Shown here: positions 1-64,000 of the stretch, in pieces
How the letters are laid out: each line of letters starts with the position of its first letter
Position numbering within the stretch: position 1 is the stretch's first letter
Assembly (NCBI GenBank): GCA_964569045.1
Contig: CAZMSR010000004.1
Span: 6,244-70,243, forward strand
Direction of reading: 5' to 3'
Origin: an uncultured Gammaproteobacteria bacterium
GTDB lineage: Bacteria; Patescibacteriota; Patescibacteriia; Patescibacteriales; BS150m-G62
Length of the DNA: 64,000 bases
Program-made: the position numbers and the translations under genes
Notes under the pieces: generated by a model
Database searches by the model: none
What the model saw: the letters and a program-made list of their open reading frames with translations, nothing else
Told to the model about the DNA's origin: nothing

Positions 1-1129
1 TGTTATTGTCTAATTCGATAAAAACATCCTTATAGTCATTAATAACTATTTCTGCGATTTTGGAAATCCAAATTTTATTCATAATTCCTAAATTTTTTGA
101 AAATCTAATTGCTCTTCTAATAAGTCTGCGTACTATGTATCCTTGGTCTGTATTATTAGGTCCAACACCTTTTTCGTCGCCAATAATAAATGTAGCAGCT
201 TTTAAATGGTCGGCTATAATTTCAAATTCTTTTTCATGACCTTTGTATTTTTTTTCACTGAGCTCTTCAATTTTTTTGATTGTATTGATAAATAGATCTG
301 TTTCAAATATATTATCTTTTTCTTGAATAATCATTGTTAGGCGCTCTAAGCCGCCACCAAAATCAACATTTTTGCTTGATAATTCACTCCACCCACCATT
401 GTTTTTTTTGTATTGCATAAAAACTGAATTGCCAATTTCTATAAATCTCCCGCAATCACAATTAACATGACAATATTTTCCATATTTAGTGTTGTGTTCT
501 TTGCCTGTGTCATAGAATGTTTCAGAATCCGGTCCTCCTAGCTCACCTACTGCTTCCCCCCTTTGCCACCAGTTTTTATCACAATACGCGAATATTCGTT
601 CAGATTGAAAATTTATTTTTCTGCCGGGTCCTTCCTCTCCCTCGCTTTCTGTGTCCGGACCTATGTTTGCATTAACTCCATGTTTTTTAAATATTTTTAC
701 TAATAAACTTATTGAAGTCCGGTCTCTTTGAATATCTAAGTTTTTGTTGCCAAGGTAAACTGTTTGGTATAGTTTTTCTGGATTAATTTTTAATTCATCT
801 ATTAAGAATTCATACCACCATTCTAATTGTTCTTTTTTAAAATAATCGCCGAGCGACCAATTTCCAAGCATTTCAAAAAATGTGTTGTGTCTATTATCCC
901 CAACTTCATCAATATCTTCTGCTCTAAAGCATTTTTGAAAATTTACTAAACGTTTACCTGCCGGATGTTTTTCCCCAGATAAAAAAGGCACAAGCGGAGA
1001 CATGCCAGAATTGACAAATAAAATAGTAGAGTCATTCTCAGGTAATAAAGAAGCACTGGTAATTATGGTATGCTCTTTGCGTTTAAAGAAATTTAAATAT
1101 TTTTCGCGAATTTCTTTTGAATTTAACAT
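1..1129 (-). CDS. alaS: alanine--tRNA ligase, N-terminal part (gene runs off the window start)
   Basis: Absent from the ORF track because it is open at the window edge. Hand translation of the minus strand from ATG (complement of 1129-1127) gives MLNSKEIREKYLNFFKRKEHTIITSASLLPENDSTILFVNSGMSPLVPFLSGEKHPAGKRLVNFQKCFRAEDIDEVGDNRHNTFFEMLGNWSLGDYFK. This is the conserved AlaRS N-terminal catalytic region. Confidence 0.85.
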   Translation of the reverse strand, partial: MLNSKEIREKYLNFFKRKEHTIITSASLLPENDSTILFVNSGMSPLVPFLSGEKHPAGKRLVNFQKCFRAEDIDEVGDNRHNTFFEMLGNWSLGDYFKKEQLEWWYEFLIDELKINPEKLYQTVYLGNKNLDIQRDRTSISLLVKIFKKHGVNANIGPDTESEGEEGPGRKINFQSERIFAYCDKNWWQRGEAVGELGGPDSETFYDTGKEHNTKYGKYCHVNCDCGRFIEIGNSVFMQYKKNNGGWSELSSKNVDFGGGLERLTMIIQEKDNIFETDLFINTIKKIEELSEKKYKGHEKEFEIIADHLKAATFIIGDEKGVGPNNTDQGYIVRRLIRRAIRFSKNLGIMNKIWISKIAEIVINDYKDVFIELDNN

Positions 1130-1131
1130 AT

Positions 1132-2523
1132 TTATTTTCTATTATATATATCATCGTAACGAATAATGTCGTCTTCTTCAAGGTAGTTGCCGGTTTGCAC
1201 CTCAATAATTTCTAGATTTATTTTTCCAGGGTTTTCTAACCTATGATTGGTATACGATGGGATAAACGTACTTTCATTTTCTTTTAATATTTCTTCTTTT
1301 GATCCATTTATAATTTTAGCAACTCCTTTGACAACTATCCAGTGTTCAGCTCTGTGATAATGTGCTTGATGGCTTAATTTTTCTCCCGGGTATACTGTTA
1401 TTTTTTTGGCTTTGTGCTTGTGTCCATTCATTAGTATTTCATATTTTCCCCATGGTCGATGAATGATGAGGTTGTGTTCAAGTTCTTTTATTTTTTTTTC
1501 TTTAAGTGTTTCTACTATATTTTTAACTGAAGAGCTTTGTCCTTTTTTTTGGATAAGAATAGAATCACTAGTTTCAATAATTATTAAATCGCTTACTCCA
1601 ACAGTAGCTATGACGCGATTATTTTCAGAATGAGAAAAAATATTGTAAGAGTTATGAGAAATTAATTTTTTGTTATTTTTTATTACATCTGAAAGAGCAT
1701 CAAATGATCCAATATCAGTCCACCCAAAATCACCCTCAAAAACTATAACTTTGTTTGATTTTTCAGCTATTGCGTAATCTATTGAAATATTAGGTAATAT
1801 ATTGAAATTTTGTTTAAAATATTCATGGGATTTTTTGAATATATTGTATACATCCGGGCAGTGGAGTTTGATTTCATGAATAAATGATTTGCTGTTGAAT
1901 ATGTACATACCTGCATTCCATGTATAGTTTCCGCTTTTCATGTATTCTTCAGCATTATGTTTATTTGGTTTTTCTATAAATGCATCAACTAGGAAGTAAT
2001 TTTCTTTTTTTTGTCCTTTTTTTATATACCCATAGTTTACTTCAGGACGTGTTGGTGTGATGCCTATGGTCCCAATATTGTTGTTGATTTCATGTTTTGC
2101 AATGGATAGTAACTCCGTGTATGCTTTATTATTTTTAATATAGTGATCAGATGGCAACACAACAATGGATTCATTTGGATTAATATGCTTAACATCTGTA
2201 AGGTATTTAACGGCAAGAGTAATGGCCGGTGCTGTATTTAGACTAGATGGCTCAATTAATATATTGTTTTTGGGGAAGTTGTTATAAATATCTCTAATTT
2301 GGTTAAAAACATTAAAAAAATTTTCTTCATTGGTTATAAAAAAAATATTTTCAGCATTTATCAATTTATTTATGCGTAAAAAAGTTTCTTGGAGTAAGGA
2401 GTTTTTTGAGTATAACTTGAGAAATTGTTTTGGGTAATTTTTTCTGCTTAGTGGCCATAATCTGGTTCCAGAACCACCGCAGAGAATAATTGCTCGCATG
2501 CATTTTGTACCATGTTTAATCAA
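1132..2523 (-). CDS. manC: mannose-1-phosphate guanylyltransferase / mannose-6-phosphate isomerase (ManC/CpsB type)
   Basis: 463-aa ORF. N-terminal nucleotidyltransferase motif RAIILCGGSGTRLWPLSRKNYPKQFL and a C-terminal cupin (HRPWGKYEIL...HYHRAEHWIVVKG). The true start is probably the internal Met at 2499 (MRAIILCGG). Confidence 0.85.
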   Translation of the reverse strand: MIKHGTKCMRAIILCGGSGTRLWPLSRKNYPKQFLKLYSKNSLLQETFLRINKLINAENIFFITNEENFFNVFNQIRDIYNNFPKNNILIEPSSLNTAPAITLAVKYLTDVKHINPNESIVVLPSDHYIKNNKAYTELLSIAKHEINNNIGTIGITPTRPEVNYGYIKKGQKKENYFLVDAFIEKPNKHNAEEYMKSGNYTWNAGMYIFNSKSFIHEIKLHCPDVYNIFKKSHEYFKQNFNILPNISIDYAIAEKSNKVIVFEGDFGWTDIGSFDALSDVIKNNKKLISHNSYNIFSHSENNRVIATVGVSDLIIIETSDSILIQKKGQSSSVKNIVETLKEKKIKELEHNLIIHRPWGKYEILMNGHKHKAKKITVYPGEKLSHQAHYHRAEHWIVVKGVAKIINGSKEEILKENESTFIPSYTNHRLENPGKINLEIIEVQTGNYLEEDDIIRYDDIYNRK

Positions 2524-2530
2524 CTATTAG

Positions 2531-2570
2531 AAAAATATTTTTATCTTTAAGCGTTAATTGAGGATGGTAT
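2531..2570. repeat. solo end of the TATAC-type intergenic repeat family
   Basis: AAAAATATTTTTATCTTTAAGCGTTAATTGAGGATGGTAT is about 37/40 identical (by eye) to 5711-5750. No matching left arm was found nearby. Confidence 0.6.
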
Positions 2571-2707
2571 TGTGTTTATAATTTAAAGTCAAAGTAATAT
2601 TATCAGACGCTTTATTGTTTAGCAAACAATAAAATTTTTTGCTGTTTTGTACAACTTGGTTGTATATTGATTATGAGATACTATTGTTTAGATTATTATT
2701 AATTTTT

Positions 2708-3547
2708 TTAAATTAAACCAAAAACAATAATTATAAAAGCTAATACAAATCGATAGTAAGCAAAAGTTTTAAGTGTGTGCCTTTCAGCAAATTTTATAAA
2801 GTATTTTATGGCAAGGAATCCGGAAATAAAAGCTGATAAAAAAGCTACAATTAAAACTGATAACTCAGTTTGCGAAATATTTACATTTAAAATCATTGGT
2901 ATTTTGGTTATTGCCGCCCCTGTAATTATTGGTATTGACAAGAGGAAGGAAAAACGAATCGCTTCTTCGCGCTTTAAATTATTAGCTAATCCTGCTACAA
3001 TAGTAATGCCTGATCTGGAGGTGCCTGGAATTAATGCTATGGTTTGAGCAAAGCCGATTGTGAGTGCAGATTTTAAGTTAATTTCTTTAATTGTTTTATA
3101 TTGGTTTGATTTTTTTTCTATAATTATAAATAGAACACCAATAAAAATTAACATTATTGCTACAGTTTCTGCTGAGCGTAAAAATTTTATAATAGAATTT
3201 TCTAAAAAATAACCGGCTAGAGCTGCTGGTACTGTGCTTGCAATAATTAGTAAGCTTAAGCGGGAGTATGGATTTATTTTTCTTTTTTCTTTATCTAGGT
3301 TATTAAAAAAACCTATTATTAATTTTAATATATCATTTTTAAAAAAAATAATTACAGCAAATAGGGTTGCTAGGTGAAGATAAACATCAAAAAGCATTTC
3401 ATTTATTATTGGTAGATTAAATAATTCATGAAGTAGCACTAAGTGGCCGGAACTTGACACTGGAAGAAATTCTGTTAATCCTTGGGTGATGCCAAAAATA
3501 ATAGCATACAAATAATTCATATAATAAATTTGATTTACAAAAATCAT
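2708..3547 (-). CDS. uppP: undecaprenyl-diphosphate phosphatase (BacA/UppP)
   Basis: 279-aa polytopic ORF with the UppP signatures GITQGLTEFLPVSSSGHL and IPGTSRSGITI. The likely start is the Met at 3520 (MNYLYAIIFG). Confidence 0.9.
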   Translation of the reverse strand: MIFVNQIYYMNYLYAIIFGITQGLTEFLPVSSSGHLVLLHELFNLPIINEMLFDVYLHLATLFAVIIFFKNDILKLIIGFFNNLDKEKRKINPYSRLSLLIIASTVPAALAGYFLENSIIKFLRSAETVAIMLIFIGVLFIIIEKKSNQYKTIKEINLKSALTIGFAQTIALIPGTSRSGITIVAGLANNLKREEAIRFSFLLSIPIITGAAITKIPMILNVNISQTELSVLIVAFLSAFISGFLAIKYFIKFAERHTLKTFAYYRFVLAFIIIVFGLI

Positions 3548-3586
3548 GAATATTTTTTGATTTTTGCTTTATTCAATTAATTAATT

Positions 3587-4027
3587 ATGTACTTAATAAT
3601 AATTTTGCCAATAATTTCAGGTGTTTTTATTGCCCAAACCATTAAAATTTTGACTCGGATATTTAAGAAAGAAAAAGTGACTTGGAAACAATATTTAGCT
3701 TATTCCGGTATGCCGTCCGGGCATTCGGCTATGGTGGTGTCACTCACCACTATAATAGGTTTACGTGAGGGGGTTGATTCGGCAATTTTTGGGCTATCCT
3801 TTATTTTTGCTTTTTTAGTAATTCGGGATGCTGTTGGATTAAGACAGTATTTAGGACAGCATGGCAAGACTTTGAATATCTTGGTTAATGATTTAAAAGA
3901 TGACCATGTTCTTGAGCATCAGTACCCCCATTTATTGGAGAGAATTGGGCATACTCCATTGCAGGTTGTTATTGGCAGTTTAATAGGATTTTTAGTTAGT
4001 GTAGTTGGGTATTTAATTACTATTTAG
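3587..4027 (+). CDS. divergent PAP2-family membrane protein (acid phosphatase/vanadium haloperoxidase-related, DUF212-like)
   Basis: 146-aa membrane ORF with YSGMPSGHSAMVVSL and RDAVGLRQ motifs typical of this family. It is divergently paired with uppP. Confidence 0.7.
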   Translation: MYLIIILPIISGVFIAQTIKILTRIFKKEKVTWKQYLAYSGMPSGHSAMVVSLTTIIGLREGVDSAIFGLSFIFAFLVIRDAVGLRQYLGQHGKTLNILVNDLKDDHVLEHQYPHLLERIGHTPLQVVIGSLIGFLVSVVGYLITI

Positions 4028-4031
4028 TGAT

Positions 4032-5582
4032 TTAAAGTGCTCTAGAATAATGATTTTTTAAAAACGTATCGTTTGTTTTTATGTCTAGTAGCTTAAGGAT
4101 TGTGTGGGCAACGTCATTTAAGGAACCGGTTGTTCTTAAAAGGCTTAGGTCTTCTTCATTTAATTCAAATTGATTTATGTTCTTTCCTTCATATTTTTTG
4201 TTGATAATTAAAAAAGGGACAGAATGATCGGTGTGTTCTGTTTCAATTGTTTCTATTAATGGATTATACATATATTCAGCATTTCCAAAAGCTGATGTTA
4301 TTAGTAGTGTGCCATTTTTTTTAATTGTTTGATTGTATATTATGCCAATTTGTTCATCAATTTTTTCTATGGCTTTAATTGTCTTATTTATATTTCCTGT
4401 ATGAGCTGCTGTGTCAATTAAGTTGTAAGTTGTAATTATTAAATGATATTTATTGGTGTTTATTTGATTAATTAGTTCTTTTGTGATTTTTATGATATTA
4501 TTTTTTTGATTTAATGTAGTGCTATTTGGTATTAGGATTGTGCTTGTGTTTTTGTTATTTTCTGAGTTTGCACCTAAAAAATACTCCATAAATGCTAGTG
4601 ACTTACTGTCTGTAATTATTAATTGATTTTTGTTGTTTTCTGAAATTAATGAATTTAGTGATAATTGTTTGTTGTTTTTTTGTGTAAAAAAATCATTGTT
4701 TACTATGTGGCCTTTTGATGTAAAAATATTTAAGTGTAAATTTTTGTCGGTTGATTTTTTTTTAAATTTATTAAATTTTTTGCTATAAATTGAATGAAGT
4801 AATTGCCTTAGTTCATATAGATTATTATTAATAAATAGCAAACAATCATTTTTTTTAATTTGTCCTATCGGTATATTTTCTTTGCTTGCTATAATTGGTG
4901 TGATCTCATTATCATTTATAGAACTGTTGTAGTTTTTTAAAATTGAGTCAATTATAGAATTAGTTAAATTACCTGAATTTTCTATTAGTGCTTTGTATGT
5001 TTTTTCTGTTCTTATATAATAGTTTTTTGTGTCTAGAGCATAAAAACCGCCAATTACACTGCAGAGTTTAATTTTATTTTTTATTATTTTCTCTAAATTT
5101 TTTATTAATTCAAAGCCTTCTTTTTTAAAGTTATTTTTGTTATTAAGAAAAATATGTAAAAATATTTTTTTTATATTTTTTTGTTTTAATATTTCTATAA
5201 ATAAAACTATGTTGGATGTAATAGAATTTTCATGCTTTGAATTTATGGAGCTAAATAAATGTATGCTTGATTTATTCTTTGCTGCATGATTTATTGTTTT
5301 TTTTATACATAGATCATTTATTATATCTGACTTTAATAAAGTGATTGGTTGATTTATCGTGTGTTCGTTATTATTCTGTCCAAGAGCTTGATAGTTGGTG
5401 ATTGTATTGTATATTGGATTGGCTGAATTTGCAGTTGATAAAGTAGTAGCAGGATATGTAGAAAATAGTGATTTAAAATTTGGTGTTTTTGCATTTAAAA
5501 TTGCATTTCCGTCGTATTTTTGAAAAATACCCCAACCTTCGATATTAAGTAGTACTAATGGCTTGGTTTGTTTGTTTGTCAT
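4032..5582 (-). CDS. degenerate paralogue of cofactor-independent phosphoglycerate mutase (probable pseudoenzyme)
   Basis: 516 aa, collinear with the neighbouring gpmI: LVLLNIEGWG vs LIILDGWG, IDTAAHTGN vs APDMIGHTGN, EHTDHSVPFLI vs HSTNQVPFII. The catalytic Ser motif GNSEAGH is replaced by ANSANPI, SDGRDS by LNNKNN, and ADHGN by SAFGN. Confidence 0.75.
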   Translation of the reverse strand: MTNKQTKPLVLLNIEGWGIFQKYDGNAILNAKTPNFKSLFSTYPATTLSTANSANPIYNTITNYQALGQNNNEHTINQPITLLKSDIINDLCIKKTINHAAKNKSSIHLFSSINSKHENSITSNIVLFIEILKQKNIKKIFLHIFLNNKNNFKKEGFELIKNLEKIIKNKIKLCSVIGGFYALDTKNYYIRTEKTYKALIENSGNLTNSIIDSILKNYNSSINDNEITPIIASKENIPIGQIKKNDCLLFINNNLYELRQLLHSIYSKKFNKFKKKSTDKNLHLNIFTSKGHIVNNDFFTQKNNKQLSLNSLISENNKNQLIITDSKSLAFMEYFLGANSENNKNTSTILIPNSTTLNQKNNIIKITKELINQINTNKYHLIITTYNLIDTAAHTGNINKTIKAIEKIDEQIGIIYNQTIKKNGTLLITSAFGNAEYMYNPLIETIETEHTDHSVPFLIINKKYEGKNINQFELNEEDLSLLRTTGSLNDVAHTILKLLDIKTNDTFLKNHYSRAL

Positions 5583-5592
5583 TTTTGTTTCA

Positions 5593-5750
5593 ATACCATT
5601 TTCTGCTAACTATCAGGAAAGAATTCCTGAGTTTCAGTTGCAAAACTAACCTCGTGCTCAACATAATTTATTATGATTCGCACGCCGACTTTTTTTTCGC
5701 ACGAAATTCAAAAATATTTTTATTTTTAAGCGTTAATTCCGGATGGTATA
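5593..5750. repeat. TATAC-type intergenic repeat, uninterrupted copy
   Basis: Arms are ATACCAT (5593-5599) and ATGGTAT (5743-5749), with additional partial pairing. The interior aligns with 19598-19742 plus 19903-19926 (CAACATAAT..., GAAATT.A.AAAT.TTTTTATT, GTTAATT..GGA.GGTATA). It fills the whole gap between gpmI and its paralogue. Confidence 0.6.
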
Positions 5751-5755
5751 ATTTT

Positions 5756-7354
5756 CTATTTAATGAGTGATCTTGCGGTCATTGTAGTTGGTTTTTTTTC
5801 GTTTAGGATGTCTAGAATTGTTGGGGCTATATTTCCTAAGTATCCATTATTTTTTAGTACTAAAGAATTTTTTAGTTTTTTATTTACAATTATAAAGGGT
5901 ACTTGGTTTGTTGAATGCTTTGTGTTAATTTCGTTAGTTTCAAGATTAATCATTTCTTCGATATTACCATGATCGGCAGTTATTACAATAGTGCCTTCCA
6001 TTTGTAAGTAAGCTTTAACTATCCGTTTTAAGCACAAATCAATTATTTCGCAGCATTTAACGCCGGCCTCTATGTTGCCAGTATGACCAATCATATCCGG
6101 AGCTGCAAAGTTTAATGTAGTGAAATCATTGTGCCATATTAAATTATTTTTTCTTTTAGGAGTTAAAGTAAAAGATTTATGTCTTAAGTTATTAATGACT
6201 ATGTTTGTGAGCTTTATTGAGCTCATTTCCGGGGTTTCTTCGTAGTGTTTGATGTTTGGCGACGGAATCACTTTCCAGGTTTCGTTTGATAAGGGAGCAT
6301 TATAACCTCCATTAAAAAAATAAGTTACGTGAGCATATTTTTCTTTTTCTGCTACATAGAGCTGCCTGTAATTTTTTAAGATAATAGGTAAAGTGTCTTT
6401 TAATTCTATGCCATGAAATGCAGTTTCTATGCTATCTAAATCCGGACCAAAATCAGTCATTGTTACAAATTTTAAGTTTTTTAATACTTTTTTTCTCTTG
6501 AATGAATTTGGATTTTTTTTATTAAACTCTTTTTGAGTGAAACATTTAGTTAGTTGTCTTGCTCGATCTGAGCGTAAATTAAAGAATATTACTGCATCAT
6601 TATTATCTACTCTGGGCAGTAGCTTTTTTTTGTTCTTCATTACAAATGGCTCTATAAATTCATCTGTAATGCCAGCATTGTAGCTTTGAGTTATGGCCGC
6701 TTGAGGGCTATTTGCCGTATTTGCTTCTCCAAGTACAAGAGCATTATATGCTAATTTAGTATTATTCCAGTTTTTTTTTCTGTCCATCCCATAGTATCTA
6801 CCCATAATTGTAGAGATTTTTTTTTCGCCTCTTAGAGAGTCTCTTTCAATTGAGCTAATAAATTTTAAAGCTCCTCTTGGTGAAGAGTCTCTTCCATCAG
6901 AGAAAAGATGCAAGTATGTTTCTTTTACGTTTTCTTTTTCAGAAAGATTAATTAGCATTTTTAAGTGCTCTGGGCTTGAGTGAGGGCTCATTTTCCCAGA
7001 AGCAAGTCCCATGATATGTAATTTGCTTTTATTTTTTTTAACATGTTTAATAGCATTTATAAAAGCATTGTTTTTGAAAAAGAGTCCTTTTTTTATTGAG
7101 CTATCAATTCTTATTGATTCTTGTTCTACTATTCTTCCTGCTCCTATATTTATATGACCTGCTTCTGAGTTTCCATCTTGACCTTTGGGCAAACCGACAT
7201 ATTTTCCATGAGCGTAGATAGTAGTATTTGGAAAAGTTTTTAGAAGATTGTCAAAAAATGGAGTTTTTGATAATGTGATAGCATTGCCTTTTGTTGGATT
7301 TGCAACTCCCCATCCATCAAGTATTATTAGAATTAGTGGTAAAACGTTTGACAT
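5756..7354 (-). CDS. gpmI: 2,3-bisphosphoglycerate-independent phosphoglycerate mutase
   Basis: 532-aa ORF with all iPGM signatures: LIILDGWG, GNSEAGHINIGAGR, HLFSDGRDSSP, APDMIGHTGN, ITADHGNIEEM. Confidence 0.93.
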   Translation of the reverse strand: MSNVLPLILIILDGWGVANPTKGNAITLSKTPFFDNLLKTFPNTTIYAHGKYVGLPKGQDGNSEAGHINIGAGRIVEQESIRIDSSIKKGLFFKNNAFINAIKHVKKNKSKLHIMGLASGKMSPHSSPEHLKMLINLSEKENVKETYLHLFSDGRDSSPRGALKFISSIERDSLRGEKKISTIMGRYYGMDRKKNWNNTKLAYNALVLGEANTANSPQAAITQSYNAGITDEFIEPFVMKNKKKLLPRVDNNDAVIFFNLRSDRARQLTKCFTQKEFNKKNPNSFKRKKVLKNLKFVTMTDFGPDLDSIETAFHGIELKDTLPIILKNYRQLYVAEKEKYAHVTYFFNGGYNAPLSNETWKVIPSPNIKHYEETPEMSSIKLTNIVINNLRHKSFTLTPKRKNNLIWHNDFTTLNFAAPDMIGHTGNIEAGVKCCEIIDLCLKRIVKAYLQMEGTIVITADHGNIEEMINLETNEINTKHSTNQVPFIIVNKKLKNSLVLKNNGYLGNIAPTILDILNEKKPTTMTARSLIK

Positions 7355-7414
7355 AGCTGCTTTTTGATAATATTGTAAGAGATTTTTTTTGGTCGCAAGA
7401 AGTAAAAAAGTGTG

Positions 7415-7436
7415 AAAAAACCCATACAGGTTTTTT
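7415..7436 (-). terminator. weak bidirectional hairpin downstream of eno
   Basis: AAAAAACC-CATACA-GGTTTTTT lies 34 nt after the eno stop. The stem is A/T-rich, so the call is tentative. Confidence 0.35.
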
Positions 7437-7469
7437 ATTTTATATTATTATTTTTAAATTAGTAACTAT

Positions 7470-8732
7470 TTATTTTAATAGTTCTTCAATTTTCATCAAT
7501 CTGTTATATTTTGCTAAACGTTCACTGCGTGATAGTGAACCAGCTTTGATATAGTCTGCGCATACTCCAACTGCTAGGTCAGAAATAAAACTATCACAAG
7601 TTTCTCCACTTCTGTGCGATATCATTATTTTGTGATTATTAGCTTTGGCTAATTTGATGCATTGGATTGTTTCTGTAAGTGACCCTACTTGGTTTGGTTT
7701 AATTAAGATTGTATTAGCTGCTTTATTTTCTATTCCTTTGCATAATCTATCAATATTTGTGACAAATAAATCATCTCCAATTATTAGAATTTTTTTGCCC
7801 ATTTTTTTGTTCCATTCTTGCCATCCTAGCCAATCATCTTCAGCTAAGCCATCTTCTATAGAGATAATAGGATATCTAGAAAGCCAATTTTCATAGAGGT
7901 TAATTAAATTTGTTGAGCTAAAATATGAGCTATCTAGACGAAAAATGTATTTTTTTGTTTTTCGATTATAAAGTTCACTGGACCCAACATCAATACCAAT
8001 ACCAATGTCTTTTTTTGGGGTGAGGCCTGTTTTTATAATGGCTGACATAATAAAATCAAGAGCGTCAACGCTCGAATTAATATCAGGAGCATATCCTCCT
8101 TCATTCCCTGTGTCAGTATCTAGTCCGTTTTTTTTTAAAATATCCCCTAGTTTATGAAAAATTTCTGCACCTATTCTTACTTTTTCTTTGAATTTTATTT
8201 TATTATTTATTGGAATTATTAAAAATTCTTGAAAATCTAGATTAGTGTCGCCATGTTTTCCTCCATTAAAAATATTAAAACATGGAGTTGGTATTTTAAA
8301 ATTGCTAGGTGAAAAATTATATTTTGTGGCAATATATTTAAATAATTCAATTTTTTTTGATTTTGCAGAAGCCCTGGCACAAGCAAGAGAAACTGAAAGT
8401 ATGGAATTAGCACCTAAATTTTTTTTGTTGCTTGTACTGTCAAGTTCGTTCATTATTTGGTCAATAACTTCTTGCCTGTAGACACTAATATTTTTAAGTT
8501 TTGGAAAAATTTTTTTATTTACATTGTTAACAGCCTTTAAAACCCCCATTCCCCTATATCGTGATTTATCACAATCTCTTAATTCAAAAGCTTCATGAGA
8601 ACCTGTTGATGATCCTGATGGTACACTAGCACTAGCAAATATTCTATTACTAAGAATTATTTCAGTCTCTATTGTTGGGTTGCCTCTTGAGTCTAATATC
8701 TCCCTGGCTTGTATTTTTTTTATTTTTGACAT
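7470..8732 (-). CDS. eno: enolase
   Basis: 420 aa with ILDSRGNPTIE, DDLFVTN, IKPNQVGSLTET and SHRSGET motifs. Confidence 0.95.
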   Translation of the reverse strand: MSKIKKIQAREILDSRGNPTIETEIILSNRIFASASVPSGSSTGSHEAFELRDCDKSRYRGMGVLKAVNNVNKKIFPKLKNISVYRQEVIDQIMNELDSTSNKKNLGANSILSVSLACARASAKSKKIELFKYIATKYNFSPSNFKIPTPCFNIFNGGKHGDTNLDFQEFLIIPINNKIKFKEKVRIGAEIFHKLGDILKKNGLDTDTGNEGGYAPDINSSVDALDFIMSAIIKTGLTPKKDIGIGIDVGSSELYNRKTKKYIFRLDSSYFSSTNLINLYENWLSRYPIISIEDGLAEDDWLGWQEWNKKMGKKILIIGDDLFVTNIDRLCKGIENKAANTILIKPNQVGSLTETIQCIKLAKANNHKIMISHRSGETCDSFISDLAVGVCADYIKAGSLSRSERLAKYNRLMKIEELLK

Positions 8733-8747
8733 TTTATATTTTATTAT

Positions 8748-9500
8748 CTAGTGGATTTCATATTCAACAGTTGCGTTTATTTTGATGGTTTCCGCGCCAG
8801 CCTCTAATTCCGGAACTATTTTGTTTATTTGTGAATCTTCAATAGTGGCATATGATTTCATGATTGGGAAAGACCGTGAGTTGCTTTGCTCTGAAAAGCT
8901 GAGTACTTTTCCAAGTTTTACTTCCATTACATCAGCTAATGACTTGGCTTTTTGTTTAGCATTTTTTAATGCTATTATTCGTGCTTCTTGTTTTAAAGTT
9001 TCTTTATTGTCAATTGAAAAATTTAAATCACCAACTTGATTAAAATTGTATTCACCAGCTATTTGCAGAATTTTGTTAATTTTTGTTAGATTAGTTGTTT
9101 TTATTTTTATATTTTGACTTACTATGTATCCTTTTAGAATTCTTTCTCCATCTTTCCAGTCATAGCGTGGATTAATGTTGTAATTTGTGGTTTTAATATT
9201 TTTTTTATCAAGCTTTATTTCATTTTTAAGTTTATTAATTACTGTATTTATTGTTTTTGAATTTATATTTTGCGCTGTATTAATTGATTCATCTTCTGTT
9301 GATAAGCCAATATTGATAGTGACAGTATCTGGTATTCCAATAACTTTTCCTTCGCCTTGCACGGTAATTGAGTTTCTTTGCTCTTCTGTGATGCCAATGA
9401 ATGCATATTTTTTTAAGGCGTTGCGAGAAAGTATGCCAATATAAAATGATGTGATAATAAGAGTAATGCTGATAGTAAGTAATGCTAATTTATGGAACAT
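8748..9500 (-). CDS. SIMPL/DUF541-family secreted protein
   Basis: 250 aa. An N-terminal signal/anchor is followed by ITVQGEGKVIGIPDTVTINIGLSTEDES and a C-terminal ELEAGAETIKINATVEYEI pattern typical of the 26-kDa periplasmic immunogenic protein family. Confidence 0.65.
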   Translation of the reverse strand: MFHKLALLTISITLIITSFYIGILSRNALKKYAFIGITEEQRNSITVQGEGKVIGIPDTVTINIGLSTEDESINTAQNINSKTINTVINKLKNEIKLDKKNIKTTNYNINPRYDWKDGERILKGYIVSQNIKIKTTNLTKINKILQIAGEYNFNQVGDLNFSIDNKETLKQEARIIALKNAKQKAKSLADVMEVKLGKVLSFSEQSNSRSFPIMKSYATIEDSQINKIVPELEAGAETIKINATVEYEIH

Positions 9501-9557
9501 ATTGTGTATTTGATATTTTTTAGGGTGTGATTTAGAAGTTTATTTGCATGATCGTTA

Positions 9558-10763
9558 TTATTTTTTTGAATAGCTTTTTATTGTTAGTCCTTTTAATCCC
9601 GGCATTTCTTTTTGACTTAAATAAGCAAGCATTGCTCCTCCTCCCGTTGAAATCCAGTCAATATACTCTGACATTTTTGTTTGGTGTAGAGCTTCTATTG
9701 TCTCGCCTCCACCAACAACACCAAAAGCAATCCCATTGGATCTTGCTGCTATAGATTTTCCTATGGCTAATGTTCCGTGTTTGAATTTGTTATTTTCAAA
9801 TTTTCCCATAGGACCATTCCATACAATTGTTTTAGCTTTTTTAATAATTTTGGAATATAATTTTATAGTTTCAGGGCCAATGTCAAGTATTTTATCATAT
9901 GCCTGAATATCTTTTATATCTTTTTTTAGTATAGTCTCTCCTGTGTGTTTATCATATGTCCTTATTATTGCATCAATTGGAGTTATAATTTTTTGCTTGT
10001 CTTTGGATGTTAATTTATTTTTTAATAATTTAGTGTTCTTATTGTTTATTTTCGAAACCCCTGTTTCGTTGCCTATTAATTTCAAAAAAGAGTTTGCAAT
10101 AGCCCCACCAAGCAGCATGTAGTTAGCATTTTTGTATAATTTTGCGAGTATCGGAATTTTTGTTTCAAGTTTAATTCCTCCCATAATAACCACGAACGGT
10201 TTCTCAGGGTTGATAATTTTATTTAAGTTGCTAACTTCTCTTTCAAGTAAAAGTCCTCCGTAAGACGGTAAAAAGCGTTTAATGGCATCAATACTTGCGT
10301 GAGATCTGTGGCATACTGCAAATGCATTATTTACGTAAATATCTGCCAATCTTGAAAGTCGTTTTGCGAAATTATACGAATTTTTTGTTTCTTCTGGGTA
10401 ATTTCGAATATTTTCAAGAATAGTTATATCTTCATAATCTGTGTTTGCAATTTTTTCTTCTACTTTAAACCCGCAGCAATCATTTATGAAATTTACTTTT
10501 CCTGTAAATATCTTTCCTGATGTATTTTTTAGGATACTTTGAAGCTCTATGGCTACTTTTCGAAGCGAATTGTTAGCTGTTATATGGCTAATAATAATTA
10601 TTTTGCATTGCTGACGTAATAAGAAAAGAATAGTTAAGATACTTGACTTAATTTTAAAATTATCTGAAATTTCACCTTTATTAAAAGGTACATTAAAATC
10701 AACTCTAAGAAGTATTTTTTTTTCTTTTAAGTCTTTTGCTTGACGTATTGTTTTTATTTGCAT
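9558..10763 (-). CDS. pgk: phosphoglycerate kinase
   Basis: 401 aa with RVDFNVP, CHRSHASI, GGGETIEA and ISTGGGAMLAYL motifs. A TGCTATAAT extended -10 on the minus strand (complement of 10789-10797) lies just upstream. Confidence 0.93.
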   Translation of the reverse strand: MQIKTIRQAKDLKEKKILLRVDFNVPFNKGEISDNFKIKSSILTILFLLRQQCKIIIISHITANNSLRKVAIELQSILKNTSGKIFTGKVNFINDCCGFKVEEKIANTDYEDITILENIRNYPEETKNSYNFAKRLSRLADIYVNNAFAVCHRSHASIDAIKRFLPSYGGLLLEREVSNLNKIINPEKPFVVIMGGIKLETKIPILAKLYKNANYMLLGGAIANSFLKLIGNETGVSKINNKNTKLLKNKLTSKDKQKIITPIDAIIRTYDKHTGETILKKDIKDIQAYDKILDIGPETIKLYSKIIKKAKTIVWNGPMGKFENNKFKHGTLAIGKSIAARSNGIAFGVVGGGETIEALHQTKMSEYIDWISTGGGAMLAYLSQKEMPGLKGLTIKSYSKK

Positions 10764-10806
10764 GGGGATAATTTTGTATCTTTTTATTATTATAGCATAC
10801 TTTGAT

Positions 10807-11571
10807 TTACATCCATCTGGTTGTTATAGTTGTTAGTATAATTCCAATTAGCCCAACGCTTATATATAATTGAATATTGTGTCTACTAAGGGTTCCTTTT
10901 ATGTGATGTTGAGTGAGTCCGATTGTTACATAATTGCACAATGATAGTATTAGGCCTAGTGTCATGTAATTAAAAGGTAAAAAAGCAATAATACAGGCTA
11001 ATTCCACGGTGGCTATGCATATAATAAACCATAATATTTTAATATTATTTGTTTTATTTATACTATTTATATATTTTTTTTCTAAGGATATTGTGTTGAG
11101 TGCATTATAAATTAGTAGTGCTATTAATGGTGTAAGGAGAATTAATAGCCAAAATAAATTAAGACTAAGGTAGGCTAAAAGTCCATAAATGAACGAGGAA
11201 GAGAAGTAGAATGCAATAAAATTACCATAAAGAGTTATATTCTTGTAGTTTGATGTTGAATCAAATGTTCTTTTGGATAAGAAGGTCGATTGTAAATTAT
11301 AAAACCAAAATAAGAAAAAAGTAGCAGAAGTTAATAATATCTGTATTATAATTTTATTTTCTAGTAGAATTGTAAAGGATGAAACGCTGCTTGCTAGAAT
11401 TGAAGGCAGAATTGCGTTTGATAAATTTTTGCTAAATTTAATGGAATGTACAATAAAGCAAATATTAATAATTGGAAGTGATATAAAAAATAGTTTTGTT
11501 GAAAATAAATGTAATTCTAGAATAAAAAAAATTATAACAACAAAAAGTAGATTTTTTTTATTTTTTTGCAT
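10807..11571 (-). CDS. hypothetical polytopic membrane protein
   Basis: 254-aa ORF made of hydrophobic segments and tightly packed with its neighbours (3-nt gap to the upstream gene). No family was recognised. Confidence 0.5.
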   Translation of the reverse strand: MQKNKKNLLFVVIIFFILELHLFSTKLFFISLPIINICFIVHSIKFSKNLSNAILPSILASSVSSFTILLENKIIIQILLTSATFFLFWFYNLQSTFLSKRTFDSTSNYKNITLYGNFIAFYFSSSFIYGLLAYLSLNLFWLLILLTPLIALLIYNALNTISLEKKYINSINKTNNIKILWFIICIATVELACIIAFLPFNYMTLGLILSLCNYVTIGLTQHHIKGTLSRHNIQLYISVGLIGIILTTITTRWM

Positions 11572-11573
11572 AT

Positions 11574-11900
11574 TTATTTAAATAATTCTTCCTTTATTTC
11601 CTTCCATTCGTTTGTGTTTTTATCAAATTTATATGCGTTAAGAGTGTGTCGCACTTCGCTATCGGAGTAAATATACTCTACTTGTTGTGCAGACCCTATT
11701 CTATTCGAATATGTTACTTTTTTATTAAGAATTGTCGGCTTAGTAATTAGTTCGAGCCTTATTTTTCCAATTGGTACGTTGAAAATAATGAATTCAATTG
11801 ATATTCCTCCTTCTTCTTCTATTTTTTCGGTCCCTTTGTCTAGAATTTCAAATTTTTCTTTAATATCTGAAATTATATCGTTCCACCTATCTTTTGTCAT
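11574..11900 (-). CDS. hypothetical protein
   Basis: 108-aa ORF with normal amino-acid composition, in an operon-like position. No family was recognised. Confidence 0.45.
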   Translation of the reverse strand: MTKDRWNDIISDIKEKFEILDKGTEKIEEEGGISIEFIIFNVPIGKIRLELITKPTILNKKVTYSNRIGSAQQVEYIYSDSEVRHTLNAYKFDKNTNEWKEIKEELFK

Positions 11901-11917
11901 AAGATTTTTTGTAGCCT

Positions 11918-12065
11918 AGAACTCTCACTAAATTCGTTTTTTTATAAATTGTTAATTTTGACTAAATTTTTTTGACCTATCTTCGGGTATGTCACAGAAA
12001 GTATTCAAAAAATTTATTTTAAAATTTTCTAATTTATGAATTAAAGCGAGTTTAGCGACAGTTAT
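11918..12065. repeat. hairpin-type intergenic repeat (inverted copy of the 19744-19901 element)
   Basis: The right arm GCGAGTTTAGCGACAGTT (12046-12063) is 17/18 identical to 19883-19900. The left arm AGAACTCTCACTAAATTCG is degraded. The interior aligns over its length with the reverse complement of 19744-19901. The apex carries a c-TTCG-g tetraloop hairpin (11981-11986). Confidence 0.7.
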
Positions 12066-12138
12066 ATATTAGTTTTTTGCTATTCTTGAATGAATACTTG
12101 TAGTATTTTTAGCTAACAGTAGTTTTTTCTAGAGTTTA

Positions 12139-13182
12139 TTAATAGTAAACTGCTTTAGTTGATCCGCTTCTTGTGTATTTTTTAGCTACCATTGGGTCAA
12201 TTTTTTTATCTTTAACGAGTTGTTCAATTGATTTATTCATTGTTATCATTCCATCTTTGGATCCTGTTTGAATTGCTGATTGAATTTGAGCTGATTTATT
12301 TGTTCTAATTAGATTAGCTACAGCTGAATTATTTATAAGTATTTCGTATGCTGCTACTCGGCCTTCTTCTTTTTTTGGGATTAATTTTTGTGAAATGACT
12401 GCTCTAAGTGAAGAAGCTAGCTGGATTAGTATTTGTCTTTGTTGGTGTGCTGGAAAAACATCAACAATCCTTTCGATAGTTTCGGTTGCTGTTGAGGTGT
12501 GTAATGTGGATAAAACTACATGACCAGTTTCTGCTGCAGTCAGGGCAGCAGAAATTGTGTCAAGATCTCTCATTTCTCCAACCATGATAACATCAGGATC
12601 TTGACGGAGGGCATATTTAAGCGCTTTATCAAAGGATGTTGTATCTTGTCCTAATTCTCTTTGTTCAATTATTGATTTATCTTCAGTGAATTTGTATTCA
12701 ATTGGATCCTCGATGGTTATTATGTGTTCATCTCTTGTAGTGTTAATATTATTAATCATTGATGCTAATGTAGTTGATTTACCAGAGCCGGTTGGACCTG
12801 TTATTAAAATTAATCCATCCATTAATCTTGTGAGTTTTGTCATTGTTTCAGTAAAGCCAAGTTCTTTTGGAGTGAGGATGTTGTTAATGATTAAGCGTGC
12901 AGTTAAAGCAATTTTATTTTGTTGATGATGTAAATTAATTCTAAATCTGTATCCAAAAAATTCATGTGAAAAATCAAGATCTAATTCATGTTCAAATTGA
13001 TTAATTTGTTCATTACTTAAAATTTCGTAAATTTCTTTTTTAACAAAATTTTTTGATATTTCAGTCTCACCTATTCTTATTAAATTTCCATCAACTCTTA
13101 TTGTTGGCTTACTTCCCTCAATTAGATGAAGGTCTGATCCTTTTTTATTAATAGCTTCTTTAAAGTATTTATCTATTGACAT
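12139..13182 (-). CDS. pilT: type IV pilus retraction ATPase PilT
   Basis: 347 aa with Walker A GPTGSGKSTT, Walker B DPDVIMVGEMRD, His box TGHVVLSTLHT and the PilT-type AVANLIRTNK motif. Confidence 0.88.
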   Translation of the reverse strand: MSIDKYFKEAINKKGSDLHLIEGSKPTIRVDGNLIRIGETEISKNFVKKEIYEILSNEQINQFEHELDLDFSHEFFGYRFRINLHHQQNKIALTARLIINNILTPKELGFTETMTKLTRLMDGLILITGPTGSGKSTTLASMINNINTTRDEHIITIEDPIEYKFTEDKSIIEQRELGQDTTSFDKALKYALRQDPDVIMVGEMRDLDTISAALTAAETGHVVLSTLHTSTATETIERIVDVFPAHQQRQILIQLASSLRAVISQKLIPKKEEGRVAAYEILINNSAVANLIRTNKSAQIQSAIQTGSKDGMITMNKSIEQLVKDKKIDPMVAKKYTRSGSTKAVYY

Positions 13183-13250
13183 GTTATTGTTTAAAAAAAT
13201 TAAAAATATTTGCTATTCTTAAAATTTTATTATTTTCTCATATTTATTGA

Positions 13251-13799
13251 TTAATTTATGGAAAATTCACAGCCGCAGTAGTTTTGTCTGTATAGACCTA
13301 GTTTTTTTGCGAGAATTGTAGCTTTTAAATACCCATTGTCTTTTTTGAAATTTTGGTTTAAAAAGTTTGGGTAATTAGTTTTTTCTAATTTTAATCCTAT
13401 TTCTAATATATCACTTGATTTTTTATGAGGGCTAATAGTTAATGTTGTGGTGAAATAGTTAAATTTTAGTTTATTTGCCTTGTTGCGTGTCTTTTTTAAT
13501 CTATCAGTATAGCATATTTTACACCTATCTTCCCCTTCTTTATCGCTTTCATGACCTTTGATCAAGTTTTTCCAGTAATTGTGATTGTAGTCCTCTGTTA
13601 TTAGATTATAGTTAAATTGTTTTGAAATTTTTTTTACTTCATTTAGTCTTTTGTTGTATTCGTATTTTGGAAAAATGTTGGGATTATAAAAATAAAGTGT
13701 GACATTGTATTTTTTAGTAAGTTCTTTTACGATATTCGCTCCGCAACTCATACAGCATGTGTGAAGTAACAGGTTGTTTAGGTGTTTTTCCATGGACAA
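13251..13799 (-). CDS. queH: epoxyqueuosine reductase QueH (DUF208)
   Basis: 182 aa with LLLHTCCMSCG, FYNPNIFPKYEY, CKICYTDRL and YRQNYCGCEFS cysteine motifs characteristic of QueH. Confidence 0.8.
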   Translation of the reverse strand: MSMEKHLNNLLLHTCCMSCGANIVKELTKKYNVTLYFYNPNIFPKYEYNKRLNEVKKISKQFNYNLITEDYNHNYWKNLIKGHESDKEGEDRCKICYTDRLKKTRNKANKLKFNYFTTTLTISPHKKSSDILEIGLKLEKTNYPNFLNQNFKKDNGYLKATILAKKLGLYRQNYCGCEFSIN

Positions 13800-13847
13800 T
13801 GAGTAGTAGACTATATTAAAGTCCTGAATATGTTGTTTGCTTGATGT

Positions 13848-14549
13848 TTAATTCCCGCCATACCTTCTTTTTCGTTTCGAATACTCTTCTATTATTTTAA
13901 TTACATCTTGTTTTTCAAGTTCCGGCCAATATTTTTCTAGAAATAGAAATTCAGAATAAACTGATTGCCAAAGCAAAAATCCAGATAAGCGTTTTTCTCC
14001 AGATGTTCTAATTATTAAGTCAGGATCAGGGATGTCTTTTGTATAAAGTCGTTTGTTTATTTCTTCTTCATTGATATTTTTTTCTTTTAAATTATCTTTA
14101 ATAATTGATTTTACAGCTTCAATTATTTCAAGTCTTCCCCCATAGTTCATGCATATGTTAATAATGCCATTTTTTCCATCAGAGGTGTCTCTCATTATGC
14201 ATCTGCATGCATCAGGTAAGTCACCGGGGAGTTCATTGATGTTTCCACTAATTAGTATTTTGTAGTCTTTTTTTAATGCCATTACTCGCTCTTCTTCTAT
14301 TGCTCTTTTTAGTAAACTTATTAAATAGTTTACTTCTATTTGTGGTCTTTTCCAGTTTTCAGTTGAGAAAGAAAATAGTGATACAATTTTTATGCCTTGT
14401 GAAAAAAACCAGTCAGGAGCTTTTTTTGCGATTTCATAACCTTTTAAATGACCTTCTATGTTAGGTAAATTTCTTTCATTAGCCCATCTTCTATTGCCGT
14501 CCATTATTATTCCAACATGTTTTGGCGTGTTTTTTTTAGTATTTGACAT
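13848..14549 (-). CDS. uppS: isoprenyl transferase (undecaprenyl diphosphate synthase)
   Basis: 233 aa with HVGIIMDGNRRWA and IRTSGEKRLSGFLLWQSVYSEF motifs. Confidence 0.92.
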   Translation of the reverse strand: MSNTKKNTPKHVGIIMDGNRRWANERNLPNIEGHLKGYEIAKKAPDWFFSQGIKIVSLFSFSTENWKRPQIEVNYLISLLKRAIEEERVMALKKDYKILISGNINELPGDLPDACRCIMRDTSDGKNGIINICMNYGGRLEIIEAVKSIIKDNLKEKNINEEEINKRLYTKDIPDPDLIIRTSGEKRLSGFLLWQSVYSEFLFLEKYWPELEKQDVIKIIEEYSKRKRRYGGN

Positions 14550-14599
14550 ATTGATGTAGGAATAATTAAATATGTCTAGTTTTTTTGAATTAATTATTA

Positions 14600-14875
14600 C
14601 TAGTGAATTTTATTATTTATTAATTTTATTAATTTAATTTTGCTATTTTTACCATTTAATATTATAACATTTGTTTTTGGAATATCAAGGTTTAATGCAA
14701 GAAAATGTATTAGTTTATTGTTGGCTTTTTGATCTTTTGGTGACGCGGAAATGTCTATTTTATAGGTATTATCAGTTAATATTTGTTTTATTAGGGTCTT
14801 TTTAGCATTTGGATTAGCTTTAATTCTGAGGTATGTTACTTTATTGTTTTTTAGTTGTGATTTAAGATTTTGCAC
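14600..14875 (-). CDS. DUF167 (YggU) family protein
   Basis: 91 aa with the family pattern ISASPKDQKANNKLIHFLA...ILNGKNSKIKLI. Confidence 0.65.
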   Translation of the reverse strand: MQNLKSQLKNNKVTYLRIKANPNAKKTLIKQILTDNTYKIDISASPKDQKANNKLIHFLALNLDIPKTNVIILNGKNSKIKLIKLINNKIH

Positions 14876-14876
14876 T

Positions 14877-15230
14877 TTATTTGATTTTTTTATAAACAGG
14901 GTTAAATATTTTTAGTGGATTTGTATATTTTGTTTTTTTTGTCTGATTAATGATATTTATGCGAGCATAATTCAAGGCATTTGCTGTTATAATACCTATT
15001 CTAAGTGATGTAAAGCTACCTCCTTTGTTATTAATTTTTATGCTATGAAGATTGTTTGAGTTTAGGTTGGCTTTTTTTAATAAAATGTCAATGTTTTTAA
15101 GAAGTTTGTCTGCTTGTTGATTTTTGGAGGCTATTTTTTTTTCTATGTATTGCCTGTGTGTTTGAAGCTTGAGTATTATGTGATTTCTAGTTGTTGTGTC
15201 AATAAATAGTTGATTCATTTTTTTTAACAT
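14877..15230 (-). CDS. tsaB: short TsaB/YeaZ-like protein (N-terminal subdomain only)
   Basis: LFIDTTT near the N-terminus and GGSFTSLRIGIITANALNYA match the TsaB LAIDT / GPGSFTGxRIG motifs. The start was moved to the Met at 15230 (MLKKMNQ) to avoid a 46-nt overlap with the upstream gene. At about 117 aa it is roughly half the usual TsaB length. Confidence 0.55.
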   Translation of the reverse strand: MLKKMNQLFIDTTTRNHIILKLQTHRQYIEKKIASKNQQADKLLKNIDILLKKANLNSNNLHSIKINNKGGSFTSLRIGIITANALNYARINIINQTKKTKYTNPLKIFNPVYKKIK

Positions 15231-15232
15231 AT

Positions 15233-15919
15233 TTATAAGCCGGTAAAGCTTATAAATAGAAATAATATGATTGGCCAAATAAAATTAAACAAACCTAGAT
15301 ACAGAAAGCCAAAAATTATAAAAAAACCATATGGCTCCACTCTATCCATTATAATTTGTCCATTTGGCGGTAAATATGTTTTTAAGATTTTTGATCCATC
15401 AAGTGGTGGTAATGGTACTAAATTAAAAGCCATTAACAATAGATTTATAAAACAAAATATAATTAGCATTGTAAAAATACTAGCATGTAATGATCCATTC
15501 ATTAAACTTGTTATGATTTCGTAATCTCCACTAAAATAAGCATTGGTTATTGTGTTTTTGGTGATTTTCCCAAGTGGTAATAATTGACCTGCTCCGCCAG
15601 CTATTATAGCAATTGCAAGATTGGAAATCGGACCCCCGGCAGCTACCTTTAAGTCCCCATATTTTTGATCAGATAGGTTGTGCGGATTATAGGGAACCGG
15701 TTTAGCCCAGCCAATTAAAAAATTAGATTTTGATAATATTAATATGAGTGGTAAAAGTAGAGTGCCAAATAAATCAATGTGTGCTAATGGGTTTAATGTT
15801 AACCTCCCTTCATTTTTTGCAGTGTGATCCCCTAGTTTATATGCCACTAACCCATGTGCGCATTCGTGCAGAATCGCAGAAAATATTAATATTGCAATTG
15901 TTAATATTGGGATGCTCAT
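15233..15919 (-). CDS. site-2 protease family (M50) zinc metalloprotease
   Basis: 228-aa polytopic ORF with HECAHG (HExxH) in the first TM helix and a downstream NLVPLPPLDG motif. Confidence 0.8.
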   Translation of the reverse strand: MSIPILTIAILIFSAILHECAHGLVAYKLGDHTAKNEGRLTLNPLAHIDLFGTLLLPLILILSKSNFLIGWAKPVPYNPHNLSDQKYGDLKVAAGGPISNLAIAIIAGGAGQLLPLGKITKNTITNAYFSGDYEIITSLMNGSLHASIFTMLIIFCFINLLLMAFNLVPLPPLDGSKILKTYLPPNGQIIMDRVEPYGFFIIFGFLYLGLFNFIWPIILFLFISFTGL

Positions 15920-15994
15920 AAAATTTAAATAAATAAACTAGCATAATATATTTATTATATGACTATTGTTGCATTGTTTTTTGTAGATGGTTTA

Positions 15995-17839
15995 TTAATT
16001 AATATTAATCTCCTCTCCTTCATTTAATTCACCTATGGTGCTATTAGATTCTTGAGTTTTTTTTGGCTTAATTATTGATGCATTGTTTTGTGTGACATTG
16101 GTAGCTTGTTTATTTGTAGCCCCTCCGAAACGTATTGGGTTTGATCTTAGAGCTTGATTAATCGGTGTAAGATTGTTGTTTGTTTTATTTAATGTACTTA
16201 AATTTAACTTGAAATTGCTGTTTTCTATATTTTCTTTTTTTTGATTAAATCTAGCTATTTCTTCTTGTTTTTGTTTTATTCTTAGGGTTTCTTTATTTTT
16301 TTTTAACTCTTTTTGCATTAAAAGACATTCTTTGCAATATATTGGTCTTAGTCCATCCGGTTTAAATGTAACCATAGTTGTTTTATTACAGTTTGAGCAG
16401 TTTATGATGTTAGTATCTTTTTGGATATTAGATTTGTGTGTGTCGTCTTGTGTGTTAAAGTACTGGGTTGTGCGGCTTGTTCTGTCTGGGTAAATGTATT
16501 TTTTTTCTGGACTAAATTCTTTTTTTACTTTTGTAAAAGGTGGTTGATTTTTTACTCCTTCTTCGGGTTCTTCGTGCCATTTGGCAATTTTTTCTTCAAT
16601 TATATGCCTGTGCATTGAATATTTTTCACGAGAGGCTTTAATTATTTTATCTTGAACATTGGTTTTTTGTTCTAAGGTTTTCGGGGGTAATCCTTTTGCA
16701 GAAAAGGGATCTGAAGCAACTCCATCAATCATTAGTTTGCAGTAAAATTCATATTTTGGAATATTAACTATATCTTGTTCGTCAAATGTTGGTGTGAATT
16801 CTGGAACTAAAGTTTCAGCATCCTGAGCACCAACTCTAAATACTGTAAAAGAGCCAACATTGCCGAAGACTGCGTCTCTTACTTTTTCATCTAATTGTTC
16901 AATGTATTGATGTGCCATTATTAAATTTAAGCGATATTTTCTGGCTTCCGATAATATATTAGCAAAACTTTCTGTGGCAAAATTTTGAAATTCATCAACA
17001 TATAAATAAAAATCTTGTCTTGTTGATTCAGGAATATCTACTCGACTCATGGCGGCTAATTGAATTTTGGTTATCATCATAGCACCAAGTAATTGCATGT
17101 TATCTTCTCCTATTAATCCTTTTGATAAATTCATTATTAAAATTTTCTTTTCATCCATAATTTCTCGGACGTTAATGGAAGATTTTACTTGACCTACAAT
17201 ATTTCTGATCAATGAAGCAGATAAAAATTGCCCTACTTTATTTTGAATAGGAGCAACAGCTTCTGAAGCAAATTTATCTGTATAGCTGGCAAATTCTTTT
17301 GTCCAGAAAGATTTTACTACCGGGTCTTTAATGTGTGTAATTATTTTTTTCCTAAAATCTTTGTCAGAAAGCATACGAACTACAGCGAGTAATGTTGCTT
17401 CTGGATAGTCTAATACTGCTAAAATTGCATTTCTTAGCGTGTATTCAAGTCTTGGACCCCATGAATCTGCCCATAATTTTTTAAATACCCCAAGTAGCCC
17501 TGATGCTACTAAATGTCTGAAATGAGGGTCAACATGTTCAATTACATTGAAAGCAATGGGATGATCAATATCACCTGGATTGAAATATATTACATCGTTA
17601 ATTCTGTGACTAGGTATATATTCAATGATTTTTTCTGCTAAATCTCCGTGAGGGTCTGTAACTGCAAGACCGCGACCAGCATTTATGTCATCAATAATCA
17701 TATTCTCAAGTAGTGTTGACTTGCCCATCCCTGTTTTTCCTATTAAGTACATGTGTCTTCTGCGATCATCAGCCTTGATTCCAAAGCGTCGCATTTCATT
17801 TCTGAAAGTTGTTTTACCAAATAAGGTTATTTCATTCAT
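15995..17839 (-). CDS. TraD/TraG/VirD4-like P-loop ATPase with C-terminal zinc ribbon
   Basis: 614 aa with Walker A GKTGMGKST, Walker B FYLYVDEFQNF and a RKYRLNLIMAHQ arginine-finger-like region. The C-terminus has CSNCNKTTMVTFKPDGLRPIYCKECL (CxxC-x17-CxxC) followed by a K/N/Q-rich tail. Confidence 0.75.
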   Translation of the reverse strand: MNEITLFGKTTFRNEMRRFGIKADDRRRHMYLIGKTGMGKSTLLENMIIDDINAGRGLAVTDPHGDLAEKIIEYIPSHRINDVIYFNPGDIDHPIAFNVIEHVDPHFRHLVASGLLGVFKKLWADSWGPRLEYTLRNAILAVLDYPEATLLAVVRMLSDKDFRKKIITHIKDPVVKSFWTKEFASYTDKFASEAVAPIQNKVGQFLSASLIRNIVGQVKSSINVREIMDEKKILIMNLSKGLIGEDNMQLLGAMMITKIQLAAMSRVDIPESTRQDFYLYVDEFQNFATESFANILSEARKYRLNLIMAHQYIEQLDEKVRDAVFGNVGSFTVFRVGAQDAETLVPEFTPTFDEQDIVNIPKYEFYCKLMIDGVASDPFSAKGLPPKTLEQKTNVQDKIIKASREKYSMHRHIIEEKIAKWHEEPEEGVKNQPPFTKVKKEFSPEKKYIYPDRTSRTTQYFNTQDDTHKSNIQKDTNIINCSNCNKTTMVTFKPDGLRPIYCKECLLMQKELKKNKETLRIKQKQEEIARFNQKKENIENSNFKLNLSTLNKTNNNLTPINQALRSNPIRFGGATNKQATNVTQNNASIIKPKKTQESNSTIGELNEGEEININ

Positions 17840-17981
17840 ATGATTAATAATTATTAATTTTTATTAATATTATTATTTATTAGTTTTTTAGTCAATTTTA
17901 TTGTGTTTTATTATCTGTATTTTGCTTTAGTGAGTATATTTTTTCACTACGGTTGTGGTTTGTTCACTTTTTTATGTTTTT

Positions 17982-19532
17982 TTATTCAAAAGGAAGATTT
18001 GATGGAGTGTTATTTTTTGTTGATTCTAGATTTTCTGGAGATTTTTTTTGATATTTTGGAGTCTTTTCATTTGCATCGAGATCTTGGTGTGAATTATTGG
18101 GTTCTGATATTGTATTAAGCTCTGTTAATTTATTTATGTTATTTTTTTCTTCTTGACTAATTAGGTCTTGTTCGATTTCATTGAAGTTGTTGGTGGATTC
18201 GTCTTCTTTTCCGTCTTTGATTGGTAAAGTTGACGGAGCTTGCGATTTTTTAGCTGCTACTTTTTGCAAGCCAGTTGCTTTAACATATTCGCCTTGTGGA
18301 AAATTCCATAAAGTTGCGAGTTCCTCTATGCTCATTCGCTGCATGTTGCGTCCAGAAGATCCACTACGTCCTATGTAGTTTTTTGTGATTTTATTTTTTC
18401 TTGTATTTAAGCGAGATTTTTTAGGTGCAAATGATAGAGAGGTGGCAGTTTTTTTCATATCAGGTTTTAAGTTGTTTAGCTGAACATCAGCAAATTGTTT
18501 TAAAAACCCAACAAAGCCGTTGACCACTTTTGATTTATTCATTACTTCTTTTTTTGCCATGTACACAAACCTAATTTTAACTTTAAAGTTTGCTTGAGCG
18601 GCTTTTTCAGAAATTGCTTCAATTTTATTTTTTTGTATTGGTTTTAATTCTATCATTTTCAAAGATGCGTCCTCTTCTTCTTTGGTTTCTGATGGAATAT
18701 CGCTCCACATTTTATAAATAAATTCACTAAAACTATGCAAAATACCTATAAGCATGTCAATAATTAGGTCACCTAAATGTTTTTTTGATTTTATTTTCTC
18801 GTTTAATATTTCAGCAATTTCCGGTTCACTTACATCCATTTCATTAAAGCCAATTGGTTTAACAATGATTTGATACCATATTTGCTCCCCATCTCGCAAT
18901 GATCCACACAGATCCATAAGAGCTGATAACGGGTCTTTGTATTGCATTTCAGTTGGACCCATTTGATGTTCAAAGTGTTTGTAGGTTTTAATCGGGTAGG
19001 TTTCATTGTTTGCGTATATAAATTCAGTACCCCATACATCCCATGTATCGTCTGGATATTTTGTCGGCATACCTTCCGTATAATCATCTACTTCTGTTAT
19101 TTCAGCATCCGGATATTGAGAGTAAACTGATGTTTCAATTAAGTTTCTGAATTTTTCCGGAGTATGAATAAGAAATTGTGTGTATCCATTTATACTTACT
19201 ATCTCGTAACTGAAAGTGAGTTGAAATTGACCTTCGATGTACTCTTCAATTAAATTTTGTGTGCCATGTGCTCCACCTAAGTAGCTGAACATGTTTTCTA
19301 CCGCTTTTGGAGATTGCTCATTGCTTCTAGGAATATCTATTGCTAGAAGAATAAATTTAATACCGCCTTTCCATTTACCTTGCTTATTGTCCAACCATAT
19401 TTGATATGCACCAATAAACAGTACTATAACAAAAGATGGTAAGCCAAACCAAAAAAAGATATTTACGAGAGCAATATCTGGAGGTAAGTTAAAAAAATTA
19501 GTGATACCAGAAAAGTCAATGATAATATCCAT
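17982..19532 (-). CDS. hypothetical membrane-anchored protein, upstream partner of the TraD-like ATPase
   Basis: 516 aa. N-terminal TM helices (VNIFFWFGLPSFVIVLFIGAY) are followed by a large globular region (LLAIDIPRSNEQSPKAVENMF...YSQYPDAEITEVDDY) and an acidic/polar low-complexity tail. No named family was recognised. Confidence 0.6.
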   Translation of the reverse strand: MDIIIDFSGITNFFNLPPDIALVNIFFWFGLPSFVIVLFIGAYQIWLDNKQGKWKGGIKFILLAIDIPRSNEQSPKAVENMFSYLGGAHGTQNLIEEYIEGQFQLTFSYEIVSINGYTQFLIHTPEKFRNLIETSVYSQYPDAEITEVDDYTEGMPTKYPDDTWDVWGTEFIYANNETYPIKTYKHFEHQMGPTEMQYKDPLSALMDLCGSLRDGEQIWYQIIVKPIGFNEMDVSEPEIAEILNEKIKSKKHLGDLIIDMLIGILHSFSEFIYKMWSDIPSETKEEEDASLKMIELKPIQKNKIEAISEKAAQANFKVKIRFVYMAKKEVMNKSKVVNGFVGFLKQFADVQLNNLKPDMKKTATSLSFAPKKSRLNTRKNKITKNYIGRSGSSGRNMQRMSIEELATLWNFPQGEYVKATGLQKVAAKKSQAPSTLPIKDGKEDESTNNFNEIEQDLISQEEKNNINKLTELNTISEPNNSHQDLDANEKTPKYQKKSPENLESTKNNTPSNLPFE

Positions 19533-19597
19533 GAATAAATTTTAGCATAATTTTTTATCTGAACCAAGTATGTAGTTGCTGTTGCGTTGTACTTATT

Positions 19598-19926
19598 TAT
19601 ACTATTCCCAATTAAATATTTGGAAAACATTCTTGAATTTCGGCTATAAAATTCGTTTTTCGTTCAACATAATTCATTATTCATTATGCCTCACGCTCCG
19701 GCTTGTTTTTTGTTCGAAATTAAGAAATGTTTTTATTCCAAAGGGACTGTCGCCAAACTCGCTTCAATTCATAAATTTGGAAATTTTAAGATAAATTTTT
19801 TGAATAATTTTTGAGGCATATCCTAAGGTAAGCCAAAAAAATTTGAAAAAAATTTAGCCAAAATTAACAATTTATGGGTGAGGCGAGTTTGGCGACAGTC
19901 CCAAAGTGTTAATTGGGAGTGGTATA
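19598..19926. repeat. composite TATAC-type repeat carrying a nested element
   Basis: Outer arms are TATACTATTCCCAATTAA (19598-19615) and TTAATTGGGAGTGGTATA (19909-19926), 16/18 complementary. Outside the nested insert it is homologous to 5593-5750. Confidence 0.7.
19744..19901. mobile_element. MITE-like element inserted in the outer repeat, with TIRs and a target-site duplication
   Basis: Perfect 20-bp inverted repeat: GGGACTGTCGCCAAACTCGC (19743-19762) and GCGAGTTTGGCGACAGTCCC (19883-19902). It is flanked by direct CAAAG (19739-19743 and 19902-19906). The paralogous site in 5593-5750 is uninterrupted. No coding capacity. Confidence 0.65.
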
Positions 19927-19954
19927 AATTGATTGGTTGTTATTTAAATAAAAT

Positions 19955-19984
19955 AAAAAAATCGGCTATTAGACCGATTTTTTA
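19955..19984 (-). terminator. bidirectional intrinsic terminator after the sigma-r4/HARE-HTH gene
   Basis: AAAAAATCGG-CTATTAGA-CCGATTTTTT begins 14 nt after the stop at 19998. Confidence 0.55.
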
Positions 19985-19997
19985 TATTGATAAATGA

Positions 19998-21143
19998 TTA
20001 GATTAGTGTGTAGCTATTGTTATTTTTTAAAAATTGTTTATTGTTTGTAAGTGCTAAAATTACAGTAGTACGTTTAACAAGTCTTTGTTTTAAGACTTTG
20101 TCGATTATTTCGTCTCTAGATATGGGGTTTTTAGATGTTTTAATTATATCTGCAATGATTTCAGTTACAGTTCCTTTTTTATAACCCCATTCTGTTAATG
20201 TATACATGCCTCTTCCTACTAAAACATATTTTTCTCCCAAAATTAATTCATTATGCACTGTTGCTGCATTTGCCTTTTTTTTATCGAATTGAATTTTATT
20301 AATCTCTTCTGCTATTTGAGTGAAATGCATTGGTTTTTTATTTTCTTTTAAGATCAGGTAAATTTTTTCATTAATTGTCTTTGGTTTAATTTCACTCCAA
20401 TTATTAATCCCCCAATAACCAAGTTTGTTTTGTTCGATGTTTTGAGCAGCAACTAAAAGAGAATAAAGTGGTTTTTCTTGTTTGATTATTGTAAGATCAT
20501 TTGATGTGAGTTTTTTTAAGGCAGGTAAAACATCTACTTGGTTAATTGATGAAAGTTTTGGTTTATTTATTTTAAAAGTATTAAGATTTTTTGCCAAACT
20601 AATAATTTCGTTAGTTGTTAAGATAGAGTTCTTGCTTTGAATATTTTTTGAAAGTTCGTGTATTATTTTTTCTGCATGATTTATATTAGTGTTGTTTTTT
20701 GTTAGGCATTTTTTTAATTGTTTTGAACTTGTTATTTCTTTGATGTTGTTATTCAGAAGTTTTGAAATAATAAAATAGTAATTATTTTTATAAATTTCTT
20801 TGTTGCTATAATTATTGTTTGCAAGTATTATTAGGTGTTCAAGTAGATAGTTTAATTCAATTAAGCCTCCATATTCATTGATTAGATTTATTATATGGTC
20901 ATTTAAAGTATTGATATTCTTTTCTAGAATTTTTAGTTCTTTTATCTTTTTAAGAGCAACAGATTCTAGCTGACGTATTCTTTCTCTTGTTAAATTATGA
21001 TCGCGTCCGATTTCTTCAAGAGTTTGTTTTTTTGGCTCACTTAAGCCAAAACGTCGAGAAACAATATCTTGCTCTCTTTTATTAAGATTGGTAAGTAGTA
21101 ATTTATTTATATCGATTACATTTTGTTGTTGCTTTTGAGGCAT
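19998..21143 (-). CDS. sigma-70 region-4 domain protein with C-terminal HARE-HTH-like winged-helix domains
   Basis: 381 aa. The N-terminus LNKREQDIVSRRFGLSEPKKQTLEEIGRDHNLTRERIRQLESVALKKIK is a canonical sigma region 4.2, and no regions 2/3 are present. The C-terminus MHFTQIAEEINK...ATVHNELILGEKYVLVGRGMYTLTEWGY resembles the HARE-HTH fold of the RNAP delta subunit. Confidence 0.65.
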   Translation of the reverse strand: MPQKQQQNVIDINKLLLTNLNKREQDIVSRRFGLSEPKKQTLEEIGRDHNLTRERIRQLESVALKKIKELKILEKNINTLNDHIINLINEYGGLIELNYLLEHLIILANNNYSNKEIYKNNYYFIISKLLNNNIKEITSSKQLKKCLTKNNTNINHAEKIIHELSKNIQSKNSILTTNEIISLAKNLNTFKINKPKLSSINQVDVLPALKKLTSNDLTIIKQEKPLYSLLVAAQNIEQNKLGYWGINNWSEIKPKTINEKIYLILKENKKPMHFTQIAEEINKIQFDKKKANAATVHNELILGEKYVLVGRGMYTLTEWGYKKGTVTEIIADIIKTSKNPISRDEIIDKVLKQRLVKRTTVILALTNNKQFLKNNNSYTLI

Positions 21144-21537
21144 ATGTTGTATTTTGAGGATAAGAATGAATATAATAAACAGTTTTATTAAACTTATTTT
21201 GTTATTTTTTTTGTTGAAATTTAATTTTTATTGTATTGCTCCGTAAGCATATCATATTTTATTATTTTGTCAACATTTTTTAATACATAAAAATAAATTG
21301 TAACTAAAAAAAGCTAATTTTAGCGAAATAATTAAGTAAATTCAGATGGGTTTATAGGTATAATACTATGCCACTATTTTTTTAATTTTTTGTATATCCT
21401 ATATATTAAAAATACAAAAAAATAGTAAATTTAATATTTTTTATATAAGTATTTTTAATTACTTTAATTTGAAATTCGTTTTTTTGTATTAAAAATACAT
21501 CAAAAATAATGCAATGTATTAAAAAATATTGATATTA

Positions 21538-22515
21538 TTACAATTTAATTAAACCATTTTGTGCGCCAACTTTAGCAATAACATTTGCGGAGTTTTTTGA
21601 TGCCAATATGAGTGAATTTTTAATATCCCCATATTTTATTAGACCTGCTATAAAACTTGAATTAAAAGCATCTCCAACACCGGTTGTGTCTACTCTTCTC
21701 TTTTCTTTATATGGTTTTTGAAAGTATATTTTTTTTCCGTTAAAAACATGCGCTCCTTTACGACCAGAAGTTATGAGAACAATTTTCGGACCAAAATTTT
21801 TTATTATTTTTAATAAATTATTTATATTATTTAAAAATTGTTTATTGTGGTTATTATATTTTTTTGAGGCTAATACTAGTTCTAGCGCTTCATCTTTGTT
21901 TAATGATAATACATGTGTTTTTTTTAAATATTTAAGAAGTACAGTATGTTTGTATGTTAGTTGAGCGCTGCCAATGTTCCAGGCAATATTGTTGTGGTTT
22001 GTGCTAAAAATTTGTTTTAAAGTGTCTTTCCAGTTTCCGGCTAAAGATGTTAAGTATATCCAGTCAGTTTTTTTATTTAAAATTTTAAGATCTTTATTTG
22101 TTATTTGTAGTTCTGTATTTGCTCCCCTATTTGAAAATATAACGTGTTCTTTTGCGTGAATAGAGCTGGCAATTAAAAATGAGAAACCTGTCTCAAGGGT
22201 CTTTGATTTTTTTATAAGATTTACGTGTACATTGTATTTTTTTAAATTTTTAATTATGTTTTTGCCTCTATCGTCATTACCTACTGATGTAATAGTGCCT
22301 ACTTTTAAGCCTAGGCTAGCAAAAGACACAGCAGTGTTTGCAGCCCCTCCTCCAAATGTTTTAAATATTTGATCAACTTTAATTTTTGCACCATATTCAA
22401 AAGCTAACATTTTTTGGCAGAGTAGATTTTTTTTATTTTTTAATAGTGTGCATTCACTGGTGTAGAAAGTTATATCTTCAAGTGAAGACCCTATTGTTAT
22501 AACATTAAAATGCAT
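21538..22515 (-). CDS. PfkB-family carbohydrate kinase (ribokinase-like)
   Basis: 325 aa with GGGAANTAV and the C-terminal signature DTTGVGDAFNSSFIAG. Confidence 0.8.
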   Translation of the reverse strand: MHFNVITIGSSLEDITFYTSECTLLKNKKNLLCQKMLAFEYGAKIKVDQIFKTFGGGAANTAVSFASLGLKVGTITSVGNDDRGKNIIKNLKKYNVHVNLIKKSKTLETGFSFLIASSIHAKEHVIFSNRGANTELQITNKDLKILNKKTDWIYLTSLAGNWKDTLKQIFSTNHNNIAWNIGSAQLTYKHTVLLKYLKKTHVLSLNKDEALELVLASKKYNNHNKQFLNNINNLLKIIKNFGPKIVLITSGRKGAHVFNGKKIYFQKPYKEKRRVDTTGVGDAFNSSFIAGLIKYGDIKNSLILASKNSANVIAKVGAQNGLIKL

Positions 22516-22546
22516 ATTACTAGAGTATCATAGAATTGTAAATAAT

Positions 22547-22575
22547 AAAACACGGAATATAGAATTCCGTGTTTT
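22547..22575 (-). terminator. intrinsic terminator (bidirectional form)
   Basis: AAAACACGGAAT-ATAGA-ATTCCGTGTTTT has a 9-bp GC-containing stem with flanking A and T runs. It lies 14 nt after the stop at 22589. Confidence 0.65.
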
Positions 22576-22588
22576 AGTGCATTGTTTT

Positions 22589-23554
22589 TTATATTTTTAT
22601 GTCATTGATGCTTTTTAGTAGACTATTTTTTGCTTCCTCAGATATTAGATATATATTGTCACTATTCCCTTTTTTTGCATAATACATGGTGTTGTTATTC
22701 TGAATTTGAGAAAATGGATTTGTGTCAGTGTTGTTTGTGTTATTACTTAAGCTGTCACCTATCATTATTGTGTTGTCAAAATTTGTGCCTGTTATTTGAG
22801 CGATTATTGCATGTTTTTCCAGTCCTGTTCCATCAAATGTTTGTTTTGGTATTTTAGTGGCTTTTAAGTTAGTCATTGTAGTAAGAGTATCAATAATTGA
22901 GCTTTCATTTACTTTAAATTGCTCTGGTTTAATTAGTGCCCAGTGACCACCATCTTTTTCAAAAATAAATTGTTTATCAGGGTATTGAAGACGAAGCATG
23001 GTTGCTTTTGTAATATCTGAATTGAATATTGTTTTGTCTTTCCAGTCTTCTTTGTCAAATAATTTAACAAGATTTTCTTCTATTGAGTATGTGTCAGGTA
23101 TGTGCGGTAATGATATATATGTATCAACAAAATTATTAGCTAATTTTCCTATAACTATATCCATGGCATCTTTACCTTCTTCAATAATACTAACAATTAT
23201 GCCGCTTTCATCTGTGCCAAATTCTTCTTTTTTTTCATCTTCAGAGCTTACTAGCTCTAATGCTGCGATTTTAGCATTTTCTAAGGTTTCAATTATATTT
23301 TTTGAAGTTTCTTTGTTTACATAAAAGTTTTTTGTTCCCTCTATTTTAAATTTATCATTTTCTTTTGTTAAAGTAGTTGTCACTCCATCACGATTAACAA
23401 TAATTTTGCTAATAGATTCTGTGCTAATTTCAGATAAAAAATTGGCTGGATTTTCTTCTTGAATGTTCTCTTCTTGCATTGGGCCTTTGTATATATAAGC
23501 TGCTCCCCATAATACTACTAGGATAATTATCAATCTTAAAGTTGTTTTGCTCAT
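22589..23554 (-). CDS. DUF4340-like secreted protein of the GldG-type ABC cluster
   Basis: 321 aa with an N-terminal anchor. It is the last gene of the ABC ATPase / ABC-2 permease / GldG-like operon, the usual position of DUF4340 proteins. The family assignment rests on context and general layout. Confidence 0.5.
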   Translation of the reverse strand: MSKTTLRLIIILVVLWGAAYIYKGPMQEENIQEENPANFLSEISTESISKIIVNRDGVTTTLTKENDKFKIEGTKNFYVNKETSKNIIETLENAKIAALELVSSEDEKKEEFGTDESGIIVSIIEEGKDAMDIVIGKLANNFVDTYISLPHIPDTYSIEENLVKLFDKEDWKDKTIFNSDITKATMLRLQYPDKQFIFEKDGGHWALIKPEQFKVNESSIIDTLTTMTNLKATKIPKQTFDGTGLEKHAIIAQITGTNFDNTIMIGDSLSNNTNNTDTNPFSQIQNNNTMYYAKKGNSDNIYLISEEAKNSLLKSINDIKI

Positions 23555-23654
23555 AATTATATTTCAAATAATATATATTCAATTATATTTTTTTGAATAC
23601 AGTATTTTTGAGTAAATTTATTTGCCCCCCGCTATTATTAATTAATATTGGTGT

Positions 23655-25166
23655 TTAATTGTATTTTTTTCTTCTCGAGTAATATCTTAGCATGCCAAAA
23701 CATATTACTGCAAATGTTGTTCCAAAAATGTTTACGTATCTAATAAAATGCCTTTTATTATCATTAATTTCTTTAATTGGCCTTGATGTAACACCTTTTG
23801 ATCTAATTTTTATTAAGTCTTCATCGATGCTTAAGTAATCTACGATGTTTTGGAAAAATAAAAGATTTTCTGGATTTTGTCTTAAGTATTTATCTGATAT
23901 AAAGTCTGCATCACCAATTACTATTATTTTTGCTTTAGAGGTTGTATTATCTGAGTACGCACTTTTGATTTTACCAGATAAAGAATATGCAAGTATATAT
24001 TGATTAGGTTTATTTGATGGTATGCTTAGGGAACTGGAGCGAGGATTTAAATCGAAATTTTCTTCTTGTAGCCAGGCATTTTTTGTTGTTTTTAGCAATG
24101 GACTAATTATAGTTTCTGAATCGATATTTTGTTCGATTATGTTAAGTGAGCTTGCCCATGGTAAAACAAGGCTTTCAAGTTTAGCAACTGCAGTATGGTC
24201 TTGATTAAAGCCATCTTTTGTAATTTTAGGCCATAAAGGATAGTTTAGCATGAACGAAACAAAACCTTGAGAGAAGGATGTGAGGCCAGATTGATTATCA
24301 AGAACTAAATTAGTATTAATATTTATTCCGTATTTTTGAATAAGTTCATGAAGATTATTGTTGTTTGGAAATCCTTCTAAATTATTTCCTATATTAACAC
24401 CATTAGATAAAATAATTAAAGAGTTTCCACTTACAATGAAGTTATCTAAAGATTCAAGTGTTTTTTTCGGTAAGTCTGAGTTAATATCGGATAGTATTAA
24501 AGTACTGATTTCACTAAGTATATTCTCAATGTTTTCTGAGTCAGATAGATCAATGCTTTGTATTTTGTAAAATTGAGCTAATTTTTCATTTGCAATGCGA
24601 GTTGTGTTTATAGAATCATTAATTATTCCTACTGTTGGTAATGTTTTTGAAGTAACTTTTTTTATAGCCAGCGTTAAATCATATTCAAGATTGAAAGTAC
24701 TTTCAATAACTGGAATTACTTCTGTATTTTCTCCATAATGAATTGCTATACCAATAAAACCGTTGGTTATTTGATATTTGTCTTTTTCTAGGACATTGAA
24801 TTGTAATTCAGGAATTCCAAGAAAATATAGCTCTTCTTTTATTTTTTCATCATTAGTGGGGTTAATTATTTTGTATTTTACTTTATTTGAATAATTTGCA
24901 TAGTCATCAAGTATGTCTTTTATGTCTTGTTTTAATGTAATATATTGCGAAGGTAAATTTTCACTTATATATAGTTTTATATTGATAATATCATCCAAGT
25001 TTGTTGCTGTGTTAATACTTACTTGTGAGATAGAATAATCTTTGTTTTTTGTTAGATCGATACGAAAAAAAATGCTATAGGCAAAAAAATTAATTACAGC
25101 AATAATACCTAAAGTGCTTAGAGTGAGAATAAGTACATCTATTTTGTTGGATTTTTTTTGAACCAT
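23655..25166 (-). CDS. GldG-like ABC-transporter auxiliary protein
   Basis: 503 aa with N- and C-terminal TM anchors flanking a large extracytoplasmic domain. It directly follows the ABC-2 permease gene. Confidence 0.6.
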   Translation of the reverse strand: MVQKKSNKIDVLILTLSTLGIIAVINFFAYSIFFRIDLTKNKDYSISQVSINTATNLDDIINIKLYISENLPSQYITLKQDIKDILDDYANYSNKVKYKIINPTNDEKIKEELYFLGIPELQFNVLEKDKYQITNGFIGIAIHYGENTEVIPVIESTFNLEYDLTLAIKKVTSKTLPTVGIINDSINTTRIANEKLAQFYKIQSIDLSDSENIENILSEISTLILSDINSDLPKKTLESLDNFIVSGNSLIILSNGVNIGNNLEGFPNNNNLHELIQKYGININTNLVLDNQSGLTSFSQGFVSFMLNYPLWPKITKDGFNQDHTAVAKLESLVLPWASSLNIIEQNIDSETIISPLLKTTKNAWLQEENFDLNPRSSSLSIPSNKPNQYILAYSLSGKIKSAYSDNTTSKAKIIVIGDADFISDKYLRQNPENLLFFQNIVDYLSIDEDLIKIRSKGVTSRPIKEINDNKRHFIRYVNIFGTTFAVICFGMLRYYSRRKKYN

Positions 25167-25168
25167 AT

Positions 25169-25900
25169 TTAATTTCGTGATAGTTCTAGTTTTTTCACAT
25201 TAAGCCAGATAAAGAAAAATATAAAACTTGAATAATATATAATATCTTTTGTGTCAATTACACCCCTAGAAATACTATGAAAATGATTTCCTAGACCTAT
25301 GAATTTCATAACAGGCGTTATTACTGCAGGAGTTCTAGCTAAAATAAAATCAGCTCCAGCAATAAAGAATAAAAAACATGCAAGTGATCCGATGACAAAA
25401 GCAATTATTTGATTTTTTGTTAAACTAGAGACAAACATTCCCAAGGAAATGTATGCTCCGCCAAGCAATATTGCGCCCAAATAACCTCCGATAATTGGTC
25501 CAAGGTCAACATCACCAAGATACATGAGTGTAATAGGGATACTAAAAGTCGCAATAAGGGCTAGTCCAAGGAATATTATGCCGCTAAGAAATTTTGCTAT
25601 TGAAACCTGCCAGTATGTGACAGGAAGAGTGAGAAGGAATTCTATGGTGCCTGTTTTTTTTTCTTCTGCCCATAAACGCATTGTAATAGCTGGTGCTAAA
25701 AAAAGGAAGATCCATGGCAAAAGAGCAAAGAAACCTCGCATATTATTTTGTCCCACTAGAAAAAAAGAGCTAAAGAAAAGCCAATTACTTATGACTAGAA
25801 ATACTCCTATAAAGATATAAGCAATAGGTGAATTAAAATAATGCATTAATTCTTTTTTTAGAAGTGAGTAAATTGGTTTTATTGTTTTAATTAATATCAT
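25169..25900 (-). CDS. ABC-2 type transporter permease (GldF-like)
   Basis: 243-aa six-TM ORF lying between the ATPase gene and the GldG-like gene. Confidence 0.7.
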   Translation of the reverse strand: MILIKTIKPIYSLLKKELMHYFNSPIAYIFIGVFLVISNWLFFSSFFLVGQNNMRGFFALLPWIFLFLAPAITMRLWAEEKKTGTIEFLLTLPVTYWQVSIAKFLSGIIFLGLALIATFSIPITLMYLGDVDLGPIIGGYLGAILLGGAYISLGMFVSSLTKNQIIAFVIGSLACFLFFIAGADFILARTPAVITPVMKFIGLGNHFHSISRGVIDTKDIIYYSSFIFFFIWLNVKKLELSRN

Positions 25901-25931
25901 TTTAGATTTAAAATAAGCTGTGGTCGTGTGC

Positions 25932-26861
25932 TTATATAGTTAATTCTCTAAAAACATCTTCAAGGCTTGCATTGGTTCTGGAAAATTCAAGAATGGAATA
26001 ATTGTTTGCTGTTATTTGTTTTGATATAATTTCTCTCATATCTTCATTATTTGTTGGCTCTAGATGGTATTCGTAAATATTTAAACTTTCTTTTTTGTGT
26101 ATTGACACTTTGTTTATACCTGTTATTTGTTCCAAGATTTGAAGCGCTTTATAGCGTTCTCCTTTTAAGGTTATGCGGTATAGTAATTTTTTTTTGGTTT
26201 TTTCTTGTAACTCTAATGGTGAGCCTTGAGCTACAATTTGCCCTTTGTTTATAATGATTATTTTGTCTGAAATTGCGCTTGCTTCACTTAAAATATGAGT
26301 AGAAAAAATTACTGTTTTTTCTTGTCCTATTTTTTTTATTAATTTTCTAATTTCTATAATTTGATTTGGATCAAGTCCTGTAGTTGGTTCATCAAGAATT
26401 AATATATCAGGTTTATGTATTATTGCTTGAGCTAATCCCACTCTTTGTCTGTAGCCTTTTGATAGTTCGTCAATGGGTTTAGTAATTACTTCTTCAAGTC
26501 CGCATTCTTTTGCTGTTTCTTTAACCTCTATGTTAATTTTATTTTTTGGAATTTCCCGGATTTCAGCTACAAATTTTAAATATTCATATACTAATAATTC
26601 ATCATATAATGGGACCATTTCCGGCAAGTATCCAATTTTTTTCCTTACATGAAGTAAATTATCTTGAACGTCTAGCCCTGCTACCTCTATGCTTCCTTTG
26701 TTCGGATCTAGAAATGATGTTATTAATTTCATTGTGGTAGTTTTCCCTGCTCCGTTTGGTCCAAGAAAGCCAATAATTTCACCTTTTTTTATACTAAAGC
26801 TGATATTATTAATAGCAATATGTGAATCGTATTTTTTTGTTAAGTTTTTTATTTCTATCAT
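25932..26861 (-). CDS. ABC transporter ATP-binding protein (GldA-like)
   Basis: 309 aa with Walker A GPNGAGKTTT, signature LSKGYRQRVGLAQA and Walker B ILILDEPTTGLD. Confidence 0.9.
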   Translation of the reverse strand: MIEIKNLTKKYDSHIAINNISFSIKKGEIIGFLGPNGAGKTTTMKLITSFLDPNKGSIEVAGLDVQDNLLHVRKKIGYLPEMVPLYDELLVYEYLKFVAEIREIPKNKINIEVKETAKECGLEEVITKPIDELSKGYRQRVGLAQAIIHKPDILILDEPTTGLDPNQIIEIRKLIKKIGQEKTVIFSTHILSEASAISDKIIIINKGQIVAQGSPLELQEKTKKKLLYRITLKGERYKALQILEQITGINKVSIHKKESLNIYEYHLEPTNNEDMREIISKQITANNYSILEFSRTNASLEDVFRELTI

Positions 26862-27161
26862 TTTTTAAGTTTGCGCTGTGTTTGATGTATTTTATTTTTT
26901 TTATAAGTTTATGAATTTTTTAATTTATTTTTTAATTTAGCATATAGCATTTTTTTGTCAAAATTGTGTTGTGTAGTTGCTATTTAACTTTTAATTATTT
27001 TTTGAGTCCCTATATATCTTTGTATTAAAAAATTGTAGATTTTAGATAAAAATTTATTTAATAATAGAGTGTTTAATAGTTGTTGTGAAATTGTTTTTTT
27101 AGTGATTGTTAGCTAATTTTTAGTTATTCTGTTTTTTTTACATATAAACATGAAGTTGTGT

Positions 27162-27998
27162 TTAAGGTATTTTGAATAGTTTTTTTGCATTTTTTGTGGT
27201 AATATCTCCAATTCTTTCTTCGCTTAAATGTTTTATTTCTCCAATTTTTTTGGCAATATGTTTTACTAAAATAGGCTCATTTCTTTTGCCTCTGAATGGT
27301 TCCGGAGTAAGAAATGGAGAATCAGTTTCAATCATAAATTTATTATTAGGTAAGCGTCTAAGTAGATTGTCCCATTGTTGTGAGAAGGTAATTATGCCAG
27401 TAAAAGAAATGAGCAAGCCAATATTAAAATATTTCCAAGCAAGATCTTCATTACCGGAAAAACAGTGAATTACGCCCCATGCATCAAGAGATGGGAAAAG
27501 ATCTTTTTTTTCTTTACGAAATTTTTCTAAAATGCTAATCATATCGTCATGGGCATTTCTACAGTGAAGAATACATGGTAGATTTTGTTCCCTAGCAATT
27601 CTGATTTGTTCAAGCATTATTATTTTTTGCTCTTTTTTTAATGCATTTAAATTTTTGTTATTATTGAAGTGGGAGTAGTCTAGACCAATTTCTCCGATAG
27701 CAATGACTTTTTCGAATTTAGCAAATTTTTCATATACTCTTGGGCTAAATTCTTCGTTATATGAATCTATGATTTTGTTTTCATTTTTTTGGGTTATGTT
27801 TATTGGGTGAAATCCAGCTGACGCAAACACACCTTTTTGATATCTATTGGCTAAATCTAATGCTTTTTGGGACGATTTTCTATCGGTTCCAACAATAATG
27901 ATTTCAACTTTTTTACTTAAGGCTCGTCTAATAACAACATCATAGTCATTTTTGAATGAGTTAAAATTTATATGACAATGTGTATCAATGTATGACAT
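27162..27998 (-). CDS. tatD: TatD-family metal-dependent hydrolase
   Basis: 278 aa with YIDTHCHINF, EIGLDY, LHCRNAHDD and ETDSPFL motifs. Confidence 0.88.
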   Translation of the reverse strand: MSYIDTHCHINFNSFKNDYDVVIRRALSKKVEIIIVGTDRKSSQKALDLANRYQKGVFASAGFHPINITQKNENKIIDSYNEEFSPRVYEKFAKFEKVIAIGEIGLDYSHFNNNKNLNALKKEQKIIMLEQIRIAREQNLPCILHCRNAHDDMISILEKFRKEKKDLFPSLDAWGVIHCFSGNEDLAWKYFNIGLLISFTGIITFSQQWDNLLRRLPNNKFMIETDSPFLTPEPFRGKRNEPILVKHIAKKIGEIKHLSEERIGDITTKNAKKLFKIP

Positions 27999-28004
27999 GT
28001 TTTT

Positions 28005-28589
28005 TTACCTAACTATTTTAATATTATTTATATCACACAAGTCTAATATCTTTGATTCTTTATTTTTTTGAATACCTGCGTCTATTCCAAGTCTAATCTT
28101 ATTTGTAAGCTTTTTTGGTGTTTTTTGAATATTAGTGATATTTTTTTTCCCACTTAAATTAAGGCTAGTTGATGTTATGGGGTTGTTTATTTTTTTTAAT
28201 AGTTTTATTAAAAAGTTTGAGTTTATTGGCATTCTTACTGCTGCACTGTTATTAGTTGATTTAAGTATTTTAGGTAATATTGACTTAGCATTTAGTATCA
28301 CGGTTGTTGGTTTTTCCCCTTTTTGCCAGATTTTTCGAAGTAATTTATCTTGTTTTTTGGATACATAAAAGTATTTTTTAAGCATACAATAACTTTTAAC
28401 TAAAATTATTATTGGTTTATCTCCTGTTCTATTTTTAAGCTTATAAATATTTTTTATTGCTGCTAAATTTGTTGCATCACAACCTAATCCATAAATAGTA
28501 TCAGTTGGATAAGCTATTATTTCTCCGGATTTAAATGTTTTTGCAATACTGTCTATATCTGTTTGGGTTGTTAATTTAATGAGTTTCAT
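28005..28589 (-). CDS. tsaC: L-threonylcarbamoyladenylate synthase (YrdC/TsaC domain)
   Basis: 194 aa with the IIAYPTDTIYGLGCDA motif and the SAAVRMP / TSTSLNLSG pattern. Confidence 0.85.
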   Translation of the reverse strand: MKLIKLTTQTDIDSIAKTFKSGEIIAYPTDTIYGLGCDATNLAAIKNIYKLKNRTGDKPIIILVKSYCMLKKYFYVSKKQDKLLRKIWQKGEKPTTVILNAKSILPKILKSTNNSAAVRMPINSNFLIKLLKKINNPITSTSLNLSGKKNITNIQKTPKKLTNKIRLGIDAGIQKNKESKILDLCDINNIKIVR

Positions 28590-28635
28590 AGTGTTCTATA
28601 GAAGCTGTCTTCAAGTTTGCTCCATTAATGGATTT

Positions 28636-28719
28636 TTTAATTTATGAGTTATACTCAATTGCTAAATTATTTTCGAAATTAGTTTAACAATTAAGCATAA
28701 AACTAGTTTGACAACAGTT
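28636..28719. repeat. minimal copy of the repeat family (arms back to back, plus a second-type arm)
   Basis: TATACTCAATTGCTAAATTATTTTCG (28650-28675) directly abuts AAATTAGTTTAACAATTAAGCATA (28676-28699); these match the left and right arms of 32785-32943. AAACTAGTTTGACAACAGTT (28700-28719) then resembles the GCGAGTTTAGCGACAGTT arm. Confidence 0.45.
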
Positions 28720-28762
28720 TTTTGCAATTCATTATGTTGTGTATCTTTAAAACAGTATAACT

Positions 28763-28794
28763 AAAAACACCCCAAGTGTCTATGGGATGTTTTT
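28763..28794 (-). terminator. intrinsic terminator after hup
   Basis: AAAAACACCCCA-AGTGTCTA-TGGGATGTTTTT (one mismatch) lies 12 nt after the hup stop. Confidence 0.6.
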
Positions 28795-28805
28795 AGTTGA
28801 ATGTT

Positions 28806-29087
28806 TTAGAGTACAGCGTCTTTTGCAGCTTTAGCTAGTCTAAATTTAACTACTGTTTTAGCGGCAATTTTGATTTTTTCACCAGTAGCTGGATTGACTC
28901 CCATTCTTGCTTTTCTTTTTGCTTTTACCATTTTGCCAAATCCTGGTAATACAAATTCACCTTCTTTTTTTACTTGTTTGTAAGCTAGGCTTGTTAATTC
29001 GTCGAAAACATTGTTTATGTCTTTTTTGGATAAGCCAGTTGAGTCGGCTATTGCGCTTGTTAGTTGCGCTTTTGTCATTTTTGCCAT
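28806..29087 (-). CDS. hup: HU-family DNA-binding protein
   Basis: 93 aa with MTKAQLTSAIADSTGLSKKD...GFGKMVKAKRKARMGVNPATGEKIKIAAKTVVKFR, a canonical HU sequence. Confidence 0.93.
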   Translation of the reverse strand: MAKMTKAQLTSAIADSTGLSKKDINNVFDELTSLAYKQVKKEGEFVLPGFGKMVKAKRKARMGVNPATGEKIKIAAKTVVKFRLAKAAKDAVL

Positions 29088-29237
29088 ACATGTGATTATT
29101 TTCGACTTTAATTTTGAGATGATTACAAAAGTAATTCGAAAATAAGTATATTAAAAGTATGAGTTAGTTACTTATCCACAATTATACATTAAATAAAATA
29201 ATTAGTAAAAGTTTTTAGCCTTTATTTATAAGCTTTT

Positions 29238-31613
29238 TTACCTACTGAGTGATTCAGTGTGTTTAAAAATTGGTCCCATGTATAGTTTTTTTTCATTGTT
29301 GTGACTTACTATAAGAATAATGAAATTGATTTCATTTATATTTTCAACAATATTTTTTTGACCTCCTGTAAAAGAAAGTACTAGTTCTTTCTTTGATGGA
29401 GTTTTAATTTGATAATTTTTGATAAAATTTTCTAGATTTTTTAGATCATAGTAATCTGATTCTTCATTAATGAGTTCTTTTTTTGCTACAGTTAATATGT
29501 TGTTTATTTGTGTTATGAAATTATTTAATTTTAAATAAGTGAAATCGTTAGTATTAATAACCTTAAGTGTTGGTAGTATATTTTTGAGCATCTCTGTGTT
29601 TGATTTAAGTTCATTTAAGAGATTGATTTCCGGTTCAACATAGATGTTTAATATTTTACTTGACTCAAAGGAGCTCTTTTTTTCTGATATTGTATGCCAT
29701 TTTTCATGTGGTAAGTGTAAATTGGTCCATAGAGCTAGTATTGTATTTAATTTTCGCTCCTCCCATTTTTTATTTTTTGTGTAGCTAGGTGTGTTAAATG
29801 TAGGTTTTTTTGAGTATGTTTTAAGAATATCAAGAGTGTTCCAGTAATTGTTACTATGCCAGTCATGAATATTAAATTTGTTAAGTGATGTTGTTATTTT
29901 ATCTGACGCTGTGTCGTAGTTTGTATAATTTTTGTTTGTTGTAAAGTATTTGTTATTGTTGGGTATTGGGATTATTAAATTTGCTATATCTAGAGCAATA
30001 GCTCTGCATCTGTATGTTTTTTTATTATCTTTGCAGGCAGTTATTGGTATTTTTTTCCCTTTATTACCCATGTAAATGCCTGCTTCTTTGGTTAGTTTTT
30101 TAAAAATGTAGTCATTTGGCCATAATTGATCTTGAAGCAATTTGAAGTTGATAGATGCGCGGTTTAATGTGTCGTTATTAGTGATTTCTTCTTTTACTTG
30201 ATTCTGTTTATTTGCTAAAAAATGATTTTGTATTAATGAAATGTCATTTTCTATATTTTGATTGTCTCTTGAGAAAATTTCTTCAATTGTATTTTTTGGA
30301 AATAGTTCATTAAAAATATCGTTCAAATGAAAATACGTTATTCCTTCATTTAATCCTTTGAAGTATGCAAGTGTTTTGTATATTGTTGCCCACTTGTTTA
30401 CTATGTGTTGGTTTTGAATAAAATCTCTTGTTATTAAGTGCGCTGCGAAATGGTTAATTATCCAATCATCTTTGTCAAGAGTGCAATTTTTGCAAACAGT
30501 GTCTTTATAGAAAATTGGAAATGGAGTATTTAGCCATGTGGCAGCTAAGTAAAAATTTGATAATTTTGCGCTTCTTTTATATTCATTAGGTGGGTTAAAT
30601 TGCCTATAATCTCTTTTGAATAAAAGAACAGGAGATTTTGTGATTTGATTTTTTTTATTAATTAAATTTAACTCTGGATTAACATCATCTTTTAAGTATG
30701 CCGGTAGTACAAAGTTATATTTTGATAATTCACTTGTATTGAATTTAGTCTTGTCTGTATGTGATGAAGAAATTTGAGCTTGTTTTGGCTTGAGAATTTG
30801 TAAAGCAGTGGCAAAAAAAGCTGCTTCTAGGCGAGCTGCCTCAAGTTCTAAATCATTAGTGTACCCAATTTCGTTTAAACGATGTTTATAACGTTTATCA
30901 GCAATAACAAACAGTTCCTTGGATATTTCCCACAAATCATTATAAAAAGAATCTTGTTCTATTGCTTTGAATGTGTCTTTTAGGAGATTTTGATAGTAGT
31001 ATATTAAAAAATCTGTAGTTATTATTGGCGGAATATCCATATTGCTGAGTGTTTTGTAAGCATCAAAAAAATTGTTTGGTTTATTTGAGAAAGGATTGGA
31101 AGCTATGCTAAACCCATAGTTATTTAAATTGTTTAAATGGGGGTCAAGATTTATAAGTCTTGATATTTTATGATAGTTAGAAACATCAGATTTAATATTT
31201 AGTGGGAGGTTGAGTTGATTTATGTTACTTTTTATGGTTTCTAGGTTTTCTTGATAAAAGCTTCCAAACGAAAGTTCTTCAATTTGTGAGCTGTTATTTT
31301 TATTTATTTTTTCTTTTTTTTGAGTATCACTTTTAGATGTTGGTAATATTGCTATTGGTTTTGTTGTAGTGGGCGTTGCTAATAAGTCATTATTTAAATC
31401 TTTTTTAGTTGAATTAGTTTGATTTTTTTGGTTTATATAATCAACTTTTTCTTTTTTTCCATTGTAGTAGCTAATAGTTGTTGTAATTATTATAATTAAT
31501 AATGTCAAAAAAACACCTAAGCCTATTAAGATCCATTTTAGTTTTTTGTTTTTTTTATTAAAATTGTTTATTGGATACTCTGTGTTACTGTCTGTAAGTG
31601 AATCATTTAGCAT
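29238..31613 (-). CDS. large N-terminally anchored Asn/Lys-rich protein of unknown function (possibly DUF3160-like)
   Basis: 791-aa ORF with one TM helix near aa 25-50 and an extracytoplasmic remainder. The segment IPPIITTDFLIYYYQNLLKDTFKAIEQ is reminiscent of DUF3160, but I cannot verify the family. Confidence 0.5.
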   Translation of the reverse strand: MLNDSLTDSNTEYPINNFNKKNKKLKWILIGLGVFLTLLIIIITTTISYYNGKKEKVDYINQKNQTNSTKKDLNNDLLATPTTTKPIAILPTSKSDTQKKEKINKNNSSQIEELSFGSFYQENLETIKSNINQLNLPLNIKSDVSNYHKISRLINLDPHLNNLNNYGFSIASNPFSNKPNNFFDAYKTLSNMDIPPIITTDFLIYYYQNLLKDTFKAIEQDSFYNDLWEISKELFVIADKRYKHRLNEIGYTNDLELEAARLEAAFFATALQILKPKQAQISSSHTDKTKFNTSELSKYNFVLPAYLKDDVNPELNLINKKNQITKSPVLLFKRDYRQFNPPNEYKRSAKLSNFYLAATWLNTPFPIFYKDTVCKNCTLDKDDWIINHFAAHLITRDFIQNQHIVNKWATIYKTLAYFKGLNEGITYFHLNDIFNELFPKNTIEEIFSRDNQNIENDISLIQNHFLANKQNQVKEEITNNDTLNRASINFKLLQDQLWPNDYIFKKLTKEAGIYMGNKGKKIPITACKDNKKTYRCRAIALDIANLIIPIPNNNKYFTTNKNYTNYDTASDKITTSLNKFNIHDWHSNNYWNTLDILKTYSKKPTFNTPSYTKNKKWEERKLNTILALWTNLHLPHEKWHTISEKKSSFESSKILNIYVEPEINLLNELKSNTEMLKNILPTLKVINTNDFTYLKLNNFITQINNILTVAKKELINEESDYYDLKNLENFIKNYQIKTPSKKELVLSFTGGQKNIVENINEINFIILIVSHNNEKKLYMGPIFKHTESLSR

Positions 31614-31616
31614 AGT

Positions 31617-32639
31617 TTATTTTAAGTATTTATTTTTATTTAATAAATGCTCTTCATATGTATGAGCAAAATATGTTACTCCGTTTTTCCCAGTTAAAAA
31701 AAATAAATATTCATTGTTATCCGGGTATATTGCAGCTTCTAATGCGTTTAACCCAGGATTGCTTATTGGGGTTGGTGGAAGCCCTTTGTATTTGTAGCTA
31801 TTGTACGGTGAATCGATTTTTAAATCTACTAAAGAGTGCGCATCAATTTTATCTTTAAGTAAATATGAAAGGGTTGCATCGGATTCTAATTTTATGTCTT
31901 TGTCAAGTCGATTCCAAAAGATAGCAGAAATTTTTTTCATATCTTCCGGACTTTGTACCTCTTTTTCAATTAATGAAGCCATAATAATAATTTCATGCAA
32001 TGTTTTGTTTTGATTTTTAATATCTTTAATCATTTGTTTGCTTAATTTTGATTCAAAGTTTTTAAGTGTTTTTATTATAATATTTTTGACATTTGTGTTT
32101 TTGAATATTTTATATGTATCAGGAAATAAGTATCCTTCTAGTGTCGCTTCTTCGGGTGCTAGTTTTAAAAAGTTGAAATTTTTTATGTCGCTATCTAATT
32201 CTTTTATTGGTTTTTTAAGAAGTGCTAAGCTTTCTGGTTTTATATGATTATTTTTTTTTAAATATTCTATTATATTTTGATTTGTCCAACCTTCAATGAT
32301 TTTGATTGTTACTTCATTCCCATGGGTAGCCCCATTTATTAGTGTGCTTACTGTATCAATTATACTGCTCGAGGTGTTTAATGTATGTGTTCCAGCTTTG
32401 AGCTTTTTGTCAAGGTTTTTTTGCCAAATATATAACTTAAAATATAGTGTTGAGTTAATTATTTTATTGTCTTTTAGGTTTTGTGCAATTGTGTTAATGC
32501 TTTGGTTTTTTTTGATTGTGAATTCAGTTTTTTCATCTTCTATTATTATTAATTGCTTTATTCCTTGTTTGTAAAAAAAGTACCCGAGGCTTCCGGTTAT
32601 TACTAGAATTAATAAAATGTAGGATATTAATTTTATCAT
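31617..32639 (-). CDS. mltG: endolytic murein transglycosylase MltG (YceG-like)
   Basis: 340 aa with an N-terminal anchor and MASLIEKE, IFWNRL...LESDATLSY and SPYNSYKYKGLPPTPISNPG motifs. Confidence 0.88.
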   Translation of the reverse strand: MIKLISYILLILVITGSLGYFFYKQGIKQLIIIEDEKTEFTIKKNQSINTIAQNLKDNKIINSTLYFKLYIWQKNLDKKLKAGTHTLNTSSSIIDTVSTLINGATHGNEVTIKIIEGWTNQNIIEYLKKNNHIKPESLALLKKPIKELDSDIKNFNFLKLAPEEATLEGYLFPDTYKIFKNTNVKNIIIKTLKNFESKLSKQMIKDIKNQNKTLHEIIIMASLIEKEVQSPEDMKKISAIFWNRLDKDIKLESDATLSYLLKDKIDAHSLVDLKIDSPYNSYKYKGLPPTPISNPGLNALEAAIYPDNNEYLFFLTGKNGVTYFAHTYEEHLLNKNKYLK

Positions 32640-32784
32640 TTATTTAACTATAACATATTATTGGTTAATTTTAAAAAATTAACTTGTACCTGCAAGAAAC
32701 TATCTAAGGCAATTGTTGATTTTTATTTAATTTTACATTTAAAAATTATTCAAAAATTACACCCAATGAAGATGTATAAATAGT

Positions 32785-32943
32785 TATACTTAATCCCTAA
32801 ACTAATTTCGGTAATTTTTTTAAATTTTGGCTGTGGCTTTGAGAAAAAATTTGGTCTATACTACGGCATAAGCAAAATTTTTTCTCTTTGCCTCGCTCGA
32901 AATTAAAAATTTTTTTTCTAAATTAGTTTAGGGATTGAGTATA
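32785..32943. repeat. hairpin-type intergenic repeat with 26-bp TIRs
   Basis: TATACTTAATCCCTAAACTAATTTCG (32785-32810) matches the reverse complement of 32918-32943 (TATACTCAATCCCTAAACTAATTTAG) at 24/26. The apex has a c-TACG-g hairpin near 32861-32866. It is followed by GTTGGGAGTGATGTATA, which resembles the outer-type end. Confidence 0.7.
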
Positions 32944-33010
32944 GTTGGGAGTGATGTATAAAATAATTGTGTTAATTATATAAATATGTAATTCTAATAA
33001 TTAGAGAGTT

Positions 33011-33229
33011 TTGAAATTTATAATAAGTAGATTAGAGATGGAGCTTTGGAATGTATATAGTATTTTTAGTGCTAGCTTAGGTGATCTTTTTAATGAGTTA
33101 TTATTTAGTAACGGATTTGTTTTTTTAGTAAATGGTGTGCCCAATGCATTGTTTGTAATATTTTTTGTTGTTATTATTTATGTTATGGTATGGTATTTGT
33201 CTATTTATTTTTGTCTAAAAAGTAGATAA
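33011..33229 (+). CDS. doubtful small hydrophobic ORF
   Basis: 72 codons from a TTG start (or 63 from the internal ATG), hydrophobic, followed by a weak AAGGG...CCCTTTTTT hairpin. There is no other support. Confidence 0.2.
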   Translation: MKFIISRLEMELWNVYSIFSASLGDLFNELLFSNGFVFLVNGVPNALFVIFFVVIIYVMVWYLSIYFCLKSR

Positions 33230-33272
33230 TCTTAAAATAGTTAAGGGTTTTTGTTAATAGTGCCCTTTTTTA

Positions 33273-33301
33273 TTGACTAATAATTAATTTTAGTATAAAA
33301 T
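33273..33301 (+). promoter_or_regulatory. candidate sigma-70 promoter for rplU
   Basis: TTGACT (33273-33278), 17 nt, then TAAAAT (33296-33301), about 58 nt upstream of the rplU ATG. Confidence 0.35.
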
Positions 33302-33359
33302 TGCAAAAAAAGTCTTTAATGTGTAAGTTAAAGTTTTTAATAATTATTATATTTTATTT

Positions 33360-33677
33360 ATGGCTGATAATAAAATTGCTATCATTAAAACAGGCGGCAA
33401 GCAATATAAAGTGTTAAAAGGAGATTTAATTAAAGTTGAAAAAATAGGAGAAGAGGTAAATAAGAATATTAAGATTAAAACACTCCTAAAATCGAATGTA
33501 GATGGGAGTGATCTTGAATTAGGTAATCCTTTTTTGGATAATAAGGTTGAGGTAAAAATTGTTGGCGGAGGAAAGGCTAAAAAAGTTAATGTTGTGAAGT
33601 ATAAGAATAAAACGCGGTATAAAAGAAATATTGGACATAGACAGCCTTATTCAGAAATAGAAATAACGCAAATATAA
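33360..33677 (+). CDS. rplU: 50S ribosomal protein L21
   Basis: 105 aa with IAIIKTGGKQYKVLKGDLIKVEK...KKVNVVKYKNKTRYKRNIGHRQPY. It is not followed by rpmA. Confidence 0.92.
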   Translation: MADNKIAIIKTGGKQYKVLKGDLIKVEKIGEEVNKNIKIKTLLKSNVDGSDLELGNPFLDNKVEVKIVGGGKAKKVNVVKYKNKTRYKRNIGHRQPYSEIEITQI

Positions 33678-33723
33678 GCATCTTTTATGTATTTTAAAAA
33701 ACTAGCTTTTAAGGTTAGTTTTT

Positions 33724-34323
33724 TTAATTCATAATATTTCTGTATTTAAATGCATTATTTAGAGTTGTTTCGTCGGTGTATTCTAAATTGGACCCCATTG
33801 GGAGTCCTCTGGCTAATTTTGTAATTTTTAAATTATATGTTTTAAGTTTTTTTGCTATATACATTGCTGTTGTCTCACCTTCAATGTTGGGGTTAAAGGC
33901 TAAGATAATTTCTGTTGGTGTAGTTTTTTTTATGTATTCTAATAATTTTTCTATGGCTAAGTGGTTGCTATTTATCCCTTTAGAAATTTCTATGGTCTGA
34001 CCTAGATTAAAATATATGCCAGAGTGTTTGCGAGTTGATTCAATTGTGAGCATATCTCTTGCATCTGACACAATGCATAATATTTTTTTGTCTCTATTTT
34101 TATCTAGGCATATTGTACAAATTTCATTTTCCGCAAGGCAATTGCATAGCTTGCATTCTTTTATTTGTTCTTTTAATTCGATTAGTAACTGAGCTAGTAA
34201 AAAAATATCTTCTTGTTTTTGTTTTAATAAACAAAAAACATATCTTTCGGCTGTTCTTGGCCCGACACCGGGTAGAATTAAAAATGACTTAATCAGTTTA
34301 TTTATAATTTGCGGGTATGTCAT
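33724..34323 (-). CDS. recR: recombination protein RecR
   Basis: 199 aa with LPGVGPRTAERY, a C4 zinc finger (CKLCNC...CTIC) and a Toprim region. Confidence 0.92.
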   Translation of the reverse strand: MTYPQIINKLIKSFLILPGVGPRTAERYVFCLLKQKQEDIFLLAQLLIELKEQIKECKLCNCLAENEICTICLDKNRDKKILCIVSDARDMLTIESTRKHSGIYFNLGQTIEISKGINSNHLAIEKLLEYIKKTTPTEIILAFNPNIEGETTAMYIAKKLKTYNLKITKLARGLPMGSNLEYTDETTLNNAFKYRNIMN

Positions 34324-34330
34324 AAATAAT

Positions 34331-34606
34331 TTATCCTAGTCCCGGTAATCCACCCATTTGCTGCATTTTTTGTGCCATAAGTTTTTGTACTTTTTTTACT
34401 CCATCATTAAAACATTCTTGCAATAATGCTTCTAAATTTTCTTTTTTTAATTCTTCTTTGATTGTTATTGAAGTTACTTCTAGATTGCCATTGATAATAA
34501 TTTTTACTCCATTTTTTTCAATAGTAACACTTTCATCAGCTAAGGCAGACTGCATTTGCTTTGCCTTATCACGCAACTCTTTAAATTGTTTCAGTTTATT
34601 GAACAT
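34331..34606 (-). CDS. ybaB: YbaB/EbfC nucleoid-associated protein
   Basis: 91 aa in the canonical position upstream of recR, with a MQQMGGLPGLG tail. Confidence 0.8.
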   Translation of the reverse strand: MFNKLKQFKELRDKAKQMQSALADESVTIEKNGVKIIINGNLEVTSITIKEELKKENLEALLQECFNDGVKKVQKLMAQKMQQMGGLPGLG

Positions 34607-34629
34607 AATATATTTTTTTATTATTTATT

Positions 34630-36018
34630 TTAAAATTGTGGTGGTGCTTCATGTTTTATGTCAATACTCTTATATGATACAACATCCCGATCAAAATACA
34701 AGTTGATTTTTCCGGTTGGGCCGTTTCTATGTTTTGCTATATATAATTCGGCACTAGTTAGTTCTTCGGGGGTTAGTTCTTCTTCTTTAAAATTTCGATC
34801 AGCTGCTTTCCTGTATAAAAACATTACAATATCAGCATCTTGTTCAATACTTCCAGATTCACGTAAGTGCGACAATTTTGGTATAGCCGGCTTGCTTTGT
34901 TCAACTGTACGAGAAAGTTGGGATAAGGCGATAACAGGTACATCTAGTTCACGAGCAATGCCTTTGAGTCCGCGAGAAATTTCTGCTACTTCTTGCACTC
35001 TATTGTCACCGGATTTGCCCCTTCCTTCCATTAGCTGTAGATAGTCAATTATTATTAAACCTAGTCCTTTTTCAGTTTGAAGTCGTCTAGCCTTTGTTCT
35101 TACTTCCATGATATTGCAATTTGATGTATCGTCAATATGTATTTGAGCATCGGCTAGCTCACCCATTGCTCCTGCAATACGGGCAAAATCATTATTTTCT
35201 TCTGTGTCAGAAAGTTGACCGGTCCTCATTTTCCATAACCCGACTCCGGCATGTGCACAGAGCATGCGGTCAACTAGTTGCTCTTTACTCATTTCGAGAG
35301 AAAATACTCCAACACCTTGCTTGCTTTTTACTGCAGCTTGACGAGCAACATCCAGTACAAATGTAGTTTTTCCAACACTGGGTCGTGCAGCAAGTATTAT
35401 TAAGTCAGATTTTTGCAAGCCTGAGAGTAACTTGTCTAGTTCTTCGTACCCAGTTGGTAAGCCTCTTAGTTGTCCGGATTGCTTGTGTAAATCATCAATA
35501 CGAGTAAAAGCATCGTTAAGTAAAGAGTCAATTGAGCTAAACGCGCTTTTTGTTGAGGTTTGAGAAACAGAAAATAGTTTTGATTCAGCTTCGTCAAGTA
35601 ATCCGTCAATTTCTTCAGCTTCTTGAAACCCAAGAGCGTGAATTTCGCTTGCTGCAGTTATTAAACGTCGCAATATTGCTTTTCTTTGTACGATTTGAGC
35701 ATAATTAACAACATGCGATGATGTTGCTACTGAATTTGATAATTTTAATAGATACGATCTGCCACCTATTTTTTTTAATTTCTTTTTTTCTTCTAGTCGA
35801 TTAGTTAGACTAAGAATGTCAAGTGGTTCATGTTTGGCATAAAGCTCCTGGATTGTTTCAAATATAGTAGCATGAGAGTCTTTGTAAAAGTCGTTTGCTG
35901 TAACTAAATCTGCTATTTTAATAATTGAATCTTTGTCAATCATTAAAGAGCCAATAAGAGATTCTTCAGCTTCAATGTTGTGCGGTGGAACTTTGGTAAG
36001 ATTGTTTTCATTAAACAT
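34630..36018 (-). CDS. dnaB: replicative DNA helicase DnaB
   Basis: 462 aa with PPHNIEAEESLIGSLM, Walker A ARPSVGKTTF, IIIDYLQLM and SQLSR motifs. Confidence 0.95.
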   Translation of the reverse strand: MFNENNLTKVPPHNIEAEESLIGSLMIDKDSIIKIADLVTANDFYKDSHATIFETIQELYAKHEPLDILSLTNRLEEKKKLKKIGGRSYLLKLSNSVATSSHVVNYAQIVQRKAILRRLITAASEIHALGFQEAEEIDGLLDEAESKLFSVSQTSTKSAFSSIDSLLNDAFTRIDDLHKQSGQLRGLPTGYEELDKLLSGLQKSDLIILAARPSVGKTTFVLDVARQAAVKSKQGVGVFSLEMSKEQLVDRMLCAHAGVGLWKMRTGQLSDTEENNDFARIAGAMGELADAQIHIDDTSNCNIMEVRTKARRLQTEKGLGLIIIDYLQLMEGRGKSGDNRVQEVAEISRGLKGIARELDVPVIALSQLSRTVEQSKPAIPKLSHLRESGSIEQDADIVMFLYRKAADRNFKEEELTPEELTSAELYIAKHRNGPTGKINLYFDRDVVSYKSIDIKHEAPPQF

Positions 36019-36122
36019 ATGTGTATCATACGTAATTAATAATAATTATTCAATATTGAGCTGTAAACAAAAAATTCACTAAGAAATGAATTTTTTTTGT
36101 TATGTATGTAATTTGATGTATT

Positions 36123-37154
36123 TTAATTAACTTGTTTTAGTTCGTGGATAATTTGTTCTATTTCACCGTCTAATATTTTTGTGATTCCATGCCAGTTTTT
36201 GTTTATTCTGTGATCTGTTATACGATCTTGAGGAAAATTGTAGGTTCTTATTTTTTCAGATCTGTCGCCACTACCTATTTGAGAGAGTCTAGTGTCTTGA
36301 GTTTCTTTTTGTCTTTTTTCGTCTTCTAATGCTAAAAGTCGTGATCGTAATATTTGCATAGTTTTTTCTTTGTTTTGATGTTGAGATTTTTGATCCTGGC
36401 AACTTACTATTAATCCGCTAGGTATGTGGGTTATACGTATTGCAGAATAGGTAGTATTTACGCTTTGTCCGCCGGGACCTGAAGAGCAAAATGTGTCAAT
36501 GCGTATATCTTCATTTTTTATTTCAAGATCCATGGTTTCTGCTTCTGGTAATACCGCAACTGTTGCAGTTGAGGTATGCACGCGACCTTGTTTTTCAGTT
36601 TCGGGTACTCTTTGCACTCTATGAGTTCCGCTTTCAAATTTTAATTCACCATATGCAGCACTACCTATAATTTCAAAAATTACTTCTTTAAACCCACCGA
36701 TTTCATTTTGACTGCTGGTTAAAATATTTACTTTAAATCTTTTGTTTTCAGCATATTTTGAATACATTCTGAATAATTCTGCTGCAAATAGTGCTGATTC
36801 ATCGCCGCCAGTACCGGCTCGTATTTCCATGATGCAATTTTTTTTGTCCTTTGGGTCTTTTGGTTTTAGCTCTGCTTCAAGTTTTTGTTCTAGAATCGAT
36901 TTTTCTTGCTCTAAACTTTCAATATCATCGCTTGCCATTTTTAAAATCTCTTTATCAGTTTCTGAGGAAATTACTTGCTTGCTTTGATCTATGTTTTTAA
37001 ATACTTGTTCAAGTTTAATAACTAAATTATATGTTGCTTTTTGTTCAGCGTGTTCTTTGGCTACCCGGGCTATTTTTTTAGGGTTATTAATGATATTTGG
37101 GTCTTCAAGTTGCTCTGTTAGATTTAAATATTTTTCTTTAATTTTTTCGTACAT
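36123..37154 (-). CDS. prfA: peptide chain release factor 1
   Basis: 343 aa with the GGQ motif ([10 protein letters not shown]) and an RF1-type tripeptide region ([17 protein letters not shown]). Confidence 0.92.
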
Positions 37155-37217
37155 AAATTTAGCAACTTAAACATTAGCAAATATTTTTGCTACTTGAGTC
37201 ATGTGCTTAAACATTGC

Positions 37218-37514
37218 TTAGTTATTCTTTTTTTCTGCCTTTTTATCAGCTTTTTTTACTGCCTTTTTTGCTCTTTTTATTCTTTTTCCTTTTCTTGTTT
37301 TTGATATTTCTTTTTGAGCTTTAATTTTGGCTTCAAATTTTTCAACGCGGCGTGCAGTGTCAACTAGTTTTTGTTTACCAGTAAAGAAAGGATGACACTT
37401 AGAGCAAAGGTCTGTCTTTATTTCGCTGAGCGTAGAGCCTGTAGTGAATGAATTACCACATGCGCATTCAACTTTAGTATTTGAGTGATATTTTGGATGA
37501 GTATCTTTTTTCAT
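37218..37514 (-). CDS. rpmE: 50S ribosomal protein L31 with Lys-rich C-terminal extension
   Basis: MKKDTHPKY...CACGNSF...[13 protein letters not shown] is the zinc-binding L31 type. About 30 extra K/A-rich residues follow at the C-terminus. Confidence 0.88.
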
Positions 37515-37645
37515 AAATTTTTTTGTAGAGATAATTTTTCATTATTTAGTCTGTATTCTTTATGAAACTAAGATTAGCATAGTTATTCATTGCTGACAAG
37601 AGGTTTTTTAGTGGTTTTTTTAAAAAATAAGTTATTTGTGTAAAT

Positions 37646-38674
37646 TTATGGTAATTTTTGATTTTTTCTAATGGAAAAATATATAACTAGCGTTATCATA
37701 AGTACTAAAACTAGATTTAATGCAATAAATTTACCACGACTTTGTAAGAAAATAGAAGTAACCCCAAAAATACATGAAAAAGCATAATAAAGTAAAACTG
37801 TTTTTTTTGTACCTAACCCTGAGTCATTTAAGCGATGGTGTAAATGAGATCTATCAGCTGAAGTTAATGGATTTTGATTATTTAGTGTTCTTCTTAATAT
37901 TGTCCATCCCATATCTATTGCAGGGATTCCTATTATAAGTAGCGTGATTGCTACTTTTCCGCCGGAAATTATAGCTATTACGCCTAAAATGTAGCCTAAA
38001 AAAATTGATCCACCTTCACCTAAAAATATTTTTGCTGGATGCCAATTTAGAATCAGAAATCCAAGACATGCTCCAGCAAGAACTAAGCTAACTAGTCCAA
38101 TATCAGGTTGGTAATATTTAGTTGTTAGTGTAAAAATGAATATTATAAAGGCGCCTATCCCAACTACTCCACTAACTAAACCATCTAGTCCATCAAGAAG
38201 TTTAGTTGTGTACATAATGCATAATAGCCAAATAATTATAAATATATTTGAGGTAATATTTGAAAAAAGTAAATGTTCGTTTGTGAGTGGATTTGTTATT
38301 TTTGTTACCCCAACTCCTCCTAGTATAACAGAAAAGCAAGCAAATAATGGGAATAAAATTTGAAGTTTTGGACTTAGATTTAATTTATCATCAAGAAAGC
38401 CACCTATTATTAATATTAAGCCGCCAATAAATACACCTATCCAGTGCTTTAATTCCAGGCTACCAGATAAGATTTGATTTTTTGCTAGAAAGATAATGCA
38501 AAAAAAGGATAAAAAAATAGCCGTTCCTCCTAAAAGTGGTGTACGACCAGTATGTTTTTTCCGTTCAATGCTTGGTTCGTCAATAATGTTTAGTTTTAGT
38601 GCTAGTGTTCTTATTTTTAATGTTAGAAAATAACTAAAACTTGTGGATATAAAAAAAATTAACGCATAATACAT
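37646..38674 (-). CDS. glycosyltransferase family 4 (MraY/WecA-like polyprenyl-phosphate sugar-1-phosphate transferase)
   Basis: 342-aa polytopic ORF with DDKLNLSP, LLDGLDGL and LGEGGSIFLGY motifs of the MraY/WecA superfamily. It is too short for a typical MraY and is not in a mur/dcw context. Confidence 0.75.
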   Translation of the reverse strand: MYYALIFFISTSFSYFLTLKIRTLALKLNIIDEPSIERKKHTGRTPLLGGTAIFLSFFCIIFLAKNQILSGSLELKHWIGVFIGGLILIIGGFLDDKLNLSPKLQILFPLFACFSVILGGVGVTKITNPLTNEHLLFSNITSNIFIIIWLLCIMYTTKLLDGLDGLVSGVVGIGAFIIFIFTLTTKYYQPDIGLVSLVLAGACLGFLILNWHPAKIFLGEGGSIFLGYILGVIAIISGGKVAITLLIIGIPAIDMGWTILRRTLNNQNPLTSADRSHLHHRLNDSGLGTKKTVLLYYAFSCIFGVTSIFLQSRGKFIALNLVLVLMITLVIYFSIRKNQKLP

Positions 38675-38830
38675 TTGTTTTCCGTTAATTAAATTATACT
38701 AAATTCATAACCTAATATAAAATTTGAAGTTAGATTATGAGTTTAGTATAATACAGTTATTTGTGGGATAAATTTTTATGCTGTGCGTTGATATTCGTTT
38801 ACTACTTGTCATAATCACATAAGAATGTGA

Positions 38831-41584
38831 TTATAATTCCTTTGCTTTGTTGATTTTAATATTGCCTTCTTTGTTTATTATAATGGTATCTCGTCTTTTT
38901 ACAAGACCTGATAGTATTTTATCTGCTATTTTGTTTTCAATTTTTTCTTGCAACACTCTTTTTAGCGGTCTAGCACCAAAACTTGGATCAAAGCCTTCTT
39001 TTGCTAATATTTCAATTCCTTTATTATGTACCTCTAGTATTATGCCTTTTTTATTTAGCATTTTTTTTATATCAGTAATCATTAATTCAGTGATTTTTAT
39101 CAGATTGTCTAAGTTGAGAGGCTTAAAAACCAATACTCCATCAAACCTATTGATCATCTCCGGTCTTAAGTGTTTGTTTAAATAAGTGTTTATTAATTCA
39201 TCTTTTATGTCTTTAGTGTTAACTCCAATGGATATTTGTTCTTGAATAAAAACAGAGCCGATGTTCGAAGTTGCGACAATTATTGTGTTTGTGAAATCTG
39301 TTGTTTTGCCGCTCGCATCTGTTAATCTACCATCATCCAAAATTTGTAGAAATAAATCAAGGATTTTTGGATGAGCTTTTTCTATTTCGTCTAAGAGTAT
39401 TAGTGAAAATGGTGCAATGGTCACCTTTTCGATAAGGAGACTTGTATTTCCCTCTTTTGAGCCAATCATTTTTTTTACTGAGTCTTGATGTTGAAATTCA
39501 CTCATGTCTAGTCTTATCATGTTTTTACTTGATTCAAAATATATTTTTGCTACTGTTTTAGCTAGATGAGTTTTTCCAACGCCAGTTGGACCTAAAAATA
39601 AAAATGATGCAATTGGGCGATTCTGTTCTCTTAATTCAACACGAGCTCTTCTTAGACTGGAAGATATTGAATTAACTGCTTGATTTTGTCCAATCATGTC
39701 TTTATGAATTAATTTTTCTAAATTTAGTAGTCTTTGGCTTTCATCTTGTGATAATTTTGTCAATGGAATGCCTGTGATATCAGATATCACTTTAGATGCA
39801 TCATTTTTTGTTGCTGTGCTTTTAATTCCTTTGGTTTTGATTGTATGTAAACCAACTTGATCGATAATTTCTACTGCTTTCTTAGGTAAATTATGATTGT
39901 GAATGTATTTGTTTGATAAATATACAATTTGTTCTATGCAGCCGTATGTAAAAAATATTTTATATTTTTTTTCTAATTTTTTAACTTTACTCTCTAATAT
40001 TTGAATAGCTAAATTTCCTTTAGGTTCATTTATATTTATTATGTCAAATATATTTCCAAGAGTTTGAGATTCTAGGTATTTTCTAAAGCTTGAAGGTGTT
40101 GTTGTTGCAAGGATTAAACATTTTTTTGCTTTAATAGCGCTAGCTAATGTTTTTGCTACTGAAATACTTTCACCTTCTCCTAATTTTATTCCTGTAAGGT
40201 TTTCAATGTCTTCAATGTAAAATATTATATTACCTGATTTTTTTGCTTCATCTAAGGCAACTAGAATCTTTTCTTGGATTTTATTTGGCTTAGCTCCGCT
40301 TGTGAGTTTTGCAATATTAAGTTTTAGTAAACGTTTGTCTTTTAAGCTGGTTGGTACGTTTTCAGTGACCATTAATTTTGCGATTTTTTCTATTAGGGTT
40401 TCTTTTCCTACTCCGATTTCGCCAACAAGTAAACATGCATTTTTTCCTGTTAAAAAAGATGAGAGTATTGAACTTATTTTTGTTTCTCTGTTAACGCAAT
40501 AATCTAGCTTAGCCCACTTAGCCTTTCTAGTTAAATCAATTGAGTAATGATCGAGTATTGGGGTTGCAACTGCACTAAAAGCACGGTCCATGCTTCCGCC
40601 AGGTTTAAAGCGTGCCATTTTTGAATATAGTTTTTTTTGTATTTTAATGTGATTATCAATTCTAAACCATTCTAGACAGTTTTTAATTTTTTCTTCATCG
40701 ATTTCCATGTCAAAAAGTATTTCTCTTATTATTTTGGAATGAACATGAAGTGATAGTAATAGGTTAAGAGCGTAAATTCGTTTATCACCCATTTGGTAGC
40801 CTCTTAGGTAGGCTTCGATTAATGTTTTTTTTGATTCATTATCAAGTGTTATAACGTAGTTTTTGTTTTTATTTTCTTTTGATAGTAATGAAATTTGATT
40901 GTTTATTTTTAAAATTAAATTTTTCTTGTTAATATTAAGTCTTTTTAAGAAAATCTGAACAGTTTTGTCATTTATTAAGTTTAAGCTAATGTGTAGTGGT
41001 GTTACAGTTGAGTCTCCTAATTTTGCAGCTAAGCTGAATGATGATTCAATAATTTTTAATGAATTTTTGCTAAATCCCGATGCTACGTCAATTTTATATT
41101 TTGAGTTAAAGTATTTTAATTCTCCCCAATTGTTTGGTAATTCTTTTGCGCCATTTTTTAATTTTTTAATTAAGTGGAATGTCTTAGAGGATGAGTATCT
41201 ATACCAGGCAAACATTATGAATGCTAGTGAACACCAAAAAAGAAAAATAAATTGATGTTTATGTTCCCAGAATTTATAATTCGTGAGATTATATGTGCCA
41301 CTTGTTATTTTTTGACCAATCCAAATGGTGAGTGTTATGATACCGATTACCCCTGCTAAGCCAAGACTAGTATTAAAAATTGTATTAATGTTGCGTTTTA
41401 CTTTGTTGAATTTTACTACTTTACGATTGTATTTTTGCTTCCAGTATAAAAAATAGCCTTCATGAAAAGTACCTACTTTTAAGTTGTTGCATTCTTTACA
41501 TGTTTGATTTTTTCGTATATTTTGTGTATTACATGCCGGGCAAGTAATGAAGTTTATATTGAATTGTTTGCTTGTTAAATTCAT
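38831..41584 (-). CDS. membrane-anchored ClpA/B/C-family AAA+ protein with N-terminal zinc ribbon and degenerate first ATPase module
   Basis: 917 aa. CPACNTQ...CKECNN is followed by two TM helices and Clp_N-like repeats (TPLHISLNLIND). D1 has GEIGVGKE (Walker A Thr replaced by Glu) and IFYIEDIE (DE inverted). D2 is intact (GPTGVGKTHLAK, LILLDEIEKAHP). Confidence 0.8.
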   Translation of the reverse strand: MNLTSKQFNINFITCPACNTQNIRKNQTCKECNNLKVGTFHEGYFLYWKQKYNRKVVKFNKVKRNINTIFNTSLGLAGVIGIITLTIWIGQKITSGTYNLTNYKFWEHKHQFIFLFWCSLAFIMFAWYRYSSSKTFHLIKKLKNGAKELPNNWGELKYFNSKYKIDVASGFSKNSLKIIESSFSLAAKLGDSTVTPLHISLNLINDKTVQIFLKRLNINKKNLILKINNQISLLSKENKNKNYVITLDNESKKTLIEAYLRGYQMGDKRIYALNLLLSLHVHSKIIREILFDMEIDEEKIKNCLEWFRIDNHIKIQKKLYSKMARFKPGGSMDRAFSAVATPILDHYSIDLTRKAKWAKLDYCVNRETKISSILSSFLTGKNACLLVGEIGVGKETLIEKIAKLMVTENVPTSLKDKRLLKLNIAKLTSGAKPNKIQEKILVALDEAKKSGNIIFYIEDIENLTGIKLGEGESISVAKTLASAIKAKKCLILATTTPSSFRKYLESQTLGNIFDIININEPKGNLAIQILESKVKKLEKKYKIFFTYGCIEQIVYLSNKYIHNHNLPKKAVEIIDQVGLHTIKTKGIKSTATKNDASKVISDITGIPLTKLSQDESQRLLNLEKLIHKDMIGQNQAVNSISSSLRRARVELREQNRPIASFLFLGPTGVGKTHLAKTVAKIYFESSKNMIRLDMSEFQHQDSVKKMIGSKEGNTSLLIEKVTIAPFSLILLDEIEKAHPKILDLFLQILDDGRLTDASGKTTDFTNTIIVATSNIGSVFIQEQISIGVNTKDIKDELINTYLNKHLRPEMINRFDGVLVFKPLNLDNLIKITELMITDIKKMLNKKGIILEVHNKGIEILAKEGFDPSFGARPLKRVLQEKIENKIADKILSGLVKRRDTIIINKEGNIKINKAKEL

Positions 41585-41944
41585 TTATTGAATTTGATAA
41601 ATTATTCCATTAATTACTAAAAAAGGCAGTGATAACCAAATTATGATTATTGTAAGAGAGACTAGTGTTAAGAAGAGTAAGAAAAGTCCTCGTATAAATA
41701 TTTGTATTGTTCTAATAAAAAAACTTATTACTAAGCTAGTAATGTCATATTGACTATACATTGGTTTAAAAATATTTTTTATCCACACTAATAAAGCCAA
41801 AGATTTTTCTTGATTACGCAAAAAACGTAATTGAGTTTTAGTTATATTCCATAAACCAAGACTGTACCACCATATTGGAAAATAAAGAATTTCTATTATT
41901 AAATCACCCAATGCTTTTAGGCTAAGAGTTGCGTAATTGTGCAT
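41585..41944 (-). CDS. small membrane protein, translationally abutted to the Clp-like gene
   Basis: 119 aa with 3-4 hydrophobic helices. Its stop codon (41585-41587) directly abuts the Clp-like ATG (41582-41584). Confidence 0.55.
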   Translation of the reverse strand: MHNYATLSLKALGDLIIEILYFPIWWYSLGLWNITKTQLRFLRNQEKSLALLVWIKNIFKPMYSQYDITSLVISFFIRTIQIFIRGLFLLFLTLVSLTIIIIWLSLPFLVINGIIYQIQ

Positions 41945-42089
41945 AATGGTATTATAACATTTTTTTTTATTAATTCCCAGGGTCTTGTGGTAGTTATGTG
42001 GCTATCTAAAAAGTTTAAAAGTTTATTTATTTTTGAATTATTTTATTTCCAATTTTTATTCTTAAATGTATGAGATTTTTTTCGTTTGT

Positions 42090-42608
42090 TTAAATTAGGG
42101 CTTTAAGTACTTTAAGTGCTTCCGGTAAAATTGGTAGCAGAATACTAGACGCCTCAATTAACCATGGCGCAATAATTGATTCAACAAGCCATTCTCCAAA
42201 CCAGTGTTCCACGATAGTATATCTGGAAGATACAAAAAGAATAATACCAATTATTAATGTTCCTTCAAATAATCCAAATATTGCACCTAGAATTCTATTG
42301 AATGTTGTTAAAAAAGGAATTATAGATATTATATTAAAGATTTTATCTAAAATTGCAAAAAATAGAACTACTATTTTGCGGATAATAAAAAAAGTAAAAA
42401 TAAAAGTTATAATATGACCCAAGTTATCGTGACCCATAAATAGGTCTTGAACGTATGGATATATTAATAAAAAAAAGCGACTAGCTAAGATTGCTCCAAT
42501 TATTACCCCAGCAATACCGCCAATAACTCTAATAAAGCCAAAAAACAAGCCATAAAAAATAAAGCCAGACAATAGAACTATTAAAATTACATCAAAAATT
42601 GAGAACAT
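42090..42608 (-). CDS. cvpA: CvpA-family membrane protein
   Basis: 172 aa. The N-terminus FDVILIVLLSGFIFYGLFFGFIRVIGGIAGVIIGA is typical of CvpA. Confidence 0.7.
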   Translation of the reverse strand: MFSIFDVILIVLLSGFIFYGLFFGFIRVIGGIAGVIIGAILASRFFLLIYPYVQDLFMGHDNLGHIITFIFTFFIIRKIVVLFFAILDKIFNIISIIPFLTTFNRILGAIFGLFEGTLIIGIILFVSSRYTIVEHWFGEWLVESIIAPWLIEASSILLPILPEALKVLKALI

Positions 42609-42615
42609 TTATTAG

Positions 42616-43371
42616 TTATTTGCCAATTATTATTACAAATTCCCCCTTTTGAGCATTTGGGTCTTGTTTTAATTTGGTTATAATATTATTAATTTCTCCT
42701 CTGTAGATTGTTTCGTGCATTTTTGTTAATTCTCTTAGTACAACGATCGATGTGAGGTTTTTGAGGGGCGTGTATTTTTTGATTTCGCTTGACTTTGAAT
42801 TTGAAATATTTTTGGCGTAAATATTTTTTATTTCTTCTAAGAATTTTATTATTCTGTGTTTTGATTCATATATTACTACTGGATACTCAGACGATAGTAT
42901 TTTTTTAATAAAAGTCATTCTACCCTTTTTATGAGGAGGAAAGCCCATGAATACAAATTTGTCTGCCCTTAAACCTGATATTGATAATGCTGCCGTTAAT
43001 GCTGATGGTCCTGGTATTGATTCTATTTGGAAATTTTTTTCTTGGTCTCTATTTATATGTGAGAAATTTTTTGCATCTAAAATATGTTGTACTAATTTGC
43101 CACCCGGATCAGATATGCCGGGTGTTCCGGCATCTGTTACTAGGGCAAGATTCTTGCCTTCTTTTAATAAATTAATTGCGTGATTAATTTTTGATTCACC
43201 GGAATGCTCATGAAAGCTAATTAATTTATTATTTATTTTGTATTTGTTTAGTAGTTTTTTTGTTACTCGTGTGTCTTCACATAATATAAAATCAACCTCC
43301 TCTAACAAGCGAAGGGCACGTAAGCTAATGTCTTCAAGGTTTCCAATTGGTGTTGCTATAATATAGAGCAT
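42616..43371 (-). CDS. rsmI: 16S rRNA (cytidine1402-2'-O)-methyltransferase RsmI
   Basis: 251 aa with LYIIATPIGNLEDISLRALRLLEEVDFILCEDTR, DAGTPGISDPG and IPGPSA motifs. Confidence 0.88.
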   Translation of the reverse strand: MLYIIATPIGNLEDISLRALRLLEEVDFILCEDTRVTKKLLNKYKINNKLISFHEHSGESKINHAINLLKEGKNLALVTDAGTPGISDPGGKLVQHILDAKNFSHINRDQEKNFQIESIPGPSALTAALSISGLRADKFVFMGFPPHKKGRMTFIKKILSSEYPVVIYESKHRIIKFLEEIKNIYAKNISNSKSSEIKKYTPLKNLTSIVVLRELTKMHETIYRGEINNIITKLKQDPNAQKGEFVIIIGK

Positions 43372-43375
43372 AAAA

Positions 43376-45034
43376 TTACACTATTTCATCTCTTCTTTCT
43401 TTAACGTATTTTGTCCACTCTTCAGCTATTTCAACAAATGCTTTAAATGGCGCCTCCATTATAAAATCCATAATAAAAACAAATACATTTACACGAGAGA
43501 ATTTTTCTGATAGGAATTTTCCGGTTGCTACAATTGGCATATAGAAAAAGTCCACCAAGAAACTAAATATATTTTCGTTTGGCTCTGATACTCTAAGTTC
43601 TGATATAGATTTTCTTATTCTGATGCCAAAAAAGCTAACAAAAGCTAAAAAGAATAAAAAGATTATTATGCTAACCCAATTAAAATTAATTGCTTGTAGC
43701 CCCCATATAACAAAACCAAAAGATGAGAAAAATGTAATAGTATATATTAATCCAAACATTGTGTTCATAAAAGCGCCTCTTTTTGCCGGTGGTTTTATAA
43801 TGGTTGGGCTAAGATTCTTTTTTTCTTCATAAAGAATTTCTTCAATACCAGATATGATTTTTTTGGTATTTGCTTCATTCGGAACTTGTGTGAATAGCAC
43901 AATAATAAATAAAAGGAGTGCAGGAAAGCCTATGTTAATAATTAGGGATATTGGATTCACCTCTTCGCCAAACCATTTTATTATAGGAATTTCTAAAAGA
44001 AAGACAAATACAGATTTAGTAACAAAGATATAAAGTATGCTACGTAATGCAGCACGCCACAATCTAGATCGAGTAAAATCGTATTTTTTTTCACATATTT
44101 TTTTTATATCAAAAGCAAGCTCTTTATAGTTTGTTTTCGCTTTTTTATATTCTACGTTTGGGTCTGTGGTTATGGTGTCTGTTAGAGTATTAAAAAATAC
44201 TGCGTATCTTGATGTTATTCTATTTAATTGAGTTTTAATTGGATGATTTATTTGTTTTGTTAGGCTTAAAATTATTTTTGGGAGATTATGCGCTACTTTA
44301 TTTATTAAATTTATGTCTGCTTCATCCCACTCTGGAATATAATATTTAAAAACAATAAAGCCTATCATGGAGTTATCAAATTTTAGTAATTTGCGATAAA
44401 TGCTAATATATACTTGAATTTCTTTGTCATTTGCATAAATAGAGTTTTTAGGCAGTTCAATTTTGTTAGTTAAAATTTCATATATTTGTTTTATTTCTAT
44501 GTCGACTATGTTGTTGTTTCTTAGTCTTTCTTCAATGTCGCAAGCAGCTAAACTAAAGAGCCAGTTCGTCGTTTGTTTTTTTTGTTTAAATTGAGTATTT
44601 GTTGATTGTTCAAAAGTATTTTTGGTTTTTATGTATTTTTCAATAACTTGACCAATTTCATCTATTTTAGTTTCCGGTATAGTGTTATTTGGTAGGTATG
44701 CTGCTCTTATGAGCTCTGTTAGGAGATTTTTTGAGATTTTTAAGCTGTCAATTTTTTTAATACTGCCTTGAATTAAAATTTCACGTTTTAATATTCTTTC
44801 TATGGCATTTTCTCTTAGTAAATGTTCTTCTTTGTAGTCAATGCTATTTCTTATTTTTTCATAATAAAAAGCCATCTTTGATAAAAAAGATGAAACTTTA
44901 ATTTTAGGAATTTCATTGTTTGTTTCTTTTTGACTTTGACTTGCGTAAATTACTTGAAATAATTTAATTGCATTATCTGTAAGTGTATGGCTAGTTTCAG
45001 AAATATTCTTTTTTGATAGTGTTGGGTTAAACAT
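43376..45034 (-). CDS. hypothetical large membrane protein
   Basis: 552-aa ORF. The N-terminal half is soluble and the C-terminal half has several TM helices. No family was recognised. Confidence 0.55.
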   Translation of the reverse strand: MFNPTLSKKNISETSHTLTDNAIKLFQVIYASQSQKETNNEIPKIKVSSFLSKMAFYYEKIRNSIDYKEEHLLRENAIERILKREILIQGSIKKIDSLKISKNLLTELIRAAYLPNNTIPETKIDEIGQVIEKYIKTKNTFEQSTNTQFKQKKQTTNWLFSLAACDIEERLRNNNIVDIEIKQIYEILTNKIELPKNSIYANDKEIQVYISIYRKLLKFDNSMIGFIVFKYYIPEWDEADINLINKVAHNLPKIILSLTKQINHPIKTQLNRITSRYAVFFNTLTDTITTDPNVEYKKAKTNYKELAFDIKKICEKKYDFTRSRLWRAALRSILYIFVTKSVFVFLLEIPIIKWFGEEVNPISLIINIGFPALLLFIIVLFTQVPNEANTKKIISGIEEILYEEKKNLSPTIIKPPAKRGAFMNTMFGLIYTITFFSSFGFVIWGLQAINFNWVSIIIFLFFLAFVSFFGIRIRKSISELRVSEPNENIFSFLVDFFYMPIVATGKFLSEKFSRVNVFVFIMDFIMEAPFKAFVEIAEEWTKYVKERRDEIV

Positions 45035-45078
45035 TAATTTTATTAAAGCATAAAATTAGCTAAAAATCAATACTTTTT

Positions 45079-45287
45079 AAAATACCTGCTCATACAACAT
45101 AATACGATTTCTTCACTAAGTGCAATATTGGCAATTTTTTTTTAGCTAAATTAAAGCTATAGTCTTACAACTCTCTTTGGTCGGTCCTAACGGACAAGTA
45201 AGACTATTATCGCTTTATTTAGCTAAAAAATTGAAACATATCGTATATTCGTTCAGAAATGTATTATATTGTATGAGCAGATATTTT
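45079..45287. repeat. 209-bp three-tier palindrome related to the repeat family
   Basis: Outer arms are 45079-45116 and 45251-45287 (AAAATACCTGCTCATACAACATAATACGATTTCT vs reverse complement AAAATATCTGCTCATACAATATAATACATTTCT). Middle arms are TTTAGCTAAATTAAAGC / GCTTTATTTAGCTAAA. Inner arms are TATAGTCTTAC / GTAAGACTAT. The apex is GTCC-TAAC-GGAC (45184-45195). Confidence 0.7.
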
Positions 45288-45515
45288 TTAAAATTTAAAG
45301 ATTTTTTTAACATCTTTTTTTATACTTATTATTTTGTATGCTCCGTAAAAAAAGGTATACGCAATGACTAATACAAATGCTCCTATTACTAAACGAGCTA
45401 AAAAGTCTACCCAGACAATTAAGACTCCTAGAATTAATAGTAGTATTCCGGAAAATATTAATGTATATATAATTCCGTTTACTTTTTTTTGAAGTGGTTT
45501 AAATAATGTAGTCAT
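45288..45515 (-). CDS. small two-TM membrane protein
   Basis: 75-aa ORF with two clear hydrophobic helices. Its stop codon abuts the palindrome. Confidence 0.45.
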   Translation of the reverse strand: MTTLFKPLQKKVNGIIYTLIFSGILLLILGVLIVWVDFLARLVIGAFVLVIAYTFFYGAYKIISIKKDVKKIFKF

Positions 45516-45617
45516 TTGAATGATTTAATATTATATTATTATTCTATCAGAATGAATTACGAAAAACAAAAACAACTCTTTTGATACAGAGTTGTTTTTG
45601 TTAAGTTGATTTGTTGA

Positions 45618-47282
<1,665 letters not shown>

Positions 47283-47341
47283 TTAAAAATTAGAACCTAG
47301 AATTTAAAATATTAAATTTTAATTTCTAAATTCTAGCTAAA

Positions 47342-47635
47342 TTAATTTTCTAGAATAGCTATTATATCTGATTCGCTAATAACAAGATATTCAATTCCTT
47401 CAATTTTTATTTCGTCCGGTGAGTATTTTTTAAACATTACGGTTTGTCCAATTTGTACACTAACGGGAGCGCGTGATCCTGATTCACTAAGTTTACCAGG
47501 ACCTATTGCAACTACTTCGCCTTTTTCCGGTTTTTCTTTATCCACTGTGTCAGGTAAAACAATACCTGATTTTGTTGTGGTGTCTTCACGCATTGGCTTA
47601 ACAATGACGTGATCATGAAGTGGTTTAATGTTCAT
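47342..47635 (-). CDS. groS: co-chaperonin GroES
   Basis: 97 aa with MNIKPLHDHVIVKP...GIVLPDT...GEVVAIGPG. Confidence 0.95.
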   Translation of the reverse strand: MNIKPLHDHVIVKPMREDTTTKSGIVLPDTVDKEKPEKGEVVAIGPGKLSESGSRAPVSVQIGQTVMFKKYSPDEIKIEGIEYLVISESDIIAILEN

Positions 47636-47723
47636 AGTTATGATTTTAAGCTAAAAATTAATTTTTTAAACATATGTTAAAATTATTTTATAGCCTGTTA
47701 ATTAAATTATATTTATTGTTTGT

Positions 47724-47750
47724 CTAGCACTTTAATCATTAGAGTGCTAA
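47724..47750 (-). promoter_or_regulatory. CIRCE operator (HrcA binding site) upstream of groES-groEL
   Basis: CTAGCACTT-TAATCATTA-GAGTGCTAA compares with the consensus TTAGCACTC-N9-GAGTGCTAA. It lies 89 nt upstream of the groES ATG and just downstream of a TGTTATATG extended -10-like box (complement of 47761-47769). Confidence 0.85.
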
Positions 47751-47801
47751 AAGTTATTCACATATAACATTTTAATTTATTTTTTTAAGTTGTCAAGTGA
47801 T

Positions 47802-49076
47802 TTAGTTTTTTGCTTTGTATCTTGTATTTATAATTTTACCAATTTGCGCACAATTAATTTGGTTATTTTCTAAATAAGTATCAAAATAGTATTCACTTTT
47901 TGCCTTTAGTTTATTGTTTTTTATTTTTCCTTCAATTAAAACCTTGATGATTTTGTTATTAAATCGTTTTTTATAGTTTTTTTCCAGTTTTGAGCTTAAT
48001 TCCCTGAGTGTTTTGCTTCTAGTTTTAGTTGTGTCTTGGTTGACCTTGTTTTTGAGATTAAAGGCAGCGGTTTTTTTATGTAGTGAAAATGAAAAGGTGT
48101 GGATTTTTGAAAATTTTATTTTTTTAGTAAATTCTATAGTTTTATTAAAATCTTCTGTTGTTTCTCCAGGAAATCCTACTATAATATCTGTAGTAAATGA
48201 AAAGTCTGGCATAAGTTTAAAAATATAGTTAATCTTGTTTTTATAATGTGTTGTGCTGTATGGTCGATTCATTAATTTTAGAATTTTATCACATCCGGAT
48301 TGTAATGATATATGTAGGTGTTTGCATATTTTTCCGTCTGATTCTTGAATTAATTTTATTAAGTTATTGTTTACTTCTGTTATTTCAATTGAACTAAGTC
48401 TTATTCGTCCTAGTTTAGGTAGTTTTATTAATTGTTTTAATAGGTTAACTAGCGCAAAACCTCCTTCAGCTCCTCTTTGTCGTTTTTTGTGTTCTTTTTC
48501 TTCATTATATAATCCAAGATGAATGCCGCAGAGCACTATTTCTTGATAGCCGCAATTTATAGCATTTTTTGTTTCATTAATAACTTCTGAAGGTTTTTTA
48601 CTTCGTAGTTTTCCTCTTGTGAATGGTATTACACAATAGGAACAATATTGCTCACAACCATCTTGAATTTTTAAAAAATATCGTGTTTTACTCTTTGTTT
48701 TTTGTATTTTTGAGTTTAATATTTTATTGTTATCTCTTACCTTATTTGTAATTTTTTTAATGATTTTTTCTATATTATTGTTTATGATAAAATCAGGTTG
48801 TAATATTTTTGTGCTAGTATTATAGACTTGTGGCCAGCAGCCTGCAATTGCAATCCGGCTATTTGGATTTTCTCGTTTTGCCTTATTGATTGCTATTTGA
48901 TTTTTTTGAATTGCAGATTTTGTTACACAGCACGTATTAATAATTGATAAGCTTGCATTTTTTTCAACTTCCAGAAAATAATTTTTATTTAATTTTTGCT
49001 TTATTTCGTTTGTGTCGTATTGATTAACTTTACAGCCAAGAGTGTAGATTTTATAAGTTTTGGTAATCATGTTCAA
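47802..49076 (-). CDS. mtaB: radical-SAM methylthiotransferase, MtaB-like
   Basis: 424 aa with the N-terminal TLGCKVNQYD, the radical SAM CSYCVIPFTRG motif and a C-terminal TRAM-like region. Confidence 0.7.
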   Translation of the reverse strand: MNMITKTYKIYTLGCKVNQYDTNEIKQKLNKNYFLEVEKNASLSIINTCCVTKSAIQKNQIAINKAKRENPNSRIAIAGCWPQVYNTSTKILQPDFIINNNIEKIIKKITNKVRDNNKILNSKIQKTKSKTRYFLKIQDGCEQYCSYCVIPFTRGKLRSKKPSEVINETKNAINCGYQEIVLCGIHLGLYNEEKEHKKRQRGAEGGFALVNLLKQLIKLPKLGRIRLSSIEITEVNNNLIKLIQESDGKICKHLHISLQSGCDKILKLMNRPYSTTHYKNKINYIFKLMPDFSFTTDIIVGFPGETTEDFNKTIEFTKKIKFSKIHTFSFSLHKKTAAFNLKNKVNQDTTKTRSKTLRELSSKLEKNYKKRFNNKIIKVLIEGKIKNNKLKAKSEYYFDTYLENNQINCAQIGKIINTRYKAKN

Positions 49077-49123
49077 ATGATATTAGCTATATTGATTAAA
49101 ATCAAGTATATAATGATTGTGAG

Positions 49124-49132
49124 TGGTATAGT
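49124..49132 (+). promoter_or_regulatory. candidate extended -10 promoter for lemA
   Basis: TGGTATAGT (TGnTATAAT-like) lies about 93 nt upstream of the lemA ATG, in a divergent intergenic region. Confidence 0.35.
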
Positions 49133-49224
49133 GATTTTGACAAATTAGCGATATTTGGATATTATTTTAATATATTTAAATTTATCCAAAATTCATTAAA
49201 TTTTAATTAAAATTAGTAAAAAGT

Positions 49225-49779
49225 ATGAAGAAATTTTTAATAGGTTTATTAGTTTTTGTTATCTTGTGTGGCATGTATACATATTCTACGTATAATAAGT
49301 TAATAACAAAAGATGAAGTTGTTAATAATCAATGGTCTCAGGTTGAGACTCAGTATCAAAGAAGATTTGATTTAATTCCTAATTTAGTTGAATCTGTCAA
49401 GGGTGTTATGAAGCAAGAGAAGGATGTATTTACTCAAATAGCTGAAGCTAGAACTAGATATTCTGGAGCAGCATCATCTAATGATAAGACAGTTGCTGCT
49501 ACTCAGATAGAATCTGCTTTAGGACGACTCTTGGTTGTTATGGAGCGCTATCCTGATCTTAAGTCAGCTCAAAATGTGCAAATTTTAATGGCGCAATTAG
49601 AAGGAGCTGAAAATAGAGTAAGTGTAGAAAGAAAGAGGTATAATGATAAGGCAGCTGATTATAATTTAATAATAAAAAGAGTCCCATCAAGATGGGTGGC
49701 AAGTATTTTTGGATTTGAAGTGCGTAGTTATTTTGAGGCACAAGAAGGCGCAGAAAGTGCTCCAAAAGTTCAGTTTTAG
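49225..49779 (+). CDS. lemA: LemA family protein
   Basis: 184 aa with an N-terminal anchor and the pattern WSQVETQYQRRFDLIPNLV...RYPDLKS...LEGAENRVSVERKRYN. Confidence 0.88.
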   Translation: MKKFLIGLLVFVILCGMYTYSTYNKLITKDEVVNNQWSQVETQYQRRFDLIPNLVESVKGVMKQEKDVFTQIAEARTRYSGAASSNDKTVAATQIESALGRLLVVMERYPDLKSAQNVQILMAQLEGAENRVSVERKRYNDKAADYNLIIKRVPSRWVASIFGFEVRSYFEAQEGAESAPKVQF

Positions 49780-49801
49780 GAATTTGATAGAAAAGTCTTA
49801 A

Positions 49802-50677
49802 ATGTATTTATTTAAAACCATTATTATATCTTTATTATTTATTTTTTTTGCAAGCGTTAGTGATGTTTTTGCTTACTATGACTTAGGAAAGCCTAGTGGA
49901 TATGTGAATGATTTTGCCGGTGTTGTTAATGATGATTATGAAAAAAATATTGAAAATAAGCTAAAAGAATTTAAAAAACAAACATCAAATGAAATTTCTG
50001 TAGTAATTATTAATGATTTAAAAGGTTATGCAATTGAAAATTTTGCAGTAAAGTTATTTGAAAGTTGGCAGATTGGACAGAAGGATGAAGATAATGGAGT
50101 TTTGTTACTTGTCGCAATAGAGGATAGAAAAATGAGAATTGAGGTAGGTTATGGTTTGGAGGGTGCTTTGACTGATGCAGAGAGTTTTTTAATTATAAAT
50201 AATGTCTTAAAGCCGTCTTTTAAGAAAAATGAATTTGGGAAAGGGATTAATGATGCTATTGGTGAAATAATGTTAGCAATACAGGGAGAGTATGTGGTTG
50301 TAAATAGTGGAAGTGGTGATGCAAAAGTTGATTATAAGCAGGCTTTTTATTTTTTATTTATTTTTCCTATATGGTTGGCAAGTATTTTGGGTAGAAGTAA
50401 ATCTTGGTGGATGGGAGGAGTTGTTGGGATGGTGATTGGTGGAATTGTTTGGGTATTTTTAAGTGCTGTAACCGGGATAATAGCAATGGTGATATTAATT
50501 CCTTTAGGGTTGTGGTTTGATTATATTGTTTCAAATAATTATCAAGTTGGCAAAAGTCGAGGTAGTGTGCCTTGGTGGGCCGGTGGAGGCAGAGGCGGCG
50601 GATCTGGTTATGGTGGCGGATTTGGGGGTTTTGGGGGTGGAAGTTCGGGTGGTGGTGGATCTAGTGGGAGCTGGTGA
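49802..50677 (+). CDS. TPM-domain protein (YgcG-like) with Gly-rich tail
   Basis: 291 aa with YVNDFAGVVNDDYEKNIENKLKEFKKQTSNEISVVIINDL (TPM domain), TM helices and a C-terminal GGGRGGGSGYGGGFGGFGGGSSGGGGSSGSW tail. This is the usual partner of LemA. Confidence 0.82.
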   Translation: MYLFKTIIISLLFIFFASVSDVFAYYDLGKPSGYVNDFAGVVNDDYEKNIENKLKEFKKQTSNEISVVIINDLKGYAIENFAVKLFESWQIGQKDEDNGVLLLVAIEDRKMRIEVGYGLEGALTDAESFLIINNVLKPSFKKNEFGKGINDAIGEIMLAIQGEYVVVNSGSGDAKVDYKQAFYFLFIFPIWLASILGRSKSWWMGGVVGMVIGGIVWVFLSAVTGIIAMVILIPLGLWFDYIVSNNYQVGKSRGSVPWWAGGGRGGGSGYGGGFGGFGGGSSGGGGSSGSW

Positions 50678-50749
50678 GTGAATATTTGACTAGCTATTGT
50701 CAAATTGATTTTATTTTGATAATTTATTGTTAATTGAATAGATATTTTT

Positions 50750-50822
50750 GCGCCTATAGCTCAGCTGGTAGAGCAGCTCCCTTTTAAGGAGAAGGTCCTA
50801 GGTTCGAATCCTAGTGGGCGCA
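50750..50822 (+). tRNA. tRNA-Lys (anticodon UUU)
   Basis: Hand-folded cloverleaf. The acceptor stem is GCGCCTA/TGGGCGC. The D arm is GCTC-AGCTGGTA-GAGC. The anticodon arm is GCTCC-CTTTTAA-GGAGA with one 27:43 G-A mismatch. The T arm is CTAGG-TTCGAAT-CCTAG, and the discriminator is A. CCA is not fully encoded (the sequence reads ACCG). Confidence 0.9.
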
Positions 50823-51340
50823 CCGAGTAGTATAAGCAGGTACAAGAGTGCCTGTTTTTACGTTACATTGGTTACTTTTAGAGGTTTGAACCTGTGCTAT
50901 TTCAATATTAGCACTCTTGGAGTACTTCTTGAATTGCTCAAAGCGTAAATCCAAGCAAAAATGGGCTTTTCTATCTTCTAGTAAGGGGTTTGAACCTAAA
51001 TTAAGTAAAATGGCTTTTTTATTATTTTTATTCACAGATTCATTCTTATTGCTACCTTTAAATTTTACCACTAACTCATTTACCAACTCATAAGCTTTTG
51101 TTAATTTCTTTCTCTTTTGATCTTTAATATTTTTCAAATTTCCGATCAATTCTGCGTAGTGATTAATTATTTTTTCAAGCTTAACCCTTTTAAATAAATA
51201 CTCATCTTGAGTAATCTCTTTATTGGCTCGCATATCACCAAAACCATCTAACTTATTTTTTTTAAAGACTGCTCATAGTTTTTAATGATCTTTTCTTGTT
51301 CTTCACTATCTTCAAATTTATCTTTTAATACTCTATCCAT
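50811..51340 (-). pseudogene. C-terminal remnant of a large serine recombinase (frameshifted, no catalytic domain)
   Basis: The 140-aa ORF ends inside the tRNA-Lys 3' end. The KAILLNLGSNPLLEDRKAHFCLDLRFEQF block resembles the C-terminal region I recall from Patescibacteria large serine recombinases. A second fragment (MDRVLKDKFEDSEEQEKIIKNYEQSLKKIS, 51248-51340) joins it after a frameshift in an A8 run. No N-terminal resolvase domain is present. Confidence 0.45.
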
Positions 51341-51562
51341 AGCCGAGGGTGGGGAAATTATTTTAGATATGGAATGGTAAAAGGGAGATTTTCTAGATTG
51401 GATGCTTGGACAAGAATGAGATTAAGAAGTTTTATAGAAAAGAAAAAGTGGCTAGGGAGAAAAAGAAATTTCAAATACCCCAATAGCCACTTTGAAAAAC
51501 TTGGTTTAGTAAGGTTAGTAGATACTCTGCAATATCAGCAGAAATTATCTTTCCCTGCCTAG
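51329..51562 (+). pseudogene. C-terminal fragment of a group II intron reverse transcriptase/maturase
   Basis: In-frame translation from the stop at 51326 gives YSIHSRGWGNYFRYGMVKGRFSRLDAWTRMRLRSFIEKKKWLGRKRNFKYPNSHFEKLGLVRLV. This is the GWxNYF...LDxWxRxRLR...P...F..LGL maturase (X-domain) signature. Only about 78 codons remain. Confidence 0.75.
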
Positions 51563-51658
51563 GGCAACCATATCGGAGAGCGAGTCTGTCAATAGTTTTG
51601 TGTAAATGACGATTTTGGGTTTAGTTTTTAAGGAAAATTTTAAAAAAATTTTAGTGGC

Positions 51659-51685
51659 AAATTTGAGCGTAAGCTCAAATTTTTT
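51659..51685 (+). terminator. perfect 10-bp hairpin with GNRA loop and T-run
   Basis: AAATTTGAGC-GTAA-GCTCAAATTT is followed by TTT, 7 nt before the GTGCG at 51693. Confidence 0.55.
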
Positions 51686-51692
51686 AATCGAT

Positions 51693-51840
51693 GTGCGCCC
51701 GGCAGTTTAACAAACAAGCGGGTAACCAAATCCCGTCACACTCTGACAAAATTGACGCTTAGCGGAGGCGTGAAGCCAAAAAGACGAGGGTGTCAGACCG
51801 TCCAATAAGACAGTGTCTGGAGAATTGGATTTATTTTAAA
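51693..51840 (+). mobile_element. 5' end of a group II intron ribozyme (class C-like), truncated
   Basis: It starts GTGCGCCCGGCAG, matching the GUGYG 5' consensus and closely resembling the starts of Ll.LtrB (GTGCGCCCAGATAG) and the O. iheyensis IIC intron (GUGUGCCCGGCAUGGG). AGCCAAAAAGACGAGGGTGTC resembles AGCCUAACGCAAGGGUGUC of the latter. The 3' limit is uncertain. Confidence 0.55.
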
Positions 51841-51855
51841 TGATACTAATTTTGT

Positions 51856-52827
51856 ATGTCCCAAAATACAAAAACACTTACTAAGAACGAGGATTATAAA
51901 GCTCTACTGCAAGATATACAGAGCCTTATTAATAAAGGAAAATACAAAGCCTATAAAGCCTTTGATAATATTTTGCTACAAACAAACTGGCAGATTGGAG
52001 AACGGATTGTTAGAGAGGAATTAGAGAATAAAAATAAAACCGGCTATGGAAAACAATTAATTTCTAATTTAGCTCTAGATTTAGATATTAAATGGCAAAG
52101 ATTATATGAAATTATTAATTTTTACAAAACTTATCCAATTTTCCACTCAGTGAGTGGAAAATTAAGCCGGACCCATTATAGGCGGTTAATTGAGTTATCG
52201 GATAAAAAAGAACGAACTTTTTATCAGCAAAAAGCAATCATTGAATCTTGGAGCGTTAGAGAGCTACAAAGACAAATCAAAAGTAAACTTTTTGCCAAAA
52301 CCACCCCCCAAGAAATAGAAAAAACTTTGAGAGTTAAATTGCCAGCCATCCAAGCCCAAGAAATTTTTAAAGACACCTATAATTTTAATTTTATCGGACT
52401 TCAAACCAGTGAGAAAAATTTTGAGGATAAAATCATCAGAAACATTGAAAAATTTTTGCAAGAATTAGGAGGCGATTTTGCTTTTTTGGGCCGGCAAGTT
52501 CCAATTAAAATTGGAAATCAAGCTCATTATATAGATATGGTGCTTTTTCATAAAGGTATCCCTTGCACAGTTTTAGTAGATTTTAAAATCGGCAATCTAG
52601 ACTCTAGAGATATTGGGCAAATGAATAAATATGTCAGTTATTACCGCCAAAATCGGCAATATCCCTATGAGAGGGATGCTATCGGCTTAATAGTTTGTCG
52701 CGAAGCAGATCAAGAAGAAGTGATTTATGCTTTAAGCGGACTAGAGGAAAAGATTTTTGTGGCGAAATATAAGATTAAATTGCCAAGCGAGGATAAGATT
52801 AAAAAAATTATCCATAAGTTAACTTAA
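51856..52827 (+). CDS. DUF1016/YhcG-family PD-(D/E)xK nuclease-domain protein
   Basis: 323 aa. The N-terminal helical domain (NWQIGERIVREE...GYGKQLISNLALDL...SWSVRELQRQI) and the C-terminal core (FKDTYNFNFIGL...EDKIIRNIEKFLQELGGDFAFLGRQVPIKIG...YIDMVLFHKGIPCTVLVDFKIG...GQMNKYVSYY) are collinear with YhcG. Confidence 0.8.
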   Translation: MSQNTKTLTKNEDYKALLQDIQSLINKGKYKAYKAFDNILLQTNWQIGERIVREELENKNKTGYGKQLISNLALDLDIKWQRLYEIINFYKTYPIFHSVSGKLSRTHYRRLIELSDKKERTFYQQKAIIESWSVRELQRQIKSKLFAKTTPQEIEKTLRVKLPAIQAQEIFKDTYNFNFIGLQTSEKNFEDKIIRNIEKFLQELGGDFAFLGRQVPIKIGNQAHYIDMVLFHKGIPCTVLVDFKIGNLDSRDIGQMNKYVSYYRQNRQYPYERDAIGLIVCREADQEEVIYALSGLEEKIFVAKYKIKLPSEDKIKKIIHKLT

Positions 52828-52836
52828 ATCAATAAT

Positions 52837-53133
52837 ATGCCAACCAAAGCCAATGTTATTATCACCCAATACAGAAATCAAAAGCCAAAGATTTTTTATT
52901 TTGTTAAAGGAAAGGAAGTAGAGCGAAAGGATTTAAAAAGAGTAGTTACAGGAAAAAAAGTAGAGTTTTTTGCTAAATAGAAAATACTATTAAGTAAAAA
53001 GGAAGGGCAATATTGTACCAATTGTTTCTCTGAGAAAGTAAAAAAGATTTTCAAAGACGGCCTTACTTTTTATTATTGTGATTCCTGCGAAAAAACGCTT
53101 AAAAGATCACTTGGTATTGCCAACAAAATTTGA
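52837..53133 (+). pseudogene. small zinc-ribbon ORF interrupted by an in-frame TAG
   Basis: ATG at 52837, TAG at 52978-52980. The same frame then continues KILLSKKEGQYCTNCFSEKVKKIFKDGLTFYYCDSCEKTLKRSLGIANKI to TGA at 53131-53133. The second half has no start codon of its own. Confidence 0.25.
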
Positions 53134-53185
53134 CAAATTTCTTAATCAGTGATATATTTTAAGTATTATGATCTTTTTGAATAAA

Positions 53186-53365
53186 AGAGGCTGAAGGTTT
53201 CTGTGACGGTTACTCACAGAGGATTTGGCGATGGTGCAGCGCGGTTGATCACTGGTTTCCATTGATCTCTGTGGGCCGATTCGCAGTCCCCAAAGACAAA
53301 GAATGCCGCACGTTACTTTCGGTTTCATTTGTCCTTCTGGTGGTGAATCGCTAGAAGGACAAATA
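53186..53365 (+). other. GC-rich structured non-coding segment (possible group II intron domain I fragment)
   Basis: By eye the GC content is far above the local background. Hairpins include CTGTGA-CGGTTAC-TCACAG, GATCACTGG-TTT-CCATTGATC, and a 12-bp perfect stem ATTTGTCCTTCT...AGAAGGACAAAT (53327-53364). The strings CCCAAAGACAAAG and ACTTTCGGTT recall Ll.LtrB domain I (CCTAAAGACAATCGGG, AATTTCGGTT before EBS2). Confidence 0.35.
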
Positions 53366-53444
53366 TATTGCCATATAATTGTGGTTTTTTGTTGCAAAAT
53401 AATGGTTGTGAATTCAAATTTCGTCTTTAGTTCGGTTGACTATT

Positions 53445-53855
53445 TTATTTCTTTTTAAAAAAATAAATAAACCATTCTTGGGTATTTGAATAATTCGTGT
53501 GATCTGACACATCTATTTCATTGTTTATCTCTTTTTTTTCTTTTGATTTTGCATCTTGTATTACTATTACGTTTTCTCCTTTCTTTTTTAATCCAAAATT
53601 GAGCCTTGCTTGTTTTTCTGTGAATTGGTCTGATTCAAAATAATCTATCATTTTATTTAATTTTGTATTTTGATTTTCTATGAGGGCGATTTCTGATTCT
53701 AAATTTGTAATATCATCGTTTACTTTATATTTTTGAGAAATATTTTTTGTTAGCGGTACACTTATTGATACAATTATAATAATACCAATAAATGTTATTA
53801 TTGCTGGATGAAAAAGTGAGATATTTGATGTAGTTTTTTTGTTTCTAGAGCGCAT
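53445..53855 (-). CDS. septum formation initiator family protein (FtsB/DivIC-like)
   Basis: 136 aa with a single TM helix, then a coiled coil (DITNLESEIALIENQNTKLNKMIDYFESDQFTEKQARLNFGLKKKGENVIVI), the typical family pattern. Confidence 0.6.
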   Translation of the reverse strand: MRSRNKKTTSNISLFHPAIITFIGIIIIVSISVPLTKNISQKYKVNDDITNLESEIALIENQNTKLNKMIDYFESDQFTEKQARLNFGLKKKGENVIVIQDAKSKEKKEINNEIDVSDHTNYSNTQEWFIYFFKKK

Positions 53856-56553
53856 TGCTAGCTTGATTTATTTTTAATGTTTTTTTACTAATAAATTTAA
53901 TTTTTATTATTTCTATCATTATTATTGTTGATACAGCTACTAGTAAAATTACAATCCAACTGTTTAATGATAGTGGCACTGTGTGTAGTGCTTTTTGTAG
54001 TGGTGGCCAATATATGGATATAATTAATAACCAAAAACTTATTAAAACAGCAAGTATTAACATTTTATTATCTAGTATATTTGTTTTCCATATTGGTTCA
54101 CGAAGATTTCTTAAGCTAAAAATATAGAAAAGTGAATCTACACCTATCATAGCAAATATTAGAGTTCTTATATAGTCTATGTTGTAATCGTTGTGATGGA
54201 GGTAGTAAAAGATGCTAAAAATAAAGATATCACGTATTATTCCGGCAGCAAAGATTATTATTTTCATCTCTTTTGATAGGATCGGTTCATTTTTGGACAA
54301 AGGTGCATCATTCATGATTCCTTTTTCAGCTTTTTCAAAGGCTAAAGAAAAGTCTGGTAATCCATCATTAACAATATTAATCCATAGAATTTGAGCTGGT
54401 AATAACGCTAGTGGCATGCCGCATATGATTGACCCTACAATTAATATTACTTCAGAAAAACTATCGGATACTAAATATGTGATAACCTTTCTGATATTGG
54501 CAAAAATTACTCTACCTTGTTTTACTGCAGCAACAATTGTTTTAAAGTTTGAATCAAGGAGTATGATGTCAGATGCTTCTTTGGCTATGTCTGTGCCCTC
54601 ACCAACTGCAATGCCTATGTCTGCAGCTTTTAAGGCTGGTGAATCATTTACGCCATCTCCTGTCATGGCAACAACTTCACCTTTTGATTGCAATGCTTTA
54701 ACAATCCTTAGTTTGTGGTGAGGATTAACTCTTGCATAAAGATTGACTTTATTTACAATCTTTTTAAGAGATGTGTCGGATATTCTATTTAATTGCGTTC
54801 CTGTTAGAATGTTACTTTCTTTTACTGTTAAACCTATTTCCTTGGCTATTGCTTGAGCTGTTAGTTTATGATCCCCGGTAATAACTACAGGCCTTATTCC
54901 CGCTTCTGAGCAAATTTTAATAGTATCACGTGCTTCTTTTCTAAGTGGATCTTTAAGTGCTATAAATCCAATAAAAGTTAAATTATTATCATAATCATTC
55001 CAGTTAATAAAATTTGGGTCAATTTTTTTTCTGCTTTTGAAATTTTTAGTTGCTACACCTATTACTCTTAAACCTCTTTTAGTTAGTTTTTTGTAAGTGT
55101 TGTTTAGTTTGATTTTATCAATTTTTGTGAGTTTTTTCTTTTTATTATTTTCAAAATAAAAATTTGATTTGTTAAGAAGTTTTTCTGCAGCACCTTTTTG
55201 ATATAAGCTGTAGGCATTGTCTTTTTTGTGAAGAGTTATCATGAACTTATTTGCGCTGTCAAAAGGTAGTATTGCTATTTTTGGTTCATTTTTTAACAAT
55301 ATTGTTTTGTTTATACTTGCTTGACTAGCGGCTGACAATAAGGCAGCTTCAGTTGGGTCGCCTATTATTTTCCATTTTGTTAATGGTTCATGTGGATTTT
55401 CTATTATAGCTTCGTTGCATATTGCTCCAATTTTTAGTGCTAATTGAATTGTTTTGGAGTTTTTTAAAGTTGTTGGTTGCTGAGTTGTACTATGACCAAT
55501 GATTATTTCTGAGACGTGCATTTTCCCTTCGGTTAATGTTCCTGTTTTATCTGTGCAAATTACTGTTGTTGATCCTAAGGTTTCAGCAGCAACTAATTTT
55601 CTGGTTAAGGCCTTTCTTTTTAATAATTGCTGCATTCCTAGGGCTAAAATAACTGTTACACCAACAATCAAGCCCTCAGGAATAGAAGCAACTGCAATAG
55701 AAACTCCCATTAGAAACATTTCAAGAGTATCTCTGCCTTGTGCAATGCCAATAATCGCTACAATTACTGAAATTATTCCTATTAGAATGCCTATAAATTG
55801 TGAGAATTTTGTTAGCCTTTTTTGTAGTGGTGTTGTTTCTTTCTGAGTTGTGCTTACTAATTCTGCTATTTTTCCTATTTCAGTATTTGTTCCAATTTCG
55901 CAAATAATTGCCTTAGCACTACCTTTAACACAAATTGTTCCAGCATAAATCATGTTTAATCTGTCCGCTAAGCTTGTGCCACTTGGAAGTGATTTTATAT
56001 TTTTTTCAACAGCTATGGACTCACCGGTGAGTGATGATTCATTAATTTTTAGATTAGTCGCTTCAATTAAACGTGCGTCAGCAGGAATTTTATTTCCAGA
56101 TTTTATTACTATAATATCGCCAATGGTAAGTTCATTTGCGTTTACTTGAATTTCATTGCCATTGCGAATTACATAAGCATTGTGCAATACTAATTCGCGC
56201 AATTTTTGAAGTGCTTGGCTAGCTTTGTTTTCTTGAATATATCCTATAATTGTGTTTATTATTACGGCACCAAAAATAACCATTGCGTCAACCGGTTCAT
56301 TTAAGATTATGGATATAATTCCGGCAAATAAGAGAATGTATATTAGTGGGGATTTAAATTGAGTTAAAAAAATTATCAGTTTTCTGACTGGTTTTTCGCG
56401 AGGTAGCTCGTTTGGTCCATATTTGTTTAACCTAGAAACGTATTCTTTTTTTGTAAGACCGGATAGTCTTGTTTTTAATTTTTTTAAAAGTATGTTTGGT
56501 TGTGTTGAGTGGTATTCTATTTTCATAATAAAATTATAGCATGTTTTGTTCAT
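53845..56553 (-). CDS. cation-transporting P-type ATPase (type II, Ca2+/Mg2+-like)
   Basis: 902 aa with LTGESIAVEK, IPEGL, ICTDKTGTLTEGKM and MTGDGVNDSPALKAADIGIAVG motifs. An alternative start Met lies at 56526. Confidence 0.92.
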   Translation of the reverse strand: MNKTCYNFIMKIEYHSTQPNILLKKLKTRLSGLTKKEYVSRLNKYGPNELPREKPVRKLIIFLTQFKSPLIYILLFAGIISIILNEPVDAMVIFGAVIINTIIGYIQENKASQALQKLRELVLHNAYVIRNGNEIQVNANELTIGDIIVIKSGNKIPADARLIEATNLKINESSLTGESIAVEKNIKSLPSGTSLADRLNMIYAGTICVKGSAKAIICEIGTNTEIGKIAELVSTTQKETTPLQKRLTKFSQFIGILIGIISVIVAIIGIAQGRDTLEMFLMGVSIAVASIPEGLIVGVTVILALGMQQLLKRKALTRKLVAAETLGSTTVICTDKTGTLTEGKMHVSEIIIGHSTTQQPTTLKNSKTIQLALKIGAICNEAIIENPHEPLTKWKIIGDPTEAALLSAASQASINKTILLKNEPKIAILPFDSANKFMITLHKKDNAYSLYQKGAAEKLLNKSNFYFENNKKKKLTKIDKIKLNNTYKKLTKRGLRVIGVATKNFKSRKKIDPNFINWNDYDNNLTFIGFIALKDPLRKEARDTIKICSEAGIRPVVITGDHKLTAQAIAKEIGLTVKESNILTGTQLNRISDTSLKKIVNKVNLYARVNPHHKLRIVKALQSKGEVVAMTGDGVNDSPALKAADIGIAVGEGTDIAKEASDIILLDSNFKTIVAAVKQGRVIFANIRKVITYLVSDSFSEVILIVGSIICGMPLALLPAQILWINIVNDGLPDFSLAFEKAEKGIMNDAPLSKNEPILSKEMKIIIFAAGIIRDIFIFSIFYYLHHNDYNIDYIRTLIFAMIGVDSLFYIFSLRNLREPIWKTNILDNKMLILAVLISFWLLIISIYWPPLQKALHTVPLSLNSWIVILLVAVSTIIMIEIIKIKFISKKTLKINQASNAL

Positions 56554-56563
56554 GTGTGAGATA

Positions 56564-56572
56564 TGGTATAAT
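56564..56572 (+). promoter_or_regulatory. extended -10 promoter for surface-protein gene copy 1
   Basis: TGGTATAAT is a perfect TGnTATAAT, 65 nt upstream of the ATG. A GAAGG Shine-Dalgarno sequence lies at 56623-56627. Confidence 0.5.
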
Positions 56573-56629
56573 TCTTAATAAGTTGTTAATTGAGTTAATG
56601 TTAGCTTGTTTTATATGTAATTATGAAGG

Positions 56630-59600
56630 TTGAACAATGCCTAAAAAAGCTATTAATCTAGTCAAACATCATTACAGTAATTTAACTAATAGCCATAAGC
56701 ATTTACCATGGTTGTTGGTTTTATTTATTTTTGTGAATATCTTTGCTATGTCAATGGGTTTTTTTATGTCTAAAAAAACACCATTTATACATCCTTATGC
56801 TGGAGTTGTATTGGCAAGTGGTGGTACCGCGCCTACTTTAGCGCTTGATTCAAATATAAAATTATTGGTTCATTCTGATACATCTAACGGTTCCCAGGTT
56901 TTTATTGATAGTTCTTCGTATAGTCATACTGTTGATTATTTTGATGCTATTGCTCATGAAACTGTTGTCGGTGGAGGACCAACGCCAGTATTCGGAGGTA
57001 GTTCTATTCAGTGTGTTCGTGATGGACGTTTAGAGGTTGTTGATAAAACTAATATTCAGTGGGGTGAACAGCCGTTAGTTATTGAGTCTTGGGTGAGATT
57101 TAATGATGTTGGTAATTGGGATAATTTTTTTGGTGATGGTGGTTCTGATAATGGTGGGATTTGGATTACTTTTGGTCCACCAACTGGAGCTAGATTAGAA
57201 GTTTTTCAAGGCTCATCTCGCGTTGTAGATCTCAATACTGGTGCTGATTGGAGTGGTTGGTTAGCAGATACGTGGTATCATTTTGCAGTTGTTTATGATT
57301 TAAATGGTTGGGGGATATTTAGAGATGGTGTAAGACTAAGTTATACGGCTAATACTGCGTATCCAGGTCCATCAACCACCCCACTCACTTTTGGACATTA
57401 TTTTGATGGTCATATTGATGAAGCTAGTGTATCTATTGGTACTGACAAAGGATGGATTAATGGCTTTACTCCCCCGGCATCTCCTTATTCTGCGTCTCCT
57501 ACAATATCCGGCACAGAAGAAACCGGTGCTACTTTAACCGGAAATTATACATACCAAGACGCTGAAAGTGATCCTGAAGGAACTTCATTATTTCGTTGGT
57601 TAAGTTCAGATACACTAGACGGCACTTATACTCCAATTAGTGGAGCAACTAGCCAAACTTATGTGGTTGACCAAGCATATCTTGGAAAATATCTTAAATT
57701 TGAAGTTACTCCGGTTTCTACCATATCCCCAATTACAGGTAATGCATATTTAAGTGCAGCAACCGGTGCAATAGCGCAAGGAGAGGTGTCACCAACTGCA
57801 ACTAGTTTAAGCATTAGCGGGACCACAGCAATAGGTGAAACTTTAACCGGTAATTATACTTATTCAGATTTAAATGGAGATACAGAGAGTGGATCAGAAT
57901 ATCAATGGTATCGCGCTGCTACAGCTGAAGGTGCATATTCAGCAATTGGCGGAGCAATTTCGCAAACTTATGATTTAGTAATGGCTGATTATCAAAAGTA
58001 CCTTAAATTTGAAGTTACTCCTGTAGCCGATACTGCCCCTACAACAGGAAATTCAGCTACATCTAGTGCTAGTGCGCAGGTTATTGGGACAATGCCAATA
58101 TTAATGCAAAATGGAATTGATTCAAATACAAAATTATTACTACATAATGATGGAAATGGAACAGCCTTTGTAGACGATTCTAATAATGGACATTCTATTG
58201 CTGCTCAAGGTAGTGCTACCCAAAGTGCTACCCAAAGTAAATTTGGTGGGAAAAGTATTTATTTTGATGGTGGGGCTAATGGAGTATCAATCCCGGCTAG
58301 TACTGATTTTGCTTTTGGCACTAATGATTTTACTATTGATTTTTGGATGTATTTTAGTCAAGTTAGAGAAAATCAATATTTTTATGATATTGGCTCAAAT
58401 CAAGAGCAATTTAGACTTTATCAAGGTTATTGGGATTTATACAATTCATCAGGTGGTCAAATTTTTCATATTGCAAATACTCCTAGTGCTGCTTCATGGC
58501 ATCATATTGCCTTGGTTCGCAGTGGTAATACTTTTGAGTTATTTTTAGATGGAACATCTTTAGGTTCAAGTACATATACTGGTACATATGGTAGTAGTGC
58601 CAATACTTTTATGATTGGAAATTATGGCGGAGTAATAGCAGGCGTTGCCTTAGATGGCTATGTAGATGAATTTAGAATTTCTAAAGGAGTTGCGCGCTGG
58701 ACTGAAAATTTTACTTTGCCAACACAAATGTATACAGAACAAGTTTATCTAACAGGAACACAAGAAGTCGGCCAAACTTTAACTGGAAATTACACATTTT
58801 ATGATGCAGAATCTGATTCTGAAGGAGTATCTTTATATCAATGGTATCGAGCAGATGGTGCCGAAGGTGCGTATTCTGTTATTAGCGGGGCAACAAATAT
58901 AACTTATGCTTTAACTTCTAGTGATGCAGCTAAATTTATTAAATTTGAAGTAACACCTGTTTCAACTATAGCCCCAACTATAGGTATAACAGCAACGTCT
59001 AGTGCTACAATCGAGGTTGGTGCTCCGCCAACTGCAACTAGTCTAAGTATTATCGGCACAACAACAGTTGGTGAAACCTTAACCGGAAATTATACATATT
59101 TTGATGCTAATTCTGATTCTGAGGCCACTTCACTTTACCAATGGTATCGAGCTGATACAGCTGAAGGTACATATGCTGCTATTAGCGGAGCAACTTCACA
59201 AGCTTATGTTGCTACTTCTACTGATTTAAATAAATACCTTAAATTTGAAGTTACTCCTGTGGCTGATACTGCCCCAACTATTGGTGAGGTAGCTACAAGT
59301 ACGTCAGTTGGTCCTATAATTGAAGTCGCAGTAGCTCCTGTGGCAACTAATGTAAGTATTAATGGGAACGCTGTAGTTGGTCAGAGTTTATCTGGTGCTT
59401 ATACCTATTCTGATGAAAATAATGATGCTGAAAATTTATCAACATTTAGATGGTTAAGGTCTGATGCTGTTGATGGTAGTTATGTTGCGATATCCGGAGC
59501 TACAAGTTTAAGTTATACTTTAGTAAGTGCTGATGAAAGTAAATACATAAAATTTGAAGTAATACCTAAAGCGGTTAATGCCCCAACTAATGGAGATGTT

Positions 59601-59651
59601 GTGCTTAGTACTGCGTCAGATCAAATTGTATCAACCCCTGTGTCTAATTTA
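56630..59651 (+). repeat. tandem duplication, copy 1 (period 4349 bp)
   Basis: Identical to 60979-64000 at every position I compared except 56642 T vs 60991 C. The ORF track gives identical alternate-frame peptides at 58186 and 62535. Confidence 0.9.
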
Positions 59652-60860
59652 GTTCCTCAAACTACTGGAGTTAGTGTTAGTGGTTCAAAATTAATTGGAT
59701 CAGTGTTAACCGGTGGATACATATACTCTGATTATGAGAATGATATTGAAGGAAGCTCTATTTTTAGATGGCTAAAAGCAGATACTGAGGATGGTGTTTT
59801 TGTGGCAATCGGCAGTGCTACTGCCGGCACTTATACTTTGGTTGGTGGTGATGTTAATAAATATTTAAAATTTGAAGTTACTCCTGTGGCAAGCACCGGT
59901 TCAACAACAGGCGAAACGATTCTATCAGATGCTTATGGTCAGATTTATGATCCGGTTACGGTAAAACAGGATTTTACTGCTAGTGCCTCAACTACAATTG
60001 CTATAGCTGATACAAGTTCGCCGGGTACAGCCCAATTGCCAACAGACACTATTGTTATTGAATTAAAAGATGATCAAAAATTAGAATTTAATGATGCTGT
60101 TGAGGCAGATGTAAGTGCAACTAGCACAACAGTATCTACACCATCGGGAGATGTTTCAATTCAAGATGCTATAGCTGATGTTATGGGAACTGCATTTACA
60201 GACACAGAAGTAGATAGTGTTCAATTAGAGTCGGGTATACAAGGAGAGCCAATTGTGATTGCTCAAGGAGGTTTGCAAGTAGAAATTCCTGATGAAACAG
60301 AAATATTTGCTCCAGCTAGTTGGGATGGTACTATTGCTCCACCTGTTATTGTTGAATCAGCTCAAATTCCCGGGCAATCAACCGGTTCTGTTATTTCTAT
60401 GGGGGCTTCCGGTATATCACTTATATTTACAAAGCCTGCTAAAATAGTTATCCCTTCTTCTACCGGTAATCCATTTTATACTGTTAATGGAACTGATTGG
60501 ACAGAGATTACAAATCAATGTAATACAGCTGAAGGTGGTGGCTATAGCTTTCCTGATGAATGTTATTTTAAGACAGGTGATCAAACAATTGTATGGACAT
60601 ATCATTTTACGCAATTTGGAATGGGGTCGACGAATTTAAATTTACATCTGTTTAGTAACTATTTTGGAGGAGTTGCTACTACAACTGTTTTTGGTGGTGA
60701 CCCTGAAGGTGATGGTGACTCTCCATTGAAAATAAGGAAAGAAGGTGTAACCTATAGAATACCAGTTGTGGCTACATCTAGTCCTTATGCATCAAATTGG
60801 AGAATATTAATAGATGGTGTTGTTAGAGCTATTAAAATGTTTGGATGGAGGGTTGATTAA
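56637..60860 (+). CDS. giant N-terminally anchored surface protein: two LamG-like domains, six ~95-aa beta-repeats and a unique C-terminal domain
   Basis: 1407-aa ORF. A TM helix spans aa 23-44. The LamG/concanavalin-like blocks are FGGSSIQCVRDG...WYHFAVVYD...FDGHIDEASVS and FGGKSIYFDGG...DFTIDFWMYF...WHHIALVRSGNTFELFLDG...DGYVDEFRISKG. There are six repeats of G.TLTGNYTY.D...E..S.[FY][RQ]W[LY]R......Y..I.GAT...Y.......KY[LI]KFEVTPV. Confidence 0.9.
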   Translation: MPKKAINLVKHHYSNLTNSHKHLPWLLVLFIFVNIFAMSMGFFMSKKTPFIHPYAGVVLASGGTAPTLALDSNIKLLVHSDTSNGSQVFIDSSSYSHTVDYFDAIAHETVVGGGPTPVFGGSSIQCVRDGRLEVVDKTNIQWGEQPLVIESWVRFNDVGNWDNFFGDGGSDNGGIWITFGPPTGARLEVFQGSSRVVDLNTGADWSGWLADTWYHFAVVYDLNGWGIFRDGVRLSYTANTAYPGPSTTPLTFGHYFDGHIDEASVSIGTDKGWINGFTPPASPYSASPTISGTEETGATLTGNYTYQDAESDPEGTSLFRWLSSDTLDGTYTPISGATSQTYVVDQAYLGKYLKFEVTPVSTISPITGNAYLSAATGAIAQGEVSPTATSLSISGTTAIGETLTGNYTYSDLNGDTESGSEYQWYRAATAEGAYSAIGGAISQTYDLVMADYQKYLKFEVTPVADTAPTTGNSATSSASAQVIGTMPILMQNGIDSNTKLLLHNDGNGTAFVDDSNNGHSIAAQGSATQSATQSKFGGKSIYFDGGANGVSIPASTDFAFGTNDFTIDFWMYFSQVRENQYFYDIGSNQEQFRLYQGYWDLYNSSGGQIFHIANTPSAASWHHIALVRSGNTFELFLDGTSLGSSTYTGTYGSSANTFMIGNYGGVIAGVALDGYVDEFRISKGVARWTENFTLPTQMYTEQVYLTGTQEVGQTLTGNYTFYDAESDSEGVSLYQWYRADGAEGAYSVISGATNITYALTSSDAAKFIKFEVTPVSTIAPTIGITATSSATIEVGAPPTATSLSIIGTTTVGETLTGNYTYFDANSDSEATSLYQWYRADTAEGTYAAISGATSQAYVATSTDLNKYLKFEVTPVADTAPTIGEVATSTSVGPIIEVAVAPVATNVSINGNAVVGQSLSGAYTYSDENNDAENLSTFRWLRSDAVDGSYVAISGATSLSYTLVSADESKYIKFEVIPKAVNAPTNGDVVLSTASDQIVSTPVSNLVPQTTGVSVSGSKLIGSVLTGGYIYSDYENDIEGSSIFRWLKADTEDGVFVAIGSATAGTYTLVGGDVNKYLKFEVTPVASTGSTTGETILSDAYGQIYDPVTVKQDFTASASTTIAIADTSSPGTAQLPTDTIVIELKDDQKLEFNDAVEADVSATSTTVSTPSGDVSIQDAIADVMGTAFTDTEVDSVQLESGIQGEPIVIAQGGLQVEIPDETEIFAPASWDGTIAPPVIVESAQIPGQSTGSVISMGASGISLIFTKPAKIVIPSSTGNPFYTVNGTDWTEITNQCNTAEGGGYSFPDECYFKTGDQTIVWTYHFTQFGMGSTNLNLHLFSNYFGGVATTTVFGGDPEGDGDSPLKIRKEGVTYRIPVVATSSPYASNWRILIDGVVRAIKMFGWRVD

Positions 60861-60940
60861 GGGTTGTGTTAAGTATTGGTTATGAATAAAATAAAGCTTT
60901 ATTAATAAAATTGGACTTTATAGTTTGAATGCTATGGTTG

Positions 60941-60949
60941 TGTTATAAT
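60941..60949 (+). promoter_or_regulatory. extended -10 promoter for surface-protein gene copy 2
   Basis: TGTTATAAT lies 37 nt upstream of the copy-2 ATG, in unique (non-duplicated) spacer sequence. No clear Shine-Dalgarno sequence follows. Confidence 0.45.
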
Positions 60950-60978
60950 TGTTAATAATATTTGTTTCTTGTTGTTTA

Positions 60979-63900
60979 TTGAACAATGCCCAAAAAAGCT
61001 ATTAATCTAGTCAAACATCATTACAGTAATTTAACTAATAGCCATAAGCATTTACCATGGTTGTTGGTTTTATTTATTTTTGTGAATATCTTTGCTATGT
61101 CAATGGGTTTTTTTATGTCTAAAAAAACACCATTTATACATCCTTATGCTGGAGTTGTATTGGCAAGTGGTGGTACCGCGCCTACTTTAGCGCTTGATTC
61201 AAATATAAAATTATTGGTTCATTCTGATACATCTAACGGTTCCCAGGTTTTTATTGATAGTTCTTCGTATAGTCATACTGTTGATTATTTTGATGCTATT
61301 GCTCATGAAACTGTTGTCGGTGGAGGACCAACGCCAGTATTCGGAGGTAGTTCTATTCAGTGTGTTCGTGATGGACGTTTAGAGGTTGTTGATAAAACTA
61401 ATATTCAGTGGGGTGAACAGCCGTTAGTTATTGAGTCTTGGGTGAGATTTAATGATGTTGGTAATTGGGATAATTTTTTTGGTGATGGTGGTTCTGATAA
61501 TGGTGGGATTTGGATTACTTTTGGTCCACCAACTGGAGCTAGATTAGAAGTTTTTCAAGGCTCATCTCGCGTTGTAGATCTCAATACTGGTGCTGATTGG
61601 AGTGGTTGGTTAGCAGATACGTGGTATCATTTTGCAGTTGTTTATGATTTAAATGGTTGGGGGATATTTAGAGATGGTGTAAGACTAAGTTATACGGCTA
61701 ATACTGCGTATCCAGGTCCATCAACCACCCCACTCACTTTTGGACATTATTTTGATGGTCATATTGATGAAGCTAGTGTATCTATTGGTACTGACAAAGG
61801 ATGGATTAATGGCTTTACTCCCCCGGCATCTCCTTATTCTGCGTCTCCTACAATATCCGGCACAGAAGAAACCGGTGCTACTTTAACCGGAAATTATACA
61901 TACCAAGACGCTGAAAGTGATCCTGAAGGAACTTCATTATTTCGTTGGTTAAGTTCAGATACACTAGACGGCACTTATACTCCAATTAGTGGAGCAACTA
62001 GCCAAACTTATGTGGTTGACCAAGCATATCTTGGAAAATATCTTAAATTTGAAGTTACTCCGGTTTCTACCATATCCCCAATTACAGGTAATGCATATTT
62101 AAGTGCAGCAACCGGTGCAATAGCGCAAGGAGAGGTGTCACCAACTGCAACTAGTTTAAGCATTAGCGGGACCACAGCAATAGGTGAAACTTTAACCGGT
62201 AATTATACTTATTCAGATTTAAATGGAGATACAGAGAGTGGATCAGAATATCAATGGTATCGCGCTGCTACAGCTGAAGGTGCATATTCAGCAATTGGCG
62301 GAGCAATTTCGCAAACTTATGATTTAGTAATGGCTGATTATCAAAAGTACCTTAAATTTGAAGTTACTCCTGTAGCCGATACTGCCCCTACAACAGGAAA
62401 TTCAGCTACATCTAGTGCTAGTGCGCAGGTTATTGGGACAATGCCAATATTAATGCAAAATGGAATTGATTCAAATACAAAATTATTACTACATAATGAT
62501 GGAAATGGAACAGCCTTTGTAGACGATTCTAATAATGGACATTCTATTGCTGCTCAAGGTAGTGCTACCCAAAGTGCTACCCAAAGTAAATTTGGTGGGA
62601 AAAGTATTTATTTTGATGGTGGGGCTAATGGAGTATCAATCCCGGCTAGTACTGATTTTGCTTTTGGCACTAATGATTTTACTATTGATTTTTGGATGTA
62701 TTTTAGTCAAGTTAGAGAAAATCAATATTTTTATGATATTGGCTCAAATCAAGAGCAATTTAGACTTTATCAAGGTTATTGGGATTTATACAATTCATCA
62801 GGTGGTCAAATTTTTCATATTGCAAATACTCCTAGTGCTGCTTCATGGCATCATATTGCCTTGGTTCGCAGTGGTAATACTTTTGAGTTATTTTTAGATG
62901 GAACATCTTTAGGTTCAAGTACATATACTGGTACATATGGTAGTAGTGCCAATACTTTTATGATTGGAAATTATGGCGGAGTAATAGCAGGCGTTGCCTT
63001 AGATGGCTATGTAGATGAATTTAGAATTTCTAAAGGAGTTGCGCGCTGGACTGAAAATTTTACTTTGCCAACACAAATGTATACAGAACAAGTTTATCTA
63101 ACAGGAACACAAGAAGTCGGCCAAACTTTAACTGGAAATTACACATTTTATGATGCAGAATCTGATTCTGAAGGAGTATCTTTATATCAATGGTATCGAG
63201 CAGATGGTGCCGAAGGTGCGTATTCTGTTATTAGCGGGGCAACAAATATAACTTATGCTTTAACTTCTAGTGATGCAGCTAAATTTATTAAATTTGAAGT
63301 AACACCTGTTTCAACTATAGCCCCAACTATAGGTATAACAGCAACGTCTAGTGCTACAATCGAGGTTGGTGCTCCGCCAACTGCAACTAGTCTAAGTATT
63401 ATCGGCACAACAACAGTTGGTGAAACCTTAACCGGAAATTATACATATTTTGATGCTAATTCTGATTCTGAGGCCACTTCACTTTACCAATGGTATCGAG
63501 CTGATACAGCTGAAGGTACATATGCTGCTATTAGCGGAGCAACTTCACAAGCTTATGTTGCTACTTCTACTGATTTAAATAAATACCTTAAATTTGAAGT
63601 TACTCCTGTGGCTGATACTGCCCCAACTATTGGTGAGGTAGCTACAAGTACGTCAGTTGGTCCTATAATTGAAGTCGCAGTAGCTCCTGTGGCAACTAAT
63701 GTAAGTATTAATGGGAACGCTGTAGTTGGTCAGAGTTTATCTGGTGCTTATACCTATTCTGATGAAAATAATGATGCTGAAAATTTATCAACATTTAGAT
63801 GGTTAAGGTCTGATGCTGTTGATGGTAGTTATGTTGCGATATCCGGAGCTACAAGTTTAAGTTATACTTTAGTAAGTGCTGATGAAAGTAAATACATAAA

Positions 63901-64000
63901 ATTTGAAGTAATACCTAAAGCGGTTAATGCCCCAACTAATGGAGATGTTGTGCTTAGTACTGCGTCAGATCAAATTGTATCAACCCCTGTGTCTAATTTA
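60979..64000 (+). repeat. tandem duplication, copy 2 (continues past the window end)
   Basis: See 56630-59651. Identity starts 7 nt upstream of the ATG. Confidence 0.9.
60986..64000 (+). CDS. second copy of the giant LamG/beta-repeat surface protein (first 1005 codons; open at the window end)
   Basis: Absent from the ORF track because no stop falls in the window. Translation is identical to aa 1-1005 of 56637..60860; the only nucleotide difference seen is the synonymous CCT/CCC at codon 2. Confidence 0.88.
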   Translation, partial: MPKKAINLVKHHYSNLTNSHKHLPWLLVLFIFVNIFAMSMGFFMSKKTPFIHPYAGVVLASGGTAPTLALDSNIKLLVHSDTSNGSQVFIDSSSYSHTVDYFDAIAHETVVGGGPTPVFGGSSIQCVRDGRLEVVDKTNIQWGEQPLVIESWVRFNDVGNWDNFFGDGGSDNGGIWITFGPPTGARLEVFQGSSRVVDLNTGADWSGWLADTWYHFAVVYDLNGWGIFRDGVRLSYTANTAYPGPSTTPLTFGHYFDGHIDEASVSIGTDKGWINGFTPPASPYSASPTISGTEETGATLTGNYTYQDAESDPEGTSLFRWLSSDTLDGTYTPISGATSQTYVVDQAYLGKYLKFEVTPVSTISPITGNAYLSAATGAIAQGEVSPTATSLSISGTTAIGETLTGNYTYSDLNGDTESGSEYQWYRAATAEGAYSAIGGAISQTYDLVMADYQKYLKFEVTPVADTAPTTGNSATSSASAQVIGTMPILMQNGIDSNTKLLLHNDGNGTAFVDDSNNGHSIAAQGSATQSATQSKFGGKSIYFDGGANGVSIPASTDFAFGTNDFTIDFWMYFSQVRENQYFYDIGSNQEQFRLYQGYWDLYNSSGGQIFHIANTPSAASWHHIALVRSGNTFELFLDGTSLGSSTYTGTYGSSANTFMIGNYGGVIAGVALDGYVDEFRISKGVARWTENFTLPTQMYTEQVYLTGTQEVGQTLTGNYTFYDAESDSEGVSLYQWYRADGAEGAYSVISGATNITYALTSSDAAKFIKFEVTPVSTIAPTIGITATSSATIEVGAPPTATSLSIIGTTTVGETLTGNYTYFDANSDSEATSLYQWYRADTAEGTYAAISGATSQAYVATSTDLNKYLKFEVTPVADTAPTIGEVATSTSVGPIIEVAVAPVATNVSINGNAVVGQSLSGAYTYSDENNDAENLSTFRWLRSDAVDGSYVAISGATSLSYTLVSADESKYIKFEVIPKAVNAPTNGDVVLSTASDQIVSTPVSNL

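Follow-up and report, generated by a model that had tools for sequence, protein, structure and literature searches.

The question raised by this locus was what kind of protein is encoded by the 1407-aa gene g1, which the original prediction had described as a host-cell or glycan adhesin of a CPR bacterium, anchored in the membrane and built from LamG-like domains, an unassigned repeat and a unique C-terminal region. The window is the whole stretch of DNA that was analysed, 64,000 nt long. GroEL was 78-80% identical to GroELs of Falkowbacteria, Parcubacteria and Patescibacteria, which on sequence identity places the organism in the CPR/Patescibacteria, as had been supposed. Translation of g1 confirmed the order of modules (Table 1), namely an N-terminal hydrophobic anchor, a LamG domain, two repeats, a second LamG domain, four repeats and a C-terminal region, and the same protein was found without any difference on 5 contigs of public assemblies. 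We conclude that g1 and its tandem paralogue g2 probably are modular cell-surface proteins of the fibrillar-adhesin-like kind in this bacterium. As such, g1 is an ordinary modular adhesin-like CPR protein with a repeat family that already has a name, and of more interest are the duplication of the gene next door and a C-terminal domain without annotation, which may be self-cleaving.

Table 1 Features of g1 and its surroundings (window positions)
Feature	Position	Strand	Basis
Extended -10-like element TGGTATAAT, upstream of g1	56564..56572	+	Pattern match and sequence read; consensus match only
Gene g1, 1407-aa modular surface protein (stop TAA 60858-60860)	56637..60860	+	ORF
N-terminal hydrophobic segment, aa 24-46, PWLLVLFIFVNIFAMSMGFFMSK, read as signal anchor	56706..56774	+	Sequence
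LamG domain 1, aa 70-286 (Pfam core aa 141-265)	56844..57494	+	PF13385 Laminin_G_3, local HMM extent
A9 Ig-like repeats R1 (57492-57800, aa 286-388) and R2 (57801-58109, aa 389-491)	57492..58109	+	PF23197 IG_AIR9
LamG domain 2, aa 493-701	58113..58739	+	PF13385
A9 Ig-like repeats R3 (58737-59036, aa 701-800), R4 (59037-59345, aa 801-903), R5 (59346-59663, aa 904-1009) and R6 (59664-59972, aa 1010-1112)	58737..59972	+	PF23197
Domain X, aa 1108-1333, beta-rich, extracellular, ZU5-like predicted fold	59958..60635	+	Relatives, model, fold matches
Anciently diverged g1/g2 segment, aa 1227-1407, with the 83-aa tail after HFT (60609-60857)	60315..60857	+	dS/dN, alignment
Conserved Cys pair C1295...C1309 of domain X	60519..60563	+	Cys conservation in aligned copies
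H1323-F1324-T1325 within WTYHFTQFG, putative autoproteolytic site (F/T)	60603..60611	+	Conservation and model
Extended -10-like element TGTTATAAT, in the 125-nt g1-g2 spacer	60941..60949	+	Pattern match and sequence; consensus match only
Gene g2, tandem paralogue, 1409 aa in full, runs past the window end	60986..64000	+	Translation

The predicted TM anchor was found as a 23-residue hydrophobic stretch preceded by a Lys/His-rich N-region. This length is long for a cleavable signal peptide, so we read the segment as an uncleaved anchor, which would attach the g1 product to the membrane. Extended -10-like elements lie upstream of g1 and in the spacer behind it, and a generic promoter scan gave no enrichment over shuffles.

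The borders of the six repeats, about 100 aa each, agreed within a few codons with those given before. Pairwise identity was 38-63% with 22 invariant columns, and the family was also visible in the DNA (62-72% identity). The residue pattern said to be kept in all six is a consensus, and as a strict expression it fits R5 alone. The repeat that had been left unassigned is confidently a member of Pfam PF23197 (IG_AIR9, the A9 domain): R1 to R6, each alone, scored 31.5, 37.7, 36.7, 46.9, 35.0 and 41.2 bits, and the Pfam gathering cut-off is 27.5 bits. The proposed beta-sandwich was borne out by the AlphaFold model of R4, an Ig/Fn3-like sandwich (pLDDT 94.2) with the SCAB1 Ig domain as best PDB match (8y47 and 4dix, TM 0.67, 25-26% identity); by sequence alone SCAB1 was a marginal PDB match to the repeat (E=0.83). 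A9 (PF23197 IG_AIR9, with PF16709 SCAB-Ig as a related family) was first named in the AIR9 proteins of plants and trypanosomatids and was solved in SCAB1 (PDB 4dix and 8y47). AIR9 and SCAB1 are cytoplasmic, eukaryotic and cytoskeleton-associated with LRR or PH partners, whereas the A9 domains of g1 are extracellular, bacterial and interleaved with LamG. The domains have been described as Ig-like interaction domains (PMC3488599).

The g1 repeats also matched NCBIfam NF040485 ZirU_fam in 6 stretches with 154.7 bits (cut-off 100), but this model has 210 positions, or about two Ig domains, and the g1 score sums repeated domain matches and does not indicate orthology. ZirU and ZirS are exported through the inverse autotransporter ZirT. 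Both are extracellular IgSF proteins of Salmonella (PMC4943183), and ZirU is small, has two domains and is secreted as the substrate of an outer-membrane transporter of the Gram-negative cell, while g1 is 1407 aa long and has a TM segment at its N-terminus, followed by LamG domains and domain X, and no inverse autotransporter is encoded near it.

On the adhesive role that had been proposed, the repeat family speaks in two ways. Eukaryotic AIR9 is a non-adhesive member, but in bacteria the family members are surface proteins (with SLH anchors, T9SS sorting, FG-GAP and others), so a surface or adhesive role is not refuted. A9 modules are present in hundreds of bacterial surface proteins; among the best 120 homologues listed, 87 carried 365 A9 copies, and the partners were mostly SLH (PF00395), the T9SS sorting domain (PF18962), FG-GAP/VCBS or PG_binding. 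The top-scoring A9 homologues included many S-layer-homology (SLH) proteins of Firmicutes, and g1 is rich in Thr/Ser/Gly/Ala and nearly Cys-free (three Cys in the whole protein), which is typical for surface-layer proteins. If the A9/LamG array lay within an outer proteinaceous layer as an envelope or S-layer-type structural protein and not a specific adhesin, two tandem copies would also fit a high-abundance product. We regard this as quite improbable, because the domain search found no SLH or other known lattice/anchoring domain in g1, which has an N-terminal TM anchor instead, and because its modules form a linear string like those of fibrillar proteins.

The LamG assignment held for both blocks. 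Each alone exceeded the Pfam cut-off for Laminin_G_3 (PF13385, 27.6 bits), with E=1.8e-9 and 38.4 bits for domain 1 and E=5e-18 and 66.1 bits for domain 2, and all three motifs quoted for it (DFTIDFWMYF, WHHIALVRSGNTFELFLDG and DGYVDEFRISKG) were present in the translation, in domain 2. PF13385 is a broad superfamily model (concanavalin A-like lectins/glucanases), so the match does not imply glycan binding. LamG-A9-A9 is a duplicating unit that recurs in a giant protein of Peribacteria: the Candidatus Peribacteria MAG L007 contains an ORF that exceeds 3672 aa and strings together about ten LamG-A9(-A9) units. CPR and DPANN MAGs contained multi-LamG giant ORFs related to g1. The combination of LamG with A9 was found in the Peribacteria protein and a few non-CPR proteins, e.g. 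P0010 and P0012. A part in host recognition has been proposed for the LamG-rich surface proteins of DPANN (PMC10266531), and like g1 these DPANN/CPR proteins have multiple concanavalin-A-like/LamG domains, are secreted or membrane-bound and belong to ultrasmall symbionts. Most of the CPR and DPANN relatives of g1, unlike g1, have LamG alone, and the functions of all these proteins are predicted ones.

As a whole, the architecture of g1 fits the general definition of fibrillar-adhesin-like proteins (PMC8286594), that is, a long multidomain chain outside the cell in which a stalk of tandem Ig-like domains is combined with candidate binding domains and anchored to the surface. It differs in that the candidate binding LamG domains sit inside the stalk and are not terminal, and in that a TM helix at the N-terminus serves as anchor; neither LamG nor A9 appeared among the adhesive and stalk domains in the main texts of two fibrillar-adhesin surveys. 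The ectodomain would be a string of beta-sandwich modules, in which the two LamG (concanavalin-A-like) domains are, judging from their family, the likely ligand- or glycan-binding units, and the six A9 domains may serve as spacers or stalk. From this sequence-based reading we infer that g1 may act as an adhesin that binds a host or glycans.

The C-terminal ~300 aa, which had been called unique, belong to a widespread family with at least 645 relatives at E<=1e-3, 180 of them at E<=1e-10. This region, domain X, gave no sequence match in Pfam, NCBIfam or PDB, and no sequence-profile link to Pfam ZU5, GPS, FIIND, Nucleoporin2 or any PDB chain. Its model had a pLDDT >90 across residues 10-230, and the top PDB fold matches were ZU5 proteins (AnkG 6m3p, UNC5b 3g5b, AnkB 4d8o and ankyrin-R 3ud2). 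AnkG matched with E=2.1e-3 and prob 1.0, and there was no PDB match at E<=1e-3; the query-normalised TM of 0.25-0.30, for a multi-part model of 304 residues, is weak by global measures. Each Cys of the conserved pair, two of the three in g1, was kept in 152 of 157 aligned copies, and the two probably form a disulfide. Near the C-terminal end, the domain carries a near-invariant motif T-[YF]-H-[FL]-[TS]-x-F (H in 154, F/L in 150 and T/S in all 156 of 156 aligned copies), and HFT falls at the break between model strands E213-221 and E223-229.

The autopeptidases ZU5, GPS and Nup98 have been united by Zhang et al. 2012 (PMC3482391), who also described large surface proteins of bacteria in which ZU5 domains occur together with adhesion modules. 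The cut (slash) is at HF/S in PIDD and Nup98 and at SF/S in CARD8 (PMC3210808), and at HL/T in the latrophilin GAIN domain, where the turn is braced by disulfides (PMC3321182). Domain X resembles the ZU5/FIIND/Nup98/GPS-GAIN modules in being beta-rich, in its best solved fold matches and in a His-hydrophobic-Ser/Thr motif at a two-strand break, and, as GPS lies beside the membrane, it is extracellular and lies beside attachment modules in homologues. It differs from them in sequence profile and in the weak global TM, and from GPS-GAIN in that a single Cys pair stands where GPS has two disulfides and the helical GAIN subdomain A is lacking. The ZU5 matches suggest a putative autoproteolysis at HF/T, and by model and analogy a cut between F1324 and T1325 is predicted with slightly less than even confidence. 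Ankyrin and UNC5b are non-cleaving ZU5 proteins, so the fold alone does not imply cleavage. The proposed chemistry is the N-to-O acyl shift used by the ZU5/FIIND, Nup98 and GPS/GAIN modules, and the last 83 residues would stay attached non-covalently. The chain ends in this ~220-aa domain with its ZU5-like predicted fold, Cys pair and HFT at the strand break.

In relatives, domain X co-occurred with A9, Calx-beta, BspA-LRR, Fib_succ_major, esterase (BD-FAE) and GLUG, and was followed by dockerin (E=9.5e-12), PG_binding_1 or a C-terminal TM helix. These attachment-type tails mean that domain X usually sits between a functional ectodomain and an attachment module, whereas the N-terminal anchor of g1 would put it at the distal tip. 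The same company (esterase, Fib_succ_major, GLUG, dockerin), the glucanase side of the PF13385 model and a LamG-plus-linker layout as in many multi-domain glycan-processing surface proteins would also suit an exoprotein that binds or degrades polymers for nutrient scavenging, with LamG as carbohydrate-binding/glucanase-type modules and A9 as linkers, not a cell-to-cell adhesin. This is unlikely in our view, because Pfam and NCBIfam detected no catalytic domain in g1 or g2, and CPR bacteria with reduced genomes are thought to be host-dependent. The host-recognition proposal for LamG surface proteins of the analogous DPANN symbionts (PMC10266531) points the same way, although bacterial ZU5 surface proteins have been tied to extracellular polymer degradation and remodelling (Zhang et al. 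2012, PMC3482391).

Behind g1 lies a duplicate that was absent from the original prediction: positions 60979-64000 equal 56630-59651 with one mismatch in 3022 nt. The full g2 (P0001) adjoins g1 in three ENA assemblies at a distance of 125 nt, with a convergent WecG/NUDIX gene 3' of it. The first 3.68 kb of both genes were essentially identical, and codons 1-1226 had a single synonymous difference (dS 0.001), whereas codons 1227-1407 gave dS 1.29, dN 0.22 and dN/dS 0.17. The two tails, 83-85 aa long, share homology, and their dN/dS of 0.38 indicates purifying selection. An identical scaffold with old, selectively maintained and differing C-termini suggests one scaffold with two functional C-terminal variants, which would be two versions of the domain-X core plus tail. 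The data suggest that gene conversion maintains the scaffold identity; assembly collapse, in which short-read assemblers merge two similar copies, could exaggerate the near-perfect 5' identity. The mosaic itself might be partly such an artefact, either from two diverged paralogues with moderately different 5' parts that were merged into one consensus or from one gene for which the population carries two 3' alleles. Short reads cannot span a perfect repeat of 3.68 kb, the one 5' difference that remains lies 13 nt away from the boundary of the repeat, and on JGI contig L006, which is independent, just one gene lies directly between the ATPase and WecG genes and combines the 5' end of g1 with the 3' end of g2. 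However, a unique 118-nt spacer joins the g1 3' end to the start of the repeat unit identically in three separate assemblies, which a two-allele single-copy locus would not yield. What lies downstream of g1 is unrelated to what lies downstream of g2, and the exact sequences of both proteins are recorded from several sources, so we give the artefact only a low probability.

Identity over 1226 N-terminal codons with divergent C-termini, the tandem copies and a putative releasing autopeptidase directly before the tail are also features that a polymorphic-toxin-like contact-dependent effector might have, with a conserved filamentous N-terminal part that delivers a variable C-terminal payload freed by the ZU5-like autopeptidase, and with g1 and g2 as payload versions; a processing role of the ZU5 peptidase in polymorphic toxins is recognised (PMC3482391). 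We consider this highly improbable. The tails are homologous, not swapped unrelated cassettes, no toxin family was detected, and no small immunity-type ORF follows g1, with g2 so close, or g2, with its convergent neighbour. According to Zhang et al. 2012 (PMC3482391), moreover, the ZU5 domain of polymorphic toxins typically occupies an N-terminal position and is accompanied by RHS repeats, which are absent here.

The shared scaffold of g1 and g2 also bears on changes in repeat number, which had been thought possible through the nucleotide similarity of the repeats. The recurrent 20-mer AAATTTGAAGTTACTCCTGT was present in five of the six g1 repeats with <=2 mismatches and absent from R5; at the same tolerance the window had 9 matches against 0.04 expected, 4 of the 9 in the second gene copy. 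The idea found little ground, since the longest exact inter-repeat matches were only 11-26 nt, and repeat number did not differ across four assemblies, which represent one strain population. The actual recombination substrate is the 3.68-kb near-identical stretch common to g1 and its tandem paralogue.

Delimiting the repeat units of the 1407-aa modular protein (g1) by anchoring on the motifs G..LTG.Y.Y.D and K[YF][IL]KFEV.P gave six units of about 100 aa (R1-R6) at aa 286-388, 389-491, 701-800, 801-903, 904-1009 and 1010-1112, which agreed to a few codons with the six repeats of the original prediction. Pairwise identity among the units was 38-63% with 22 invariant columns, and at the DNA level they formed a direct-repeat family of 62-72% identity. 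The repeat pattern proposed earlier held as a consensus but not as a strict regular expression, which R5 alone matched, and the recurrent 20-mer was present in five repeats with at most two mismatches and absent from the remaining one. The repeat had been called unassigned, but it belongs to a named family, Pfam PF23197 (IG_AIR9, "AIR9 A9 domain"), which matched the whole of g1 over six stretches (E=2.5e-53, 178.3 bits), and each repeat scanned singly reached its curated gathering cut-off of 27.5 bits (R1 31.5, R2 37.7, R3 36.7, R4 46.9, R5 35.0 and R6 41.2 bits). The related family PF16709 (SCAB-Ig) was also matched by whole g1. The A9 name removes a false "unknown" and ties the giant proteins of CPR bacteria to a module also present in SLH-anchored and T9SS-sorted surface proteins. 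An AlphaFold2 model of R4, built from 66 diverse A9 sequences, was all-beta with a pLDDT of 94.2, and its best fold matches in the PDB were the Ig domain of the plant protein SCAB1 (8y47 and 4dix; E about 1.5e-4, TM 0.67, identity 25-26%), followed by Fn3/Ig domains, so the beta-sandwich guessed for the repeat was confirmed as an Ig-like fold. PDB sequence searches with whole g1 and with the repeat profile gave no significant match. All six repeats also carried an acidic loop, Y-x-[YF]-x-D-x-x-x-D-x-E-x-x-S, ahead of the invariant Trp; the R4 model showed a confidence dip in this region (block 21-30, pLDDT 85), and the loop may bind Ca2+ and stiffen the stalk.

Both LamG blocks of g1 passed singly the gathering cut-off of PF13385 (Laminin_G_3, ConA-like lectin/glucanase superfamily; 27.6 bits), LamG1 with 38.4 and LamG2 with 66.1 bits, and the three motifs on which their assignment had rested were all found in the g1 translation. 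The N-terminal hydrophobic segment was located at aa 24-46 (23 residues), and we infer it to be a transmembrane anchor. The architecture of g1 is an ordinary one, and it had been correctly observed.

Features of the window and of the contig with the closest genome-collection relative of g1 (window coordinates unless stated otherwise)
Feature	Position	Strand	Basis or remark
g1	56637-60860	+	ORF, 1407 aa
Acidic loop of the A9 repeats	57534-57599 in R1, with equivalents (aa 15-36 of each unit)	+	Sequence
Domain X of g1	Protein aa 1108-1333, about 220 aa	+	Conserved unit of HMMER relatives
g2	Starts 60986, runs past window end	+	Sequence repeat of g1; 1409 aa in full (P0001)
Two adjacent cofactor-independent phosphoglycerate mutase paralogues	4032-5582, 5756-7354	-	Profile matches
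614-aa protein with weak TraD/TrbC coupling-protein-like N-terminal matches and a CxxC-x17-CxxC domain	15995-17839	-
GldG-like ABC-transporter substrate-binding component	23655-25166	-	Score below cut-off
Giant ORF of L007, >3672 aa, ending at contig edge	5312-16328 of CAYFJZ010000004.1		About ten LamG-A9(-A9) units

From 87 of the best 120 homologues listed, 365 A9 copies were extracted, and the partners of PF23197 among these 120 included SLH, T9SS sorting, FG-GAP/VCBS, Calx-beta and PG-binding modules; proteins combining SLH with A9 came from Cohnella, Cellulosilyticum, Saccharibacillus and others. Since A9 is mixed with so many surface modules in these homologues, it is a widespread module of the cell-surface proteins of bacteria. 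Its namesake is the eukaryotic cytoskeletal protein AIR9, in which a basic, Ser-rich, microtubule-binding N-terminus and leucine-rich repeats precede the A9 array (PMC3488599), but g1 has no LRR by Pfam and begins with a transmembrane segment followed by LamG. The only bacterial relatives flagged with experimental study were ZirS and ZirU, small IgSF proteins that Salmonella secretes by way of the inverse autotransporter ZirT (PMC4943183). NCBIfam NF040485 (ZirU_fam) scored 154.7 bits against g1 with a cut-off of 100, a sum over six stretches of a repeated domain. However, ZirU is a secreted protein with a model of about 210 aa, co-encoded with ZirT, whereas g1 has 1407 aa with LamG and domain X, and no IAT_beta barrel was found near g1, whose neighbours are a P-type ATPase gene, the paralogue g2 and a WecG/NUDIX gene. 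The domain is all that g1 and ZirS/ZirU have in common; the system is not.

The closest relative in the species-representative genome collection was found on L007, a contig of a Candidatus Peribacteria MAG, with 38% identity over g1 aa 63-1115. Because its giant ORF consists of about ten LamG-A9(-A9) units, the interleaving of LamG and A9 is a duplicating super-repeat of giant proteins in CPR bacteria. Other CPR and DPANN matches in the collection had only the LamG part in common with g1. A CPR surface protein of known modules, LamG and A9, g1 is best filed as fibrillar-adhesin-like by the criteria of PMC8286594. Its six A9 Ig-like domains, in tandem or interleaved, form the stalk of repeated domains described for such proteins, but the adhesive region is usually terminal there (PMC8286594), whereas the candidate LamG domains of g1 are interleaved with the A9 repeats and the terminal element is domain X with its tail. 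LamG went unmentioned in the main texts of two fibrillar-adhesin surveys. A part in host recognition has been proposed before for LamG-rich surface proteins of ultrasmall symbionts (PMC10266531). [quoted passage not shown] We infer the binding specificity, localisation and topology of g1, and the readings of it as a polymer-scavenging protein or as an S-layer-like structural protein have less support than a fibrillar-adhesin-like one.

The C-terminal region had been described as unique. Exhaustive HMMER searching gave 645 relatives at E<=1e-3 (180 of them at E<=1e-10), by which an orphan C-terminus was rejected, and the conserved unit of these relatives was named domain X; counted as clusters at 50% identity, the family has at least 645 members. 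Pfam and NCBIfam gave no match on the C-terminal region; domain X is a very common and strongly conserved extracellular domain without a model in either database. When the C-terminal 304 aa (59946-60857) were put through a word-indexed homology search, there were no matches, not even to the protein's own cluster, which is a false negative because HMMER found 645 relatives; such a search is unreliable alone for beta-rich domains with low-complexity flanks. Domain X usually lies late in very large proteins, some of which have two copies, and its partners are A9, Calx-beta, BspA-type LRR, Fib_succ_major, esterase, GLUG and PG_binding_1. A median of 187 residues follow it in the relatives, and these tails held a dockerin (E=9.5e-12), a PG-binding domain or unrecognised repeats; Pfam on eight of them found the dockerin in one alone, and a hydrophobic C-terminal helix followed domain X in 29 of 147 proteins. 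Judged from these partners and tail contents, domain X typically separates a working ectodomain from an attachment module across the family. Only two relatives, P0251 and P0252, had a short tail ending in FGW like that of g1.

Two side observations concern the spread of the family. In five relatives (P0257, P0258, P0286, P0290 and P0328), Trp replaced Gly in 4-6 of the 7 columns of domain X where Gly is conserved; their genes probably read UGA as Gly (code 25) and were translated with a table in which UGA is Trp, which would place them in CPR lineages of the Gracilibacteria or Absconditabacteria type. Also, the C-terminal model matched two BFVD proteins of uncultured Caudovirales, A0A6J5QZX9 and A0A8S5NPH6, over short stretches (63-66 columns, 27-32% identity, Foldseek probabilities 1.00 and 0.85), and a piece of domain X may be present in phage proteins.

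The most conserved feature in 167 aligned copies of domain X was the motif T-[YF]-H-[FL]-[TS]-x-[FYW]-[GA] at its C-terminal end, with T in 156 of 157 copies, H in 154 of 156, F (136) or L (14) in 150 of 156, and T (148) or S (8) in all 156. Upstream of it are a Cys pair, each residue in 152 of 157 copies, and a Trp. The motif of g1 is H1323-F1324-T1325, and its pair, C1295 and C1309, makes up two of the three Cys in the 1407 residues. The AlphaFold2 model of the C-terminal region had a pLDDT above 90 over residues 10-230 and placed H-F-T at the break between the consecutive strands E213-221 and E223-229, followed by a disordered linker and then a moderately confident beta tail. Foldseek against the PDB ranked ZU5 proteins at the top, namely the ankyrin-G ZU5-ZU5-UPA structure 6m3p (E=2.1e-3, prob 1.0), with UNC5b (3g5b), ankyrin-B (4d8o) and ankyrin-R (3ud2) as further matches; these are weak, with none at E<=1e-3 and query-normalised TM of 0.25-0.30. 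Pfam ZU5, FIIND, GPS and Nucleoporin2 were absent from 28 domain X members at E<=10 and from g1 at E<=1, and the domain X profile matched no PDB chain.

The ZU5/FIIND domains of PIDD, CARD8 and NLRP1 and the Nup98 domain cleave themselves at HF/S or SF/S (the slash marks the cut) at the C-terminal end of the domain, with a buried Phe, a Ser/Thr/Cys nucleophile and fragments that remain associated (PMC3210808), and GPS/GAIN is cleaved at H-L/T on a kinked, disulfide-braced turn (PMC3321182). ZU5, GPS and Nup98 form one superfamily, and ZU5 domains are known alongside adhesion modules in large surface proteins of bacteria (Zhang et al. 2012, PMC3482391); no later paper on this point was found in the literature searched. 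Domain X carries the scissile motif of this superfamily, [H/S]-hydrophobic-[S/T/C], at its C-terminal end before a beta-strand. Because of this conserved motif, its position, the weak fold match and the precedent, which are circumstantial, we propose that domain X may cleave itself between F1324 and T1325, a prospect that we put not far below even. Broader and somewhat more tentative is the suggestion that domain X could be the founder of a large, unmodelled family of extracellular bacterial autoproteolytic domains, distant kin of ZU5/GPS/Nup98 with a disulfide-braced H-F/T cut, lying between ectodomain and attachment module in many surface proteins of CPR and other bacteria. If this is true, domain X would do in prokaryotes what the GAIN/SEA shear-release or tethered-fragment mechanism does in the adhesion receptors of animals, and confirmation would mean that autoprocessing of the ZU5/GPS type extends to many surface proteins of bacteria. 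If g1 is anchored by its N-terminus, its putative cleavable module would lie at the distal tip, which departs from the family norm.

The tandem copy of g1, g2, had been overlooked in the original prediction. Positions 60979-64000 repeat 56630-59651 with one mismatch in 3022 nt, a synonymous CCT/CCC difference at position 56642, and the repeated unit starts 7 nt before the ATG. The gap between the two genes was 125 nt in each of three ENA assemblies, which came from different samples and agreed exactly in sequence, and the downstream flanks of g1 and g2 are unrelated. Codons 1-1226 (3678 nt) differed by the single synonymous change (dS 0.001), whereas codons 1227-1330 had dS 1.52 and dN 0.115 (ratio 0.08) and codons 1331-1407 had dS 1.06 and dN 0.40 (ratio 0.38); over the last 181 codons together, dS was about 1.3. 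The boundary of this mosaic is sharp, at codon 1227 just within the domain X core, and divergence peaks in the tail, while WTYHFTQFGMG is the same in both proteins. The contrast in dS and dN along the pair indicates that both 3' ends are old and selectively maintained and that the 5' 3.68 kb has been homogenised, and the homogenised part with its sharp tract boundary bears the signature of gene conversion. The degree of 5' identity may be overstated, because short-read assemblers can merge similar copies and the sole 5' difference adjoins the repeat boundary. A mosaic that is in part an assembly artefact has less support than gene conversion; the tandem g1-g2 junction itself was present in the three assemblies. 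On a further contig (L006; JGI 3300007510, Ga0105013_1032120, 1-5658), a single gene with the 5' end of g1 (CCT at position 6) and the 3' end of g2 lay directly between the ATPase and WecG/NUDIX genes, and this chimera reflects either assembly collapse or a genuine deletion in which the paralogues recombined.

In-frame change of repeat number, which the nucleotide similarity of the repeats had been said to allow, was not borne out: exact nucleotide matches between repeats were 11-26 nt, and no length variation was seen among the assemblies compared, which all represent one strain population. Matches of this size would be a poor substrate for rearrangement compared with the 3.68-kb repeat of g1 and g2. 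The promoter and terminator scan was not enriched over shuffles, and no terminator was found between g1 and g2.

The two-paralogue structure suggests that functional differentiation lies in the C-terminal 180 residues, and if domain X is cleaved as proposed, the two tandem genes would offer two versions of a cleavable core and tail on one gene-converted scaffold. In polymorphic toxin systems, the alternative toxin domains at the C-terminus are unrelated to one another, and an immunity gene adjoins each of them (PMC3482391). A polymorphic-toxin-like effector is ranked low for g1 and g2, because no small ORF that could be an immunity gene follows either of them and because their tails are homologous and under purifying selection; no toxin family was detected either.

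The CPR origin of the window was supported by its GroEL, which was 78-80% identical to GroELs named Candidatus Falkowbacteria, Parcubacteria and Patescibacteria. As a group, CPR bacteria have an episymbiotic lifestyle. To our knowledge, host attachment and recognition in CPR/Patescibacteria are largely unknown beyond type IV pili, and the locus is a concrete and well-delimited candidate for attachment to hosts. G+C was about 29-30% for the window, with 36-37% across g1 and g2 (56000-64000) against about 25-32% over most of it, and the higher value may come from a Gly/Ala/Thr/Ser-rich composition or from foreign origin. Local HMMs found no further A9 or domain X copies elsewhere in the window. 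Another giant gene (L003 positions 15676-21270, downstream of the window) follows g2 at a distance of about 1.4 kb, beyond a convergent WecG-glycosyltransferase/NUDIX fusion gene, and its 1864-aa product has no Pfam match on record and no A9, LamG or domain X by local HMMs. Of the two phosphoglycerate mutase paralogues, one scored 543 bits and the other is diverged, with 228 bits against an equivalog cut-off of 330.
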